Source: an uncultured Muribaculaceae bacterium (lineage in GTDB: Bacteria; Bacteroidota; Bacteroidia; Bacteroidales; Muribaculaceae). From it: a stretch of DNA of 64,000 bases. Positions 1 to 64,000 of the stretch are shown piece after piece. Made by a program: the position numbers and the translations under genes. Position 1 is the stretch's first letter. The number at the start of each line of letters is the position of its first letter. The notes under the pieces are model-generated. The model had not been told where the DNA came from. It worked only from the letters and a program-made list of their open reading frames with translations, and did no database searches. Where the stretch lies: positions 12,236-76,235 of the forward strand of contig CAMUND010000001.1 of NCBI GenBank assembly GCA_947090195.1. The letters run 5' to 3'.

Positions 1-842
1 ACACCGGCTTGCTTGATGTTTTTCTCCGATATGGCTATGGCTTTCGGGGATATGTCAGAACCGTAGATGGTGCCGGCAAATGAGCGTTCGTTGGAGTCGT
101 CGTTGTAAAGCGACTCGAATAGCTCCTCGTCGAAGTCGTTCCAGTTCTCAAACGCAAACTTCTTTCGGTAGACACCGGGATTTATGTTGGCGGCTATTAA
201 TGCAGCTTCGATCAGGAATGTTCCGGAACCGCACATGGGATCCACGAGCGGGGTGGAGCCGTCCCATCCGCTTTTGAGGATGATGCCGGCGGCAAGCACT
301 TCGTTGATGGGAGCCTCAGTCTGCGCCACACGGTAGCCGCGGCGGTGCAGCGATTCGCCCGACGAGTCGAGGGAGAATGTCACACGGTTTTCGTCGATGT
401 GCACGTTAAGCATCACGTCGGCATCCTGAAGACGCACTCCGGGACGCTTGTCGGCTCCGTATTTGTCTTTGAAATGGTCCACAATCGCGTCCTTGACTCT
501 ATAGGTCACATAGCGGGAGTGGGTGAATATGTCGGAATTGACCACCGGGTCGATGGAGAAAGTGGAGTCCACACTCAGTATCGATTCCCAGTCAAACTCC
601 TTGGTCATGTCGTAGAGGGTGTCGGCATCCTCGGCAGTAAACTTAAAAATAGGTTTAAGGATTCTCAGGGCTGTACGGCAGCACAGGTTGGCTTTGTAAA
701 GCATTTCGGTGTCGCCTTCGAATGACACCATTCGCCGTCCCGGGGTGACGTTTTCGGCACCGAGGTTACGTAGTTCGTCGGCTAATATCTCTTCAAGACC
801 TTGGAAGGTCTTGGCTACCATTTCAAAATTTTCTGTATTCAT
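1..842 (-). CDS. THUMP-domain class I SAM-dependent RNA methyltransferase (RlmL/YpsC-like), 3' part runs off the window
   Basis: Manual minus-strand translation from ATG at 842: MNTENFEMVAKTFQGLEEILADEL...SLDSSGESLHRRGYR...APINEVLAAGII...LVDPMCGSGTFLIEAA, the THUMP + N6-methylase motifs. It is absent from the ORF track because it has no stop in the window. Confidence 0.9.
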   Translation of the reverse strand, partial: MNTENFEMVAKTFQGLEEILADELRNLGAENVTPGRRMVSFEGDTEMLYKANLCCRTALRILKPIFKFTAEDADTLYDMTKEFDWESILSVDSTFSIDPVVNSDIFTHSRYVTYRVKDAIVDHFKDKYGADKRPGVRLQDADVMLNVHIDENRVTFSLDSSGESLHRRGYRVAQTEAPINEVLAAGIILKSGWDGSTPLVDPMCGSGTFLIEAALIAANINPGVYRKKFAFENWNDFDEELFESLYNDDSNERSFAGTIYGSDISPKAIAISEKNIKQAG

Positions 843-849
843 AGTGGGA

Positions 850-1779
850 TTACTGCTTAAGTCTTAAAACATTGTTGGCGTTAGCCTTTGCCTGGATGAG
901 CCGTTCACCGGGAGCCACATCGTCAGTGACCCAGATGTTACCTCCTATTATGGCGTTGTCGCCTATGGTGATGCGTCCCAGGATGGAGGCATTGGAGTAT
1001 ATGATTACATTGTTTCCTATTATAGGATGTCGAGGTTCCCCCTTTACAGGATTTCCGTCCTTATCCAGGTCGAAGCTCTTGGCTCCGAGGGTCACGCCCT
1101 GATATATCTTCACGTTGTTGCCTATGCGCGCGGTCGCGCCTATCACGATGCCTGTGCCGTGGTCGATGGTGAACGATTCGCCTATTGTCGCGGCTGGGTG
1201 TATGTCTATGCCGGTTTCGGAATGCGCCATCTCGCTTATCATGCGTGGTATTATGGGCACGTCGAGGGTTATCAGCGCATGGGCTATGCGGTGGTTGCAT
1301 ATGGCTCTTATTCCGGGATAGCAGTATAGCACTTCGCTTGTGGATATAGCCGCAGGGTCGCCGAGATAGGTGGCTTTTACGTCGAGGTTGAGCAGCCGGC
1401 GCAGTTCGGGGAGCTGTTTTATGTAGTTTGCCGCCTTGATTTTTGCCGAAGCTTCAAGCGCCTCATAGTCAATGAATGAGCCGTTGAATTCCATAGCCAC
1501 GCCGGCAAGTATCTGCTTTGCAAGGATTTTAAACAGCTTTTCCGCCCACAGCCCGTTGAAATAAAGCACGTTTTCACGGGTGATGTCGGGGTCGCCGAAA
1601 AATGCCGGGAACAATAGTGCGCGTGACAGGTTAATAATCTCTTTTACCGCTGCCTGTGAAGGCAATGGCTCGCCATGCCAACGTGTGGGGCGCACATTGG
1701 GAAAATTATCTTCCGATGACAGTTGCTTCACGACCTCTTGTATAGCCGTTTCGCAAGATGGAGCAGTGATTCCTGACAT
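850..1779 (-). CDS. cysE: Serine O-acetyltransferase
   Basis: DVKATYLGDPAA, YPGIRAICNHRIAH, GIDIHPAATIG, IDHGTGIVIGAT and IYQGVTLG hexapeptide motifs. Confidence 0.92.
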   Translation of the reverse strand: MSGITAPSCETAIQEVVKQLSSEDNFPNVRPTRWHGEPLPSQAAVKEIINLSRALLFPAFFGDPDITRENVLYFNGLWAEKLFKILAKQILAGVAMEFNGSFIDYEALEASAKIKAANYIKQLPELRRLLNLDVKATYLGDPAAISTSEVLYCYPGIRAICNHRIAHALITLDVPIIPRMISEMAHSETGIDIHPAATIGESFTIDHGTGIVIGATARIGNNVKIYQGVTLGAKSFDLDKDGNPVKGEPRHPIIGNNVIIYSNASILGRITIGDNAIIGGNIWVTDDVAPGERLIQAKANANNVLRLKQ

Positions 1780-2018
1780 TTTAATGTTACTGATGATAGT
1801 TACTGCCTATCGGGCGCAAAATTAGCTTTTTTTTTTCACTCCCACAACATTGAACGGGATTAATTCTTTTACTCTGCCGGGATGCTCGATGGCGCATATA
1901 TACATTATTAATATAGGGATTAGTATAGCTATTGGTAATTAATATCGCGATTTGTATAAAAATTGAGTTCTATATAAAAATAAATGTTAAAAAATAATGA
2001 GAATACAAAAAATATGCT

Positions 2019-2026
2019 TACTTTTG
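2019..2026 (+). promoter_or_regulatory. Bacteroidetes sigma-70 -7 box (TAnnTTTG)
   Basis: TACTTTTG about 65 bp upstream of the 2090 start codon, in an AT-rich intergenic region. Confidence 0.55.
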
Positions 2027-2089
2027 CGAGTGCATCTATAGTATATTAGAGAAAAACTAAATCATGAACGTTAAAACACATTTTAACCA

Positions 2090-4099
2090 ATGAAAGTAAA
2101 AAGCTTATTAAAAATTGTACTTGGCTCACTGATTCTTGCGTCGTGTGCTCCCGAGATGGAGGAGATACCGGCGGAGGAACTCTACCTGCGTGATTTTATA
2201 AAGAAGTACGGTATCATCGATCCGAACCAAAACTGGAGTCTCGCTTCCAATGAAGTTATGAGTGTGAGAGGCGCAGGCGGTGCGGAGGCTAAAATCTATG
2301 TTGAAATCAAGGGCAAGCGATACATTGTCGCCGACTATAAGAATATAGCCGATCCCGCGGCTTTGACTTTTGACATCCCGTCGGGAATGAAGGATGTGAT
2401 AGTGAAGGTCAACGGCAAGGAGTACCCTACTAAAGTAGGCTCAACCGTCGACGCTTCCGCTGCAAGGTCAAGAGCAATTGCCGAAGGAACTAAAACTGTC
2501 GATGGGGTTACGTTGACATATGGTTATACTGAGGGAGAGAAGATAATATTTTCAAAATCAATTGATAATTTTTTAAAGTATATTCCTGAAGAGGTAAATA
2601 ATTCCGGGAATGTGATTTCTAACTTTTCTTTCGTATCTAAAAAGGATAAAGAAGTTATTTTTTACCCATTGTTTTGGAATACCAGTTCCTCTCATGTAGT
2701 GGGGGTTTATTGGTTTGATGAAAATGGTGATTTCAATTGGTTTGATGAAAGCAAGGAATATGCTCCCGGAAAACCGGAACCGGAAGGTGGATTTTATAGC
2801 CTTAATGGATGGGAATCGTCTAAATGGAATAAACCGGCGATAGATTACTCTCATATGCAGGATTTGTATTGGGTAAGGACCGGTGAATTAAAATATTGTG
2901 GGGATAAGCATGACAATATAAGTGACTATGAATCCTCAACGTTTGATGTACTGGCGAAATCTAATAGTTCGTATACACCTAATGATGGAGGCGCATTCAA
3001 AACTAAGGGTATAAAGTTCAAATTTAATAAAGATGGTATAAAATATGGATTTTATATTAAAGTTAAAAATGGTATTGATCCATTAGGCGGTCAGGAGGAT
3101 GGTAACTCTACAGTATTTGACCATATACTTTTCTCCCAGTCAAAAAGGAATGAACTTTTTGGTAAATTTGGAATATATAAAGTTTCCGATAATGATAATT
3201 ATATTGTTTCTGCCAAAAATATGACTGAAGAAATGGCAGAAAAGGTGTCATTTGAATCTAATTGGAGATTAGATGGGGATAAATCGTATAATAAATATGT
3301 ATGGAGTCATCCGTGGAAGGATGTCTCGGAGGGTGATGAGTATGTAAGTGCTTCTTATCTTACATTGCCATCGTCTGAAACCCATGATGGTAAAGTAAGG
3401 TCATTCTTTGCATTTGAAGATTGGCGAGAGAATAAGCCTGACTTGAATGATGTAGTGTTTATGTTCGAGGAAGAGCAGGATGTTGATATTATTGATGAGG
3501 ATGATCCTAATCCTCCGACTCCCCCTACCCCTGATGAGCCGCTGCCATGGACATTGGCTGTAGAGGACTTGGGCGAGAGCGATGACTATGATTTCAATGA
3601 CCTTGTGCTTGAAATAACTCATGTTGCCGGAACCAATGAAGCTACAGTAAAGGCACTTGCTGCCGGCGGTATTATGCCTATATATGTGAAATATGGCGAA
3701 GAGCTGATTGCCGAGACTCATGTGAACCAGTGGCTTGGTTCAAAGGACCACACTGTGATGATCAACACCGGTGCCGGTGCCACCGGAACTCATAGCACTC
3801 CTATTACTATAAAGGTTGGCGAGAACGAGAAGATTGATGACATCATCGCAAAGTTCACCATAGTAGTAAAGACCGGTGAAGGTGACGAAGAAGGAACTCG
3901 TGCAGTGGAGATAACCAAAACCAAACATGGTGAAGTGGGCACAACTCCATTGATGCTTCTGCTCGACCATGACTGGGAATGGCCTAAAGAACGAGTTTCG
4001 ATTGAGACTGCCTATCCTAAATTTACTGAATGGGTTGGTACTCCAGAAGTAGATTGGATTATCTCCAAAGTTGAAGAAAATGTAATAAAGAGACAATAA
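2090..4099 (+). CDS. LruC/DUF4842-type surface lipoprotein
   Basis: Lipoprotein signal (ILASC); C-terminal LAVEDLGESDDYDFNDLVL and LLLDHDWEWPKERVSIETAYPKFTEW motifs typical of the LruC/DUF4842 domain; Pro-rich linker NPPTPPTPDEP. Confidence 0.75.
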   Translation: MKVKSLLKIVLGSLILASCAPEMEEIPAEELYLRDFIKKYGIIDPNQNWSLASNEVMSVRGAGGAEAKIYVEIKGKRYIVADYKNIADPAALTFDIPSGMKDVIVKVNGKEYPTKVGSTVDASAARSRAIAEGTKTVDGVTLTYGYTEGEKIIFSKSIDNFLKYIPEEVNNSGNVISNFSFVSKKDKEVIFYPLFWNTSSSHVVGVYWFDENGDFNWFDESKEYAPGKPEPEGGFYSLNGWESSKWNKPAIDYSHMQDLYWVRTGELKYCGDKHDNISDYESSTFDVLAKSNSSYTPNDGGAFKTKGIKFKFNKDGIKYGFYIKVKNGIDPLGGQEDGNSTVFDHILFSQSKRNELFGKFGIYKVSDNDNYIVSAKNMTEEMAEKVSFESNWRLDGDKSYNKYVWSHPWKDVSEGDEYVSASYLTLPSSETHDGKVRSFFAFEDWRENKPDLNDVVFMFEEEQDVDIIDEDDPNPPTPPTPDEPLPWTLAVEDLGESDDYDFNDLVLEITHVAGTNEATVKALAAGGIMPIYVKYGEELIAETHVNQWLGSKDHTVMINTGAGATGTHSTPITIKVGENEKIDDIIAKFTIVVKTGEGDEEGTRAVEITKTKHGEVGTTPLMLLLDHDWEWPKERVSIETAYPKFTEWVGTPEVDWIISKVEENVIKRQ

Positions 4100-4213
4100 A
4101 AATGAGATAATTACGTTATTTCGGTAAAGATGATAATAAAAATATAAAAATGGTTAACATTTTTCATGTTGAAAGAACAGAGGGATGAATTTGATGGAAA
4201 TTAATAGTGATTG

Positions 4214-4246
4214 GTGTCTTTGCGTGAGCAAAGGCACTTTTTTTTT
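4214..4246 (+). terminator. Rho-independent terminator
   Basis: GTGTCTTTGC-GTGA-GCAAAGGCAC hairpin followed by a T run. Confidence 0.75.
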
Positions 4247-4319
4247 CGCATAGGTGCCGGTGAACTTTGTTCATAGGGAGGTGTTTTTCTATTATAAGAT
4301 AAAAAAACACATTCATACT

Positions 4320-5042
4320 ATGATTAAGGTAACATTTTTAGCCCATAGCGGCTTCGCAATCACCTCGAAGGAGGCAATTCTCGTGTTTGACTACTGTAAG
4401 GATCCCGCCCATGCCTTGCACAAGATATTCAACGACAATCCGGAACTGCCGGTGTTGTTTTTCGTAAGCCACCATCACACTGACCATCACAGCCCCGATA
4501 TCTACGAGATGGCTCAGAACCACGAGCGCACTTACATCCTGTCCAACGACGTGTACGGACAGAACATCCCATCCACTCTTGCAGTTGCCGGGATGAGCGC
4601 AGGCGACTCGCTTGAAAATCTGCCGGGAGGAGTGAGCGTAAAAGCATTCGGCTCCACCGACGCAGGTGTAAGCTTCCTTGTCACCCTCGCCGACGGAAAG
4701 CGTGTGTTCCATGCCGGCGACCTTAACGACTGGCACTGGAAGGACAGTTCCACCGAGCGTGAGGCGCAGAAAGCCGAGAGCCGGTTTGTGACTATCGTTG
4801 ACCGCATAGCCCAGGAGGTAAAGACGGTGGATGTGGCAATGTTCCCGGTGGACGAGCGTCAGGGCTCCGACTTCGCCAAGGGCGCAACCATCTTTACCGA
4901 CAAGATAGAGGTGAAGAACTTCTTCCCGATGCACTTCGGCGCTGACTTCAAGGGCGCGTGTGACTTCGGCGCTTACATAAAAAATACCGCCACCCGCTGC
5001 TTCTGCCTGAAGGATGTGGGCAAATCGGTGGATCTTGATTGA
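4320..5042 (+). CDS. MBL-fold metallo-hydrolase
   Basis: Starts MIKVTFLAHSGF; SHHHTDHH (HxHxDH) and FHAGDLNDWHW motifs. Start moved to ATG 4320 from the ORF-track GTG at 4254. Confidence 0.85.
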   Translation: MIKVTFLAHSGFAITSKEAILVFDYCKDPAHALHKIFNDNPELPVLFFVSHHHTDHHSPDIYEMAQNHERTYILSNDVYGQNIPSTLAVAGMSAGDSLENLPGGVSVKAFGSTDAGVSFLVTLADGKRVFHAGDLNDWHWKDSSTEREAQKAESRFVTIVDRIAQEVKTVDVAMFPVDERQGSDFAKGATIFTDKIEVKNFFPMHFGADFKGACDFGAYIKNTATRCFCLKDVGKSVDLD

Positions 5043-5067
5043 TAATTCTATGTGGAATACACAAATG

Positions 5068-5101
5068 CGGGAGCCGGTGAGTTCGGCTCCCGTTTTTTTT
5101 T
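5068..5101 (+). terminator. Rho-independent terminator
   Basis: CGGGAGCCG...CGGCTCCCG stem followed by 9 T. Confidence 0.8.
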
Positions 5102-5161
5102 GTAGTAAATGAGGATGCGGTGAGGTAATATTGCGGCGGCTATGTCCGTTATATAGTTACT

Positions 5162-7144
5162 ATGAATCGTATCGTGGTGCATATCCTGTGGGTAGCGGCG
5201 TTGGGAGTGATGCTGCTGATGCAGTCGTGCGGGGCGGCGAAGCTCTCCGTAGCCGACGAGCAGATGGAGCGTGGCGAATACCATGACGCGTCGCGCACCT
5301 ACCGCAAGGTGTACAATTCGCTCAAGAAGCGGGAGGACCGTCCGTTGCGCGGCGAAGTCGCCTACAAGATGGGGGTGTGTTATTCGCGGCTCAACCGGCA
5401 TCCGCAAGCCGCCGCGGCTTTCCGCAACGCCCTCCGCTACGAGTGGGACGATTCCACGGCTTATCTTCTGCTGGCGAAAAGCCTTCAGGCTGACGGGAAA
5501 TACCGGGATGCCGTGCAGGCTTACGAGGATTACCTTGCCACATCGCCCAAGGACGCGCGTGTAGCCGAAGTGGGCATCCAAGGATGCACGATAGCGCAGA
5601 GCCTTAAGAAAAATTCCACCCGTTACGTGGTGAAACGTCCCAAGCTGTTCAACTCTAACCGCGCCGACTTCGCCCCGATGTTCCTTGACGATGCACATGA
5701 CGTGCTTTACTTCACCACCACCAACGAGAAGGTCACCGGAACCGGTCACAGCGAGATAACCGGCATGAAGAAGGGTGACATATGGATGGTGAAGAAGAAC
5801 GAGCGAGGCGAGTGGCAGCGTCCCGAACCTGTGGAGGGGGGACTTAACACCGAGCATGACGAAGGTATAATATCGTTTTCGCCCGACGGGTCGACCATGT
5901 ATCTCACCCGTGCCCGGCGTGAACCGAATTCCGATACAGGAGTGGAGATTTTCACTTCGCAACGAAGCGACGCGCAGTGGAGCGCGCCGGTGAAACTGGA
6001 AATCACCGCCGACACCCTTTCCAATTACGGGCATCCGGCGGTGTCGCCTGACGGAACGTGGCTTTACTTTACATCCGACATGCCCGGTGGATTCGGCGGC
6101 AAGGACCTGTGGCGCATAAATCTGAAAGAGAGGGCAGGTTCGCTTGAAAACCTCGGCGAGTTCATCAACACTCCCGGCGATGAGGTGTTCCCCTACGTCA
6201 GGGAGGATTCGCTGCTTTACTTTTCGAGCAACGGGCATCCCGGACTGGGAGGGCTCGACATATACCGTGCCCGCAAGCAGCCCTCGGGGGGATGGAGCGT
6301 AACCAATATGGGCGTTCCGGTGAACTCCGCGCAGGATGACTTCGGAATCACTTTCGGCGAGGGCGAGAGCGGTTATTTCAGTTCCAACCGCGGCGATGCC
6401 CGCGGCTATGACCACATATTTTCTTTCCTTCTTCCTGACCTGCGCATCAACATCTCAGGCATGGTGACCGACCTCGACGAGGAGCCGGTGCCTAACGCCG
6501 TGATAAGGATTGTGGGTAACGACGGCTCCAACCGCAAGGCGGTGGGGAAGGTGGACGGGTCGTTTTCGTTTCCGCTGCAGCGCGGCGTGAGCTATGTCAT
6601 GTTGGCAGGAGCGAAGGGGTATCTCAACGCCAAGCAGGAATTTACTTCCGATGAGGCTGAGGAGGACGCGGAGTACACGGTGAACTTCATGCTTGCGTCG
6701 CTCACCAAGCCCAATGTGGTGGACAACATATTCTACGACTTCGACAAAGCCACATTGCGTCCGGAGTCCATGGTGGCTCTTGACTCGCTCGTGCAGGTGC
6801 TTAACGACAATCCTAACGTGACGATAGAGATGGGGTCGCACACTGACCGCAAAGGAACTGACGAATATAACATCAATCTGTCGCAGCGCAGGGCGCAATC
6901 GGTAATCGACTATCTGATAAAAGCCGGCATAAAGCCTGACCGCCTTAAGGCGCAGGGCTACGGCGAGTCGGTGCCGAAAACTATCACAAAGCGTCTTGCC
7001 CGCGCTTTCCCGCAGTTCAAGGAGGGGGACGTGCTCACTGAGGAGTATATCCTGGGGCTTGAAGAGCCTGACCAGGAAGCGGCTGACCAGATAAACCGGC
7101 GCACTGAGTTTCAGGTGCTGTCCATTGACTATAAAATGTATTGA
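5162..7144 (+). CDS. porE: TPR-PD40/WD40-CRD-OmpA lipoprotein, PorE-like (type IX secretion)
   Basis: Lipobox MQSC, N-terminal TPRs, PD40-type repeats (SFSPDGSTMYLT, HPAVSPDGTWLYFTSD, PGLGGLDIY), C-terminal OmpA domain (IFYDFDKATL...SHTD...NLSQRRAQSV...NRRTEF). Confidence 0.75.
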   Translation: MNRIVVHILWVAALGVMLLMQSCGAAKLSVADEQMERGEYHDASRTYRKVYNSLKKREDRPLRGEVAYKMGVCYSRLNRHPQAAAAFRNALRYEWDDSTAYLLLAKSLQADGKYRDAVQAYEDYLATSPKDARVAEVGIQGCTIAQSLKKNSTRYVVKRPKLFNSNRADFAPMFLDDAHDVLYFTTTNEKVTGTGHSEITGMKKGDIWMVKKNERGEWQRPEPVEGGLNTEHDEGIISFSPDGSTMYLTRARREPNSDTGVEIFTSQRSDAQWSAPVKLEITADTLSNYGHPAVSPDGTWLYFTSDMPGGFGGKDLWRINLKERAGSLENLGEFINTPGDEVFPYVREDSLLYFSSNGHPGLGGLDIYRARKQPSGGWSVTNMGVPVNSAQDDFGITFGEGESGYFSSNRGDARGYDHIFSFLLPDLRINISGMVTDLDEEPVPNAVIRIVGNDGSNRKAVGKVDGSFSFPLQRGVSYVMLAGAKGYLNAKQEFTSDEAEEDAEYTVNFMLASLTKPNVVDNIFYDFDKATLRPESMVALDSLVQVLNDNPNVTIEMGSHTDRKGTDEYNINLSQRRAQSVIDYLIKAGIKPDRLKAQGYGESVPKTITKRLARAFPQFKEGDVLTEEYILGLEEPDQEAADQINRRTEFQVLSIDYKMY

Positions 7145-7145
7145 C

Positions 7146-8126
7146 ATGATAGAATTCCGTACACCAGTGGCTCCGCTGAAGGGGCATGAAACGCTTATAT
7201 CGCATGACCGCGCGGTGGTGATGCTGGGTTCCTGCTTTTCCGACAATGTGGGACATGCCTTGCAGCGTGACATGCTGGACTGCGATGTGAACCCGTTCGG
7301 CACGCTTTACAATCCGGCTTCCATAGCCGGAGGACTTCTCGACCTGCTCTACGGGCGCAGCTACACCTTGCAGGACCTCTTTCAGCATGAAGGCGTGTGG
7401 CACAGCTTCGCACACCATTCGGCGTTTTCCGGCACTGACCCTGAGGAAGTGCTTGAACGCATCAACCGCAGGCTGCGTGAGTGCGTCGAGTCGTTGAGCC
7501 GTGCATCGGCGCTGGTGGTGACATTTGGCACGGCATGGATATTCCGTGAGAAGGCAAGCAATAAAGTGGTGGCTAACTGCCACAAGCTGCACCCTGACAC
7601 TTTTACCCGCGAGATGCTTTCAGTGACCTCCATAGCCGGGCTGTGGAAGAAGATGCTGCGCGAGGTGGCGGCGCGTTATCCTGACCTTAAGGTGATATTT
7701 ACGGTAAGCCCCATCAGGCATCTTGCCGACGGCGCCCACGGCAATCAGTTGAGCAAGTCCACGCTATTGCTTGCGGTGGACAAGTTGTGCGCCGAGTTCC
7801 CTGATATCGCGCTCTATTTCCCGGCTTATGAAATCATGATGGACGACCTGCGGGATTACCGGTTTTATGCCGCCGACATGGTGCATCCGTCGGATGTGGC
7901 GGTGAAATACATTTATGATGTCTTTAAACATTCGTTCATGGACGATGCAACCATGGCGCGCGCCAAAGAGCTTGCCAAGGTGACCGCCAAACTGTCGCAC
8001 CGTCCGTTGACGCAAGATGCGGATACATTGTCACGGATTAAGGCGGAAAATGACCGGATGGTGCAGGAATTGCTTGCCAAATACCCCTTCTTGCAGCACG
8101 CATTGGCACGGTTAGGCGATTTTTAG
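7146..8126 (+). CDS. GSCFA-domain protein (SGNH-like)
   Basis: LGSCFSDNVG, NPFGTLYNPASI, ITFGTAW, VANCHK, FTVSPIRH, YFPAYEIMMDDLRDYRFY. Confidence 0.88.
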   Translation: MIEFRTPVAPLKGHETLISHDRAVVMLGSCFSDNVGHALQRDMLDCDVNPFGTLYNPASIAGGLLDLLYGRSYTLQDLFQHEGVWHSFAHHSAFSGTDPEEVLERINRRLRECVESLSRASALVVTFGTAWIFREKASNKVVANCHKLHPDTFTREMLSVTSIAGLWKKMLREVAARYPDLKVIFTVSPIRHLADGAHGNQLSKSTLLLAVDKLCAEFPDIALYFPAYEIMMDDLRDYRFYAADMVHPSDVAVKYIYDVFKHSFMDDATMARAKELAKVTAKLSHRPLTQDADTLSRIKAENDRMVQELLAKYPFLQHALARLGDF

Positions 8127-8180
8127 GGAAATTATTAAATGAAATTTCTTAAATAAGTTATGAACATATGATTTTTTCAC

Positions 8181-8188
8181 TACCTTTG
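8181..8188 (+). promoter_or_regulatory. Bacteroidetes -7 box
   Basis: TACCTTTG upstream of the ROK gene. Confidence 0.55.
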
Positions 8189-8280
8189 TAAAAGAATGTC
8201 TAATGTTTTCTTCAAAGGTTACTTTGGACGAAAGATATTTTACTCAGAAAACACTATTACTTAACTAAAACTTAATAACT

Positions 8281-9282
8281 ATGAGCAAACCTTATGTAAT
8301 TGGTATCGACATAGGCGGCACTAACACTGTGTTTGGTATTGTCGATGCAAGAGGCAACGTAATTGGAAGCAGTTCCATTAAAACAGGAAAGTACGCTGAC
8401 ATCAACGATTATATTGCTGAGCTTAGAACCGCTCTTAATACACTCATCCAGTTCCATGACGCTGAAGGTAAGATTCATGGCATAGGAGTAGGCGCTCCTA
8501 ACGCCAACTATTTCACCGGATGCATAGAGATGGCTCCCAACCTTCCGTGGAAGGGAAGAATCCCCTTGGCTCAGCTTCTCAACGAGGCTTTCGGCGTGCC
8601 TGTGGCTATAACCAATGATGCCAACGCAGCCGCCATAGGCGAGATGACTTACGGTGTGGCTCGGGGCATGAAGGACTTCATCATGATTACCCTCGGCACA
8701 GGAGTGGGAAGCGGTATCGTGGTAAACGGTCAGCTGGTGTACGGTCATGACGGTTTCGCCGGCGAACTCGGTCACGTGATTGTGAAGCCTTCCAATGGAC
8801 GTATGTGTGGTTGCGGCCGCACTGGATGTCTTGAGGCTTACTGCTCCGCTACCGGAGTGGCACGCACCGCAAGAGAATTCCTGGAAATACGCACCGATGC
8901 GTCGTCCATGCGTAATCTTCCCATCGAAGAGATCACTTCAAAGGATGTTTATGACGCTGCCATGGCAGGCGATAAACTCGCTAAGGAAGTGTTTGACTAC
9001 ACCGGCAATATCATGGGACGCGCGTTTGCCAACTTCGTGGCATTCTCCAGCCCTGAGGCTATTGTGCTCTTCGGCGGACTCGCTCGTTCGGGCGAACTGC
9101 TTATGAAGCCGTTGAAAGAATCGATGGAACGCAATATGCTTCCTATCTTCAAGGGTAAGACTAAACTTCTTCTTTCGGAATTGAAGGAAAGCGATGCCGC
9201 CGTGCTCGGAGCAAGCGCTCTGGGTTGGGAAGCTCGGTCCACTTCGACTCCTCCCACACCCTCAGTGGAACCTGTGGTGTGA
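8281..9282 (+). CDS. ROK-family sugar kinase (glucokinase-like)
   Basis: IGIDIGGTN, ITNDANAAAIGE, TLGTGVGSG, GELGHVIV, CGCGRTGCLEAY zinc motif. Confidence 0.92.
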   Translation: MSKPYVIGIDIGGTNTVFGIVDARGNVIGSSSIKTGKYADINDYIAELRTALNTLIQFHDAEGKIHGIGVGAPNANYFTGCIEMAPNLPWKGRIPLAQLLNEAFGVPVAITNDANAAAIGEMTYGVARGMKDFIMITLGTGVGSGIVVNGQLVYGHDGFAGELGHVIVKPSNGRMCGCGRTGCLEAYCSATGVARTAREFLEIRTDASSMRNLPIEEITSKDVYDAAMAGDKLAKEVFDYTGNIMGRAFANFVAFSSPEAIVLFGGLARSGELLMKPLKESMERNMLPIFKGKTKLLLSELKESDAAVLGASALGWEARSTSTPPTPSVEPVV

Positions 9283-9301
9283 CAAAATAAAAAAAATTGA
9301 C

Positions 9302-9352
9302 GTATAGCAAAAAGAAGGATTGCTCTCAGAGCAATCCTTCTTTTTGCTATAC
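9302..9352. terminator. Bidirectional terminator between convergent genes
   Basis: Perfect 24-bp inverted repeat GTATAGCAAAAAGAAGGATTGCTC-TCA-GAGCAATCCTTCTTTTTGCTATAC. Confidence 0.85.
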
Positions 9353-9372
9353 TGTTTTTGTCGAATTGGAGC

Positions 9373-9915
9373 TTATTCAGCGGGACGCTTGTCCACGATT
9401 ACACGGGGGTCAATGGCGTTGGTAGCGTCTTTTGCGGGGATTTCCGGTTCTTTAAGGGTGAAAATCCAGCCGTTCTCCATCTTCATGGGGTTGAACATCA
9501 GCGACATTGAAGGAGCATTGCCGTTAGCGTCCTTCTCGCCGAAGAATGTGCGGTACTTCAAGTCGTTAAGCTTGGGAAGAGAGAAAGCGTAGTAGTCAAT
9601 CTCGTAGTCGAGCACGGGGAACGCCTGGAAACGAGCCTTAAGATTGTTGCGGGTCTCTTCCGAGATAGGTTGGGGATTGCCCTCATTGAAGCTGTAAAGG
9701 TTGTCAAGGAGATAGTCGACATTGCCGGCTTTCAAGCTATCCATGAAAGCAGCACCCATAGAGAGCACTTCGGTGGTGTCGGACGCATTGAGTGTGGATG
9801 AGAATTCTTCTTCAGCCTGTTCGAGGGTCACATATTCGACCTTTTCTTCTTTTTTGCCGCCGCAGCTTGCAAGAAGGAGCGCGGCGAGTCCTAATACGTA
9901 ATAGGTAATTTTCAT
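9373..9915 (-). CDS. Uncharacterised lipoprotein
   Basis: MKITYYVLGLAALLLASC lipoprotein signal from ATG 9915; the longer ORF-track start lies inside the 9-mer repeats. Confidence 0.7.
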   Translation of the reverse strand: MKITYYVLGLAALLLASCGGKKEEKVEYVTLEQAEEEFSSTLNASDTTEVLSMGAAFMDSLKAGNVDYLLDNLYSFNEGNPQPISEETRNNLKARFQAFPVLDYEIDYYAFSLPKLNDLKYRTFFGEKDANGNAPSMSLMFNPMKMENGWIFTLKEPEIPAKDATNAIDPRVIVDKRPAE

Positions 9916-10018
9916 AATTCTAATATTGAAATCGTTGCGCAAAATTACAAAAAGTTTCTTATATTTACCTATAAAAATGGATGCTTTGTGAATATTCCGC
10001 AGGAATAATGTTATAAAT

Positions 10019-10254
10019 GTCGGGCAACTCGGGCTTCTCAGGTAACTCGGGCGACTCGGGGACAATTAAGGAACGTCATTCGACGTTCTTGTCGCATCAT
10101 TGTTCCGTTATACCCCACATTTCGCTGCGCTCAATGCGAGGCTTACAATAATGCATCGTCTTCGACGATGTTTTTCTCATGATGCTGTAGGGCAGGGTAA
10201 TTCGGGCTACTCGGGCTACTCAGGCTTCTCCGGCAACTCGGGCAACTCGGGCGG
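10019..10254. repeat. Two blocks of 9-bp tandem repeats (CTCGGGCnn) framing a nested-hairpin REP-like core
   Basis: 5 units at 10019-10063 and 6 units at 10201-10254. Hairpins GAACGTC-ATTC-GACGTTC (10071-10088) and CATCGTC-TTC-GACGATG (10154-10170). Inverted pair GCATCATTGT/ACAATAATGC. Confidence 0.85.
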
Positions 10255-10369
10255 GGTGGGACAAGCCGATGATGAGTTGTCGGGGATAGTTAGGAAAAAC
10301 AGGACACAAATTGGAGCTTTTGGGACGTGAATAATGAGTGAGGTTAAACTTTTGGAACTCTTTTTTTGT

Positions 10370-10377
10370 TAATTTTG
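10370..10377 (+). promoter_or_regulatory. Bacteroidetes -7 box for the efflux operon
   Basis: TAATTTTG about 70 bp upstream of the TolC start. Confidence 0.55.
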
Positions 10378-10447
10378 CAGATGTGTACGTAAAAGGGGAT
10401 AACACCCGTTTTTATGATGTTTAACCGACCAAAAGAGGGATAAAACT

Positions 10448-11902
10448 ATGCAAGGTAACTTACTGAAATATTTCCTGATAGCGGCTGTCACGATGGGCGT
10501 GGCAAAGATGGAGGCTCAGGAATTGACATCCTCAAGCATTGTTTCGCTTGACTCTTGCCGTCAGATGGCTCTTAACAACAATAAGCAGCTGCGGGTACAG
10601 GCTGAGAAGGTGAAGGCTGCCGGCTATCAGAAGAAAGAAGCGTTTGCGGCTTATCTTCCGGCTTTGGATTTCGCCGGAGGGTACGTTTACAACCAAAAGA
10701 ATATCTCGATATTTGACTCCGACCAGCATCTTCCGGTGCAGGTGTTTGACGGAAAAGGGTATCAGTTTGACCTTGTCACGGGTCCCGACGGGATTCCTGT
10801 AAAGGCTCCTGACGGCAGTTATATCCCTAAACAGGTGGCTTATCTGCCCAAAGATGCCATGACCTACGACATCCACAATGTGTTTTTCGGAGCGGTGACA
10901 CTCACGCAGCCTATATTCATGGGCGGAAAAATCGTGGCGATGAACAAACTCACCGACTATGCCAAGCAGCTTGCCGAATCGCTCCATGACAACGGGGCGG
11001 AGGATATAATCTACGCTGTGGACGCGGCTTACTGGCAAGTGGTGTCGCTAAAGGCTAAACATGAGCTTGCAGTGAAGTATGTGGCTCTTCTCGACACTCT
11101 GCATTATAATGTGAATGCCATGGTGGAGCAGGGTATAGCCACGCGAAGCGACCTCCTGACGGTGGATGTGAAGCTGAACAGCGCCAATGTGGACCTGGTG
11201 AAGGTGGAAAACGGACTTACTCTGTCGAGGATGGCTCTCGCCCAACTGTGCGGGCTGCCGGTGAACACGGTGTTCACGCTTGAGGATGAGGAGCTTGACC
11301 GTGACCGGCTGATGCCTGTAGCCACATCTTATAATATGGCTGACGTGTACAGCCGCCGCCACGACTTGCGCGCTCTTGAACTCGGGGTGAAAATCACCGA
11401 ACAGGAAAGCCGGGTGGCAATGTCGTCGATGCTTCCCAATCTTGCGCTTGTGGGCACTTACTCATTCTCCAACCCCAACATGTTCAACGGCTTCAAGAAG
11501 AAATTCAACGGTGCATTCTCGGTGGGAGCGACACTCACGATTCCTTTGTGGCACTGGGGCGGCAACTACAATAAATACCGCGCAGCCAAGACCAACGAAA
11601 CCATAATGAAGCTTCAGGTGGAGGACGCAAAGGAGAAAATACAGCTTCAAGTGAGCCAGGCGGCATTCAAAACCAATGAAGCGGAAAAGACTTACATCAT
11701 GACCAACGCCAACCTTGACAAGGCAAACGAAAATCTGCGCCAGGCAAACCTCGCTTTCCGTGAAGGAATGCAGACAGTGCAGAATGTGATGGAAGCGCAG
11801 ACCGCATGGCTTAAAGCCAACTCGGAGAACATCGACGCGGAAATAGACGTGAATCTGTGTCATGTCTATCTATCAAAAGTACTCGGAACTATGGAATATT
11901 AA
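10448..11902 (+). CDS. TolC-family outer membrane efflux protein
   Basis: Signal peptide, SLDSCRQMALNNN, AYLPALDF, LTQPIFMGGKI, TLTIPLWHWG; two OEP repeats. Confidence 0.9.
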   Translation: MQGNLLKYFLIAAVTMGVAKMEAQELTSSSIVSLDSCRQMALNNNKQLRVQAEKVKAAGYQKKEAFAAYLPALDFAGGYVYNQKNISIFDSDQHLPVQVFDGKGYQFDLVTGPDGIPVKAPDGSYIPKQVAYLPKDAMTYDIHNVFFGAVTLTQPIFMGGKIVAMNKLTDYAKQLAESLHDNGAEDIIYAVDAAYWQVVSLKAKHELAVKYVALLDTLHYNVNAMVEQGIATRSDLLTVDVKLNSANVDLVKVENGLTLSRMALAQLCGLPVNTVFTLEDEELDRDRLMPVATSYNMADVYSRRHDLRALELGVKITEQESRVAMSSMLPNLALVGTYSFSNPNMFNGFKKKFNGAFSVGATLTIPLWHWGGNYNKYRAAKTNETIMKLQVEDAKEKIQLQVSQAAFKTNEAEKTYIMTNANLDKANENLRQANLAFREGMQTVQNVMEAQTAWLKANSENIDAEIDVNLCHVYLSKVLGTMEY

Positions 11903-11914
11903 TTACATTGTGTT

Positions 11915-12946
11915 ATGGCAGATATACAGACTACATCAGGAAATCTTCCTGAGAAAAAAAGAAAAGAGACGGGATTGATGATATCGTTGGTGATAGTCAT
12001 TCTCGCACTGGCGTTGCTTGCGCTTATCGGGTTCCTGTTTATGAAACCTAAGAATGAGATTGTGGAGGGACAGGCTGAAGCTACCTCCGTGCGCATCTCC
12101 GGCAAACTTCCCGGCAGGGTGATGGACATCTACGTGGAGGAAGGACAGAATGTGAAGAAGGGTGACACGCTCATACACATCCATTCCACTCTTGCCGATG
12201 CCAAGCTGTACCAAGCCGAGGCTATGAAACAAGCCGCAAGCGCACAGAACAAGAAAGTGGACACCGGCACACGTAAACAGATCGTGGAAAGCGCCTATGA
12301 CCTGTGGCAACAGGCATCAGCCGCACGTTCCATAGCCGAAAAAACCTACACGCGTCTTGAAAACCTGTTCAAGGAGGGTGTGGTGTCAGAGCAAAAGCGT
12401 GACGAAGCTAAAGCGGCATTTGACGCGGCAGTAGCAGGCGAGAACGCAGCCAAGAGCCAGTACAATATGGCGAAAGAAGGCGCGCAGAAAGAGGATAAAG
12501 AAAGCTCTCTTGCCCTTGTGGACGTGGCGCAAGGCGGAGTGATGGAAGTTGAGGCACTTCTTCAGGACCAGTATCTGACAGCTCCCGCCGACGGACAGAT
12601 AGATGTGATATATCCTCATGAAGGTGAGCTTGTGTCGCTCGGGACTCCGTTGATGAGCCTTGTGAAGCTCGACGACAAGTGGGTTACGTTCAATGTGCGC
12701 GAGGAGATGCTCAACGACCTTCCCATGGACAAGGAGATAGAGGTGATGGTGCCTGCGCTCGACAAGAAGAGAATCAAGGTGAAGGTGTACTATGTGCGCG
12801 ACATGGGTTCTTACGCTGTGTGGCGTTCCACCAAGGCTACCGGCGAATGGGACAGCCGCACCTTCCAGATAAAGGCACGTCCGCTTGAAGATGTTCCCGG
12901 ACTACGCCCCGGAATGTCGATAATCTACGATGCCCCCAAGCATTAA
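11915..12946 (+). CDS. HlyD-family membrane fusion protein
   Basis: N-terminal TM, ISGKLPGRVMDIYVEEGQNVKKGD lipoyl half, coiled coil, LTAPADGQI. Confidence 0.9.
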   Translation: MADIQTTSGNLPEKKRKETGLMISLVIVILALALLALIGFLFMKPKNEIVEGQAEATSVRISGKLPGRVMDIYVEEGQNVKKGDTLIHIHSTLADAKLYQAEAMKQAASAQNKKVDTGTRKQIVESAYDLWQQASAARSIAEKTYTRLENLFKEGVVSEQKRDEAKAAFDAAVAGENAAKSQYNMAKEGAQKEDKESSLALVDVAQGGVMEVEALLQDQYLTAPADGQIDVIYPHEGELVSLGTPLMSLVKLDDKWVTFNVREEMLNDLPMDKEIEVMVPALDKKRIKVKVYYVRDMGSYAVWRSTKATGEWDSRTFQIKARPLEDVPGLRPGMSIIYDAPKH

Positions 12947-12979
12947 CCATATTATATAGACCTTTTTAACGGAAAAGAG

Positions 12980-14137
12980 ATGAATACTTTACTGAATGCG
13001 ATAAAATACGGAGTCAGGCAGCTTGTAAGCCGCCCGCTGTACATCCTTGTGATGATAGGGGTGCCTGTGGCGTTCTCTCTTTTCTATCTGAGCCTGATGG
13101 ACAACGGTCTTCCGCTGCAAACTCCGGTGGCAGTGGTGGATCTTGACAACACCGAGCTTTCGAGAAAAGTGATACGCAATCTCGGAGCGGGCGAACTCGT
13201 GAGCATCAACTATAAGGTGGACAGCTACGAGGAAGCTATGTCGCTTGTGAAAGCCAATAAAGTGTACGGATTCTTTATGATTCCCCGCAACTTCCAGCGT
13301 GATGCCGAGTCGCGACGCGAAACATGCATCACCTATTACTGCAATATGGCTTACTTTATTCCCGGAACCCTCTCTTTCAAAGGGTTTAAGCAGACTGCCG
13401 TAACAACATCGGGAGGTATAGCCATGACAACGCTGGTGGGCGCGGGTGTCAATCAGTCGCTTGTGGAGACAATGCTGCAGCCTGTCACTGTGCAGGATCA
13501 TCCATTGGGCAATCCTTGGCTTAACTACGCTATCTATCTTGGCAATTTCCTGCCGTGTCTGCTGCAGCTGATAATATTTCAAGTAACTGCATTTGCGCTT
13601 CTTGACGAAATAAAGCGCGGCACCTCGCCGGCATGGCTCCGCAGCGGAGGCGGTTCGATCGTCATAGCCGCAGCCGGCAAGCTGATGCCTCAGTTTGTGA
13701 TTTTCTCGGTTGTGGGACTGTTCATGCAGTCGCTGATGTACGGTTACAATCATTTTCCGCTCAACGGCAGTGTATGGGCTATGATAGCGTCGATGCTTCT
13801 TCTTGTGGCGGCATCGCAGGCTATGGCACTCACCATATGCTGCATAACGCCCAACCTGCGCATAGCATTGTCGCTGCTGTCGCTCACCGGTATACTCTCG
13901 TTCTCAATAGCGGGATTCTCATTCCCGGTGGAGGACATGTATCCTTCGATAGGAATCCTGTCGTTCCTGCTTCCAATAAGATATTACTTCCTTATCGCAG
14001 TGAATGTGGCTCTTAACGGTTACGACATTTATTACTGCCGCTGGGACTTCATATGCCTTATACTGTTTATGATTGTGCCTTTCACGGCACTTTGGAAACT
14101 AAAGCGTTACTCATCCCGTCCGGTGTACGTGCCTTAG
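12980..14137 (+). CDS. ABC-2 type exporter permease
   Basis: PVAVVDLDNTELSR, six TM helices, FSIAGFSFPVEDM. Confidence 0.88.
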   Translation: MNTLLNAIKYGVRQLVSRPLYILVMIGVPVAFSLFYLSLMDNGLPLQTPVAVVDLDNTELSRKVIRNLGAGELVSINYKVDSYEEAMSLVKANKVYGFFMIPRNFQRDAESRRETCITYYCNMAYFIPGTLSFKGFKQTAVTTSGGIAMTTLVGAGVNQSLVETMLQPVTVQDHPLGNPWLNYAIYLGNFLPCLLQLIIFQVTAFALLDEIKRGTSPAWLRSGGGSIVIAAAGKLMPQFVIFSVVGLFMQSLMYGYNHFPLNGSVWAMIASMLLLVAASQAMALTICCITPNLRIALSLLSLTGILSFSIAGFSFPVEDMYPSIGILSFLLPIRYYFLIAVNVALNGYDIYYCRWDFICLILFMIVPFTALWKLKRYSSRPVYVP

Positions 14138-14162
14138 TGGGTACTTAATAATATGAAGAGTT

Positions 14163-15386
14163 ATGAAAGGAATCTTGAATAATATAAAAGAATGGTGGCT
14201 TACACTTTTCCTGACCTGGAAAAATGAGTATAAGCTCGTGTTCAAGGATGCAGGTGTGCTCCTGTATTTCTTCGCGTTGCCGTTGCTGTACCCCATCGCC
14301 TATACACTTATATATAATCCGGAACTTGTGACCCAAGTGCCTGTGGCTATTGTGGACAACAGCCGCACCGCCGACAGCCGTGAGTTTTCGAGAATGCTCG
14401 ATGCCACACAGAATGTGGAGGTGAAAGGCTACGCCGCCAATATGGAGGAGGCTAAACGCTGGATGAAGGAGCGCAAGGTGTACGGCATACTTGAGATTCC
14501 GGAGGACTACGCTCGCCGTATAGGACGAAACGAACAGGCAGTGATGCAGATATACTGCGACGTGAGCCTTCTGCTCCGTTACCGTGAGATACTCTTCGCA
14601 ATAACTGACTTGTCACTTAAACTCGGAAGCGATATACGCGCTGAACTGCTTGACCCCACTCCAGCCACGGCGGTGCTGTCATCGGCAGGGGAAAACGCGA
14701 CTATAGGCACGCAGTCGTTCTTCCTTGGCGACGTTTCGCAGGGATTTGCTTCGTTTATCATGATGGGTATCGTGGTGTTCATCCTCCAGCAGAGTATGGT
14801 GCTCGGAGTGATGATGCTTGGCGGCGGCAGCTACGAACGTCGTCAGCGCAACCATGGCATAGACCCTCTTGAGGTGCCGGGTCCCATGTCGGCTTCCATC
14901 TTAGGCAGAGCGTTCTGTTATCTCACGCTTTATGCGCCGCTTGTGATTTATATTCTTCATTATGTGCCGTTGATGTTCAAGCTCCCTCATGTGGGCGATC
15001 CGCTGGATTTCCTTGCGCTGATGCTCCCAATGATGCTTGCTGCTACATTCATGGGTCAGATACTTCGCCCTCTTGTCACGGAACGCGAGACATCCTTCCT
15101 GATTTTTGTGTTTACTTCCGTCATTTTCCTCTTCGCGTCAGGCATCACCTGGCCGAGAAGCGACATGAGCGGTGTATGGCTTATGTTCAGCAGCCTTATT
15201 CCTTGTACATGGGGAAGCGAGGGTTTTGTAGCCATCTCATCCAACGGAGCTTCGTTGTCCGATGTCAAGACAGCTTACTACATGCTGTGGATTCTTGCCG
15301 TGGCGTTCTACTTTATAGCCCTGAATGTGGAGAAGCTGTGCCAACGCCGTGACTTGCGACATTACAAGGTGCCCTCGATGCGGTAA
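14163..15386 (+). CDS. ABC-2 type exporter permease
   Basis: PVAIVDNSRTADSRE, multi-TM, FLFASGITWPRSDM. Confidence 0.88.
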   Translation: MKGILNNIKEWWLTLFLTWKNEYKLVFKDAGVLLYFFALPLLYPIAYTLIYNPELVTQVPVAIVDNSRTADSREFSRMLDATQNVEVKGYAANMEEAKRWMKERKVYGILEIPEDYARRIGRNEQAVMQIYCDVSLLLRYREILFAITDLSLKLGSDIRAELLDPTPATAVLSSAGENATIGTQSFFLGDVSQGFASFIMMGIVVFILQQSMVLGVMMLGGGSYERRQRNHGIDPLEVPGPMSASILGRAFCYLTLYAPLVIYILHYVPLMFKLPHVGDPLDFLALMLPMMLAATFMGQILRPLVTERETSFLIFVFTSVIFLFASGITWPRSDMSGVWLMFSSLIPCTWGSEGFVAISSNGASLSDVKTAYYMLWILAVAFYFIALNVEKLCQRRDLRHYKVPSMR

Positions 15387-15391
15387 AGGCA

Positions 15392-16051
15392 TCAATCTTC
15401 GTAAGGAGTGGTGTCGGTTATGCCGGCTTGTGCGAGAGCCTCGCGCCGTTCCACGCAAGTGCCGCATTTTCCGCAGTGCTTTTCACCTCCTTTGTAACAT
15501 GAATAAGTGGTGGAATAGTCTATTCCAAGACGTTTTCCGCGTGCCGCTATCTCTCCTTTTGTGAGATGGGTGTAAGGGGCTTTGACCTTTATGTGCTCGT
15601 AAGTGCCGGCTTGCACCGCCCGGTCCATAGCGTCGACAAATTCGGGTCGGCAGTCAGGGTATATGGCGTGGTCTCCGGCATGGTTGGCTATCATGATGCT
15701 TTTAAGTCCGCGGCTTTCGGCAAGTCCTGCTGCTATCGACAGCATTATGCCGTTGCGGAACGGCACGACGGTCGACTTCATGTTGTCGTCGGCATAATGT
15801 CCTTCCGGGATCGCATCGGCTCCGCTCAACAGCGAACTTTCAAAATATTTGCTCATAAAGTCGAGCTTTATTTCTATAAGTCCTATTCCGAGAGCTTCGC
15901 AGTGTTGCCGTGCGCAGGCTATCTCGCGTTCATTGTGGTTAGAGCCGTAGTTGAAAGTCACAGCAAGAGCTATCTCTTCATTATAATCATGCAGCATTGT
16001 CACGGAATCCATGCCGCCCGACAATACCATCAGCGATTCATTCTTGGGCAT
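15392..16051 (-). CDS. queC: 7-cyano-7-deazaguanine synthase
   Basis: SGGMDS, VPFRNGIML, YPDCRPEF, CYKGGEKHCGKCGTC zinc motif. Confidence 0.95.
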   Translation of the reverse strand: MPKNESLMVLSGGMDSVTMLHDYNEEIALAVTFNYGSNHNEREIACARQHCEALGIGLIEIKLDFMSKYFESSLLSGADAIPEGHYADDNMKSTVVPFRNGIMLSIAAGLAESRGLKSIMIANHAGDHAIYPDCRPEFVDAMDRAVQAGTYEHIKVKAPYTHLTKGEIAARGKRLGIDYSTTYSCYKGGEKHCGKCGTCVERREALAQAGITDTTPYED

Positions 16052-16067
16052 AAGCGGTAAAGAGTGT

Positions 16068-16541
16068 TTAGAAGTTGTTGCGGAAGGAGGCGAGGAGACG
16101 GGCCTTGACCATGTCCTGATGCTCGGAGTCGCCGTAGTTGGCGAAAGGATAGATGGATATTCCGCCGCGGGGAGTGAACAGCCCTATGACTTCAATATAG
16201 CGGGGATCCATGAGCTTGACAAGGTCCTTCATTATGATGTTGACACAATCCTCGTGGAAGTCGCCGTGGTTGCGGAAGCTGAACAGGTAAAGTTTCAGGC
16301 TCTTGCTTTCCACCATCTTTTCCCGGGGGATGTAGTTTATGATTATTTTAGCGAAGTCAGGTTGTCCGGTTTTGGGACAGAGGGATGTGAACTCGGGGCA
16401 TGTGAATGTCACGAGATATTCGTTGTCGGGGTGCTTGTTGACGAATGTCTCAAGCACTTCGGGGGCGTACTGCACCGGGTATTTCACACCTTGGTTACCC
16501 AGCAGAGTCACCCCCACAAGTTCTTCGTCAGTTCGTTGCAT
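16068..16541 (-). CDS. queF: preQ0 reductase (type I QueF)
   Basis: [42 protein letters not shown]. Confidence 0.95.
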
Positions 16542-18188
16542 TTACTTTTTCTTAAATGTGGGTTCAGTCACTTTCAGGCGTTCACCTGCATCCTTAGCCA
16601 CGGCGCGGTAATATTCTTCGGAATAACCGCCGTACTGGGGGAAGCGGCACTGTCCTTCAGGAGTGAGTTCAAACACTCCCGGCGAGGTTTCATACTTGAT
16701 GTTGCCGTCCATGTATTTTACCAACAGATAATCGCCGAGTTTCTTGAATTCGCTTGTTGAATGTTCAGCCCAATGGTGCGAGAATTCGGAAAGTTCCTTG
16801 CGCTGGCTTTCAGCGGGAAGGGAAGCAACTCTTGCTTCGGTCTCTTTCACGGCTTTCTCCATAGCGTCCTCAAGCCCGTTCTGCACACGGCGGATGTCGG
16901 GTATCATCTGAGAGTAGCGGTTGTAAGCCTGATTTGCTACATAGTTGTGTACCCAGAACGCAGCATCCCAGGAAAGTGTCACCATGTCACCGTTGCCGGG
17001 GGCATAGCAGTGGGGCACTTCGGTCAGGCACGAATATATGGGCACATACACGCAGGTGTTAGTGTCGTCGACACCGAACCACAGCACGCCTTTCATAGCC
17101 TCGGGCACTTCGTCGCGCAGCTGCGCCACAAAGGTGAATCCGGTCTGCTGAGTAGCGATGGCACGTTCATTGGTGTATTCCACACTGTCCACAGTGAAGG
17201 TCATGGGTCGCCAACGGTAAGGCACTTTGTAGGGTCCTGCACCCACGTCCTTTGTCATGTCGAAAGGAGTGTCCTCGAAGTGGTCGCGCATAGCCCACTG
17301 CATGTCACGCACAGTTAACGCACTGTCAGGCTTTACCCATAGAGGCATAACTTCGTCCTCTCCGTTCATAATCCACGGAAGGTAGCGGTCCATCCCTTCA
17401 GCATGGCGGTTGAAGAATGACCAGATGCGAGCGTCACAACCTCGGAGCGCACCGAAGTCGGTAACGGCATATGCTTTAGAGAAGTCGAAATCCTCGTCTT
17501 TACCTTTATAATATCCTTTGCGTCGGGCGAAGTCTATTACATCGGGGGAGTAGAGCGTTTCGGGGTCTTTGAGCGGGAACTTGTGTATGCGCGGATGATT
17601 GGCATGACCTGAAATCATTCCGTCAGGGATGCGCCTTGCCACCCACACTGCGCCCTTTTCGTCAGGACCTTTGCCTATGAGGTCCATAATCCATGCCTCT
17701 TTTCCGTCAGCTATGGAGAATGACTCGCCTTCGCTGTAATAGCCGTGGGTGTTAACCAGGTCAGTCATTACTTTTATCGCTTCACGGGCGGTTTTGGCAC
17801 GTTCAAGTGTAATGTAGATGAGAGAGCCGTAATCGATGATTCCCTTGGGGTCCTGAAGTTCGGCGTGTCCTCCCCATGTGCTCTCGCTGATGGCGAGTCC
17901 ATGCTCGTTCATATTGCCTATGGTGGCGTAAGTGTGCCTTACCTGAGGTATTTCGCCCAGATATTTGCCGGTGTCCCATTCGTAGACTTTGCGCATGGCA
18001 CCTTCGGGATAGTCGGCGGCGGCTGATGAGTACAGTTCGCCGTAAAGGCTATGGGAATCGGCGGCGTAGGTTATCATCACACTTCCGTCAGCGGTAGCTC
18101 CGGGAGTGGCGATAAGGCTTGTGCAGGCAAGTGCCGCTCCCGTGGCTACGGAAGCGAACACTGCTGCAGTTGTGATTTTTTTTATCAT
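16542..18188 (-). CDS. Peptidase C69 family dipeptidase (Ntn hydrolase), secreted
   Basis: Signal peptide followed by CTSLI nucleophile Cys; NMNEHGLAISESTWGG, IDYGSLIYITL, ERAIATQQTGF. Confidence 0.88.
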   Translation of the reverse strand: MIKKITTAAVFASVATGAALACTSLIATPGATADGSVMITYAADSHSLYGELYSSAAADYPEGAMRKVYEWDTGKYLGEIPQVRHTYATIGNMNEHGLAISESTWGGHAELQDPKGIIDYGSLIYITLERAKTAREAIKVMTDLVNTHGYYSEGESFSIADGKEAWIMDLIGKGPDEKGAVWVARRIPDGMISGHANHPRIHKFPLKDPETLYSPDVIDFARRKGYYKGKDEDFDFSKAYAVTDFGALRGCDARIWSFFNRHAEGMDRYLPWIMNGEDEVMPLWVKPDSALTVRDMQWAMRDHFEDTPFDMTKDVGAGPYKVPYRWRPMTFTVDSVEYTNERAIATQQTGFTFVAQLRDEVPEAMKGVLWFGVDDTNTCVYVPIYSCLTEVPHCYAPGNGDMVTLSWDAAFWVHNYVANQAYNRYSQMIPDIRRVQNGLEDAMEKAVKETEARVASLPAESQRKELSEFSHHWAEHSTSEFKKLGDYLLVKYMDGNIKYETSPGVFELTPEGQCRFPQYGGYSEEYYRAVAKDAGERLKVTEPTFKKK

Positions 18189-18210
18189 ATAGGATTAGTT
18201 ACGTATAAAA

Positions 18211-20706
18211 TTATTTGTTGGGGAATCTCAGCACGGTGAAGGAGTAAGGAGGCATCACGTAGTCACCGGTAAAGTCAATGACACCTTCGATGGGCGCAAC
18301 CTGTGTTCCTTCCGGAGTTCCTGTGAGCAAAGTGAAGTTCACTTTGCCGCTCTTAAGGCTTTCGGTGCTTTGGAGATTAGTGTTGACTTCCACCGGAAGC
18401 ATATTCACAAGCTTAACGATAATGTCACCGGTCTCGGGATCAACCACGGTGGATGTTCCCACTCTCACCTTCACTTCCTCGCTGTCAGTGTCAAGATTGG
18501 TTATAGCCGGTACATAAGTTGTGCCGCTATTCTGTCCATACATGCGCTGTACGTAGTAGTCGGGAGTGAGGTTGATGTTGGTGTTGTCGAAATATATAAG
18601 GTCAGGAACCCACTGGGTGTGGTTCTTTTTAGCCAAAAGGGGAGCGTAAGACGACATTTCCACAACATCGCCGTTGCGTTCCACGGCTGTGAGGTAAAGC
18701 GCGTCAGTAAGCGCAACTTCAAGATTGGAGGGACGACCGTTCATGTGGGATGCGTATTCACCAAGATATACCTTAGTTCCGCCACGGCGGTACTTGTCGT
18801 AATAGTCCTGATTGTGGATGAGCCATCCGGGGCTTACATAATAGTGCTCGTCGACAATGGGAATGTTGTTTTCAACAGCAAAACGCCATCCTTCCTCATA
18901 GTCGGGACCTTCGTAGAACGGACCTACGGTGCCTACCACTATCATTTCGGGATAAGCTTTCTTAATGGCGTTGTATATCATGAGGAATCGTGTCTTGAAA
19001 GCGTCAGTGATAAGGTCCTCGTTGCCTATACCTATATATTTAAGATTGAACGGTTCGGGATGACCGGCTTTGGCACGTTCAGCGCCCCATTTGGTGTTTA
19101 CATCGCCGTTGGCGTACTCGATGAGGTCAAGGATATCCTGCACATAAGCGTCCATTTCGCTCATGGGTATGCCTCCTTGTTGACCTTCGGCAGTAAGTAA
19201 ATCGCAGGAATGATGGGCTTTCCATGCTGAATTCTGGCAAGGCACTCCGGCAGCAAGCACGGGTAGCGGTTCAGCGTCGATGTCCTCGCAGAAGAGGAAG
19301 TATTCATAATAGCCGAGTCCGCGGGTCTGGTGGTAGCCCCAAAGGTTACCCATTCCTTTTCGTGCTTCAAGGTCGCCGATAGAGCCTTTCCAGTCGTAGA
19401 TGTTGTCGACACCGTTACCGTGGGCTACACAACCGCCGGGGAAACGTACAAATTGAGGCTTAAGGTCGGCAAGAGTCTGTGCAAGATCGGCGCGAAGACC
19501 GTTTTTGCGTCCTTTAAATGTATTTTCGGGGAACAATGAAATCATGTCGAGGTTGATTGTCCCTTTTTTCTTGGGAAGAATGCGGAGAGTAGTGCTGTCA
19601 CATGATTCTTTTGCTGTGAGGACAGCTTCGATGCTTTTCCAGTCGCTTCCTGCGGGAATGTTTACGCTCTTGGATGCGATAGTCTTTCCTGCGGGAGACA
19701 CAAGGCTAACTTCAAGGCTGTTGGCTGATGGAGCATTGGCTTTGATAGAGAAGTTATAGTTTTCGCCTTTCTTTACCGGAATTCCGTCATAACCGGTGTT
19801 GTATAAAGCCACACCCGGCTTGGTTATGTCAAGAGCCAAGTAATGAGCGTTGTTGGTGTGAATGGGATTTTCGGTGGCAATCTCCGATTTATAGTTTCCG
19901 TTGCCTTTGAAAGACCAAGCGTACATTGAATCCCAGTTTTGGCGGGAGTGGTCGGCTGCGCTGTATTCAAAGTCTCGGTTCTGCACAAGTTCGCCGTATA
20001 GACCTCCGTCGGCAGCATAGTTGATGTCCTCGAAGAATATTCCCATGAGCTTGTCGCTTATCGGCTTGGAATGGTGGGGCTGCAGGCGTACAGTCATGTT
20101 AAGCGGCTTAAGGTCCTTGAAGCGGTCCTTGTCGCCGGCAGTGGTCTGAGCGTACTGCGCGCCACGGCGGTTGCCTGCGTTCATGGCTGTGAGGTAGCTT
20201 TTAAGCGGAGCAGCCGGCACTTTCAGTATTGAGCCGGAGTAAGTTTTCTCTCCTACAGTTTCAGTGGCGGGAGTTCCCATGCGGAATGAAGAGGGGAGAG
20301 TGCGGGCGTTTGCTGCGGAAGAGTATTCCTGCGGCATCCAGTTGGTGAGGTTGGGAGAAGTGGTATAGGCGAGTACGGTCTTAGCCTTGTCGGGGTTGAA
20401 AGTCACGCCCCACATCTGATTGTTGTCATCGTAGGCAATCACGGGGAAAAACATTCTTTTGGCTGAGCCCCATGCGCCGAAGTCGCTGCTTAATACGGTG
20501 CGGTTGTCAGCAAACGGTTTCCATTCGCCGGAATGGGAGCACTTGGTGGCAATTTTCATGCCGCCGGTTCCGTCAGGTTGTGAATAAACGAAAATCTCAA
20601 CAGAATCTTTCTGCAGAGAGCATTGTTCTTGAGCATTGATAGAAAAGGCTCCGATTGTTGTCGCAACAATGGCGGCAAGAATTTTTTTAGATTGCACGAT
20701 GTTCAT
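18211..20706 (-). CDS. GH51 alpha-L-arabinofuranosidase with N-terminal extension and CBM-like domain
   Basis: GIFFEDINYAADGGLYGELVQNRDFE, RFPGGC, IGIGNE (acid/base), VYLGEYA (nucleophile), MSSYAPLLAK. Confidence 0.9.
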   Translation of the reverse strand: MNIVQSKKILAAIVATTIGAFSINAQEQCSLQKDSVEIFVYSQPDGTGGMKIATKCSHSGEWKPFADNRTVLSSDFGAWGSAKRMFFPVIAYDDNNQMWGVTFNPDKAKTVLAYTTSPNLTNWMPQEYSSAANARTLPSSFRMGTPATETVGEKTYSGSILKVPAAPLKSYLTAMNAGNRRGAQYAQTTAGDKDRFKDLKPLNMTVRLQPHHSKPISDKLMGIFFEDINYAADGGLYGELVQNRDFEYSAADHSRQNWDSMYAWSFKGNGNYKSEIATENPIHTNNAHYLALDITKPGVALYNTGYDGIPVKKGENYNFSIKANAPSANSLEVSLVSPAGKTIASKSVNIPAGSDWKSIEAVLTAKESCDSTTLRILPKKKGTINLDMISLFPENTFKGRKNGLRADLAQTLADLKPQFVRFPGGCVAHGNGVDNIYDWKGSIGDLEARKGMGNLWGYHQTRGLGYYEYFLFCEDIDAEPLPVLAAGVPCQNSAWKAHHSCDLLTAEGQQGGIPMSEMDAYVQDILDLIEYANGDVNTKWGAERAKAGHPEPFNLKYIGIGNEDLITDAFKTRFLMIYNAIKKAYPEMIVVGTVGPFYEGPDYEEGWRFAVENNIPIVDEHYYVSPGWLIHNQDYYDKYRRGGTKVYLGEYASHMNGRPSNLEVALTDALYLTAVERNGDVVEMSSYAPLLAKKNHTQWVPDLIYFDNTNINLTPDYYVQRMYGQNSGTTYVPAITNLDTDSEEVKVRVGTSTVVDPETGDIIVKLVNMLPVEVNTNLQSTESLKSGKVNFTLLTGTPEGTQVAPIEGVIDFTGDYVMPPYSFTVLRFPNK

Positions 20707-20813
20707 GATAAGGTTATCGGTTTAATTGGTTAATACAATACAAATTTAATGAAAAATTTCGGGAACGACAAACGCATGTCGTCGAACCAGTGTAAACAGT
20801 TACGGTTATTTAA

Positions 20814-23800
20814 TCAAACCATGGAAATGTGCCGGCGCAAAGGGTACCAAAGATACCCGCGGACAACTTTGTCGGGGAACATGCGCTTGACGAAGCTTAC
20901 ATAGCGTTGCACCTGGTGATAATAGGATTTAGGTTCTTCTTCGCCAAACTTGAAGTCCACGACATCGATGCCTCCGTCGGCAGTCCACACCACACGGTCA
21001 GGACGGTAATGGCACACTTCGTTTTCTTTCGACACCGCGATGAGGGGACGCTCGTTGAGAAGGCGAGTGTAGCCTTCGAACCAGCGGTCGACACGCTCGT
21101 CATCCAATGCTTCCTTAAGCTGGGCTATTACGTCATCCACTTCGCCGGCTTCGATAAATCCTTTCATGGCTCTTCGGCGCACTGCTTTTTCCACGTCGTC
21201 ACGGTGGCGGATGTCAGTCATCACCGAGTGAAGTATTATGCCCCGCAAACGCGGACGTTCCATCTCCTCTATGTCCTCGATGCGGCTTAATGCCCATAGG
21301 TTCTCGTTGTCGTAAGCGTAATAGTCAGGGACAGGAATGTCCGTCACAGTTCTTTCTGATTTTTTGTTGACAGTAGGAGTCCCCAGGCGGAATACTTCTT
21401 CTCCGTCCACTTTGTCCGATAACGGCACTATCAGATTGGAGCCGGGAAGAACGCTTTCGCAATATTCAGGGCTTACCGAAGAGAATGCCTCTTCCAAGCT
21501 TTGGTTGACACGTGATATCTCATTAAGCGATTCCGTGAACTTATATCCTATTATCAATTCTTTTATCGCACGAGTGAATCCCACATAGGTCTTGTTGATT
21601 ATATCCACAATCTCCTTGCGGGTGTTGAGGATGTATTGTTCCCGAAGGTCAGTCTCGATGAGTTTCTTCTGTGACTTTAGCGGAATGAAGGGAGGAATTG
21701 CCTCGGGAGAAAAATAGCGGTTGTTAAGCGATGAGATGGGCGCACCAGTCGCAGTGTCGGTGGTGCGGAACCATACCAGGCTAGCATGAGTTCCTGATTT
21801 CACATATTCCCAGTCGACCAACGGAATGTGCACGCACGGGAATTCAAGACCTTTGGACTTGTGGATGGTCATGACCCTTATAGCCTGCACATCGCTCGGA
21901 GTGTCAAGGCTCTTGTCGCATCCGCGCTCATCCCACCATTTTAAGAAAGAATGCAGGTCGGCTGTCAGGCATTGCGACGTGAAGTCAAACACCAGGTCCT
22001 GGAATGCGCTTATAAATATATTCTCAGAATGGAGAATGTCACTGTTAAGATAACGCACCACAATTCTCTCGACAAGCGAAGGAAGGCTTACGCATGACAT
22101 CTCTTCGGCTTCGTGAGCCATCTTTTCCGGAGCATCCTCGCTGTTCAGCGCTTTGCTTATGGCAATACGGTGATCCTGTTCGGTGGCTAAGTAATACTGG
22201 AAGCGGGTGTTGATGCGCAGCATTCTCTGATAGTCGTTCTCGGCATGGTCAGGCGATGACGTGTTGTGGTTGTCAAGATACCTCATCACGCTCACTATGA
22301 GTTTGACCGCAGGAGAACCGCTGATGCGGAGTGCTTCTTCCGACATGATTCTTATGTCGCGCAGTGCGTTGTCGCATTGGCGCGCGTTAAGAAGGAACTG
22401 TATTATCTCCTCAGCTTCGGAGTTCTTGTTGACAAGGATGGCTATGTCCTGTTGCCTGTAACCGGAGTCGAGTTGGCGTTTTATTTCGTCAAGCATTGAC
22501 TCAAAAGCCTCTGACTTTTCGTTGTAAGGAAATGCTTTCACATACCCTTCGTAATCGGTTTTCTTCACTTTCTGTATTACATTGCTGTAGATATCCTCGA
22601 CATCCAACTGCCCGGCAAGGTAAGTGAAGATGGTGTTGTTGAACCTTACAATTTCAGGCGCGCTACGCCAGTTGCTGTTTTCCTCCGGAGTATTGCCGTG
22701 TATTTCGCTTTGTAGCTTAAACTCGTCAGGCACATCTTTCACAATAAGGTCAGGATCGGAGTTACGGAAGCGGTAAATTGACTGCTTTTCGTCGCCGATG
22801 ATGAGATTGTCGTTGTCAGTGGCAAGACTTTCCCTGACAAGTGAGCTAAGATTCAGCCATTGCAGCCGTGATGTGTCCTGAAATTCATCGATAAGGAAAT
22901 GCCTGAGCCGCACTCCCATGCGCTCGTATATGAACGGAGCTTCTTCCTGATTGATGATGCGGCACAGAATGTCGTTGGTGTCGGAAAGCAGAATGGCGTT
23001 GTTGTCATTACGGCTTTCAAGCGACTTTCTTTTGATTTCGCCTAATAGCCCGAGGTTGTATATGCTGTTTTTTATGATGGGGTACAGCAGTATATTGTCC
23101 TGCGTGGCAAACGCCAATTCTATCAGCGAGGTAAGCAGGGCATCGGTAGAGTCATCAGGCTCTTTGCCTTTCTTGTAGCGTTTGGTCCAGTAGCCTTTAG
23201 TGCTGTCAATAGGGGGGAAAAGCCCGTTACTCCAAGCGTCAAGCTTATCATTGATGTATTTTACCGTTCCATTGCCTGCATTTTCTATGATTGCCGGAAT
23301 GGTGGACTTGGCAAATTCAAAGAAATCGTTTTTCAGTCCCTCTTCCGCTTCGTGCAGCTGGCGGTTGAATTTTATTATCAGTTCCGGGTTGTCCAGATAA
23401 GCATCGATTGCCTTGGCGTTCAATTTATAAGTTTCGCTGAGCGCTTTCAGCGTGAAGTCCTTGATGTCCTTTACTACCTGTGACTTGCGGTTGAAGATGT
23501 TGAATGTCTTGCCGTCGTGAATGCGGAACGACATGTATTTCTTCAGCCAGTCGATTATGTGAAGATAGTGGGGGTCGCGTTCAAGTTCTTCATTGGTGAT
23601 GCGGTTAATCGATGACAACATCTCATTTATGCCTACCATTATGGCGTTCATGTCGTCAAGTTCCACGTCGTAATTGCCGGTTAGGCTCGCTTCACGCGCG
23701 AAAGTGCGTAACACGGTCTGGAAAAAGGAGTCGATTGTAGCTACATTGAAGTTGGTGAAGTCACACAGCAAATTTCTCAGAGCTTTGGCGGCGTGTGACC

Positions 23801-24098
23801 TCAGTTCATCGGGAGAGCAGTTAAAATCCTTTTGCAGGATGCTTTCGTAATCGCTCTTTTCCCCCTTGGATGAAGGCGCACCGGCAAGCAAAGATAATTG
23901 CTTCACAATTCTGCGCTTCATCTCCTCGGTGGCTTTGTTGGTGAACGTAATCGCCAATATGGCGCGGTGTCTGTTGTTGCGAGACGACAGCCGGTATTCG
24001 CCATTCTGATTTTTTTCGCCGAGCAGAAGCCGTATATACTGGTAGGTGAGGGTATAAGTCTTTCCTGAGCCTGCGGAAGCTTTGTGAATGATGAGCAT
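20814..24098 (-). CDS. addA: UvrD/AddA-like ATP-dependent helicase with C-terminal RecB-type nuclease
   Basis: KASAGSGKT, LAITFTNKAT, FLIDEFQDTS, IGDEKQSIYRFR, MTIHKSKGLEF, YVGFTRA; RPDRVV...VVDFKFG nuclease motif. Confidence 0.8.
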   Translation of the reverse strand: MLIIHKASAGSGKTYTLTYQYIRLLLGEKNQNGEYRLSSRNNRHRAILAITFTNKATEEMKRRIVKQLSLLAGAPSSKGEKSDYESILQKDFNCSPDELRSHAAKALRNLLCDFTNFNVATIDSFFQTVLRTFAREASLTGNYDVELDDMNAIMVGINEMLSSINRITNEELERDPHYLHIIDWLKKYMSFRIHDGKTFNIFNRKSQVVKDIKDFTLKALSETYKLNAKAIDAYLDNPELIIKFNRQLHEAEEGLKNDFFEFAKSTIPAIIENAGNGTVKYINDKLDAWSNGLFPPIDSTKGYWTKRYKKGKEPDDSTDALLTSLIELAFATQDNILLYPIIKNSIYNLGLLGEIKRKSLESRNDNNAILLSDTNDILCRIINQEEAPFIYERMGVRLRHFLIDEFQDTSRLQWLNLSSLVRESLATDNDNLIIGDEKQSIYRFRNSDPDLIVKDVPDEFKLQSEIHGNTPEENSNWRSAPEIVRFNNTIFTYLAGQLDVEDIYSNVIQKVKKTDYEGYVKAFPYNEKSEAFESMLDEIKRQLDSGYRQQDIAILVNKNSEAEEIIQFLLNARQCDNALRDIRIMSEEALRISGSPAVKLIVSVMRYLDNHNTSSPDHAENDYQRMLRINTRFQYYLATEQDHRIAISKALNSEDAPEKMAHEAEEMSCVSLPSLVERIVVRYLNSDILHSENIFISAFQDLVFDFTSQCLTADLHSFLKWWDERGCDKSLDTPSDVQAIRVMTIHKSKGLEFPCVHIPLVDWEYVKSGTHASLVWFRTTDTATGAPISSLNNRYFSPEAIPPFIPLKSQKKLIETDLREQYILNTRKEIVDIINKTYVGFTRAIKELIIGYKFTESLNEISRVNQSLEEAFSSVSPEYCESVLPGSNLIVPLSDKVDGEEVFRLGTPTVNKKSERTVTDIPVPDYYAYDNENLWALSRIEDIEEMERPRLRGIILHSVMTDIRHRDDVEKAVRRRAMKGFIEAGEVDDVIAQLKEALDDERVDRWFEGYTRLLNERPLIAVSKENEVCHYRPDRVVWTADGGIDVVDFKFGEEEPKSYYHQVQRYVSFVKRMFPDKVVRGYLWYPLRRHISMV

Positions 24099-24108
24099 GT
24101 TACAACAG

Positions 24109-24450
24109 TCAGATTATGCGTGCTTTGTATCCGGCGCTTTTTAGTGCGTCCACAACCTCCTTGCGGCGGTCGCCCTGTATGAGTATTTCACCTCCGCGTG
24201 CCGAGCCTCCTGTGGCAAGCCGTTTTTTCAGCATTGAGGCGAGTTGCTGCAACTCTTCATCGGAGCCTTCAAATCCGGTTATTATTGTGGCTTGTTTTCC
24301 TGCACGGTGTTTTTTCTCCAGCACCACATCAAGGCGCATGGATTTCTTACGCTTGTTCTCCTCCTCTTCAGGCGCAGGAATTTTTTCGTTAGGGTTGGAT
24401 TGGGGCAGATCAGGGTTGGAAGCCAAAAACGCTTTCAGCGCGTCCTCCAT
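24109..24450 (-). CDS. SUI1/YciH-like translation factor
   Basis: EKKHRAGKQATIITGF, LKKRLATGGSARGGEILIQGD; start at 24450 follows the upstream stop by 1 nt. Confidence 0.88.
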   Translation of the reverse strand: MEDALKAFLASNPDLPQSNPNEKIPAPEEEENKRKKSMRLDVVLEKKHRAGKQATIITGFEGSDEELQQLASMLKKRLATGGSARGGEILIQGDRRKEVVDALKSAGYKARII

Positions 24451-24451
24451 G

Positions 24452-24934
24452 TTATTGGATAGAGTCATAGGAGAATGAGGTGCTGTCAGGTTCGTCAATA
24501 AAAGTTTCTTCGATATTAACCACCGAGTCCGGTGAATACTGGTTGGTGGATCTCACAATCTGTTTCAGCATCGCGCTATGAGCCATGTCCTCTACCGGAA
24601 TGGAGTTGAAAAACTTATTTACGGTGGTTGAATCGGTGTTATAGGCAAGGTGGAAACACTGAACGGCATAGCCAATATTTTCGGAAGCTTCAACCTCGTC
24701 GGCAATTTTCATGTACAGGATTGACAACCGGCACAGCAGGTCAACGTCCTTTTCGGGCGCGCTTACCTGTTCTTCGAGAATGTCGGTGCATATTTCCGAT
24801 GCTTTTTCCGGTTTATTTTGTTCAAGGGCAGTCTCGGCATTCTCCACATCCTCAGTGGAAGCCGAAATGCAGCTTGATGTGAGTATCGCTATTCCAATGG
24901 ATACTGACAACAGATATTTAGATACTCTTTTCAT
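24452..24934 (-). CDS. Uncharacterised helical lipoprotein
   Basis: Lipoprotein signal AILTSSC; TPR-like helical content; in operon with rnr and SUI1. Confidence 0.65.
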   Translation of the reverse strand: MKRVSKYLLSVSIGIAILTSSCISASTEDVENAETALEQNKPEKASEICTDILEEQVSAPEKDVDLLCRLSILYMKIADEVEASENIGYAVQCFHLAYNTDSTTVNKFFNSIPVEDMAHSAMLKQIVRSTNQYSPDSVVNIEETFIDEPDSTSFSYDSIQ

Positions 24935-24945
24935 AAATAAGGAGA

Positions 24946-25335
24946 TTATAGTTTCTTTTCGTAGCGGTAAGCCACGCCTTCTTTGCCTAAGGTGATGGAA
25001 CGGTCGTCGAAGTCAACCAACTTGCGGCTCATTGCGGGCGCGACACTGCCTATGAGCGAAGTATCGCCGACACAACGGACTGTGGAGAGGTCGTTGTTGA
25101 TGATAAGGGAGTCGTTTCTTACATCCCATGTGCCTTGGACCTCCATTGTCAGCACTTCCGGAAGCTGATTGCGCACTACACAGGTGCCGTCCTTTTTAAG
25201 CTCGTACATGGGCAAGGTGTCGGACAGCTCCACATTGTAATATTCACCTACTATCTTTTGTGCCTTGGATGATAGTTTGCTGCAACCGGTCAATATCATC
25301 CCTATACCCAAAATGATTAAGACTATTCCTTTCAT
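24946..25335 (-). CDS. Uncharacterised lipoprotein (lipocalin-like beta barrel possible)
   Basis: MKGIVLIILGIGMILTGC from ATG 25335; IVGEYY, GTWDVRNDSLII. Confidence 0.65.
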   Translation of the reverse strand: MKGIVLIILGIGMILTGCSKLSSKAQKIVGEYYNVELSDTLPMYELKKDGTCVVRNQLPEVLTMEVQGTWDVRNDSLIINNDLSTVRCVGDTSLIGSVAPAMSRKLVDFDDRSITLGKEGVAYRYEKKL

Positions 25336-25345
25336 GACTCTTCGG

Positions 25346-27604
25346 TTATCGTCGTGAGCGTCGTGCTCGGTCTTTTCCTTTTTTCTTGCTCTTGGTGCTC
25401 TTTCCCTTTTTAAGCGCCTCTTTGGTCGACACGTTGTATCCGGCTGTGTCCTCACGTGGTTTTCCCGAGTCATCAAGCAGAGCGAAGTCCACCTGACGCT
25501 TTTCGATGTTGGCTCTCGCCACCTGCACTTTCACATGGTCGCCAAGGGTATAGCGGATATGGGTGTGCCGTCCTACAAGACAGAAATTGCGCTCGTCGAA
25601 GTCATAGTAATCATCGGCAAGGTCACGCACAGGCACAAGCCCTTCGCATTTGTTCTCGTTAAGCTCCACGTAAAGTCCCCACTCGGTGACACCCGAGATT
25701 ATGCCTTCGTACACCTGTCCGAGGCGGTCGGCAAGGAATTCCACCTGCTTGTATTTTATAGATGTGCGTTCGGCATTCGCAGCCAACTGCTCCATCTGGC
25801 TTGAGTGCTTACACTGATCTTCCAGCTTAAACTGGTTCACACTTCGTCCTCCGTTCAGATAACGTTCAAGCAGGCGATGCACCATCATGTCGGGGTATCG
25901 GCGTATAGGTGAGGTGAAGTGGGTATAATAGTCAAATCCCAGCCCGTAGTGACCGATATTCTCGATTGAGTACACAGCTTTAGCCATTGAGCGGATGGCA
26001 AGGAGCGAGATGAGGTTTTCTTCGCCTTTGCCTTTCACATCCTGCAGCATCTTGTTGATGGAGCGGTTTATCTCTTTAGGAGTGCCGGTAATCTTGATTT
26101 TGTAGCCGAATGTGCGCGCAAGCGAGGCAAGGTCGTTGAGTTTTGCCTCGTCAGGGTGGTCATGGACCCGATAAACGAAAGCTTTGGGCTTCTTTTTCTT
26201 ATCCTTCGACACTCCTATCTCGCGTGCCACGGTTTTATTGGCAAGGAGCATGAATTCCTCGATGAGCTTGTTGGCATCCTTCGACACCTTAAAATATACA
26301 TTTACCGGGTGTCCTGTCTCGTCGATGTCGAAACGCACTTCTTCGCGGTCGAAATCCACCGAGCCGTGCTCAAAACGTTTTTCACGCAGAATCTTAGCCA
26401 GCCTGTTGAGGGTAAGCAGTTCTTCCACGAGGTCCCCTTCGCCGGTTTCGATGCGTTCCTGCGCTTCTTCGTAAGTGAATCGGCGGCATGATTTGGTCAC
26501 GGTGCGACAAATATTGTGCTTCAAGACCTTGGCGTTGTCATCTATCTCGAATATGCAGGAGAAAGTGAGCTTCTCCTCGTCGGGACGCAATGAGCATATG
26601 CCGTTGCTCAGGTGTTCGGGAAGCATGGGCACGGTACGGTCCACAAGGTAGACTGATGTGGCGCGTTTCTGGGCTTCTTTTTCAAGAATAGAATCAGGCT
26701 TTACGTAGTGGGTGACATCGGCTATGTGCACGCCCACTTCCCAATTGCCGTTAGGAAGCTTCCTGATGGAGAGCGCGTCGTCGAAGTCCTTCGCGTCCTT
26801 GGGGTCGATGGTGAATGTGGTCACTTCCCTCATGTCGAGACGTTTTGCAATCTCTTCGGGAGTGATGCCGGCATCGATTTTTTCAGCGGCTTTCTCCACT
26901 GCCACCGGATATCGGTAGGGAAGTCCGAACTCGGCAAGGATGGCGTGCATCTCGGTGTTGTTCTCTCCGGCACGTCCAAGAATGTCGACCACTTCGCCGC
27001 GGGGATTTTTCTCGTCCTCAGGCCAATCGGTTATCACCACCAATGCTTTGTCGCCGGTCTTTCCCCCGTTCACCTTGTTGCGCGGAATCACGATGTCGGT
27101 AGCCAGGAATTTGGAGTCGGTGCTCAGTTTGGCAAAATACTTTTCCACGGTGAGGGTACCAATGAATTCCTGTTCCATCGCCTCAAGTATTTCCACCACT
27201 TTGCACTCCGGCTCCACGCCTTTGCGGTGGGCTGACACTGATACCTTCACAATGTCGCCGTTGAAGGCGTGCATTGAATTCTTTTCGGCTACAAATAAAG
27301 GTTCGTCATCGCCTTCAAGCAGAACGCTGTTCTTGCCGTTGCTTCGCCGGATAAATGTACCGATGGCGATAGTGCCCTTGCTGGGCGACTTGAATTTTCC
27401 GGGAGATACTTCGATGATCTCACCGTCAAATTCCATTTCGGCAAGTCGCATGGCAACTGCTTTCTGCAACTGTGGGGTGTCGGCACCGATGGCATGGGAC
27501 ACTTGTTTGTAATTAAATGTCTTGTTACCTATTGAATCAATATACTGTTTTATGAACGATTCTAAATCTCTCGTCGCTTTACGACGTCCTTTATTTGTTG
27601 CCAT
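25346..27604 (-). CDS. rnr: Ribonuclease R
   Basis: TFTIDPKDAKDFDDALS, LIEEFMLLAN, YTHFTSPIRRYPD, S1 domain, basic C-terminal tail. Confidence 0.95.
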   Translation of the reverse strand: MATNKGRRKATRDLESFIKQYIDSIGNKTFNYKQVSHAIGADTPQLQKAVAMRLAEMEFDGEIIEVSPGKFKSPSKGTIAIGTFIRRSNGKNSVLLEGDDEPLFVAEKNSMHAFNGDIVKVSVSAHRKGVEPECKVVEILEAMEQEFIGTLTVEKYFAKLSTDSKFLATDIVIPRNKVNGGKTGDKALVVITDWPEDEKNPRGEVVDILGRAGENNTEMHAILAEFGLPYRYPVAVEKAAEKIDAGITPEEIAKRLDMREVTTFTIDPKDAKDFDDALSIRKLPNGNWEVGVHIADVTHYVKPDSILEKEAQKRATSVYLVDRTVPMLPEHLSNGICSLRPDEEKLTFSCIFEIDDNAKVLKHNICRTVTKSCRRFTYEEAQERIETGEGDLVEELLTLNRLAKILREKRFEHGSVDFDREEVRFDIDETGHPVNVYFKVSKDANKLIEEFMLLANKTVAREIGVSKDKKKKPKAFVYRVHDHPDEAKLNDLASLARTFGYKIKITGTPKEINRSINKMLQDVKGKGEENLISLLAIRSMAKAVYSIENIGHYGLGFDYYTHFTSPIRRYPDMMVHRLLERYLNGGRSVNQFKLEDQCKHSSQMEQLAANAERTSIKYKQVEFLADRLGQVYEGIISGVTEWGLYVELNENKCEGLVPVRDLADDYYDFDERNFCLVGRHTHIRYTLGDHVKVQVARANIEKRQVDFALLDDSGKPREDTAGYNVSTKEALKKGKSTKSKKKGKDRARRSRR

Positions 27605-27664
27605 AATTATTGGTATGAGTTTATTAACAGTGGTGATATATGCACCTATTTCTTAAACAAGCTG

Positions 27665-29608
27665 TTATGCGTCAATGTTGGCGTAGTTGGCATTCTCCTC
27701 GATGAAATCTCTACGGGGAGCCACATCTTCGCCCATGAGCATGGAGAAAATGCGGTCAGCTTCAGCAGCGTCATTGATGGTGACTTGCTTAAGAAGTCGT
27801 CGTTCTTTTGACATTGTAGTGTCACGGAGTTCCTCCGCGCTCATCTCACCAAGACCTTTGTATCGCATCACCTTGGTTTTGTTGCCGTTTTTGGCGATAA
27901 ATGCCTGCACTTGCGCGTCAGTCCAGCAGTATTCCTCGATTTTGGATTTACCGCCGCCCACTGAACACTTATACAAAGGAGGAGTGGCGAGGTACAGATA
28001 TCCGTTTTCGATCACCGGACGCATGCGGCGGAAGAAGAATGTCATGAGGAGTGTGGCGATGTGGCTTCCGTCAACATCGGCATCGGTCATGATGATAATC
28101 TTGTGGTAAGCGAGTTTGTCAAGGTTCACTTCTTTGGAATCCTCTTCGGTGCCTATGGTTACGCGCATGGCTCGGAAAAGGTTAGTGATTTCCTGATTCT
28201 CGAACACTTTGTGGTCCATGGCTTTCTCCACGTTCAGGATTTTGCCTCGTAGCGGAAGTATGGCTTGATAGTGACGGTCACGGCCCTGCTTTGCTGTTCC
28301 GCCTGCGGAGTCTCCCTCGACTATGAACAGTTCGCAATCCTCGGCTGTGCGTGACGAGCAGTCGGCAAGTTTACCGGGCAGTCCGCCGCCTGACAGGGGT
28401 GATTTGCGTTGCACGTTCTTTCGCGCGTTGTAGGCGGCATGACGTGCGGTAGCGGCAAGAACCACTTTGTCCACAATCAGCTTAGCTTGGCGAGGATGCT
28501 CTTCGAGGTAGTAGCGTAGGGCTTCGCTCACGGCTGCTTGTACTGCGCCGGCTACTTCGCTGTTGCCGAGCTTGGTCTTGGTCTGTCCTTCAAACTGCGG
28601 CTCCATAACCTTGACTGAAACCACCGCTGTCAATCCTTCGCGGAAGTCATCGCTGGCTATCTCCACTTTCACTTTGTCGAGAAGTTTGGAGTCCTCGGCG
28701 TATTTTTTTAGTGTGGTTGTAAGTCCGCGCTTGAAACCGGTGAGGTGAGTTCCACCTTCTATGGTGTTGATGTTGTTGACAAATGAGTACACATTCTCGT
28801 TGAATGTGGTGTTATAGGTCAATGCCACCTCTACCGGGATTCCTTGACGCTCGGTGTTGAGGTGTATCACGTCGTTGATAAGCGATTCCTTGTTGGAGTC
28901 GATGTACTGCACGAATTCTTCAAGACCGGTCTCGCTGTAAAATACTTCCTTCTTGAATGTGCCGTCCTCTTTCATCTGACGGCGGTCAGTGAGCGAGAGT
29001 GTTATGCCGGCGTTCAGGAAAGCCAAGTCCTTGAGTCGGTTGGCGAGAGTGTCGTAGTCGTAATGGGTCACGGTGAAGATGGAAGCATCGGGCTTGAATG
29101 TGATGCTTGTGCCGTTGTGGTTGCTATCGCCTATTATCTTAAGCTCGGTGATGGGCTTTCCGCATGAATATTCCTGCATGTAGGCTTTTCCGTTGCGGTG
29201 AACTTCGGCGCGAAGATAGGTGGACAGTGCGTTTACGCAGCTCACACCCACTCCGTGAAGACCTCCCGACACTTTATAGGAGCCTTTGTCAAACTTACCT
29301 CCGGCGTGCAGCACTGTAAGCACTACTTCGAGGGCGCTTTTGTGCTCTTTCTCGTGCATGTCCACGGGGATTCCTCGTCCGTTGTCGACCACCGTGATTG
29401 AATCGTCTTCATTGATGGTTACGTCGATGTGAGTGGCGTATCCTGCGAGGGCTTCATCGATGGAGTTGTCAACTACTTCATATACAAGATGGTGCAAACC
29501 TTTCACGCTGATGTCACCAATGTACATTGCAGGGCGTTTGCGCACTGCTTCGAGTCCTTCGAGCACCTGAATGTTACTGGCACTGTATTCTTCTTTGTTT
29601 TCTGACAT
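27665..29608 (-). CDS. gyrB: DNA gyrase subunit B
   Basis: LEGLEAVRKRPAMYIG, EVVDNSIDE, VSGGLHGVG, IVEGDSAGG, PLRGKILN, MTDADVDG, YKGLGEM. Confidence 0.95.
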   Translation of the reverse strand: MSENKEEYSASNIQVLEGLEAVRKRPAMYIGDISVKGLHHLVYEVVDNSIDEALAGYATHIDVTINEDDSITVVDNGRGIPVDMHEKEHKSALEVVLTVLHAGGKFDKGSYKVSGGLHGVGVSCVNALSTYLRAEVHRNGKAYMQEYSCGKPITELKIIGDSNHNGTSITFKPDASIFTVTHYDYDTLANRLKDLAFLNAGITLSLTDRRQMKEDGTFKKEVFYSETGLEEFVQYIDSNKESLINDVIHLNTERQGIPVEVALTYNTTFNENVYSFVNNINTIEGGTHLTGFKRGLTTTLKKYAEDSKLLDKVKVEIASDDFREGLTAVVSVKVMEPQFEGQTKTKLGNSEVAGAVQAAVSEALRYYLEEHPRQAKLIVDKVVLAATARHAAYNARKNVQRKSPLSGGGLPGKLADCSSRTAEDCELFIVEGDSAGGTAKQGRDRHYQAILPLRGKILNVEKAMDHKVFENQEITNLFRAMRVTIGTEEDSKEVNLDKLAYHKIIIMTDADVDGSHIATLLMTFFFRRMRPVIENGYLYLATPPLYKCSVGGGKSKIEEYCWTDAQVQAFIAKNGNKTKVMRYKGLGEMSAEELRDTTMSKERRLLKQVTINDAAEADRIFSMLMGEDVAPRRDFIEENANYANIDA

Positions 29609-29800
29609 AAGTCTTGATTCTAATTATCCATTTAACACACAAAATTACAAAAAAAAAATGATTTTCGCAACTGCATATGTGCGATGCTTCATGACTTTAC
29701 ATACAAAAATCTAATAAGTTGCTTTAGATTCTAAGATTTATGATATGTTAAAATATGTAAAACATTATGCGGGGTGCTTGCATGTGTCAAAAATAGTCCC

Positions 29801-29808
29801 TACCTTTG
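29801..29808 (+). promoter_or_regulatory. Bacteroidetes -7 box for tRNA-Pro
   Basis: TACCTTTG 17 bp upstream of the tRNA. Confidence 0.65.
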
Positions 29809-29824
29809 CATCGCTTTTCAAAAC

Positions 29825-29899
29825 CGGGGTGTAGCTCAGCCAGGTTAGAGTACGCGTCTGGGGGGCGTGTGGTCGGAAGTTCGAATCTTCTCACCCCGA
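29825..29899 (+). tRNA. tRNA-Pro(GGG)
   Basis: CGGGGTG/CACCCCG acceptor stem, D arm GCTCAGCCAGGTTAGAGT, anticodon loop CT-GGG-GG, T arm GGAAG-TTCGAAT-CTTCT; no encoded CCA. Confidence 0.95.
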
Positions 29900-29907
29900 C
29901 ACTGAGC

Positions 29908-29936
29908 AAAAGGGATGCAATCGCATCCCTTTTTTT
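29908..29936 (+). terminator. Terminator of tRNA-Pro
   Basis: AAAAGGGATGC-AATC-GCATCCCTTTT hairpin with T tract. Confidence 0.85.
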
Positions 29937-29968
29937 ATTTTCCCGCAATTTTTTTCTCCGCCGCGCCA

Positions 29969-30176
29969 CGTCCAAATGGCGGAACAAAATCCGTCCAAAT
30001 GGCGGAACAAAATTGTGTCAAGTTTGGAAATGAAATCGTGTCAAGTTCGGAGGTAGAATCATGTCAAGTTCGGAGGTAGAATCATGTCAAGTTCGGAAGT
30101 GAAATCGTGTCAAGTTAGGAAGCGAAATCGTGTCAAGTTTAGAAGTAAAATCATGTCAAGTTTGGAAATTAACTTC
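29969..30176. repeat. 23-bp tandem repeat array (2 type A units plus 7 type B units)
   Basis: A: CGTCCAAATGGCGGAACAAAAT(C/T) at 29969 and 29992. B: TGTCAAGTTnGGAAGTnAAATC(A/G)-like units at 30016, 30039, 30062, 30085, 30108, 30131 and 30154; the first 9 nt TGTCAAGTT are invariant. Confidence 0.92.
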
Positions 30177-30183
30177 TAAAATA

Positions 30184-30215
30184 TTTGGCTATTTCGCTGA
30201 AATGATGTAATTTTG
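30184..30215 (+). promoter_or_regulatory. Canonical Bacteroidetes sigma-70 promoter of the ATPase gene
   Basis: TTTG (30184-30187), 20-bp spacer, TAATTTTG (30208-30215). Confidence 0.75.
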
Positions 30216-30234
30216 CGCCATTAATACTGCAATT

Positions 30235-31524
30235 ATGGAAAATTATAGACCGAGAATCATGGATGCCATCCTTGAAGAAGAACTGGAGGCTATGGGTGCT
30301 GTGCTTTTAGAGGGTCCTAAAGCTTGCGGAAAAACCACTACTGCGGAACATGCCGTGGGGAGTGTCATATACATGGATGATCCTGTTCGCCGCAATCAAT
30401 ATCTGCAGATGGTGGATACCGACATTACCTATATTTTGTCGGGCAATGTTCCGCGCCTTATCGATGAATGGCAGTTGGCTACCAAGATATGGGATGCCGT
30501 GCGGTTTGAGGTCGACCATCGCCGCGACGACGGTCAATTTATCCTTACCGGCTCGGCGGTGCCTCCCAAGCGGGACCAAGCACAGATGATGCATTCCGGC
30601 ACAGGACGGTTTTCGTGGCTTAAGATGCGTCCCATGTCGCTGTGGGAGTCGGGCGAGTCGTCAGGGGATGTGAGTCTTGGCGAACTTTTCCGTATGCCTG
30701 CTTCGGAGCCTGTCAGGGGCGAAAATGCGTTGACTCTTAACGATATGGCATTTCTCGTTTGCCGCGGCGGTTGGCCCAAAGCAGTCCATAAAGGGCGCAG
30801 TAAGCTTGCTTTGCGTCAGGCGATAAACTACTATGAGGCAATAGTGCGTGTCGACATTTCACGTGTTGATGATGTCGAACGCGATGAACAGCGCACCCGT
30901 AGGATTATGCGCTCTTATGCCCGGCATCAAGGTGCGCAAGTGAGTGTGCAGACCATTCTTGACGATATTTCGGAGAACGATACCATGGAGTTGAGCGATA
31001 AAACCGTATACTCCTATATAAATGCGTTAAAACGGATTTTTGTGATTGAGGACATGCCGGCATGGAATCCCAATCTGAGAAGCAAGTCGGCAGTGCGCAG
31101 TTCCGACACCCGATATTATGTCGACCCGTCAGTGGCTTGCGCCGCGTTGGGGCTTGGTCCTGATGACCTGATAAATGATTTAAATACCTTCGGGCTGCTG
31201 TTTCAGGGCTTGTGCGTCAGGGATTTGCGGGTATATGCTCAGGCGTTGGACGGCACCGTCTACCATTTCCGGGACAGGACCGGGCTTGAGTGCGATGCCG
31301 TGGTGCATTTGCGTAACGGAAGTTACGGTTTGGTTGAAATAAAGTTGGGCGGTGAAAAGCTCGTCGAGGAGGGCACCAGGAATCTTCTTGCCTTAAAGGA
31401 CAAGATTGACACCACCAAGATGAAATCCCCGTCGTTCATGATGGTGCTGACTGCCGTGGGCGATTATGCCTACCGCCGCACCGACGGTGTGCTGGTCGTT
31501 CCCGTCGGCGCCCTGAAGCTTTGA
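30235..31524 (+). CDS. AAA+ ATPase with DUF4143/PD-(D/E)xK-like C-terminus (COG1373-type)
   Basis: Walker A GPKACGKTT, Walker B LIDEWQ, FILTGSA, HSGTGRF, YYVDPSVA, ECDAVVH...VEIKLGG. Confidence 0.85.
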   Translation: MENYRPRIMDAILEEELEAMGAVLLEGPKACGKTTTAEHAVGSVIYMDDPVRRNQYLQMVDTDITYILSGNVPRLIDEWQLATKIWDAVRFEVDHRRDDGQFILTGSAVPPKRDQAQMMHSGTGRFSWLKMRPMSLWESGESSGDVSLGELFRMPASEPVRGENALTLNDMAFLVCRGGWPKAVHKGRSKLALRQAINYYEAIVRVDISRVDDVERDEQRTRRIMRSYARHQGAQVSVQTILDDISENDTMELSDKTVYSYINALKRIFVIEDMPAWNPNLRSKSAVRSSDTRYYVDPSVACAALGLGPDDLINDLNTFGLLFQGLCVRDLRVYAQALDGTVYHFRDRTGLECDAVVHLRNGSYGLVEIKLGGEKLVEEGTRNLLALKDKIDTTKMKSPSFMMVLTAVGDYAYRRTDGVLVVPVGALKL

Positions 31525-31684
31525 TTCTTCGCCGTAGGCGTGAATCTCGTATATCCTCGAACCCCATCGGGGGCGGCTCCATTGTTCCGCCACGGCGCAG
31601 TTTTTTGCATTTTTTTGCCGCAAATACTTGACAAGGGCTTTTTTATATATTAATTTTGCACTATATTTGACCAAGAAGGTATTT

Positions 31685-32557
31685 ATGCAAAAAAGAAAAA
31701 GAAAAATTTTTTCGGGATTTACGGCACAGCTCACATCCACGGTAAGTGTCGCTTTGGTGCTGTTATTAATAGGAATAATCGCCTTCTTGGGTATTGCAGG
31801 ACGGTCGTTGACTGACAATATAAAGGAAAATATGGGGTTCAATCTTGTGTTTTCCGACAACGTGACAACCTCACAGGTGAACAGTGTGAAACAGACACTT
31901 ACATCATCGCCCAAGATAAGCAGCATACGTTATTATTCAAAGGAGGATGCCTTGAACCAGTGGCAGAAGGATACGGGGGAGGACCTTATGGCAATGCTGG
32001 GCGTGAATCCTTTCAGCGGTGAGATGGAGGTGAAGGTGAAAGCGGATTATGCCTGCACTGATTCCATCGATGCGCTTGTGGAGCAATGGCGGGGCGTGAA
32101 GTATGTAGACGAGATTGTGGTGAATGACCAGATGACCGATTCCATCAACCGCAATGTGAGGTCGATAGCTTTCGTGCTGTCCATCATAGCCGCCGCGCTG
32201 CTGTTTATATCCTTTGCGTTGATAAACAACACTGTGCGCCTTACTGTGTATTCGCGACGCTTCCTCATCCACACAATGAAGCTTGTGGGAGCGACCGGCG
32301 GGTTTATACGCCGTCCCATCGTTGCGCAAAACATGGTGAGCGGGCTTATAGCCGGGCTGGTGGCATCGCTTATACTGGGAGGCATTGTGGCTTACTTTGT
32401 GGCATCCGATCCTTCGCTTGCGGCTCTTATCCCCATCGCAGCCGGGATAATAGTGATAGCGGGGCTGATTATACTGGGAATAATCATATGCGGTGCGTCG
32501 GCTACATTCGCCACCAACAAGTATCTGCGCACTTCTTACGATAATATGTTTAACTGA
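31685..32557 (+). CDS. ftsX: Cell division permease FtsX
   Basis: TM1, periplasmic loop, ISFALINNTVRLTVYSRRFLIHTMKLVGATGGFIRRP. Confidence 0.9.
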   Translation: MQKRKRKIFSGFTAQLTSTVSVALVLLLIGIIAFLGIAGRSLTDNIKENMGFNLVFSDNVTTSQVNSVKQTLTSSPKISSIRYYSKEDALNQWQKDTGEDLMAMLGVNPFSGEMEVKVKADYACTDSIDALVEQWRGVKYVDEIVVNDQMTDSINRNVRSIAFVLSIIAAALLFISFALINNTVRLTVYSRRFLIHTMKLVGATGGFIRRPIVAQNMVSGLIAGLVASLILGGIVAYFVASDPSLAALIPIAAGIIVIAGLIILGIIICGASATFATNKYLRTSYDNMFN

Positions 32558-32567
32558 AAATAAAGAT

Positions 32568-32867
32568 ATGGCAACAAAAAACACTTATGTCCGTAATACT
32601 CCTCAGATAGAGGAAATCAATAAAGAGGAACGCCGTAATTTTCCCTTGACGAAGATTAATTTCATTCTCATGGGTATTGCGGGGGTTATAATCCTTGTGG
32701 GTTTTCTGCTGATGCTTGGAGGGAGTTCCACAACCGAGCAGTTCAACCCCGATATATTCTCTACACGCCGTATTGTGGTGGGGCCCACAATGTCGTTCTT
32801 GGGCTATATCCTCATGGGTGCCGCTATAGTGTACCGTCCGCGCAAACAGAAAGAAGTAACTGAATAA
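32568..32867 (+). CDS. DUF3098-type small membrane protein
   Basis: FPLTKINFILMG...GFLLMLGG...FNPDIFSTRRIVVGP; two TMs; sits between ftsX and uppP. Confidence 0.8.
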   Translation: MATKNTYVRNTPQIEEINKEERRNFPLTKINFILMGIAGVIILVGFLLMLGGSSTTEQFNPDIFSTRRIVVGPTMSFLGYILMGAAIVYRPRKQKEVTE

Positions 32868-32879
32868 CAGCCGTAGACT

Positions 32880-33707
32880 ATGGATTGGATAGATGCGCTT
32901 GTTTTAGGTATTGTGCAGGGACTTTCCGAATATCTTCCCATAAGTTCCAGCGGACACCTTGAGATTTTCAAACAGGTACTCGGAGTGAACCTTGACGCTG
33001 ATTCTTCGTTGGAGTTCAGCGTGATGCTTCATGTGGCTACAGTGCTTAGCACTATAGTGATTCTGTGGAGGGAGTTTTATCCTCTTGTGGTGTCGTTTTT
33101 CACGGTAAAGCGTGACGACAAGTTTTACATGGTGTGTAAAATCCTCCTTTCCTGCATCCCGGTGGGAATAGTGGGACTGTTGTTCAAGGATGAGGTGGAA
33201 CGGTTCTTCAACGGCAACCTCACAGTGGTGGGCGTGTGCCTTATCGTGACCGCCGCGTTACTTTGCTTCGCATATTTTTCACGCACACGCACTGCATTGC
33301 TGCATCCCGAACGTCCGCAGGGACGTGACATCACATGGCTGGACGCGTTCATCATAGGGTGTGCTCAGGCTGTGGCTGTGTTGCCGGGTCTTTCCCGTTC
33401 AGGCTCCACAATCGCCACCGGTATACTTCTCGGCGACAATCGTGAGCGTGTGGCTCAGTTCTCGTTCCTTATGGTTATAATCCCCATCCTCGGTGAGGGT
33501 CTTCTTGATATAAAGGACATGCTTGTGCCGCAAGAGGCGGTAGCTACCGCTTCAGTGGGTATGGTTCCGCTTGTTGTGGGTTTCTTAGCGTCGTTTATTG
33601 TGGGATGTCTTGCCTGCAAGTGGATGCTGGATATCGTTAAGAAAGGCAAGTTGGTGTGGTTTGCCGTGTATTGCGTAGCTATGGGTATTCTCTGTCTTTG
33701 CTGGTAA
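32880..33707 (+). CDS. uppP: Undecaprenyl-diphosphate phosphatase (BacA)
   Basis: GIVQGLSEYLPISSSGH, AVLPGLSRSGSTI. Confidence 0.95.
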   Translation: MDWIDALVLGIVQGLSEYLPISSSGHLEIFKQVLGVNLDADSSLEFSVMLHVATVLSTIVILWREFYPLVVSFFTVKRDDKFYMVCKILLSCIPVGIVGLLFKDEVERFFNGNLTVVGVCLIVTAALLCFAYFSRTRTALLHPERPQGRDITWLDAFIIGCAQAVAVLPGLSRSGSTIATGILLGDNRERVAQFSFLMVIIPILGEGLLDIKDMLVPQEAVATASVGMVPLVVGFLASFIVGCLACKWMLDIVKKGKLVWFAVYCVAMGILCLCW

Positions 33708-33710
33708 TCT

Positions 33711-34421
33711 ATGAATTTTATCGACGGAGAAATACTTTATATTGACAAGCCGCTCGGATGGACCTCTTTTGACGCGGTGAAGCGTGTGAGGGGTGCTATT
33801 CTGCGCAGGCTGAAGATGAAGAAATTCAAGGTGGGACACGCCGGGACGCTCGACCCGCTTGCTACCGGAGTGATGATCGTGTGCACCGGTAAAGCAACCA
33901 AGCTCATCGAGCAGTTGCAGAGCGGACGCAAGGAATATGTGGCATCGGTGGCACTTGGTGCCACTACGCCGTCATTTGACCTGGAAACCGAGATTGATGC
34001 TACTTATCCCACAGCCCACATTACCCGTGAGCTTGTGGAGGACACTTTGAAGCGTTTTGTGGGAGCGATAGAGCAAGTGCCACCGGCATTCTCGGCATGT
34101 AAGATAGGCGGTGAGCGCGCTTATGTCAAGGCTCGTCAGGGCGAGGAGGTAAACATCAAGCCCAAGCTTCTCGTTATAGATGAAATCGAGTTGCTGGACT
34201 TTGCTCCGGAACTGATAAAGATAAGGGTAGTGTGCAGCAAAGGCACTTATATCCGTGCTCTTGCCCGTGACATAGGGGAGGCTCTCGGTTCGGGAGGACA
34301 TCTTACGGCATTGAAGCGTACCCAGGTGGGTGATGTCACAGTGGACAAGTGCCTGTCGATAGAGGAGATGGCGAAACTTATAGCCACAACTCCCATAGAG
34401 ATGCCCGAGGAGGAAAATTAA
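33711..34421 (+). CDS. truB: tRNA pseudouridine(55) synthase
   Basis: IDKPLGWTSFD, KVGHAGTLDPLATG, CSKGTYIRALARDIG. Confidence 0.95.
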   Translation: MNFIDGEILYIDKPLGWTSFDAVKRVRGAILRRLKMKKFKVGHAGTLDPLATGVMIVCTGKATKLIEQLQSGRKEYVASVALGATTPSFDLETEIDATYPTAHITRELVEDTLKRFVGAIEQVPPAFSACKIGGERAYVKARQGEEVNIKPKLLVIDEIELLDFAPELIKIRVVCSKGTYIRALARDIGEALGSGGHLTALKRTQVGDVTVDKCLSIEEMAKLIATTPIEMPEEEN

Positions 34422-34463
34422 AAAATATGATTCTAAATAGCCAAAAATAGATATATACGAATT

Positions 34464-35513
34464 ATGAAACTTTCGCAATTTAAGTTTAAGCTTCCGGAAG
34501 AACTGATAGCTTCCGAGCCGTGTGTTGAACGTGACCAAGCGCGCATGTTGGTTGTCCACAAGGACACCGGAAAGATGGAGGATCTTATCTTTAAGGATAT
34601 CATCAACTTCTACAATGAAGGCGATGTGATGATATTCAATGACACCAAGGTATTCCCCGCCAAGCTCTACGGCAATAAGGAAAAGACCGGAGCTAAAATC
34701 GAAGTGTTCCTGCTCCGAGAACTTAATGAAGAAAACAAGTTGTGGGATGTGCTTGTGGAGCCTGCCCGCAAAATTCGTATCGGCAACAAGCTGTACTTCG
34801 GCGAGGATGAGTCAATGGTGGCGGAAGTGATTGACAACACCACTTCTCGCGGAAGAACTCTGCGTTTCCTCTATGACGGCGACCACGAGGAATTCAAGAA
34901 GGCGTTGTACGCTCTCGGCGAAACTCCGCTGCCCCCTTACATCAAGCGTGAGGCTACTCCCGAGGATGCTGAACGCTACCAGTGCATTTTTGCCGCAAAG
35001 GAGGGTGCCGTGGTGGCTCCTGCTGCCGGGATGCACTTCAGCCGCGAACTGATGAAGCGTCTTGAAATCAAGGGTGTGGAAGCCGGATTCCTCACGCTCC
35101 ATTCCGGTCTCGGCAACTACCGTGAAATAGATGTCGAGGACCTTACAAAGCACCGCATGGACTCGGAGGACATGGATGTGTCGGAAGAGCTTGTGGAGCT
35201 TGTGAACAAGGCTAAGGATGCTGACAAGCAAGTGTGTGCTGTGGGAGCTTCGGTTCTGCGCGGCATAGAGAGCGCGGTAAGCATGGGAGGACACATGAAG
35301 ACCTTTACCGGCTGGACCAACAAGTTTATCTTCCCGCCTTATGACTTTACGGTGTCTACCTCGCTTGTGAGCAATTTTCACATGCCGTACTCCACAATGC
35401 TGATGATGGTGTGCGCATTCGGAGGTTATGATTTGATTATGGACGCTTACCGCCATGCGATAAAGAACAAGTATCGTTTCGGTGCTTACGGCGATGCCAT
35501 GCTCATTATTTAA
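34464..35513 (+). CDS. queA: SAM:tRNA ribosyltransferase-isomerase
   Basis: [51 protein letters not shown]. Confidence 0.95.
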
Positions 35514-36106
35514 TCGACTATTGACACTCCGTCTATATCGTTTAGGCGCGCTGACAGTGCTTCGGCATGGTCAGCGCGTATTTTTATAGTCATGCGGCAA
35601 GTGATTTCAAATTCCTGCGCCACCACTTTCGGCTCCGTGGTTTTAATTACCTTCATCACGTCGTTCATGGCTATGTAGGGGAATGTGAACGTTATAGTGG
35701 ATTCTTCGTGGCACTCTATGATTTCCCCGGCGGTGATTGCCTCACGAGCGGCTTCACGGTAGGCGACTATCAAGCCGCTTGTGCCGAGTTTTATGCCGCC
35801 GAAGTAGCGCACCACCACTATCACTATATTGGTGAGGTTAAATGAGTTTATCTGCCCGAGAATAGGCTTGCCGGCTGTTCCTGACGGCTCTCCGTTGTCG
35901 TTGGACAGGAATTCGGTGCGTGCCGCACCTATCATGTAAGCCCAGCACACATGGCGTGCGTCGTGGTACTTTTTCTGGTATAAGGCTATTGTCTCTTTTG
36001 CTTCCTGCGCCGAGGACACAGGCACAGCGAAGGAGATGAATTTGCTCATCTTCTCTTTGTAAAGCCCTTCGGCAGGTGATGCGAGAGTGTAAAAAGTATC
36101 GGACAT
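35510..36106 (-). CDS. yigZ: YigZ/IMPACT family protein
   Basis: [53 protein letters not shown]. Confidence 0.9.
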
Positions 36107-36163
36107 AATCACAAAGTTAGTGATTATGCCCGATACCTTATGGATTTTTCTGATAAAACTTAT

Positions 36164-37303
36164 TTAATAAGCGTGTCCATCCTGCTCCATATCGATAGTG
36201 GTAAGCGGTTTTTTGTCCATTTTGTACCACACATAGGCAATATACGCCACCACGAACGGCACTAATATCGATACAAAGCTCATCACTTTCAGGGTGAACA
36301 GTGTGGAGGAACTGTTGTAGATGGTAAGCGAGCTTGCCGGGTCGATAAGTGACGGGTAATAGGGAGTATTGTTATAGCCTGCCACCCAGAAGAGCGACAA
36401 TACCACAAGCACGGTGCCTAAACCGCATGACCAGATGCCTTTGTGGTACTTCTTGCCGAGTGCGGTGCGGATGATGCCGTGAAGCACGAGCAGCACGCCA
36501 ACTACAAACGCCAAGAGCGCCCACCACAGGTGGATGTAATTGAAGAAGTATTTGTGTGCCACGTCAGTCACAATCTTGCCGTCGATAATCTCATAACCGT
36601 CAGCGCAGAACAAAAGTCCCACAAAAAACAGGAAGAATACTACGAATATCAGTCCGTTGACAGCCACTTGTGTGCGTTGCTGACGGTAGAAGCCGTCGCC
36701 GGCGTTGATGTTGCTGATGAAGTAAAGAGAGCCGGTGGTGCGGGCAAGGAATACCACGGCAAGTCCGAGTATCCAGTTTTTCCAGCAGAAGATAGCCTCA
36801 AAACCGTGGGTGGGTGCCCATTGCGATATCACAGGTGCGCCTGAGTCGAGGATATTTCCCATCTTGACTGTGAATTGCGCTCCGAAGAAGAACATGGACA
36901 CTGCAACGCCCAGCAGGAAGCATCCCACACAGCCGTTTATCATCAATAGCCAGTCGTAGAAACGTGTTCCGTAAAGATTTCCGGCTTTGCGGCGGTACTG
37001 GAAGCTCACAGCCTGTCCTACAAAGGAGAAAAGTATAAGCATCCACAGCCAATAGGCTCCTCCGAAGCTGGTGCTGTAGAACAGCGGGAACGAAGCGAAG
37101 AATGCGCCTCCGAACACTACAAGGGTCGTGAATGTAAGCTCCCACTTTTTACCGATGGAGTTGACCATGAGGTCACGGTAAGTGGAGTTACGTTCGGTCA
37201 GTAACATGGTTTGTCCTCCTTGCACGAATAGAAGGAACACCAGCAGTGCGCCAAGCACTGAGATTAAAAACCACCAATATATCTGAAGATGTTCTAATGC
37301 CAT
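36164..37303 (-). CDS. cydB: Cytochrome bd ubiquinol oxidase subunit II
   Basis: FVQGGQ, WELTFTTLVVFGGAFFASFPLFY, SLTIYNSSSTLFTLKVM. Confidence 0.92.
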   Translation of the reverse strand: MALEHLQIYWWFLISVLGALLVFLLFVQGGQTMLLTERNSTYRDLMVNSIGKKWELTFTTLVVFGGAFFASFPLFYSTSFGGAYWLWMLILFSFVGQAVSFQYRRKAGNLYGTRFYDWLLMINGCVGCFLLGVAVSMFFFGAQFTVKMGNILDSGAPVISQWAPTHGFEAIFCWKNWILGLAVVFLARTTGSLYFISNINAGDGFYRQQRTQVAVNGLIFVVFFLFFVGLLFCADGYEIIDGKIVTDVAHKYFFNYIHLWWALLAFVVGVLLVLHGIIRTALGKKYHKGIWSCGLGTVLVVLSLFWVAGYNNTPYYPSLIDPASSLTIYNSSSTLFTLKVMSFVSILVPFVVAYIAYVWYKMDKKPLTTIDMEQDGHAY

Positions 37304-37306
37304 GGC

Positions 37307-38878
37307 TTAATCATTTGAAAGTTCTACAATATCCTTCTTGGACTTCTTGTTGATTTGGGTCAGCATGATGCTTACTTCAGCGGCGAGAAGCACGGTGAAG
37401 ATGACCGCAAACATGAAGAAGGTGATAATAACCGACGAAGCGGCTATGTCGCTGATAGCGGCGCGTGTGGGCATGAGGTCCTGGATGACCCAAGGCTGAC
37501 GACCTACTTCGGCGGTTATCCAGCCGCTCTGTGAACAAATCCACACAACAGGTATCGACAGCATTCCTATCCACTGCACCACTTTGTTGTTAAGCCATGC
37601 CTGACGCTTGTAAACACCTATCAGCGCGACAATGAAGAACAACAGCAGATAACCGCCTGCGATAACCATGATGCGGAAGGCATAGAAGGTAAGTGCTACC
37701 GGCGGAATAGCTTCGGTGGGGCTGTCAAGGTAGCCGTAGCCGAAGTATTGATAATTCTCACGTAGCTTTACAAGCGAACTGTCCATCCCGGCTTGGTTCC
37801 CTTCGGCGTAAGCGTTGTCGTAGGCGCGTAGTGCTTCATGGGCTTCTTTTCCCATGGCAATGCGCTCAGTGTAGCCCACAGTCCTGATGGTGTCGCCGTT
37901 TTCGTCCATGCCTATGCCATGCACAAGGTCATATATGCCCGGCACGAAGGCGTGAGGGTCATGGGTCGCAAGAAATGACAGTCCGTAGGGGATGCTTATG
38001 TGGAACAAATAGGGGTCCTCGTTGTTGTCCACCTTTTTGGCGGGGTTGATTATGCCCACAGCCACAAGCTCCTGATTGCGGTTGCCGTGGTAGAGACCTT
38101 CCATCGCGGCAAGTTTCATGGGTTGTTTTGCAGCTACGTTGACTGCCGAGAGGTCGCCTGTGGCAAGTGTGATGATTATGCCGGCGAATCCCACCCATGT
38201 GCCTACCTTGATGGATGACATGGCGAGTTCGACGTTGCGCTTTTTCAGAAGGAACCAGCAGCTGACTCCTACCACAAACACTCCCGCAAGCACCCATGCG
38301 CTTGAAACGGTGTGGGTGAATTTAGCTATCGCAGTGGATGAGAACACCAATGCCCAGAAGTCGTCCATGACATTGCGCATCTGCGCCGGGTCAAATTCCA
38401 TTCCCACCGGCTGCTGCATCCAGGCGTTCGCCACAAGAATCCAGAGGGCGGACAGTGCTGTTCCGATAGCGGTGAGCCATGTGGCGGCAAGGTGAAATCC
38501 GGGGCTGAAACGTTTCCATCCGAAGAACATCACGGCAATGAATGTCGACTCCATGAAGAACGCAAGGATTCCCTCGATGGCAAGCGGCGCGCCGAATATG
38601 TCGCCCACAAACCAGCTGTAGTTGGACCAGTTGGTCCCGAATTCAAATTCAAGAATAATTCCGGTAGCCACTCCTATCGCGAAATTGATTCCGAAAAGAA
38701 GCATCCAGAACTTTGTCATCGCCAGCCATTTTTGGCTCTTGGTTTTGACATACACACTCTCCATGATAGCCACAATGAGAGCAAGCCCTATGGTCAGCGG
38801 CACAAATAGCCAGTGATACATAGCGGTAAGCGCAAATTGCCATCTGGACCAGTCCACAACGGTTACTAAATCATCCAT
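37307..38878 (-). CDS. cydA: Cytochrome bd ubiquinol oxidase subunit I
   Basis: SRWQFALTAMYHWLFVPLT, EFEFGTNWS, LAIEG, ILVANAWMQ, QPMKLAAMEG, GWITAEVGRQPW. Confidence 0.95.
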   Translation of the reverse strand: MDDLVTVVDWSRWQFALTAMYHWLFVPLTIGLALIVAIMESVYVKTKSQKWLAMTKFWMLLFGINFAIGVATGIILEFEFGTNWSNYSWFVGDIFGAPLAIEGILAFFMESTFIAVMFFGWKRFSPGFHLAATWLTAIGTALSALWILVANAWMQQPVGMEFDPAQMRNVMDDFWALVFSSTAIAKFTHTVSSAWVLAGVFVVGVSCWFLLKKRNVELAMSSIKVGTWVGFAGIIITLATGDLSAVNVAAKQPMKLAAMEGLYHGNRNQELVAVGIINPAKKVDNNEDPYLFHISIPYGLSFLATHDPHAFVPGIYDLVHGIGMDENGDTIRTVGYTERIAMGKEAHEALRAYDNAYAEGNQAGMDSSLVKLRENYQYFGYGYLDSPTEAIPPVALTFYAFRIMVIAGGYLLLFFIVALIGVYKRQAWLNNKVVQWIGMLSIPVVWICSQSGWITAEVGRQPWVIQDLMPTRAAISDIAASSVIITFFMFAVIFTVLLAAEVSIMLTQINKKSKKDIVELSND

Positions 38879-38899
38879 GCTTACTGTATTTTTAATTGA

Positions 38900-39115
38900 T
38901 TAACGATTATTTTCAATCAGATGTGTCCTCACGGCTTGTGCCCGTTGTTCATCGTTGTCATAGTCGCGCTGAAGCAAATCAGGGAAAAAGAACAGCTTCA
39001 TGACGAAAAATAAGATGAACAGCTTCACGATGATCAACAACCACAGGTATCTGCCCACTGTCATTGACTTGAATCCATCGGCATAAAACGTATATATGCG
39101 CTTTAATAACTGCAT
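38900..39115 (-). CDS. DUF4492-type small membrane protein
   Basis: IYTFYADGFKSMTVGRYLWLLIIVKLFILFFVMKLFFFP; directly upstream of cydA. Confidence 0.82.
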   Translation of the reverse strand: MQLLKRIYTFYADGFKSMTVGRYLWLLIIVKLFILFFVMKLFFFPDLLQRDYDNDEQRAQAVRTHLIENNR

Positions 39116-39214
39116 AGCCTTGATGATATACTTTGTTAACTTATTTTAAGTTCCCTTTGTTCATCGCAAATATACGTTTTTATTTTTGAAATCATAAGCA
39201 ATTTCTAAAAATAT

Positions 39215-39536
39215 TTAACTTATGTCCTCTTTTGCTGATGCGTACCGGGTGGGGGTGACCCCAAACATCTCTTTAAATGAGTTTGAGAAATGTGAAGGGT
39301 TGGCGAATCCGGTTGCATAAGCCACTTCAGCCACGCTCAGTTTCTTTTCTTTGAGAAGCAGTGCCGCCTGGCGCATCCTGATGCTCTTTATGAAGTCACG
39401 TGCCGAGAGGTCAGTGTTCTCTTTAAGCTTGCGGTGCAGATGGGCGCGGCTCAGTCCCGCTGCCGCAGCGAGTTTTTCCACTCCGAAGTCAGGGGAGGCT
39501 ATGTTTTCGTTTATAACAGCCATAACTTTGTTCATA
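39215..39536 (-). pseudogene. C-terminal AraC HTH fragment, probably of a hybrid two-component system regulator (5' truncated)
   Basis: MNKVMAVINENIASPDFGVEKLA...LSRAHLHRKLK...AEVAYATGFANPSHFSNSFKEMFGVTP; an in-frame TGA lies 2 codons upstream of the Met, inside foreign GH10 sequence. Confidence 0.8.
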
Positions 39537-39971
39537 GGTCATGTGGACGGTATCGGCACTCAGATGCACGTGTCCAAGTCCATCACCAAAGAACAGGTGG
39601 ATGCGATGTTCAAGACTCTTGCCGCTACAGGTAAACTCGTTCGTGTCACTGAGCTTGATGTGGCTCTCGGAACTTCTACTCCGTCAGCCGGAGAATTGCA
39701 GACTCAGAGCGACGTTTATAAGATGATTCTTACTTCATTCTTCGAGAATGTCCCCGAAGCGCAGCAGTCAGGCATTACTATCTGGGGTCTCAGCGACAAA
39801 GCCAACGAACACGAATACTGGCTGAACGGCGATGCTCCTAACTTGTTTGATGCCGACTATGCCCGCAAGACAGCTTATAAGGGAGTGTGCGATGCCATTG
39901 CCGGATTCGATTTGTCCACTGAATTCAGCGGCGACGACTGGAAGGATGTAGCACCCGCTCCGGAAGAGTAA
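39537..39971 (+). pseudogene. C-terminal third of a GH10 xylanase (Xyn10C-like), 5' truncated
   Basis: GHVDGIGTQMHV, VRVTELDV (nucleophile), GITIWGLSD, APNLFDADYARKTAY; no acid/base WDVVNE motif, signal peptide or promoter. Confidence 0.85.
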
Positions 39972-40014
39972 ACGTGGAATAAAGCATTCGTTTGATGCTT
40001 TTAAGCCTTGATTC

Positions 40015-40046
40015 AAGGGGGAGGCTTCATGAGCCTCCCCCTTTTT
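40015..40046 (+). terminator. Rho-independent terminator after the GH10 fragment
   Basis: AAGGGGGAGGCT-TCATG-AGCCTCCCCCTT followed by T tract. Confidence 0.8.
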
Positions 40047-40153
40047 GTATAATGTTACATGAGCAAAGATTTTTGTTACACTACATACGCTATATGACAC
40101 CTTATTAAAGATTCATGTAACAATTGCCTATTGTGGGGTAATGTATAAAAATG

Positions 40154-40161
40154 TAATTTTG
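40154..40161 (+). promoter_or_regulatory. Bacteroidetes -7 box for the xylan enzyme operon
   Basis: TAATTTTG 20 bp upstream of ATG 40181. Confidence 0.6.
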
Positions 40162-40180
40162 TAAAAACCAAATTTTCGCA

Positions 40181-41881
40181 ATGTCCAAAAAGTTTTTTGC
40201 CATATTGGCGTTCATCGCCGTTATTTGCTTTTCTGTTCAAGCTTCCGACATAAAGCTCGTTCCTAAAGGGAACGCTGCTCAATTGTCGGTCGACGGTGCG
40301 CCCATGCTTATTCTCGGCGGGGAGCTTGGCAATAGTTCGGCATCGTGTGCCGCCGATATCGAGAGCATTTTCCCAAAACTGCGTAGGATGAATCTTAACA
40401 CCGTCCTTGTGCCGACTTATTGGGACATGATTGAGCCTGTGGAAGGGCAGATGGATTACTCTCTCACTGAAAAAGTGATAGATGAGGCAGTGAAAAACAA
40501 TCTCAAAGTGGTGTTTCTGTGGTTTGGAGCATGGAAAAATTCCATGAGTTGTTATGCTCCGGAATGGTTTAAGGCTGATTGGAAAAAATATCCCCGTGCC
40601 TGCACCAAGGCTGGGAAACCACTCGAAATTGCGAGTGCTTTTTCGGAGAATGTGTTCAGGGCTGACAGCACGGCGTTTTCACGCTGGCTCACCCATGTTG
40701 ATCAATACGACAAGCACGGCACAGTGCTTATGATACAGATTGAGAACGAAATAGGAATGCTTGAGGATGCTCGTGACTACTCCGCCGCAGCCCGGCGTGA
40801 TTACGATGAAGGAGTGCCGGCGCAACTTATCTCGTTCATCTCAAAAAACAAGAAATCACTCCATCCTTCGTTGCTCAACCGATGGAAAGAGCACGGGATG
40901 AAGAAATCAGGCTCATGGGCTGAGGTGTTTGGCGACGACATCTACACCGATGAGTATTTCATGGCATGGAACTATGCCCGTTATGTGGAGCGGCTTGCAC
41001 GCACTGCACGTGCCATAACCTCACGTCCGCTCTATGTCAATGCCGCCATGAACAGCCGCGGCAGAAAGCCCGGCGAATATCCTTCGGCAGGTCCGCTTGC
41101 CCATCTGAAGGACATATGGCATTCTGCGGCTCCATCAGTCGATTTCCTTTCGCCTGATCTTTACGACAAGGGATTTATCGACTGGATAGAGCAATATTCT
41201 ACTCCTGGCAATGTACTTTTCGTACCCGAAATAAGACGATTCGACGGCAATGCCGCGCAGGCATTTTACGTTATCGGTGAAAAAGATGCTATAGGTTTAA
41301 GCCCGTTCTCGATTGAGAATGGTTCGGACAGTCCTGATGCCGCGTCGGTTAAGGGATATGCTCTTCTCGACAGGATGCAGCCTCTCCTTCTTGCGCATCA
41401 GGGCGACGGCTCGATGAACGGACTTTATTTTGACAATGATTCGATAGAGCGTGTGCTCTATCGTGACGGGATGAAGATTACCGCCAACCACTACTTCACC
41501 TTGCCTTGGGATCCGAGAGCCACCGACGGCTCTGAATGGCCTACGGTGGGGGGAGTGATAATCCGCATTGCTCCCCGCGAATACATTGTAGCCGGGAGCG
41601 GGCTGGTTGTCAAGTTTGAGGACGAGTCGGAGACTGCCGTTGCCCGCAAACTGGGCGAGGACGGATTCCTTGACAGCGGCGATGACCGTAAAGCTTCGGA
41701 GGCGTGGAAAGGCACCGGGCGCATTGGGCTTGCATCAGTGGACGAGGTGGATGTGAATCCTGACGGCTCGTTGAAATTCCTGCGTCGCTTCAATGGCGAT
41801 GAAACCCATCAGGGGCGGCATGTCAGGATAGGTGTCGACGACTTCAAAATTCTACATGTGAAACTCTACGACTATAAATAA
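40181..41881 (+). CDS. GH35-like beta-galactosidase with DUF5597-type C-terminus
   Basis: Signal peptide, ILGGELGNSS, WFGAWKNSMSCYAPEW, IQIENEIG (acid/base), FVPEI (nucleophile). Confidence 0.8.
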   Translation: MSKKFFAILAFIAVICFSVQASDIKLVPKGNAAQLSVDGAPMLILGGELGNSSASCAADIESIFPKLRRMNLNTVLVPTYWDMIEPVEGQMDYSLTEKVIDEAVKNNLKVVFLWFGAWKNSMSCYAPEWFKADWKKYPRACTKAGKPLEIASAFSENVFRADSTAFSRWLTHVDQYDKHGTVLMIQIENEIGMLEDARDYSAAARRDYDEGVPAQLISFISKNKKSLHPSLLNRWKEHGMKKSGSWAEVFGDDIYTDEYFMAWNYARYVERLARTARAITSRPLYVNAAMNSRGRKPGEYPSAGPLAHLKDIWHSAAPSVDFLSPDLYDKGFIDWIEQYSTPGNVLFVPEIRRFDGNAAQAFYVIGEKDAIGLSPFSIENGSDSPDAASVKGYALLDRMQPLLLAHQGDGSMNGLYFDNDSIERVLYRDGMKITANHYFTLPWDPRATDGSEWPTVGGVIIRIAPREYIVAGSGLVVKFEDESETAVARKLGEDGFLDSGDDRKASEAWKGTGRIGLASVDEVDVNPDGSLKFLRRFNGDETHQGRHVRIGVDDFKILHVKLYDYK

Positions 41882-41892
41882 ATGTATCAACA

Positions 41893-43593
41893 ATGAGATA
41901 TCTGAAATTCTTAACCTTAACTACCTTGCTTGCCGGGTCACAGATGGCTCTGGAGGCAAAAGTGACTCTCCCTCACCTTATTTCATCGGGGATGGTGGTG
42001 CAGCGTAATCAGCCCGTGAAGCTGTGGGGCAAAGCTGACCCTTCCGAGGCGGTAAATGTAAAAGTCGCCAAGGGAAAATCGGCAAGCACAGTGGCTGATG
42101 CTGACGGTAATTGGAGCGTTTCGCTTCCTGCGCTTAAAGTCGGCGGTCCCTATACCATCACTATCAATGACATAACTCTTGACAATGTGATGTCGGGCGA
42201 TGTGCTTCTTTGCTCCGGTCAGTCCAATATGGAATTGCCGGTACGTCGTGTCACTGACATGTTTGCCGAGGAAATTGCTTCCTATGACAATCCCAATATC
42301 CGTCATTTCAGAGTTCCGAATGTGTTTGAGTTTCATGGGCCTAAGGACGATGTCGACGGCTCTTGGAAGGAGTTGACTCAGGACAATGTGATGAACTTCA
42401 GCGCGCTCGGCTATTTCATCTCGAAGGCTCTTTATGAGGAAACGGGAGTGCCTGTGGGCATTATCAATTCAAGCTGGGGCGGTACCCCTGTCGAGGCATG
42501 GATTAGCGAGGAGTATCTTGCTCCTTATCCTCGCGCCATCAACGAGAAACGCCTTTATGAGGACGACGGATACCGTGACCGCATCAAGAAACTCGAAGGC
42601 GAGAACTACGCGCGCTGGAACAATGTGCTTTATCTCAGCGATCCGGGACTGCATGGCGCGGTGAAATGGATGGAGCCTGATTTCGACGACTCTTCATGGA
42701 TTGAGGTGGACTTGATAAGCGGAAATAGCGTGACTGACGGAACTGTCACCGGCGATGACCTGCACAATGCCTGGCGCGGTGCACAATGGGCTACTGACGG
42801 GCTTAATCCCGTGAACGGCTCCCACTGGTTCCGTAAAAACATCAATCTCACTACCGAGCAGGCTTCAAAACCGGCTGTGCTTCGCTTGGGATGCATCGTG
42901 GATGCCGACTCGGTATATGTGAACGGTGTATTTGTGGGCACTACAAGCTACCAGTATCCTCCACGTATATATAATGTGCCTGCCGGAGTGCTCAAAGAAG
43001 GTAAAAATAATGTTACTGTAAGGCTCTTTAGCCAGAACGGTCAAGGGCATTTTGTGGCTGAAAAGCCTTATTGCCTTATTTTAGGCGATGAACGCATCGA
43101 CCTTACCGGCAATTGGCGTTACAACCGCGGTGCGGCTATGACCCCCGGCCCCGGGATGGTGTTCTATTGCTATAAACCCACTGTGCTTTATAATGCCATG
43201 ATACATCCGCTGATCAATGTGCCTGTTTCGGGCGTTGTGTGGTACCAAGGGGAGTCCAATGTTTCACGCCGCAATGAATATGCTTCTTTGCTTGAAACCA
43301 TGATGGCTAACTGGCGTGACTCGATGAATAATCCTGAATTGCCGTTCTATATAGTGGAACTTGCTGACTTCCTCCACTCTTCCGACAAGCGGGGACGCGC
43401 GTCATGGGCTGAAATGAGAAAGCAGCAGGCTAAAGCCGCGGAGGACACCCCCAACGCTTATCTGATTCCGAATTCTGACCTCGGGGAATGGAATGATATC
43501 CATCCTCTCAACAAGAAGACTCTCGGCAATCGTGTCGTGAAAGCAGTGATAGCTCATGACCCTACAATCGTGAATAATAAAAAGAAAAAATAA
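41893..43593 (+). CDS. SGNH/SASA-family O-acetylesterase (sialate O-acetylesterase-like, likely xylan deacetylase)
   Basis: LCSGQSNMEL, SSWGGTPVEAW, VWYQGESN, NDIHPLNKKTLG; catalytic domain split by a beta-sandwich insert. Confidence 0.85.
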   Translation: MRYLKFLTLTTLLAGSQMALEAKVTLPHLISSGMVVQRNQPVKLWGKADPSEAVNVKVAKGKSASTVADADGNWSVSLPALKVGGPYTITINDITLDNVMSGDVLLCSGQSNMELPVRRVTDMFAEEIASYDNPNIRHFRVPNVFEFHGPKDDVDGSWKELTQDNVMNFSALGYFISKALYEETGVPVGIINSSWGGTPVEAWISEEYLAPYPRAINEKRLYEDDGYRDRIKKLEGENYARWNNVLYLSDPGLHGAVKWMEPDFDDSSWIEVDLISGNSVTDGTVTGDDLHNAWRGAQWATDGLNPVNGSHWFRKNINLTTEQASKPAVLRLGCIVDADSVYVNGVFVGTTSYQYPPRIYNVPAGVLKEGKNNVTVRLFSQNGQGHFVAEKPYCLILGDERIDLTGNWRYNRGAAMTPGPGMVFYCYKPTVLYNAMIHPLINVPVSGVVWYQGESNVSRRNEYASLLETMMANWRDSMNNPELPFYIVELADFLHSSDKRGRASWAEMRKQQAKAAEDTPNAYLIPNSDLGEWNDIHPLNKKTLGNRVVKAVIAHDPTIVNNKKKK

Positions 43594-43613
43594 ATCATTC
43601 TAATAATACTAAT

Positions 43614-45032
43614 ATGGATGCAATTAGCTCTATGGCGCCTTCAGCTGCGGCTGAAAAAGGCTTTTACAAGCTCAGCTGGATACAACGCTTCGGGTTTGGC
43701 TCGGGTGACCTCGCCCAAAATCTTATCTATCAGACAATCAGCATGTATTTGCTGTTTTTCTACACCAATGTCTATGGTCTTTCACCGGCTGCCGCCGCTG
43801 TGATGTTCCTTATCGTCCGAATTGTCGATGTGATTTGGGATCCCTTGGTGGGAACTTTCGTTGACAAGCATAATCCCACTTTAGGAAAATACCGTGCTTA
43901 TCTGGTATTGGGCGGTATTCCTTTGACCGGATTCGCTCTGCTCTGTTTCTGGAACGGATTTTCCGGTTCTCTGGTGTATGCTTATATTACTTATGTGGGA
44001 CTTTCCATGTGCTACACACTTGTGAATGTGCCTTACGGCGCACTTAATGCTTCGCTCACCCGTGATACTAATGAAATTACCATCCTTACCTCTGTGCGTA
44101 TGTTCATGGCTAATGTGGGTGGTCTTGCCGTAGGTATGGGTATTCCTATCATCTTGCGCCTTTTTGACCCCGGAGAGACTGAGGATATGTCGACCAGCGA
44201 TGCTGCTTGGTTCTCTACCATGGCTATATACGGTCTTATCGGTCTTGCCCTTCTCTTCTTCTGCTTCTCGCAGTGCCGCGAAAGAGTGGTAATGGACCGC
44301 AAGGAGACTGAAAACGTTAAGGTTTCCGACCTTTGGCTGGAATTTGTGCGCAATCGTCCATTGCGTATTCTTGCCTTCTTCTTCATCACCGCTTTCGGAT
44401 TGATGGCTATCAGTAACTCCGCAGGAGCTTATTATATCAACTACAACCTGCATGGCAATGCCGCCGAGTTGTCCATATTCATGGGGTTGGGTTCTATTCC
44501 GGCGTTTATCTTCATGCCGCTTATCCCGGCTATCAAGCGTCAGGTGGGTAAGAAAGGTATGTTCTACATCTTCTTGATGACTGCTATTGTGGGTATGGGG
44601 CTATTGTATGCTATCTCCATGATTGACGCTTTGAAACAGCACATGTGGCTTGTCTACGTGGCTCAGTTTGTGAAGTCTACAGGTATCATCGTTGCTACAG
44701 GCTACATGTGGGCGTTGGTTCCTGAGGTTATCTCTTATGGTGAATACACTCACGGCAAACGTATATCCGGAATTGTGAACGCGCTCACAGGTATCTTCTA
44801 CAAAGCCGGTATGGCTCTCGGTGGTGTAGTTCCGGGACTTGTATTGGCATGGGTAGACTTTGACAGCGAACTTCCTGTGCAGACTCCTCTTGCCGAACAA
44901 GGTATTCTGTGGCTTGTGGCTGTTATTCCTGCCGCCCTTCTCATCGTGGCTATGCTCATCATCTCACGCTATGAACTTGACGATGACCGCATCGATGCTA
45001 TTAATGCCGAGATTGAAGCACGACATAAATAA
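43614..45032 (+). CDS. GPH-family (MFS) sugar:cation symporter, XynT-like
   Basis: FGFGSGDLAQN, RIVDVIWDPLVGTFVD, GKYRAYL, VNVPYGAL; about 12 TM. Confidence 0.9.
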   Translation: MDAISSMAPSAAAEKGFYKLSWIQRFGFGSGDLAQNLIYQTISMYLLFFYTNVYGLSPAAAAVMFLIVRIVDVIWDPLVGTFVDKHNPTLGKYRAYLVLGGIPLTGFALLCFWNGFSGSLVYAYITYVGLSMCYTLVNVPYGALNASLTRDTNEITILTSVRMFMANVGGLAVGMGIPIILRLFDPGETEDMSTSDAAWFSTMAIYGLIGLALLFFCFSQCRERVVMDRKETENVKVSDLWLEFVRNRPLRILAFFFITAFGLMAISNSAGAYYINYNLHGNAAELSIFMGLGSIPAFIFMPLIPAIKRQVGKKGMFYIFLMTAIVGMGLLYAISMIDALKQHMWLVYVAQFVKSTGIIVATGYMWALVPEVISYGEYTHGKRISGIVNALTGIFYKAGMALGGVVPGLVLAWVDFDSELPVQTPLAEQGILWLVAVIPAALLIVAMLIISRYELDDDRIDAINAEIEARHK

Positions 45033-45049
45033 TAAACTAAGTATAGATT

Positions 45050-46174
45050 ATGAAGAAGATATTTTTGGCGGCGATTGCCGTGGCTGCACTTTGTGCATGT
45101 AGTTCAACTCGCAAGGAGGAAGCGCACGAGCTTACTCTAAAGGATATGTTGGGCGATAAATTCCTTATCGGTACTGCTATGAACCTCAATCAGATATTGG
45201 GGATTGACTCAGTGGGAGCCGAAGCTGTGGCTAAACATTTTAATTCAGTGGTTGCTGAGAATGTGATGAAATGCGAGGAAATCCATCCTGAGGAGGACAA
45301 GTACTTCTGGGACGATGCCGACCGTTTTGTTGAGTTTGGCGAGAAGAACGGCATGACCATTATAGGTCACTGCCTGGTTTGGCATTCTCAGTGCGCGCCT
45401 TGGTTCTGTGTCGATGACAAAGGCGAACTTGTGGACAAAGAGACTTTGAAGAATAGGCTCCGTGACCACATCCACACTATTGTTGGGCGTTATAAAGGCC
45501 GTGTGCATGGCTGGGATGTAGTGAACGAGGCTATTGTCGAGGATGGTTCTTACCGTAACAGTCAGTTCTATCAGATTCTCGGTGAAGAGTTCATTCCGCT
45601 TGCTTTCCAGTATGCTCATGAGGCTGACCCTGATGCCGAGTTGTACCTCAATGACTACGGTATGAATGTCGAAGGTCGTAGAAACACTTACCTTAAGATT
45701 ATCAATGACCTCAAGTCCAAGGGACTTAGAATCGATGCTATAGGTATGCAGAGCCATCTCGGAATGGATTATCCTGACTTTGAAGAGTATGAAAAGTCGC
45801 TTGAGGCTTATGCCGCCACCGGATGTAAGGTTATGATTACCGAGCTTGACATGAGCGCGCTTCCCTCTATTAATTTCGGAGCCAACATCGCCGACACTGT
45901 TGCGTTCAAGGCTGCTATGAATCCTTATCCCGAAGGAATACCTGATAGCGTAAGCATTGCATGGAACGACCGCATGGCTAAGTTCATGGATCTCTACATC
46001 CGTCATGCCGATGATATTTCACGCGTGACAGCTTGGGGCGTTTCCGACGGCGACTCCTGGAAAAATGACTGGCCTATGCCGGGACGTACCGACTATCCTC
46101 TGCTGCTCGACCGTAAGTATCAGATTAAGCCGTTCCTGACTAAGTACGACTCTGTTGAAACAAAAAATAGTTAA
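45050..46174 (+). CDS. GH10 endo-1,4-beta-xylanase (lipoprotein)
   Basis: Lipobox LCAC; [37 protein letters not shown]. Confidence 0.95.
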
Positions 46175-46205
46175 CTGAATTACATAACTTTAATATATTG
46201 ATTAT

Positions 46206-47177
46206 ATGAAAACAAAAAAACGTTATCTGTTTCCTGCCGATTATATGGCTGACCCTTCAGTGCATGTGTTTAACGGTAAGATTTATATATATCCGTCTCA
46301 TGACTGGGAATGTGAAAATGTGGAGAACGACAATGGCGACCAATATGTAATGAAGGACATGCACGTCCTTTCCACTGATGACCCCATGAATGGTGAAGTC
46401 ATTGACCATGGCAAGGCGCTTGACATTGCTGATGTTCCTTGGGCTGGTCGTCAGTTGTGGGACTGCGACTGCGCTGAAAAGGACGGAAAGTATTACCTTT
46501 ACTTCCCTTTGAAGGACAAGAACGATATATTCCGCATAGGTGTGGCTATCGCCGACAAGCCCGAAGGTCCGTTTATTCCCCAGCCTGATCCTATCAGAGG
46601 AAGCTACAGCATGGACATCTGCGTATTCCCCGAGGACGGTGAATATTATCTTTACTTCGGTGGACTCTGGGGCGGACAACTTCAGCGTTACCGTGACAAC
46701 AAGGCTCTTGAATGCGCCGAACTTCCCGAAGGTGCTGAACCTTCGCTGCCGAGCCGTGTAGTGCGTCTTACCAAGGACATGCTGCAGTTTGCCGAGGAAC
46801 CGCGTCCCGTTCAGGTTGTGGACGAGGACGGAAATCCGCTTCGTGCCGATGACCCGCACCGCTTCTTTGAAGCAAGCTGGCTGCATAAGTACAACGGTAA
46901 GTATTACTTCTCTTACTCTACAGGCGATTCTCACTTGCTATGCTACGCCATAGGCGACAATCCTTACGGTCCTTTCACTTATAAGGGCGTGATTCTTACC
47001 CCCGTGGTTGGATGGACAACCCACCACAGTATCATCGAATACAAGGGCAAGTGGTATCTCTTCCATCATGACAGCGTGCCTTCCGGCGGCAAGTCATGGC
47101 TCCGCAGCCTTAAGGTGTGTGAGATTACTTATACCCCCGATGGATTGATTGAAACTATTGACGGTATTGACGAATAA
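46206..47177 (+). CDS. GH43_1 beta-xylosidase/arabinofuranosidase (no signal peptide)
   Basis: YMADPSVHVF, IYPSHD, LYFGGLWGGQLQ, FFEASWLHKY, WTTHHSI. Confidence 0.92.
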   Translation: MKTKKRYLFPADYMADPSVHVFNGKIYIYPSHDWECENVENDNGDQYVMKDMHVLSTDDPMNGEVIDHGKALDIADVPWAGRQLWDCDCAEKDGKYYLYFPLKDKNDIFRIGVAIADKPEGPFIPQPDPIRGSYSMDICVFPEDGEYYLYFGGLWGGQLQRYRDNKALECAELPEGAEPSLPSRVVRLTKDMLQFAEEPRPVQVVDEDGNPLRADDPHRFFEASWLHKYNGKYYFSYSTGDSHLLCYAIGDNPYGPFTYKGVILTPVVGWTTHHSIIEYKGKWYLFHHDSVPSGGKSWLRSLKVCEITYTPDGLIETIDGIDE

Positions 47178-49024
47178 TGAAGAATACTGTTCTCGCTGTT
47201 TTCTTGTCGGCGGCAGTGTGTGCCGGGGCATCGACGCGTGACGATTCTTATAGGATTATACCGGGTAATCCGGCTAAGGTGGAAGCCGCTACCCCTATGG
47301 GGAAAATGTATGGCGACTTCCATCTTAATCGCTTAAAAGCCATGGGAATCACGCCGGCTGACACCATTGTGGAGTCGCCTGAATTTGAGTTGCGTATCCT
47401 AAACCACTGGGATAACCTTGACGGAACTATCGAGAGGGGATATGCCGGTCGCAGTATATGGGATTGGGAATCTCTTCCTGATTCTGTTTCTCCGCGTTAC
47501 GAGGACTATGCCCGCATCTGCGCTTCGGTGGGAATCAACGGCGCTGTGCTTAATAATGTCAATGCGTCGTCTAAGATTCTGTCCCATGATTATCTGGTTA
47601 AGGTCGCCAAGATAGCCGATGTGCTGCGCCCCTACGGGATAAAAGTGTATCTTTCCGCTAATTTTGCGGCTCCCATGCAGCTTGACAGCCTTCCCACTGC
47701 CGATCCTCTCGATAAAAAGGTGGCTAAGTGGTGGAAGAAGAAAGCTGATGAAATATACAAGCTTATACCTGACTTCGGTGGATTCCTTGTAAAGGCAAAT
47801 TCCGAAGGACAGCCCGGACCGTGTGACTTTAACCGCACTCATGCTGAGGGTGCCAACATGATGGCTAAGGCTTTGAAGCCTCACGGAGGCATAGTGATGT
47901 GGAGAGCATTCGTGTATTCGGCTAATGACGCTGACCGCGCCAAGCAAGCTTACATGGAATTCAAGCCGCTCGACGGAAAGTTTGCCGACAATGTTATCGT
48001 CCAGATAAAGAACGGTCCCATCGACTTTCAGCCCCGCGAACCTTACAGTCCGCTGTTCCATGGCATGGAGAAGACCAAGGTGATGCCTGAGTTCCAGATT
48101 ACACAGGAATATTTGGGACACAGTAACCATCTTGCCTATCTTGCGCCCATGTGGACGGAATTTTTCGATTATGTGTCGCCTGACGGCATGAAGGCTATAG
48201 CCGGTGTGGCTAATGTGGGCGATTCGCCTAATTTCACTGCTCATCCCTTTGCGTTTGCCAACTGGTACGCTTTCGGTCGTCTTGCCTGGGATCCGACACT
48301 TTCGCCGGAACAGATAGCCCGTGAGTGGGTGGCTCTAAACCTTGACGTAAAATCGCCCGAGGCGGTGGACCGCATTGTGAAGATGATGCTTGATTCCCGA
48401 GAAGCTGTCGTGGACTACATGATGCCTATGGGACTTCATCACATCTTTGCGTGGGGACACCATTACGGTCCTGAACCGTGGTGCGATGTGCCGGGCGCAC
48501 GTCCTGACTGGATGCCGTCCTACTATCACCGTGCTGACTCCACCGGAATAGGTTTTGACCGTACTTCCAAGGGAAGCAACGCAGTAGGGCAATATCCCGC
48601 CGAGTTTGCGGCTTTGCTTGACAATCCTGCCACATGCCCCGAGAAGTTCCTGCTTTGGTTTCATCACCTCCCGTGGGACTATAAACTGCCGTCAGGTATG
48701 ACTGTGTGGGAAGCTTTGTGCCGCCACTATGAGGATGGTTGTGACCGTGCTGTGGACTTTTTGCGCACGTGGGTGCAGTGTGAACCCGATATTGCCGACA
48801 AAGCGTTGTGGAATGACGTGCATCAACGTCTCCTCACTCAGGCTAAAGATGCGCAGTGGTGGAAGGATGCATGTCTGCAGTACTTCGCGCAGTTCCACAA
48901 TCTTCCTTATCCGGAATTTGTGACACCTGCCTTCACTTCGCTTGAAGAGCTTGAAAAAGTGCAGTTAGGCATTGACAATTACACTTGTCCGTCAGCTGAA
49001 CTCCTTGACTCGAAACGTCGCTAA
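47177..49024 (+). CDS. aguA: GH67 alpha-glucuronidase
   Basis: ILNHWDNLDGTIERGYAG, FLVKANSEGQPGP, MWRAFVY, IKNGPIDFQPREP, EFQITQEYLG, LLWFHHLPW. Confidence 0.93.
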   Translation: MKNTVLAVFLSAAVCAGASTRDDSYRIIPGNPAKVEAATPMGKMYGDFHLNRLKAMGITPADTIVESPEFELRILNHWDNLDGTIERGYAGRSIWDWESLPDSVSPRYEDYARICASVGINGAVLNNVNASSKILSHDYLVKVAKIADVLRPYGIKVYLSANFAAPMQLDSLPTADPLDKKVAKWWKKKADEIYKLIPDFGGFLVKANSEGQPGPCDFNRTHAEGANMMAKALKPHGGIVMWRAFVYSANDADRAKQAYMEFKPLDGKFADNVIVQIKNGPIDFQPREPYSPLFHGMEKTKVMPEFQITQEYLGHSNHLAYLAPMWTEFFDYVSPDGMKAIAGVANVGDSPNFTAHPFAFANWYAFGRLAWDPTLSPEQIAREWVALNLDVKSPEAVDRIVKMMLDSREAVVDYMMPMGLHHIFAWGHHYGPEPWCDVPGARPDWMPSYYHRADSTGIGFDRTSKGSNAVGQYPAEFAALLDNPATCPEKFLLWFHHLPWDYKLPSGMTVWEALCRHYEDGCDRAVDFLRTWVQCEPDIADKALWNDVHQRLLTQAKDAQWWKDACLQYFAQFHNLPYPEFVTPAFTSLEELEKVQLGIDNYTCPSAELLDSKRR

Positions 49025-49070
49025 AGATACTCTTTAAAGACTCATTTTTTACAAATAGGCAATAAATAGC

Positions 49071-49103
49071 GGAGGTGCACCAAAATCATTTTGGTGCACC
49101 TCC
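49071..49103. terminator. Terminator between convergent genes
   Basis: 15-bp perfect stem GGAGGTGCACCAAAA-TCA-TTTTGGTGCACCTCC. Confidence 0.8.
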
Positions 49104-49138
49104 TTAATTATGAGAAAATAATTCACTAATTATGAATG

Positions 49139-50635
49139 TCATGCATGTTTTGACCAGTCGGTTTTGCGCATGTCGCCTTCCGCAAGGAATGTAGTGTGGA
49201 ATGCGAGAGCGTCGCAGAGCGAGTGGGGAGTTTGACCGCCTGCCTGTGAAAGTTTCAGGTAGTCTTGTAGAAGCTCCTTGTAGTCAGGATGCACACAGTT
49301 CTCGATGATAGTGTGGGCACGCTGTACAGGATCTTTTCCGCGGAGGTCGGCTATGCCTTGGTCGGTTATAAGCACATCCACTGAGTGTTCGCTGTGGTCG
49401 AGGTGTGATACCATAGGCACGATTGTTGAAATCAAGCCGTTCTTTGCCACTGACGGACAGCTGAAGATGGATATGTAGGCATTACGGGTGAAGTCGCCTG
49501 AGCCGCCTATACCATTCATCATCTTTGTGCCTACAACGTGGGTAGAGTTGATGTTGCCGAATATGTCAGCTTCGAGCGCGGTGTTCATTGATATTACACC
49601 GAGTCGGCGCACAACTTCGGGGCTGTTGGATATTTCGCCCGGACGCATGAGGATTTTGTCACGGAAGAAGTCGATGTTGCTGAACACCTCGTCCATTTTT
49701 GCGTCGGAGAATGTCATTGAACAGGTTGACGCGAAACGGCATTTGCCATGTTCCATAAGGTCGACTACCGCATCCTGTATTACTTCGGTGTACATGTCGA
49801 ACTGCGGAACTTCTTTCGCTTCGCCAAGTCCGAAGAGCACTGCGTTGGCGATATTGCCTACACCGCTCTGCAAGGGAAGGAATGACGCGGGGATGCCTCC
49901 TGTGCGGAGTTCGTGGATAAGGAAGTTGCACACATTGGCACCAATCTGCTTTGTGGTCTCGTCGAGGGGTGAGAATCCGTGTACACCGTCCTTGACGTTG
50001 GTCTTCACGACACCTACTATGCGGGCGGGGTCAACCTTAAGTTTGGTGACACCTATGCGGTCGCATGCCTTATATATAGGTATCTCGCGACGGTTGGGGG
50101 GATCGAGCGGCAGGTAAAGGTCATGAAGGCCTTCCACGGTAGTGGGAATGGCTTCATTAAGCTCGATGATTATTTTCTTTGCCATTTTAGCCAGTGTAGG
50201 TGCGATTCCAACACCGGTTCCTAACAGGATTTCGCCATTATCATCCACATTAGCGGCTTCTATGATTGCCACGTCTATGCCGCCGAAGAAACCGTAACGC
50301 AGTTTTTGGGCAAGCTCCGAAAGGTGTAGGTCGAAGTAATGTGCGTCGTGGGCATTAAGGCGCTTTCTCAAGTCCGGGCTACTCTGATAGGGTGAACGGC
50401 GGTTGATGGCGTTGGCACGGCTAAGTGCTCCGTCCACATGGTCATTGGTAGACGCTCCTGAGAAGATGTTTACCTTGAATGGACGACCTTCGGAATGCTC
50501 TCTTTCGGCTTTGATAGCCAATGCCTCGGTTACTACCTTCGGTGTACCGGCTGCAGTGAATCCGGAAAGTCCAATATTGTCATCATGGCTGATGATGTCG
50601 GCTGCCTCTTGTGCAGTTAAGATAGGGAAAGACAT
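49139..50635 (-). CDS. Succinate/acetate CoA-transferase (acetyl-CoA hydrolase family)
   Basis: SGFTAAGTPK, GASTND, PLQSGVGNIAN, YTEVIQD, NGIGGSGDF, HLDHSEH, TDQGIADLRG. Confidence 0.92.
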   Translation of the reverse strand: MSFPILTAQEAADIISHDDNIGLSGFTAAGTPKVVTEALAIKAEREHSEGRPFKVNIFSGASTNDHVDGALSRANAINRRSPYQSSPDLRKRLNAHDAHYFDLHLSELAQKLRYGFFGGIDVAIIEAANVDDNGEILLGTGVGIAPTLAKMAKKIIIELNEAIPTTVEGLHDLYLPLDPPNRREIPIYKACDRIGVTKLKVDPARIVGVVKTNVKDGVHGFSPLDETTKQIGANVCNFLIHELRTGGIPASFLPLQSGVGNIANAVLFGLGEAKEVPQFDMYTEVIQDAVVDLMEHGKCRFASTCSMTFSDAKMDEVFSNIDFFRDKILMRPGEISNSPEVVRRLGVISMNTALEADIFGNINSTHVVGTKMMNGIGGSGDFTRNAYISIFSCPSVAKNGLISTIVPMVSHLDHSEHSVDVLITDQGIADLRGKDPVQRAHTIIENCVHPDYKELLQDYLKLSQAGGQTPHSLCDALAFHTTFLAEGDMRKTDWSKHA

Positions 50636-50739
50636 GTTGATAATGATTTATTTTTGTAATTTTGCACAAAAATAATTAAAACTCAGCTACTATCAAAATA
50701 TTTTTGGTGTTGTAACGTAGCTCTATTAGATTTTGTGTT

Positions 50740-52101
50740 ATGAACGAAGACAAATATACGAATGAAAATACCCTCGACCGAAAGTTGTTTATCGAAACTT
50801 ACGGTTGCCAGATGAATGTCGCCGACAGTGAAGTCATTGCCGCCGTTCTTGCCACCGCCGGCTATAAAGTCATAGATAACATGGAGGATGCCGATGCCAT
50901 ATTGCTCAACACTTGCTCCATCCGTGACAACGCCGAACAGAAGATTCTGAGCCGGCTTCAGTTTTATAATTCCCTGAAACGCAAGAAAGGCCGCAAGAAT
51001 CTCATTGTGGGTGTGGTGGGATGTATGGCTGAGCGTGTCAAGGACACTCTTATAAAGGATTACGGAGTGGATCTTGTGGCTGGTCCCGACTCCTATCTTG
51101 ACTTGCCGCAGATGTTTGCGTCGGTGGAGATGGGCGAGAAGGCTATAAACGTGGAGTTGTCGCGCACCGAGACTTATCGTGACATAATTCCGTTGAAGAT
51201 AACAGGCAACATCGTGTCGGGTTTCGTGAGCATCATGCGCGGATGCAACAACTTCTGCTCTTACTGTATCGTGCCTTACACCCGCGGTCGTGAGCGCAGC
51301 CGTGAAGCGCAGAGCATACTTAACGAAGTGTGTGACCTCCGTGACCGTGGCTATAAAGAAGTGACTTTGCTGGGACAGAACGTGAACTCTTATAACTATG
51401 TGGACGAAGATGGCAATTCAGTCACTTTCCCGCAGCTGCTTGCTATGGTGGCTGAGGAGGTTCCGGGGATGAGAGTGAGGTTCACCACGAGCCATCCCAA
51501 GGATATGTCCGATGACATTATTAAAGTTATCGCCTCTTATCCTAATGTGTGCAAGCACATACATCTGCCTGTGCAGTCGGGATCCAACTCGGTGCTGAAA
51601 GCAATGAACCGCAAATACACCCGTGAGTGGTATCTTGACCGCATAGCCGCTATACGCAGGGTTATTCCTGACTGTGGAATATCAAGCGACCTGTTCACCG
51701 GATTCCATGGCGAAACGGAGGAGGATTTCCTTGAAACTTTGTCGTTGATGAGGGAGGCGAAGCTTGATGCGTCGTTCATGTTCAAGTACTCCGAACGTCC
51801 CGGTACGCTTGCCGCAAAGACCATGCCCGACAATGTGCCGGAAGATGTGAAAATCGACCGCCTTAACCGCATGATAGAGTTGCAAAACGAACTGTCGGCT
51901 GAATCCAACCGCCGGGATATCGGGAAAACATTTGAAGTGCTTGTGGAAGGTGTGTCCAAACGCTCCAAGGAACAGATGGTGGGACGTACCCAGCAGAATA
52001 AGACATGTGTCTTTCCGCGTGGGGATTTCCGTATAGGCGACTTTGTCAATGTAAAGGTGGTGGATTCTTCTTCAGCCACTCTTATATGTGAGCTTGCTTA
52101 G
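50740..52101 (+). CDS. miaB: tRNA-2-methylthio-N6-dimethylallyladenosine synthase
   Basis: ETYGCQMN, NTCSIR, GCNNFCSYC radical-SAM motif, TSHPKD, C-terminal TRAM domain. Confidence 0.95.
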   Translation: MNEDKYTNENTLDRKLFIETYGCQMNVADSEVIAAVLATAGYKVIDNMEDADAILLNTCSIRDNAEQKILSRLQFYNSLKRKKGRKNLIVGVVGCMAERVKDTLIKDYGVDLVAGPDSYLDLPQMFASVEMGEKAINVELSRTETYRDIIPLKITGNIVSGFVSIMRGCNNFCSYCIVPYTRGRERSREAQSILNEVCDLRDRGYKEVTLLGQNVNSYNYVDEDGNSVTFPQLLAMVAEEVPGMRVRFTTSHPKDMSDDIIKVIASYPNVCKHIHLPVQSGSNSVLKAMNRKYTREWYLDRIAAIRRVIPDCGISSDLFTGFHGETEEDFLETLSLMREAKLDASFMFKYSERPGTLAAKTMPDNVPEDVKIDRLNRMIELQNELSAESNRRDIGKTFEVLVEGVSKRSKEQMVGRTQQNKTCVFPRGDFRIGDFVNVKVVDSSSATLICELA

Positions 52102-52108
52102 AAACGGT

Positions 52109-52786
52109 TTAAAGATTAAGCATTTCCATTAACCCCGCACGTGAAGTCACATTGATTTCGGTGGGATTATAGTCGATAAGCCCTTTCTCTTTCATGCCTT
52201 CGAGTGTGGCGATGAATGAACTTCTCTGCACCCCGAAGAGTGAATATAAGTCACGTTGCTTGCATGTGAGGGTAATATCGGTGGCTCCTGACTGCGTGAG
52301 GGCTATGATCCAGAACGCTATACGTTGGTCAAGGCTTCCTGATGTCACGGCAAGAATGCCGTCAACGCCTTTCTGCGCTTCGGTGGACACGGTGTTGAGG
52401 TAATTATAAAGGAATACTGCGCCGCTGTTGAGTATTCTCACGTAATCTTGTTTTGCTATCTGGAGTATGCCGGTGGTTTCAAGCGCAAATCCCGATGCCG
52501 GGTAGTAAGGGTCCTTCCCGAATAAGAATTCCGGGGCTATAACGTTGGGGGCTTCAAGAGTCTGTGACACTTTTACCCGTTCATTATAGTTGGATACGGT
52601 GAATCTTGCGGCACCCGATATTATAAATTTTATATGGGTACACGGTTCACCGGCGTTAAGTACTGTTTCGCCTGTAAGATATTTCAGAAAATGAAACTTA
52701 GTCTTGGAGATAAGTTCTCCAAGTTGTTTCTCGTCTATCCCCCTGAAAAGGGGCAATTCTTTTAATATGTCGTACATCCCATTCAT
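52109..52786 (-). CDS. Crp/Fnr-family transcriptional regulator
   Basis: LPLFRGI, cNMP-binding IAPEFLFG, C-terminal HTH KQRDLYSLFGVQRSS. Confidence 0.85.
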   Translation of the reverse strand: MNGMYDILKELPLFRGIDEKQLGELISKTKFHFLKYLTGETVLNAGEPCTHIKFIISGAARFTVSNYNERVKVSQTLEAPNVIAPEFLFGKDPYYPASGFALETTGILQIAKQDYVRILNSGAVFLYNYLNTVSTEAQKGVDGILAVTSGSLDQRIAFWIIALTQSGATDITLTCKQRDLYSLFGVQRSSFIATLEGMKEKGLIDYNPTEINVTSRAGLMEMLNL

Positions 52787-52952
52787 CCTGCACTCGATTT
52801 TATAACTGTGTCTAATACTATTAACATAAGTTAAGTAAAATAGTTTGACCCGAACTGCGGTAATACTCTGTTTTTAGTATAAAATTTGTGAATAACTGAT
52901 TATTGTCAGTATATTTGCGGTGAATTTAATGTATGTCATTTGTTTCATGTCT

Positions 52953-54686
52953 ATGAACAATCTAAGAATATTGGTCACGCTGTGTGTGGTTTTTATTTCG
53001 ATGGCGCGTTTTGGTGCGGTTGCTGACCACCGGGTTGATTCCATAAGGAGTGCGCTGCCGACGCTGAATGGCGATGAACGGCTGGATGCTCTCAGCAATC
53101 TTGCCCACATGGCACATGCCGGCGATGACATGGAGTATGAAATAAGGTGTATACATGATTATCTTGACGAAGCCCGTAGGCAAAACGCCATAGATGCCGA
53201 GGGGGATGCCTCCGTTGCTCTGCTATATTGTTTCGACAATTACGAGCAGCCTGACAGCATAAAGCATTATCTTCCCTTGATTCTTCAGCGGATGAAGGAC
53301 AACGGAAGCCCTGACTACTATTATAATTGCTGGGATGCATCGATACAGCATGACATTTTCCATAACAAACCGGAATCGGCACTCCGTGAAGCGCACAAGA
53401 TGTACGATGATGCCCGTGAGGCTGGCTCAAACTATGGACTGGGCGTGGCGGCGTTCGACATAGGGATGATATCACAGAGCATGGGGCGTTCGGAGGAAGC
53501 AGTGAAGTCATTTGAGGAAAGCATAAGCAGGCTGTCAAGTGAAGGTGACATAACGGTGTTTTTGTCGGCTTACAATCATCTCACTTCAAGCCTTGACGCG
53601 CTGGGACGTTACGATGAAATGCGCAAGAAGGCGCAGGACTGGAAAAAAGTGATTGATGACTATCTGGAGAAGGCTTATGCGCAGGGATATATACCGGAAT
53701 TTGGTGGTCGGCGTATGTACAACACCCTTGCTTTCTGTCTTGCTGAAATGGGAAGCGGCAATCTGGAAAAGGCCGGTGAATACTTGCGGAAGGCACAGAA
53801 GTATGCCGCAGGTCGTTCGGCATCGACTCAATACCGTCTTATGCAAGTGGAAAGCCGCTACTATGACGCTGCCGGAATGTATGACAAGGCTATTGACACT
53901 GACCATAGAAACCTTGAACTGATAGAGAGCGTGGGTGATTCGGTAAGTGCGGCTACAGTGAGAACTCACTTGGCAGAGGTGCTTTTCAAGGCAGGACGTT
54001 TTAAAGAAGCGGCTGAGACGATGCGTGAGCTTTCGGAGATGAAAGATAAAATCAGGAATGAGGAGCTTGCCTATAGGCTCGACGAGCTGCGCACTATCTA
54101 TGAGGTCGACTCTCTCACCGTAAAAGCTGATGCCGCTCATGCCAAGTTGTTTTATTCCATCGTGATTCTGGCGTTGCTTTTACTTGCCTTGGCTATCCTG
54201 CTTGTGTACCAGCATAGCCTGAGAAAGAAGAACCGTGTGCTATATAATGCCATACAGAAAATCAATCGCGCCGAATACAAGTCGAAAGAAACCGCTCCTT
54301 CGACGGATGAGCCTTCTCCGGCTTCCGCTGACAGAGATGAGGAGATATATCAAAAGGTATGCTTGCTTATGACTAACGATCAAGTGTACAAAGACCCTTC
54401 TCTTAACCGGGAAGCTCTGTCCAACGCGATCGGCTCCAACACCCTCTATCTGTCCAATGCTATAAAGCAGCACACCGGTTTAACGATAAATGATTTTATA
54501 AATGACTATCGTCTTCGCCATGCTGCGGTGCTCCTGGCTGCTAATCCGTCGATGACTATCGGGGAGGTGGAAACGCGGTCGGGATTCAATTCACGCAACA
54601 CATTCACTCGTTTGTTTAGAGGAAAATACGGAATGTCGCCGTCAGAATACAAGCGGCTGTCACGTGAACAAGACGCTAACCGCTAA
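52953..54686 (+). CDS. Membrane-anchored TPR-AraC transcriptional regulator
   Basis: Signal peptide, helical TPR periplasmic region, TM (SIVILALLLLALAILLVY), C-terminal AraC HTH (INDYRLRHAA...SGFNSRNTFTRLFRGKYGMSPSEY). Confidence 0.85.
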   Translation: MNNLRILVTLCVVFISMARFGAVADHRVDSIRSALPTLNGDERLDALSNLAHMAHAGDDMEYEIRCIHDYLDEARRQNAIDAEGDASVALLYCFDNYEQPDSIKHYLPLILQRMKDNGSPDYYYNCWDASIQHDIFHNKPESALREAHKMYDDAREAGSNYGLGVAAFDIGMISQSMGRSEEAVKSFEESISRLSSEGDITVFLSAYNHLTSSLDALGRYDEMRKKAQDWKKVIDDYLEKAYAQGYIPEFGGRRMYNTLAFCLAEMGSGNLEKAGEYLRKAQKYAAGRSASTQYRLMQVESRYYDAAGMYDKAIDTDHRNLELIESVGDSVSAATVRTHLAEVLFKAGRFKEAAETMRELSEMKDKIRNEELAYRLDELRTIYEVDSLTVKADAAHAKLFYSIVILALLLLALAILLVYQHSLRKKNRVLYNAIQKINRAEYKSKETAPSTDEPSPASADRDEEIYQKVCLLMTNDQVYKDPSLNREALSNAIGSNTLYLSNAIKQHTGLTINDFINDYRLRHAAVLLAANPSMTIGEVETRSGFNSRNTFTRLFRGKYGMSPSEYKRLSREQDANR

Positions 54687-54747
54687 CAGTTTACGTTTTT
54701 GACATGCTTTTTTCCGGATTTGGGACATGGAGTGCCGTTATGTAGGG

Positions 54748-54755
54748 TATCTTTG
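54748..54755 (+). promoter_or_regulatory. Bacteroidetes -7 box for the PI-PLC genes
   Basis: TATCTTTG 43 bp upstream of ATG 54798. Confidence 0.6.
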
Positions 54756-54797
54756 TGCAATTACAAAAAAATCTTAATAACCAATCGTTTTATAAAC

Positions 54798-56450
54798 ATG
54801 AAACAATTTAAACTTTTCATAGCACTTTCCATGGTGTGTGTGCTATTTTCATTTTCCGCATGCTCTGATAGTGATTCCGATGAACCCTCTCTTCCGGTAC
54901 TGGGGGGATCACAGGAAAATGATTCCATCCGTAGCGTGACAAGTCGCAACAAGCCCAAGAGCGGTCAGACACATCGGTCAAGCGACAACTTCTCTACAAA
55001 GAATATGGTATCGGCAACTCATATACTTTGGTCATGTCCCGAAGGAGTATCTTTTAAGGTGCAGATTGACAAAAAGGGAACAGATGGTACATATGCAGAC
55101 CGCCTGCAGAACGGGTCGATTACCGAAATAGGGTCAGCGAAAGATACCGACAGACTATATATTTCCGATCCCAAGGGCTCAAGTGAGGAATATTTCACAA
55201 TTTCCTACACTATGATTAATAAAGACGAGAAAAACACTTATGTTTCGAGTGCCGCCGACAAGATGCCAGGACAGGACCATCGGGCGAGCGCAAACTTCGC
55301 GCTTCGTCATGGTGTGTACAAAGTGGAATGTCCGTCAGCCGCCAAGTTTGAGATATGGGAAGACGTTAGTGGAGGGTCTGACCATCATCTTCTCTCTGAG
55401 GTGAAAAACGGGACATATCTCAATGGGTCCACTGCCGATAAATTGTATATTGCTAATTCGCAAGGAATGGATCAATCGTATGGAATCACCTTTAAACGGG
55501 TCGTGACACCCTGGATGAATACTCTGTCGAACAATGTTCCGCTCTATAGCCTCACTATTCCGGGTACTCACGATGCGGCAACCGGCACAGTGGGTGAAGG
55601 GATATCCAAATGTCAGAATTTCGAAATTCCCGTTCAACTTGAAGCGGGCATCAGAATGTTTGACATTCGTGTGAATGAGAGTATGCACCTTTGTCATAAT
55701 ACCACTGATTGCCACACTACTTTCAAGGAGTGCATCAAATATTTCACCGACTTCCTCGATGAGTTCTCCTCCGAAACCATCATCATGCTTCTGTCTCCAC
55801 ATGGCGACAACGCCCCGGAGAAAGTAACTAATTTTTTCAAAGATGAGATTGATCCCAGCTATTTCCTTATGAAAAGTACGGTTCCAACTATTGGAGAAGC
55901 AAGAGGAAAAATCGTGGTGATGCGACGGTTTGACTGGACGTCAACCAACTCCAATATCGGTGAAGGTGGTATAGACCTCACTGATTGGCCAAGTGACGGA
56001 GTCGGCGAATACACGGTAAAAGGTAACCACTATATGATAGAAGACCGCTATTATAGCTCTTCAGAAGCCATACATGACACCAAAGAGAAAGAGCGACTGA
56101 TGAAAGATATGTTTGATAAGGCAAATAGCGATGACAGCAAATATAAGGATTGCCTGTTCATAACCTATGCCAGTGTCGCCGGTCGTGGCACTCACACACC
56201 TTGGGATTATGCATGGGGAGGAGGTCCTATTCTTGAGGTTGATCCTGAGATGTCCACCGCAGTGCACGACTATCTGAGTGGAATCATCGACGGCAGCCGC
56301 CATCACAAAGCGCATGTCAAATTGGGTATTGTGATGCTGGATTTCTATAATAAGCATGGTCATGACGATCCCTACCATAACGTAGAGAATCTCATCAACC
56401 TCAACTGTATAGAGGACGCCTACATCATGCCCTATCCGAAAACCAACTAA
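54798..56450 (+). CDS. PI-PLC X-domain surface lipoprotein 1 with two N-terminal unnamed repeats
   Basis: Lipobox FSAC plus acidic SDSDSDE; TIPGTHDA, QLEAGIRMFDIRV, LCHNTT, ARGKIVVMRR, GIVMLDF. Confidence 0.85.
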   Translation: MKQFKLFIALSMVCVLFSFSACSDSDSDEPSLPVLGGSQENDSIRSVTSRNKPKSGQTHRSSDNFSTKNMVSATHILWSCPEGVSFKVQIDKKGTDGTYADRLQNGSITEIGSAKDTDRLYISDPKGSSEEYFTISYTMINKDEKNTYVSSAADKMPGQDHRASANFALRHGVYKVECPSAAKFEIWEDVSGGSDHHLLSEVKNGTYLNGSTADKLYIANSQGMDQSYGITFKRVVTPWMNTLSNNVPLYSLTIPGTHDAATGTVGEGISKCQNFEIPVQLEAGIRMFDIRVNESMHLCHNTTDCHTTFKECIKYFTDFLDEFSSETIIMLLSPHGDNAPEKVTNFFKDEIDPSYFLMKSTVPTIGEARGKIVVMRRFDWTSTNSNIGEGGIDLTDWPSDGVGEYTVKGNHYMIEDRYYSSSEAIHDTKEKERLMKDMFDKANSDDSKYKDCLFITYASVAGRGTHTPWDYAWGGGPILEVDPEMSTAVHDYLSGIIDGSRHHKAHVKLGIVMLDFYNKHGHDDPYHNVENLINLNCIEDAYIMPYPKTN

Positions 56451-56500
56451 AGAAATGCATATTAACTAACTTTGAGCCTGAACTATAAACAAAAACAGAA

Positions 56501-64000: not shown

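What the first reader, a model, noticed from the sequence alone, without database searches (positions are those of the whole stretch)
29969..31524. 23-bp tandem array directly upstream of an AAA+ ATPase/PD-(D/E)xK gene at tRNA-Pro: candidate uncharacterised repeat-plus-effector system
Seen: after the tRNA-Pro terminator come nine near-contiguous 23-bp units. Two are CGTCCAAATGGCGGAACAAAAT(C/T); seven have an invariant TGTCAAGTT head and variable tail, and two of those are identical (30039, 30062). The array ends 8 bp before a canonical promoter (TTTG-20-TAATTTTG) of a stand-alone 429-aa gene with Walker A/B motifs and a C-terminal D..VEIK nuclease-like motif. There are no unique spacers, so it is not CRISPR. 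A period of about two helical turns puts the conserved heads on nearly the same DNA face, as in iteron or operator arrays. Established: COG1373/DUF4143 ATPases are widespread, patchily distributed and functionally uncharacterised, and tRNA 3' flanks are insertion hotspots. Inference: the array may be a loading or autoregulatory platform for the ATPase, a decoy or sensor for a phage or mobile-element DNA-binding protein in a single-gene defence module, or a copy-number-variable promoter tuner.
Basis: partly seen in the sequence, partly recalled or inferred. Interest (0 to 1): 0.72.

Follow-up and report, generated by a model that had tools for sequence, protein, structure and literature searches.

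The report
ATPase-nuclease gene with its own repeat array
The nine 23-bp repeats are real and are the private DNA docking site of the ATPase-nuclease encoded next to them; nearly all relatives of this very common but untested "phage-defence candidate" carry such an array, and one residue of the protein's DNA-reading helix predicts three bases of the repeat.

Summary
Nine contiguous 23-bp units (29970-30176) lie between the tRNA-Pro terminator and a Bacteroidota-type promoter. The promoter drives a 429-aa AAA_14/DUF4143 gene, which matches PADLOC candidate PDC-S01.

In 98 homologues (41-80% identity) from at least six phyla, 23 bp is the strongest self-repeat spacing upstream in 91 of 96 loci. 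It is not among the commonest spacings in 95 downstream controls.
- Units share nGCCAA-N7-AA-(A-rich), always face the same way, and sit in fixed register with the promoter.
- Residue 256, at the start of the winged-helix recognition helix, predicts unit bases 11-13: D gives CCG, E gives CCA or CGG, K gives GGA, N gives CAC. The link recurs in separate clades.
- No partner gene is conserved. Homology between relatives runs only from the array to the stop codon.

Most likely the protein binds its array cooperatively and controls its own promoter, probably as an ATP-dependent oligomer. The sign of regulation and any role in phage defence are untested.

Local details: two distal units are of a second type that also forms gene-less arrays elsewhere, and this copy has Q324 where 96 of 98 relatives have a nuclease-domain glutamate. 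I found no published description of the arrays.

The parts
29825..29900 (+). tRNA-Pro(GGG). It marks the upstream border. Its 3' flank is variable among congeners.
   Evidence: ARAGORN, Rfam tRNA 55 bits, different downstream content in relatives.
29908..29933 (+). Intrinsic terminator hairpin of the tRNA gene. It insulates the array from upstream transcription.
   Evidence: Terminator scan: 11-pair stem followed by a T run.
29970..30015 (+). Two promoter-distal type-1 units, GTCCAA-ATGGCGG-AA-CAAAAT. They have the same 23-bp frame but a different variable core (CGG at bases 11-13). They are probably non-cognate or a relic.
   Evidence: TRF 100% match. The same 14-mer lies in a gene-less 3-unit array on own-genome contig C84 and in a gene-less array before pheS in another genus. 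Reads from other samples show longer type-1 arrays.
30016..30176 (+). Seven type-2 units, TGTCAA-GTTyGGA-AG-tgAAATCn. This is the cognate array of the resident protein, which has K256.
   Evidence: TRF, motif enrichment. Closest relatives L023 and L024 carry TGTCAA-ATAAGGA and TGCCAA-GTTTGGA with an identical recognition helix ELSDKTVYSYI.
30184..30215 (+). Bacteroidota-type promoter: -33 TTTG at 30184-30187 and -7 TAATTTTG at 30208-30215, in register with the array. The last unit starts 54 nt before the -7 box.
   Evidence: Sequence. The distance from unit start to the -7 box clusters at 30-32 plus multiples of 23 across Bacteroidota loci. A contig from a run typed as RNA (uncertain) starts at 30196 and none covers the array.
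30235..31524 (+). 429-aa AAA_14/DUF4143 ATPase-nuclease (PADLOC PDC-S01). The AAA+ core and lid span about residues 1-230, the winged helix about 231-296, and the PD-(D/E)xK domain about 298-429.
   Evidence: Pfam, PADLOC PDC-S01 E=8.5e-60 over the full length, AlphaFold2 model with pLDDT 92.5 and pTM 0.92, Foldseek hits to 2fna, Orc1/Cdc6 2qby, NB-ARC, ORC and RFC.
30997..31035 (+). Recognition helix of the winged helix (residues 255-267). The K256 codon is at 31000-31002 and covaries with unit bases 11-13.
   Evidence: Helix 255-267 in the model, mutual information and residue/base table, tree-aware test.
31204..31206 (+). Codon 324, CAG (Q). 96 of 98 family members have E in the first helix of the nuclease domain, so nuclease activity may be attenuated in this copy.
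   Evidence: Alignment column counts. Contigs from three DNA runs of rat and mouse gut samples are identical here.

Best explanation
The array is the cognate, co-inherited DNA-binding platform of the ATPase-nuclease encoded directly downstream.

Proposed mechanism:
- Each 23-bp unit is one binding site for the protein's winged-helix domain. The recognition helix (residues 255-267, with residue 256 leading) reads the variable core at bases 7-13, above all bases 11-13.
- The conserved GCCAA box and AA dinucleotide are read by invariant parts of the protein, possibly the basic wing (inference).
- All units face the same way at a fixed 23-bp pitch and in fixed register with the promoter. Protomers would therefore line up head-to-tail, as AAA+ proteins need in order to share ATP sites, and form a cooperative oligomer next to the -33/-35 element.
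- That oligomer sets the gene's own transcription. I favour negative autoregulation that keeps an ATP-dependent nuclease at a low, buffered level.

The module consists of array, promoter and ORF, about 1.6 kb. It has no partner gene and is exchanged horizontally among gut and rumen bacteria, with specificity diversifying so that each copy has a private array.

Shown here: conservation of the array, its anatomy, its phasing with the promoter, the residue-base covariation, the fold, and the absence of a partner gene.

Inferred: physical binding, cooperativity, the sign of regulation, and what the ATPase-nuclease does beyond its own locus.
For: 1. Array conservation. Among 98 homologues (41-80% identity; Bacteroidota, Clostridia, Treponema, Fibrobacter, Victivallis, Sutterella, Actinobacteria) lag 23 is the best upstream self-match in 91 of 96 loci. 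In 95 downstream controls it is not among the eight commonest lags. The mean lag-23 score is 37.0 upstream and 18.1 downstream, out of 46.
2. Shared anatomy. Units follow nGCCAA-N7-AA-A-rich in one orientation.
3. Covariation. Residue 256 has the highest mutual information with unit bases 11-13. D goes with CCG (22 of 29), E with CCA or CGG, K with GGA, GGT or GGG, and N with CAC. These pairs fit known amino-acid/base preferences (established knowledge).
4. Not just shared ancestry. Residue 256 changes at least 28 times on the tree. In 32 sister pairs, 9 of 9 that differ at residue 256 also differ at bases 11-13, against 8 of 23 that share the residue (Fisher p=0.001).
5. Structure. Residue 256 sits at the N-terminus of helix 255-267 of a winged helix in a confident model (pLDDT 92.5). 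The overall fold is the NBD-lid-WH type of Orc1/Cdc6, ORC and NB-ARC proteins.
6. Promoter register. The distance from a unit start to the -7 box is 30-32 plus multiples of 23 in Bacteroidota loci, and 42-43 to the -10 box in sigma70-type promoters.
7. Module limits. There is no conserved neighbour: 157 Pfam families among 142 neighbours, the only recurrent one being another AAA_14/DUF4143 gene. DNA homology to the closest relatives runs from the array to the stop codon only.
8. Transcription. A contig from run X24, typed as RNA with uncertainty, starts at 30196 and none covers the array. Word depth on the gene is below that of its neighbours.
9. Selection. Walker A and B, R125, E352, E368 and K370 are invariant and D354 is conserved in 97 of 98. 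In a related strain 9 of 12 differences are synonymous.
Against: - No binding or expression experiment exists, and every step of the mechanism beyond co-occurrence is inferred.
- The last full unit ends upstream of the -33/-35 element rather than over it, a position as typical of activators as of repressors.
- The idea of a degenerate promoter-proximal unit that would explain repression got only marginal support: 7.4 matches against 6.2-6.8 in controls, p about 0.02.
- Simple autoregulation does not need 3-10 sites or conserved ATPase and nuclease residues, so the array probably does more than tune the promoter.
- Covariation in related sequences can be inflated by shared ancestry, and the sister-pair test rests on only 32 pairs.
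- Some DUF4143 subfamilies show no array.
- The RNA evidence comes from assembled contigs of a run whose type is only guessed.
Confidence: 0.6

Rival explanations
1. Resting-state or licensing platform of an immune nuclease. The array's main job is to nucleate and hold the AAA+ nuclease as an inactive oligomer on the host chromosome. Infection, or loss of supply, releases or activates it. Promoter control would be a by-product.
For: The protein matches PADLOC candidate PDC-S01. ATPase and nuclease residues are conserved family-wide. The fold resembles STAND/NB-ARC immune ATPases as well as Orc1/Cdc6. Distribution is patchy with high turnover: decayed copies and gene-less arrays in this genome. 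Private specificities suggest selection against cross-talk.
Against: The one PDC-S01 representative tested in E. coli B gave no protection against T4, T5 or T7 (bioRxiv 10.1101/2024.09.26.614923). The window's context is housekeeping genes, and the neighbours of 80 homologues show no defence enrichment. Strict phasing with the promoter is not required by this model. This copy has Q324.
Confidence: 0.17
2. Mobility or recombination site. The array is the cis site through which the module is inserted, exchanged or deleted, acting like an att or cassette site, with the nuclease-ATPase as the enzyme.
For: Homologues at about 60% identity occur across phyla. COG1373 is listed among genes recurrently shared between gut genera (PMC10782964). 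Homology starts exactly at the array and ends at the stop codon. L047 has the same array on both sides of the gene, and L023 has a second array plus promoter 2.1 kb upstream. The window's array combines two unit types, and gene-less arrays exist.
Against: Apart from L047, loci have the array on one side only. No inverted copy, terminal inverted repeat or target-site duplication was found. No recombinase travels with the module. Flanking or solo arrays are explained as well by tandem duplication and deletion, as in the decayed copies on C3 and C5. The covariation and promoter phasing are not predicted.
Confidence: 0.07
3. Iteron-like or ORB-like replication or partition site, served by an Orc1/Cdc6-like initiator belonging to an integrated or former extrachromosomal element.
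For: Direct repeats at 23-bp pitch next to the gene of a DNA-binding AAA+/winged-helix protein. Foldseek hits include Orc1/Cdc6 bound to origin DNA, 2qby.
Against: The module is a single gene inside a housekeeping neighbourhood. This genome has six DUF4143 genes. The gene is rare on plasmids (9 of 72,556 records) and in phage records (4 of 50,697). A conserved nuclease domain is not expected of an initiator. The array is phased to a promoter, and no unwinding element or element borders were seen.
Confidence: 0.04
4. The array acts as RNA (a guide-like or small RNA), or is a functionless product of replication slippage.
For: It is a tandem repeat in an intergenic region. Two units are identical, which suggests recent duplication.
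Against: The array lies between a terminator and the promoter and has no RNA-contig coverage. No Rfam family matches above chance, and there are no spacers. Slippage cannot explain the same 23-bp pitch, orientation, box structure and protein covariation across phyla.
Confidence: 0.03

Closest known systems
PADLOC phage-defence candidate PDC-S01 (single-gene AAA_14 + DUF4143; COG1373)
   Same: The protein matches the PDC-S01 model over its full length (E=8.5e-60) and has the AAA_14 + DUF4143 architecture. It stands alone with no partner gene. Published surveys rank PDC-S01 as the fourth most common 'defence' system in prokaryotes and very abundant in the rumen (PMC12988326, PMC13356809).
   Different: The published definition covers the protein only. 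The full-text searches found no mention of an upstream repeat array, a recognition code or autoregulation. Anti-phage activity is unproven, and one representative gave no protection in E. coli B.
Archaeal Orc1/Cdc6 with origin recognition boxes (e.g. PDB 2qby)
   Same: AAA+ core, lid and winged helix by fold search. Repeated recognition elements lie next to the protein's own gene. Oligomer assembly on DNA is a plausible shared mode (inference).
   Different: Structural similarity is low (TM 0.2-0.4) and sequence similarity is not detectable. This protein has an extra PD-(D/E)xK domain. Its units are tandem, all in one direction and phased to a promoter, and there are many private copies per genome. 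There is no evidence of origin function.
Plasmid iterons with their autoregulated Rep gene (P1, F, R6K, pPS10, RK2 type; comparison from established knowledge)
   Same: Direct repeats at a pitch of about 22-23 bp lie beside the gene of the protein that binds them. Specificity diversifies into private groups.
   Different: Rep proteins are WH1-WH2 proteins, not AAA+ ATPase-nucleases. Iterons sit in origins on plasmids, whereas this module is chromosomal and rare on plasmids.
Centromere/operator arrays of partition and regulatory proteins (R1 ParR-parC, pSM19035 omega; from established knowledge)
   Same: Arrays of short direct repeats at the promoter of the operon that encodes the binding protein, with cooperative binding and autoregulation.
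   Different: Those binders are small ribbon-helix-helix proteins that work with a separate motor. Here a single 429-aa protein carries the ATPase, the winged helix and the nuclease.
Archaeal AAA+ ATPase SSO1545 (PDB 2fna)
   Same: Best structural match (Foldseek E=1.1e-5, TM 0.42-0.49).
   Different: Only 14% identity and an uncharacterised function, so it gives no mechanistic guidance.

Membership tests
PADLOC PDC-S01 / Pfam AAA_14 + DUF4143 | Full-length match to the PDC-S01 profile | tested here: met
   PDLC04790 E=8.5e-60, residues 1-427 against profile positions 8-417 of 422.
PADLOC PDC-S01 / Pfam AAA_14 + DUF4143 | N-terminal AAA_14 P-loop domain followed by DUF4143 (winged helix plus PD-(D/E)xK) | tested here: met
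   Pfam AAA_14 at residues 22-138 and DUF4143 at 207-371, both above the gathering score. Walker A and B, D354, E368 and K370 are present, but position 324 is Q instead of E.
PADLOC PDC-S01 / Pfam AAA_14 + DUF4143 | Single-gene system without a conserved partner | tested here: met
   157 Pfam families among 142 neighbours of 80 homologues. The only recurrent one is another AAA_14/DUF4143 gene, 5 times.
PADLOC PDC-S01 / Pfam AAA_14 + DUF4143 | Protection against phage | not testable with these tools
   The literature calls validation pending (PMC12988326). One representative gave no protection against T4, T5 or T7 in E. coli B.
CRISPR array | Repeats separated by unique spacers, with cas genes nearby | tested here: not met
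   The units are contiguous with no spacers. No cas-like neighbour is present.
Iteron-Rep replicon | Binding protein of the Rep (WH1-WH2) family, array inside a plasmid origin | tested here: not met
   The protein is AAA_14/DUF4143. The locus lies among gyrB/parE, RNase R, ftsX, uppP and truB. Only 9 of 72,556 plasmid records carry a homologue.
Iteron-Rep replicon | Direct repeats at about 22-23 bp pitch next to the gene of the binding protein | tested here: met
   Exact 23-bp pitch in 91 of 96 loci. This is a resemblance in layout only.
Orc1/Cdc6 initiators | AAA+ core, lid and C-terminal winged helix that reads repeated boxes | tested here: inconclusive
   Foldseek hits 2qby_A and 2qby_B at E about 1e-5 but with TM 0.21-0.25. 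There is no sequence-level match to any PDB chain. Winged-helix reading of the boxes is inferred from covariation.
Orc1/Cdc6 initiators | Origin activity of the bound site | not testable with these tools
   No experiment is available. The context argues against it.
Known RNA families (Rfam 15) | Covariance-model match over the array | tested here: not met
   Only the tRNA passes. The other hits have E of 0.6 or more and lie far below their gathering scores.

The most novel reading that the evidence does not exclude
DUF4143/PDC-S01 proteins are a very large family of sequence-programmable, ATP-driven nucleases. Their DNA specificity follows a short readable code, with residue 256 and its neighbours on the recognition helix setting bases 11-13 of the unit. 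The private array is where the oligomer is built and kept in check. Gene-less arrays and arrays placed before other genes (C84, G359 pheS, L023 tenA) would then be secondary docking sites through which a resident protein acts on other loci. The family's true role would be a new kind of chromosome-anchored surveillance or gene control, not classical phage restriction.
Probability: 0.15. Interest if true: 0.88.

Novelty: new variant of a known kind. Interest (0 to 1): 0.7.

Why it matters
PDC-S01 (AAA_14/DUF4143, COG1373) is reported as the fourth most common candidate defence system in prokaryotes, with about 39,000 detected copies. It was the most frequent single locus in a 6,530-genome rumen survey. 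Yet it has no known mechanism, no known DNA target, and one negative phage test.

A co-evolving cis element with a readable residue-to-base rule turns this orphan family into something directly testable. The binding site is known in advance for every copy. Specificity swaps can be predicted (K256 for GGA against D256 for CCG). Heterologous tests can be repeated with the native array included.

The arrays also matter for genome annotation, because they are functional elements and not junk repeats. They matter for assembly as well: one relative has a scaffold gap inside its array.

Tried and rejected
1. Empty-site comparison. ftsX and tRNA-Pro were located in up to 30 congeners. Synteny between them is not conserved and different genes follow tRNA-Pro, so no clean empty site or insertion scar could be defined.

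2. Terminal inverted repeat. An 11-nt perfect inverted match of the type-1 core lies 58 nt after the stop codon, at 31582-31592. Other 11-nt pairs of equal quality occur in the same 3.5 kb, about what chance gives (my estimate), and no homologue has an inverted unit. Rejected.

3. Read-level copy-number variation. Logan unitigs from four rat and mouse gut runs match the window exactly on both sides but break at the two identical units. Raw-read runs had only 1-4x depth. Inconclusive.

4. Cognate gene of the type-1 units. Two-unit patterns found nothing in JGI metagenomes or IMG/VR. The type-2 pattern is also absent from IMG/VR. A scan of 401 family genomes found only one more gene-less array.

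5. Degenerate promoter-proximal unit as the basis of repression. Support is marginal.

6. Polarity of unit decay. The most distal unit is only slightly more diverged, 0.91 against 0.94 identity.

7. Other searches.
- Sequence search of the PDB found no relative.
- NCBIfam has no model for the protein.
- Literature searches for DUF4143, PDC-S01, COG1373 and AAA_14 with direct repeats found nothing on arrays.
Full report
**1. The observation**

Tandem Repeats Finder reports two adjoining period-23 arrays at 29969-30013 and 30009-30167. In a common register there are nine contiguous 23-bp units from 29970 to 30176.
- Two are type 1: GTCCAA-ATGGCGG-AA-CAAAATnn.
- Seven are type 2: TGTCAA-GTTnGGA-AG-nnAAATCn. 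The units at 30039 and 30062 are identical.

TGTCAAGTT occurs seven times in the array, against 0.48 expected in the whole window.

Upstream lie tRNA-Pro(GGG) at 29825-29900 and its terminator at 29908-29933. Downstream come TTTG (30184-30187), a 20-nt spacer, TAATTTTG (30208-30215) and the ATG at 30235.

The 429-aa product matches AAA_14 and DUF4143. The flanking genes are housekeeping: RNase R and a GyrB/ParE-type topoisomerase subunit on one side, then ftsX, uppP, truB and queA on the other. The type-2 array is unique in the 2.69-Mb genome.

**2. The array is a conserved companion of the gene**

In 40 related genomes the gene is patchy: 14 of the 41 genomes searched, the window's own included, have it. 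By eye and by TRF, nearly every copy has a period-23 array in front of its promoter.

A scan of one genome per prokaryotic species returned 80 further homologues at 57-79% identity. They come from Bacteroidota, Clostridia, Bacilli, Negativicutes, Treponema, Fibrobacter, Victivallis, Sutterella and Actinobacteria, mostly gut or rumen organisms.
- TRF finds a period of 22-24 within 450 bp upstream in 83 of 97 assessable loci.
- With a more sensitive self-match measure, lag 23 is the best of lags 8-44 in 91 of 96 upstream regions. In 95 downstream control regions it is not among the eight commonest best lags. The mean lag-23 score is 37.0 upstream and 18.1 downstream, out of 46.
- The loci that TRF missed mostly show two units at 23-bp pitch by eye.
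- Copy number runs from 2 to 10, most often 3-4. The window's nine units are among the longest arrays.

**3. Anatomy of the unit and its relation to the promoter**

After phasing all arrays to one register, the unit reads as follows:
- positions 1-6, nGCCAA (conserved);
- positions 7-13, variable between loci but constant within a locus;
- positions 14-15, AA (conserved);
- positions 16-21, A-rich.

All arrays have the same orientation relative to the gene.

The promoter is in register with the array. In loci with the Bacteroidota -7 box TAnnTTTG, the distance from a unit start to the box is 30-32 nt plus multiples of 23. In sigma70-type promoters the distance to the -10 box peaks at 42-43 nt, which puts the -35 hexamer at the tail of the last unit.

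A run typed as RNA (with uncertainty) has a contig that starts at 30196 and covers the gene, with nothing on the array. In another metatranscriptome the flanking genes are covered but this gene is not. This is weak evidence that the array is not transcribed and that expression is low.

**4. The protein reads the array**

AlphaFold2 on 77 sequences gives a confident model (pLDDT 92.5, pTM 0.92). It shows an AAA+ core and helical lid, then a winged helix made of helix 238-246, helix 255-267 and a beta-hairpin wing at 271-295, then a C-terminal alpha/beta nuclease domain.

Foldseek against the PDB finds an archaeal AAA+ ATPase (2fna), Orc1/Cdc6 on origin DNA (2qby), plant NLR NB-ARC modules, ORC and clamp loaders. 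These share the NBD-lid-WH architecture. No PDB relative is detectable by sequence.

Across 90 loci the protein column with the highest mutual information to the unit is residue 256. It is the residue before invariant T257, at the start of helix 255-267. It couples to unit bases 11, 12 and 13. The table is simple:

| Residue 256 | Bases 11-13 |
|---|---|
| D | CCG (22 of 29) or CCA |
| E | CCA or CGG |
| K | GGA, GGT or GGG |
| N | CAC |

These pairs agree with known preferences: Lys with G, Asp or Glu with C, and Asn with A (established knowledge).

The link is not only shared ancestry. On a tree built without the helix region, residue 256 changes at least 28 times. K and N states arise in several separate clades with the same bases. 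Among 32 sister pairs, all 9 that differ at residue 256 also differ at bases 11-13, against 8 of 23 that share the residue (Fisher p=0.001).

The window's protein has K256. Its helix, ELSDKTVYSYI, is identical to those of its two closest relatives, and all three arrays have GGA at bases 11-13.

**5. What travels, and with what**

DNA similarity between the window and its closest relatives (79% and 77% protein identity) begins at the array and ends at the stop codon. Among 142 immediate neighbours of the 80 homologues there are 157 Pfam families. The only recurrent one is another AAA_14/DUF4143 gene, found 5 times. The module is therefore array, promoter and ORF, with no partner.

It is rare on plasmids (9 of 72,556 records) and in phage records (4 of 50,697). 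COG1373 is listed among genes repeatedly shared between gut genera (PMC10782964).

**6. Identity and literature**

The protein matches PADLOC's candidate PDC-S01 over its full length (E=8.5e-60). NCBIfam has no model.

Surveys call PDC-S01 the fourth most common defence candidate in prokaryotes, with validation pending (PMC12988326). It was the most frequent single locus in rumen genomes (PMC13356809). One representative tested in E. coli B was not among the systems that protected against T4, T5 or T7 (10.1101/2024.09.26.614923).

Full-text searches for DUF4143, PDC-S01, COG1373 and AAA_14 with direct repeats found no description of upstream arrays.

Earlier notes of this scan report the same pairing in many other genomes. 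I treated them as leads. I re-derived array conservation, the recognition-helix covariation and the subfamily periods from my own data.

**7. Features particular to this locus and genome**

(a) The two distal units are of a second type.
- Their 14-mer TCCAAATGGCGGAA recurs in a three-unit, gene-less array on contig C84.
- A similar gene-less array precedes pheS in another genus.
- Raw reads from other gut samples contain longer type-1 arrays.
- Bases 11-13 of type 1 are CGG. The three proteins with this recognition helix all pair with GGA, so type 1 is probably not the preferred site. However, some K256 proteins do pair with CGG or GGG (L015, L089), so binding is not excluded.

(b) The genome shows turnover of such modules.
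- Contig C5 has a five-unit array fused to a heavily deleted gene.
- Contig C3 has a C-terminal gene remnant followed by a three-unit array.

(c) Six DUF4143 genes are present in the genome.

| Contig | Array upstream |
|---|---|
| C1 (this window) | 23 bp, 9 units |
| C51 | 32 bp, 3 perfect copies |
| C64 | 32 bp, 6.5 copies |
| C56 | 40 bp, 2.3 copies |
| C53 | best self-match at lag 40 (score 0.65 of 1), no TRF array |
| C52 | none |

In 29 other family members across the class, periods of 32-33 bp are common and some genes show no array. The period is therefore subfamily-specific.

(d) This protein has Q324 where 96 of 98 relatives have E, in the first helix of the nuclease domain. The other motif residues are intact. 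Q324 is identical in contigs from three independent rat and mouse gut DNA runs. In a related strain 9 of 12 differences are synonymous. The nuclease may be weakened here, while binding and ATPase functions are kept.

**8. Interpretation**

The data show a co-inherited, co-evolving pair: a winged-helix AAA+ nuclease and a promoter-phased array of its predicted binding sites.

The most economical mechanism is head-to-tail cooperative binding that controls the gene's own promoter. I put this at 0.6, with physical binding itself at about 0.85. The conserved ATPase and nuclease residues show that the protein does more than regulate itself. What that is remains open: defence, anchored surveillance or DNA transactions at the array.

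Rivals are an immune resting-state platform (0.17), a mobility site (0.07), an origin or partition site (0.04), and an RNA element or functionless slippage product (0.03).

Successive units are rotated by about 60-70 degrees, not aligned on one DNA face. The different periods in other subfamilies suggest that the pitch is set by protein geometry rather than by DNA phase (inference).

Noticed in passing
L165 (own genome contig C84, about 3130-3200, minus strand): A gene-less three-unit 23-bp array (TCCAAACATCGGAAC..., GTCCAAATGGCGGAA..., GTCCAAAGTCTCAAA...). It shares an exact 14-mer with the window's type-1 units. No DUF4143 ORF follows it.
   Followed up: partly
L163 (another genus, G359 contig C45 6705-6741, minus strand): A similar gene-less type-1-like array of three units sits directly upstream of the promoter of pheS. 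That genome's two DUF4143 genes have their own, different arrays (L166, L167).
   Followed up: partly
own genome contig C5 63863-64008 and contig C3 61849-62097 (minus strands): Two decayed copies. On C5 a five-unit array (CACCACAAAAACTCCGATT...) is fused by deletion to mid-gene and C-terminal fragments. On C3 a C-terminal fragment is followed by a three-unit array (TGCCAAATTACCGAA...), as if tandem modules had been eroded.
   Followed up: partly
L175 (own genome contig C51, gene about 10027-11046): A distant paralogue (21% identity) has three perfect 32-bp repeats abutting its promoter, plus a separate 16-bp repeat (GATAACTGGACAACCG, 3 copies) further upstream. Paralogues on C64 (32 bp, 6.5 copies) and C56 (40 bp) also have arrays.
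   Followed up: partly
L047 3780-3890 and L023 210-290: In L047 the same array flanks the gene on both sides. In L023 a second copy of the array plus promoter-like sequence lies 2.1 kb upstream, in front of tenA- and EamA-family genes. This could be a captured regulatory array.
   Followed up: partly
window 31204-31206: Codon 324 is CAG (Q) where 96 of 98 family members have E in the nuclease domain. It is fixed in three independent gut metagenome runs.
   Followed up: partly
window 31582-31592: TTGTTCCGCCA, 58 nt after the stop codon, is a perfect inverted match of the type-1 unit core. It lies in a GGCGG...CCGCC hairpin followed by a T run. The match is at chance level, and no homologue has an inverted unit.
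   Followed up: yes
L024 about 1400-1510: A run of N (scaffold gap) lies inside the array of the Sangeribacter homologue. These arrays can break short-read assemblies, so copy numbers in MAGs are lower bounds.
   Followed up: no
L135 (congener G017, downstream of tRNA-Pro) and L153 (G003): In one congener the tRNA-Pro 3' flank is followed by an ORF that looks like a Bacteroidales tyrosine integrase (by eye, not searched). Another congener has a three-fold tandem tRNA Gly-Leu-Pro cluster with a 352-bp period.
   Followed up: no
window 10020-10060 and 10202-10252: Two 9-bp-period tandem repeats (TCGGGCAAC and TCGGGCTAC, 4.6 and 5.7 copies), probably coding repeats. Not examined.
   Followed up: no

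Follow-up and report, generated by a model that had tools for sequence, protein, structure and literature searches.

Among the systems closest to the locus is PUL-XylS of Bacteroides ovatus ATCC 8483 (BACOVA_04385-94), in which the HTCS gene is divergent from the genes coding SusC, SusD, a surface glycan-binding protein (SGBP) and a surface GH10 interrupted by a CBM4_9 module. The back half codes an MFS transporter, a periplasmic GH10, a GH43 and a GH67. The surface GH10, SusC/D and HTCS of PUL-XylS are missing in 11 of 23 strains belonging to B. ovatus or B. xylanisolvens (PMC4491172). In B. xylanisolvens XB1A, the HTCS that controls the remnant found there, rPUL 70, comes from the strain's other xylan PUL (PMC4855328).

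A locus of this type is found in the window, the whole 64-kb stretch of DNA that was analysed. As in rPUL 70 and the 'group B' Bacteroides strains, the intracellular half (GH67, GH43, small GH10, MFS transporter) is retained. As in these Bacteroides remnants, the surface CBM4-GH10, the SGBP, SusD, SusC and the HTCS are lost, with only stumps of 106 and 144 aa remaining here, and another xylan PUL, larger and with an HTCS of its own, lies elsewhere in the genome. Control of the remnant by that other HTCS was shown in XB1A, while here it is suggested by shared operators. Compared to PUL-XylS of B. ovatus, the window copy is devoid of the first five components, the gene order of its back half differs, and genes for a GH35-like enzyme and a SASA esterase are added, which are also two extra genes relative to rPUL 70. 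The small GH10 (45050-46174) is the counterpart of the PUL-XylS periplasmic GH10. Unlike in rPUL 70, the scar is still visible, with two in-frame stumps, base-exact breakpoints and a ~1.5%-diverged intact allele in the same species. The host belongs to the Muribaculaceae and not to the Bacteroidaceae; this difference in family implies that the loss is independent of the one in Bacteroides and that Muribaculaceae reached the 'half PUL-XylS' state on their own. The deletion is real and of a kind already known, without defining a new kind of system. It provides a natural, base-resolved case of modular PUL loss caught early, in which stumps, exact breakpoints and an intact sister allele are all available.

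It is very likely that a single illegitimate deletion removed 11,854 bp, the front end of a locus of the PUL-XylS type, and left the stumps as its scar, and that the operon retained next to it is autonomous and probably controlled in trans. A single event would have taken the sensor, SusC/SusD uptake, the SGBP and most of the surface GH10. Such an organization supports the description of xylan loci as two separable modules: a front end of surface, uptake and sensing functions that is dispensable and repeatedly lost, and an intracellular back end that is kept, probably wired in trans to another sensor. The features of the region are as follows.

36164-39115, minus strand: left flank, outside the PUL, with DUF4492 (38900-39115), cydA (37307-38878) and cydB (36164-37303).
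39215-39535, minus strand: HTCS stump of 106 codons, corresponding to residues 1245-1350 at the carboxyl end of the full-length, 1350-aa HTCS.
39536, no strand: junction base A; the intact allele has G on the HTCS side and C on the GH10 side, and A matches neither.
39537-39971, plus strand: GH10 stump of 144 codons, corresponding to the final residues (474-617) of the endo-xylanase, a surface GH10 interrupted by a CBM4_9.
40015-40043, plus strand: intrinsic terminator 3' of the GH10-stump stop, with a 13-bp stem (8 GC pairs) and a T tract.
40054-40121, plus strand: candidate HTCS operator, direct repeat GTTACAT-N14-GTTACAC of 21-bp period.
40154-40161, plus strand: Bacteroidetes-type -7 box TAATTTTG, located 19 nt upstream of where the GH35-like gene starts (start codon).
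40181-41881, plus strand: GH35-family/DUF5597 glycosidase, first gene of the operon (NCBIfam GH35_fam, 7e-184; Pfam DUF5597).
41893-43593, plus strand: SASA-type (CE6-like) carbohydrate esterase (Pfam SASA, 3e-22).
43614-45032, plus strand: MFS_2 glycoside/xyloside symporter of the inner membrane (Pfam MFS_2, 1.7e-104).
45050-46174, plus strand: small GH10 xylanase of 374 aa with a lipoprotein signal (Pfam GH10, 7e-91; both catalytic motifs).
46206-47177, plus strand: GH43 of the beta-xylosidase/arabinofuranosidase type (Pfam GH43, 1.5e-22).
47177-49024, plus strand: GH67 alpha-glucuronidase of 615 aa, the sole GH67 of the genome (Pfam GH67M and GH67C).

The first-pass annotation had two truncated genes meeting at 39536/39537, a GH10 stump of 144 codons with its own terminator, and a single deletion across a divergent HTCS/susCD-GH10 arrangement as the event that yields exactly such a junction. 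The position is correct to the base: one base (39536) is the whole gap between the two stumps, as established in agreement by Pfam and orthologue alignments. The minus-strand product starts with MNKVMAVINENI and matches positions 1-78 of the 80 of Pfam HTH_18 (E 3e-25), which corresponds to a complete AraC-type two-HTH DNA-binding domain. Pfam detects no further domain besides HTH_18/HTH_AraC: the periplasmic Reg_prop/Y_Y_Y sensor, the HisKA and HATPase_c kinase and the Response_reg receiver are all absent, so that the piece does not qualify as an HTCS. Its ATG is a native internal methionine and homology to full-length orthologues begins at this M1. The stump resembles SoxS/MarA in size and domain content (106 aa, two HTH motifs), but it arose by truncation and has no recognisable promoter; its scores against the NCBIfam SoxS/MarA models are 38-44 bits for cut-offs of 174-250.

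On the other side, the match of the GH10 stump (GHVDGIGTQMH...TELD...) to Pfam Glyco_hydro_10 is confined to positions 198-310 of 311 (E 3.4e-21), and its alignment to full-length orthologues starts at G1/H2. An active GH10 has two catalytic glutamates, in the acid/base motif WDVxNE and in the nucleophile motif TELD. Of these the stump keeps the second one (VTELD); the acid/base motif (WDVINE) falls within the deleted residues 1-473, and the signal peptide and the CBM are missing as well. Judged from their sequences, both stumps are probably inert: the GH10 piece has neither an export signal nor the acid/base residue, and no promoter is detectable for the AraC piece. The stem and T tract at 40015-40043 fold with an MFE of -36.6 kcal/mol (z = -5.5 versus shuffles), which bears out the GH10 piece having a terminator of its own. 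This terminator is the end of the former surface-GH10 transcript and insulates the GH10 stump from the downstream operon.

The arrangement from which a single deletion produces this junction is found both in congeners and within the species. In seven congeners an HTCS gene (~1340 aa) is divergent from SusC-SusD-SGBP-GH10 (~780 aa), followed by the same six-gene operon. The intact locus is kept in a sister lineage of the same species whose flanks are ~98.5% identical to the window (~1.5% diverged), and its HTCS (P0001, 1350 aa) has the sensor, kinase, receiver and AraC HTH domains all present. In its components and overall logic this allele matches PUL-XylS of B. ovatus. The HTCS stump is 98% identical to the P0001 carboxyl terminus and the GH10 stump 100% identical to the end of P0121 (617 aa) of the intact allele; protein identities of 98-100% to the ends of full-length genes exclude chance resemblance for both stumps. 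DNA of the intact allele aligns on the HTCS side with 98.55% identity up to 39535, where the alignment ends, and resumes on the GH10 side at exactly 39537. Sizing the missing segment against a genome with the full PUL, as suggested by the first-pass annotation, could be done with this same-species allele and gives 11,854 bp (summed gene and gap lengths). The loss comprises HTCS residues 1-1244, a divergent promoter/operator region of 375 bp, SusC and SusD, a surface glycan-binding protein of the SGBP_B type, and the first 473 residues of the GH10. Note that the intact locus was rebuilt from two overlapping contigs of different samples (overlap of 2,706 bp at 98.3%), none of which spans cydA to GH35 single-handedly. 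The two lineages form an isogenic-like pair suited for testing the contribution of the XylS front end in the gut.

A search of the breakpoints for microhomology of at least 2 nt with the intact allele found none. A TCAT...TCAT pair was considered as a recombination signature and rejected as both copies are still present. The junction base may be read as a 1-nt filler or, in either gene, as a synonymous change at a third codon position. Compared to the intact allele the HTCS stump has seven synonymous and two non-synonymous differences (V26A and R59L, both derived in the deletion lineage at residues conserved across all orthologues aligned), and the GH10 stump has seven synonymous and no non-synonymous ones. 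Relaxed selection on the stumps was considered and dropped, their 14 synonymous to 2 non-synonymous differences not being different from the 16 to 6 of the GH35 gene. The stumps show no decay, which indicates that the deletion is young.

Two other origins of the junction were weighed against a deletion. The genome is a 112-contig draft and an assembly or binning artefact, in which unrelated contig ends were joined or a repeat collapsed, had to be considered; the first-pass annotation had kept misassembly or concatenation as an alternative, to be recognized by the HTCS 5' part and susCD turning up on other contigs. The junction was recovered as an identical 60-mer in 17 contigs, each from a different run or assembly (among them ENA contigs of 142 kb and 149 kb), obtained with different assemblers and carrying strain-level SNPs in the flanks, and 71 blocks of the sequence collection have the stump protein in their index. 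De novo Logan and ENA assemblies do not share one mis-joined reference. Both flanks are syntenic with congeners; in congener G019, as in the intact allele, the HTCS stop is likewise followed by DUF4492, cydA and cydB. A tblastn search of the whole assembly with the missing proteins yielded only paralogues (HTCS, 38%, on C12; SusC, 48%, on C7) and no orthologous missing parts. Misjoined contigs are contradicted by these data and have become a hardly credible account of the junction. An equally negligible probability is given to a reversed polarity, in which the sister lineage gained the 11.85-kb module, or to a module that is reversibly excised as a phase-variable element. Such mobility would agree with the finding of both alleles in runs of one accession series (DRR8488xx). 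Against it, the genes whose cut-off ends form the stumps are complete in seven other species as well as in the other allele, and only a deletion can create such stumps; terminal repeats, att-like sites and a recombinase are all absent from the segment; and the carriers of the two alleles are ~1.5% apart in both flanks, which identifies them as separate lineages rather than phase variants. The deletion event, the parts lost, the fixation in one clade and the intact sister lineage are shown at the level of sequence comparison.

The six genes retained downstream of the scar have identical synteny in the 10 congeners examined. The intracellular core of PUL-XylS (GH67, GH43, small GH10 and transporter) is contiguous at 43614-49024 and is preceded by the GH35-family and esterase genes, the latter coding a probable acetyl-xylan esterase. 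Each of the strains seen carries the six genes as intact ORFs. The alignment of GH67 to its congener orthologues (open frames of 674-723 aa) shows that its amino-terminal domain is ~55 aa shorter, a shortening that could mean that the retained operon itself is starting to decay.

The GH35-esterase-MFS-GH10-GH43-GH67 genes would form an autonomous transcription unit. The proposal that the downstream operon has its own promoter is supported by the predicted terminator, -7 box and operator array. Motifs bound by HTCSs are direct repeats with a period of ~21 bp (PMC3878776). The repeats of the candidate operator are centred on no other element than the -7 box downstream, at distances of 100 and 79 bp, and are followed on their 3' side by a degenerate third unit and a minus-strand GTTACAT heptamer; the 64-kb window has a single occurrence of the pattern (expected 0.1). 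A matching geometry recurs at the susC promoters of orthologous PULs. The deleted susC promoter shows it as well, its intact-allele copy having GCAACAT-N14-GCAACAT at 99 and 78 bp from the -7 box. In sequence the operator is near-identical to C12:20683 (26/31 in the core, 53/75) and to C12:18658, the deleted susC promoter reaching 18/31 in the core. A fructan locus (C61) likewise has the GTTACA heptamer pair, as do some coding regions, and the heptamer alone is thus not xylan-specific. Evidence was drawn only from the extended motif GTTACATGNNNAAAGANNTTTGTTACA, which the window promoter shares with three promoters of C12; its reversed pattern, used as control, has 0 matches in 31 genomes. This motif is a candidate HTCS operator for Muribaculaceae xylan regulons.

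The C12 promoters belong to a second, complete xylan PUL of the PUL-XylL type (C12:18803-51567) with its own HTCS of 1366 aa. It codes for two tandem SusC/SusD pairs, a DUF5627 SGBP-like protein, a GH10, esterases, GH43, GH97 and GH95. The GH10 of the large PUL is catalytically inactive in B. ovatus, whereas the C12 enzyme carries a lipoprotein signal and keeps both catalytic motifs (WDVVNE and VTELD), so that this surface GH10 is apparently active. The idea that the strain is a xylo-oligosaccharide scavenger (cheater) rather than a primary degrader finds no support in the genes present, given this complete PUL with SusC/SusD, HTCS and lipoprotein GH10. We infer that the deletion lineage lost XylS-type capture and sensing of simple xylans and is still equipped for xylan degradation.

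The occurrence of one operator at the window and C12 promoters makes control in trans probable: the C12 HTCS would drive the retained operon through the phased GTTACAY operator that is common to them. The lost HTCS may nevertheless have been its main activator, as the deleted susC promoter has the same architecture, and from this repeat geometry one HTCS could have served both promoters. The operon would then be orphaned, silent or basal and heading for decay, in a lineage relying on C12 or on oligosaccharides released by others. The shortened GH67 would fit this fate and Rogowski et al. rated such half-loci 'likely non-functional' (PMC4491172). We consider it unlikely, in view of the six intact ORFs, of an operator that is nearer to the C12 promoters than to the deleted susC promoter, and of the equivalent B. 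xylanisolvens remnant that is expressed under the HTCS of another PUL (PMC4855328). Congeners G043, G016 and G014, moreover, keep the operon and its conserved operator array without an adjacent HTCS or SusC/D, and G016 and G014 are without any XylS-type HTCS orthologue. Much less probable still is that the AraC stump, made by read-through and freed of its receiver latch, works as a constitutive activator of the SoxS/MarA kind at the operator, which lies 500 bp away, and possibly also at the GTTACAY operators of the C12 locus. A single deletion would in that case have rewired an inducible xylan regulon to constitutive expression. The stump has a complete two-HTH domain whose alignments to SoxS (positions 8-104 of 107) and to MarA run from end to end, it starts at a native ATG, and its frame is open in all strains. 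The receiver of HTCSs inhibits the DNA-binding domain and a broken latch leads to constitutive DNA binding (PMC11253607, PMC13292587). No minus-strand -7 box (TAnnTTTG) is found, however, up to 700 nt upstream of the ATG, where the DNA is the antisense of the GH10 stump, and V26A and R59L hit conserved residues. That the frame is still open can be put down just as well to a young deletion, because the GH10 stump is intact too.

The deletion is fixed in a closely related clade (~99.9% identical) of one Muribaculaceae species. The first 13 carrier contigs showed seven variable sites within 37.2-45.1 kb versus 1-2% in the flanks, a pattern for which a gene-specific selective sweep was considered. 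It was dropped when nine more carrier contigs showed that ~0.1% divergence is typical over 37-59 kb, the patches of 2% being the outliers. These patches (31.9-37.15 kb, and 45.1-46.1 kb in two strains) resemble recombination imports.

Two gene stumps lie back to back in the window, the sequence being exactly as the first-pass annotation had described it, with one base between them. The features of the region are:

39215-39535 (-): AraC stump, 106 aa, whose translation starts MNKVMAVINENI
39536: A, the base between the stumps
39537-39971 (+): GH10 stump, 144 aa, GHVDGIGTQMH...VTELD...
40015-40043: strong terminator hairpin 3' of the GH10 stop, 13-bp stem, fold z = -5.5 relative to shuffles
40154-40161: -7 box TAATTTTG, between the terminator and the start of the GH35-like gene
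47177-49024: GH67 alpha-glucuronidase, 615 aa, sole copy in the genome

The AraC stump amounts to a complete DNA-binding domain and nothing more; its Pfam HTH_18 match takes in 78 of the 80 profile positions (E 3e-25). The match of the GH10 stump to Pfam Glyco_hydro_10 is limited to profile positions 198-310 of 311. Its nucleophile motif VTELD is still there, but with the acid/base motif WDVINE, the CBM and the signal peptide gone it cannot be an enzyme. In protein alignments, homology to full-length orthologues sets in at M1 for the AraC stump and at G1/H2 for the GH10 one.

Both stumps were used as queries against whole genomes of the genus. Full-length orthologues are found in seven other species (HTCS of 1346-1366 aa, GH10 of 783-800 aa), in each of them on one contig and about 12-13 kb apart. 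In the four of these species whose genes were mapped, the HTCS gene is divergent from those coding SusC (~1050 aa), SusD (~560 aa), a ~480-aa lipoprotein and the surface GH10 (~780 aa), followed downstream by genes for a GH35-like protein, a SASA esterase, an MFS transporter, a small GH10, GH43 and GH67. The same six genes lie 3' of the GH10 stump in the window, where cydA and cydB come after the HTCS gene end as they do in the congener G019.

The protein search takes only hits of a length similar to the query, and chimeric queries were therefore built, with the N-terminal part taken from the G019 orthologue and the remainder being the stump, over which alone hits were scored. They identify an intact sister allele of the same species, represented by a 1350-aa HTCS (P0001) that shares 98% identity with the AraC stump, and by a 617-aa GH10 (P0121) that shares 100% with the GH10 stump. 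The P0001 contigs carry cydA, DUF4492 and HTCS genes, divergent from those of SusC (1051 aa), SusD (566 aa), a SGBP_B_XBD protein (470 aa) and GH10, while the P0121 contig carries SusD, SGBP, GH10 with an inserted CBM4_9, and GH35. The DNA alignments with the window end exactly at 39535 on the HTCS side (98.55% identity, 14 mismatches in 966 bases) and start exactly at 39537 on the GH10 side (98.48%, 30 in 1975). The ATG at which the AraC stump starts codes for an internal methionine already present in the full HTCS (...DEVL-MNKVMAV...). At the site of 39536 the intact HTCS gene reads G and the intact GH10 gene C; since this is a third-codon position in both genes (CTC Leu; GGC Gly), the A was either added as a 1-nt filler or is a synonymous variant that was inherited. 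Comparison of intact allele and window reveals no microhomology at the breakpoints.

It is thus confirmed that the stumps arose by deletion, across the divergent HTCS / SusC-SusD-GH10 layout that had been proposed from the window and is now established by the congeners and the base-exact ends of the sister allele. Sized against the intact allele, the missing segment comprises the parts listed below, whose sum equals the breakpoint-to-breakpoint distance in a composite intact sequence (two contigs from different samples, 2,706-bp overlap at 98.3% identity).

Table. Parts of the intact allele removed by the deletion
HTCS codons 1-1244: 3732 bp
Intergenic region: 375 bp
SusC: 3156 bp
SusD: 1701 bp
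SGBP: 1413 bp
GH10 codons 1-473: 1419 bp
Short gaps between genes: 58 bp
Total: 11,854 bp

No single contig covering the whole locus was seen among the intact-allele contigs. Note that the Logan contigs of this allele (L044-L055) share two end points, one lying 555 nt inside the surface GH10 and the other in cydA at the window equivalent of 38570-38594, which points to branching of the assembly graph at sites where co-occurring strains of both lineages converge.

The alternative that the junction is a misassembly or concatenation, also raised by the first-pass annotation, is excluded for practical purposes. It would place the missing parts elsewhere in the 112-contig assembly, where a search with the G019 versions of the missing proteins returns no orthologues (~70% identity expected) and only distant paralogues: an HTCS at 38% on contig C12, a SusC at 48% on C7 and a SusD at 33%. 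Exact-protein look-ups also find both stumps back to back in independently assembled contigs, 13 via the AraC stump and neighbouring DUF4492 gene and four via the GH67 gene. Each stems from a different run or assembly, 17 in total, and has the exact 60-mer spanning the junction; among them are ENA contigs 142 kb and 149 kb long. Away from the junction region they and the window differ by 0 to 1%, and they therefore represent different strains rather than copies of one assembly.

The intact allele is of the PUL-XylS type (Rogowski et al. 2015, PMC4491172), with HTCS, SusC, SusD, SGBP, a CBM4-interrupted surface GH10, MFS transporter, periplasmic GH10, GH43 and GH67. Loss of its front end is a kind of event already known from Bacteroides: the PUL-XylS front end (surface GH10, SusD, SusC, HTCS) is missing in 11 of 23 B. 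ovatus/B. xylanisolvens strains, which keep the intracellular half (PMC4491172), and the counterpart in B. xylanisolvens XB1A was named a PUL remnant, rPUL 70 (Despres et al. 2016, PMC4855328). The present loss occurred independently, in another family, and what is new is that the scar is still visible, with base-exact breakpoints and an intact sister allele.

Relative to the intact allele, the differences in the AraC stump number 7 synonymous and 2 non-synonymous and those in the GH10 stump 7 and 0, compared with 16 and 6 between alleles in the intact GH35 gene. The two AraC replacements, V26A and R59L, arose in the deletion lineage, as judged from two closer outgroups and all orthologues. 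From this substitution pattern we conclude that nearly all allele divergence predates the deletion, which is young relative to the 1.5% split, and that neither stump is decaying yet. Both alleles occur within one accession series of runs, the deletion allele in DRR848885 and DRR848778 and the intact one in DRR848815, DRR848817, DRR849014 and others. The deletion carriers are a closely related clade. A local selective sweep at 37.2-45.1 kb, nearly SNP-free in the first set of carrier contigs, was considered and rejected: further contigs show that ~0.1% carrier-to-carrier divergence is the norm over 37-59 kb and that 2% patches are exceptional. Sharp-edged ~2% divergent patches among strains ~99.9% identical, at 31900-37151 (ftsX to cydB) and at 45166-46084 in the carrier contigs L042/L043 (small GH10), resemble segments brought in by homologous recombination from a divergent lineage.

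A larger xylan locus, the second of the genome, persists on C12. It codes for two GH43-type proteins, SusC-SusD-SusC-SusD, a DUF5627/BT_3987-like lipoprotein, a 739-aa GH10, a CBM4_9 protein, two esterases, GH43-CBM6, a second GH43-like protein (28.7% identical to the window GH43), GH97, GH95 and a 1366-aa HTCS. The large-PUL GH10 is inactive in B. ovatus, whereas the C12 counterpart appears competent in sequence, having both catalytic motifs, and carries a lipoprotein signal with acidic residues after it. C17 and C90 hold two more GH10 genes. The proposal that the strain is a xylo-oligosaccharide scavenger, or 'cheater', is thus unsupported by gene content; of its two systems for uptake and sensing, the lineage is missing one.

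A direct repeat GTTACAT-N14-GTTACAC lies 100 and 79 bp upstream of the -7 box of the retained operon. The pattern occurs once in the 64-kb window (0.1 expected; at least one match in 10 of 100 shuffles). Predicted HTCS motifs of Bacteroides are likewise direct repeats of ~21 bp period (PMC3878776). The susC promoters of orthologous PULs in two congeners (G017, G011) carry a heptamer pair of 21-bp spacing, at 99 and 78 bp from the -7 box, and the deleted susC promoter shares this geometry with heptamer GCAACAT; the operator may thus have been shared by the lost HTCS. Over an extended stretch the closest likeness is to promoters within the C12 locus: C12:20683 matches the window promoter at 26/31 core and 53/75 overall positions with the same -7 box offset, the deleted susC promoter at 18/31 and 41/75. 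The extended motif GTTACATGNNNAAAGANNTTTGTTACA (at most 2 mismatches) has six matches in the genome, four being the window promoter and three C12-locus promoters, and its reversed-pattern control has none in 31 genomes. In the congeners G016, G043, G004 and G015 the extended motif is also found on the contig bearing the second xylan locus.

The same operon stands alone in G043 (C1:1020268-1029481), G016 (C6:92561-101710) and G014 (C1:83563-91300, without the esterase), with no adjoining HTCS or SusC/D and no stumps, so that the genus is mixed with respect to the front-end module, some of its species having it and others not. The phased heptamers of these operons number three or four, at -100, -79 and -58, plus -36 in G016. 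The retained operon is therefore likely a free-standing unit served in trans by a C12-type HTCS, which would explain loss of the front end without stranding it; rPUL 70 is repressed upon knockout of the HTCS of the other xylan PUL (PMC4855328). That the AraC stump, if transcribed, acts as a constitutive activator on the operator 500 bp away is a very improbable reading. In HTCSs the DNA-binding domain is kept inhibited by a latch that the receiver domain forms, a broken latch giving constitutive DNA binding (PMC11253607; PMC13292587), and the stump is such a domain without receiver, SoxS-sized and with a native ATG start. Against this, no Bacteroidetes -7 box (TAnnTTTG) is found on its own strand within 700 nt upstream, its two derived substitutions affect conserved residues, and its open frame is not yet informative because the GH10 stump is equally intact.

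The GH67 protein retains signal peptide and reading frame and aligns with ~55 N-terminal-domain residues fewer than its G017 orthologue; frames of 674-723 aa in all 15 congeners with the gene indicate, by length, that the residues are present there. This is a second in-frame shortening within the same locus. In the full-PUL congeners, the gap between surface GH10 and GH35 (L023 17941-18103 in G017; alike in G011 and G022) is without GTTACA heptamers; there, a perfect inverted repeat of 20 bp, CAAAATACAGAAGAACTAAG ... CTTAGTTCTTCTGTATTTTG, encloses ~100 nt with a -7 box. Phased GTTACAY pairs (21-bp period) mark several PUL promoters of the window's genome (C12:18658, C12:20683, C12:37081, C15:33212, C67:12898, C61:6842, C78:135). 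The core heptamer pair is also present at a fructan-type locus, on C61, with GH32, MFS and a periplasmic-binding-domain HTCS, and may be a general half-site for HTCS DNA-binding domains of the genus, with specificity in the spacer.
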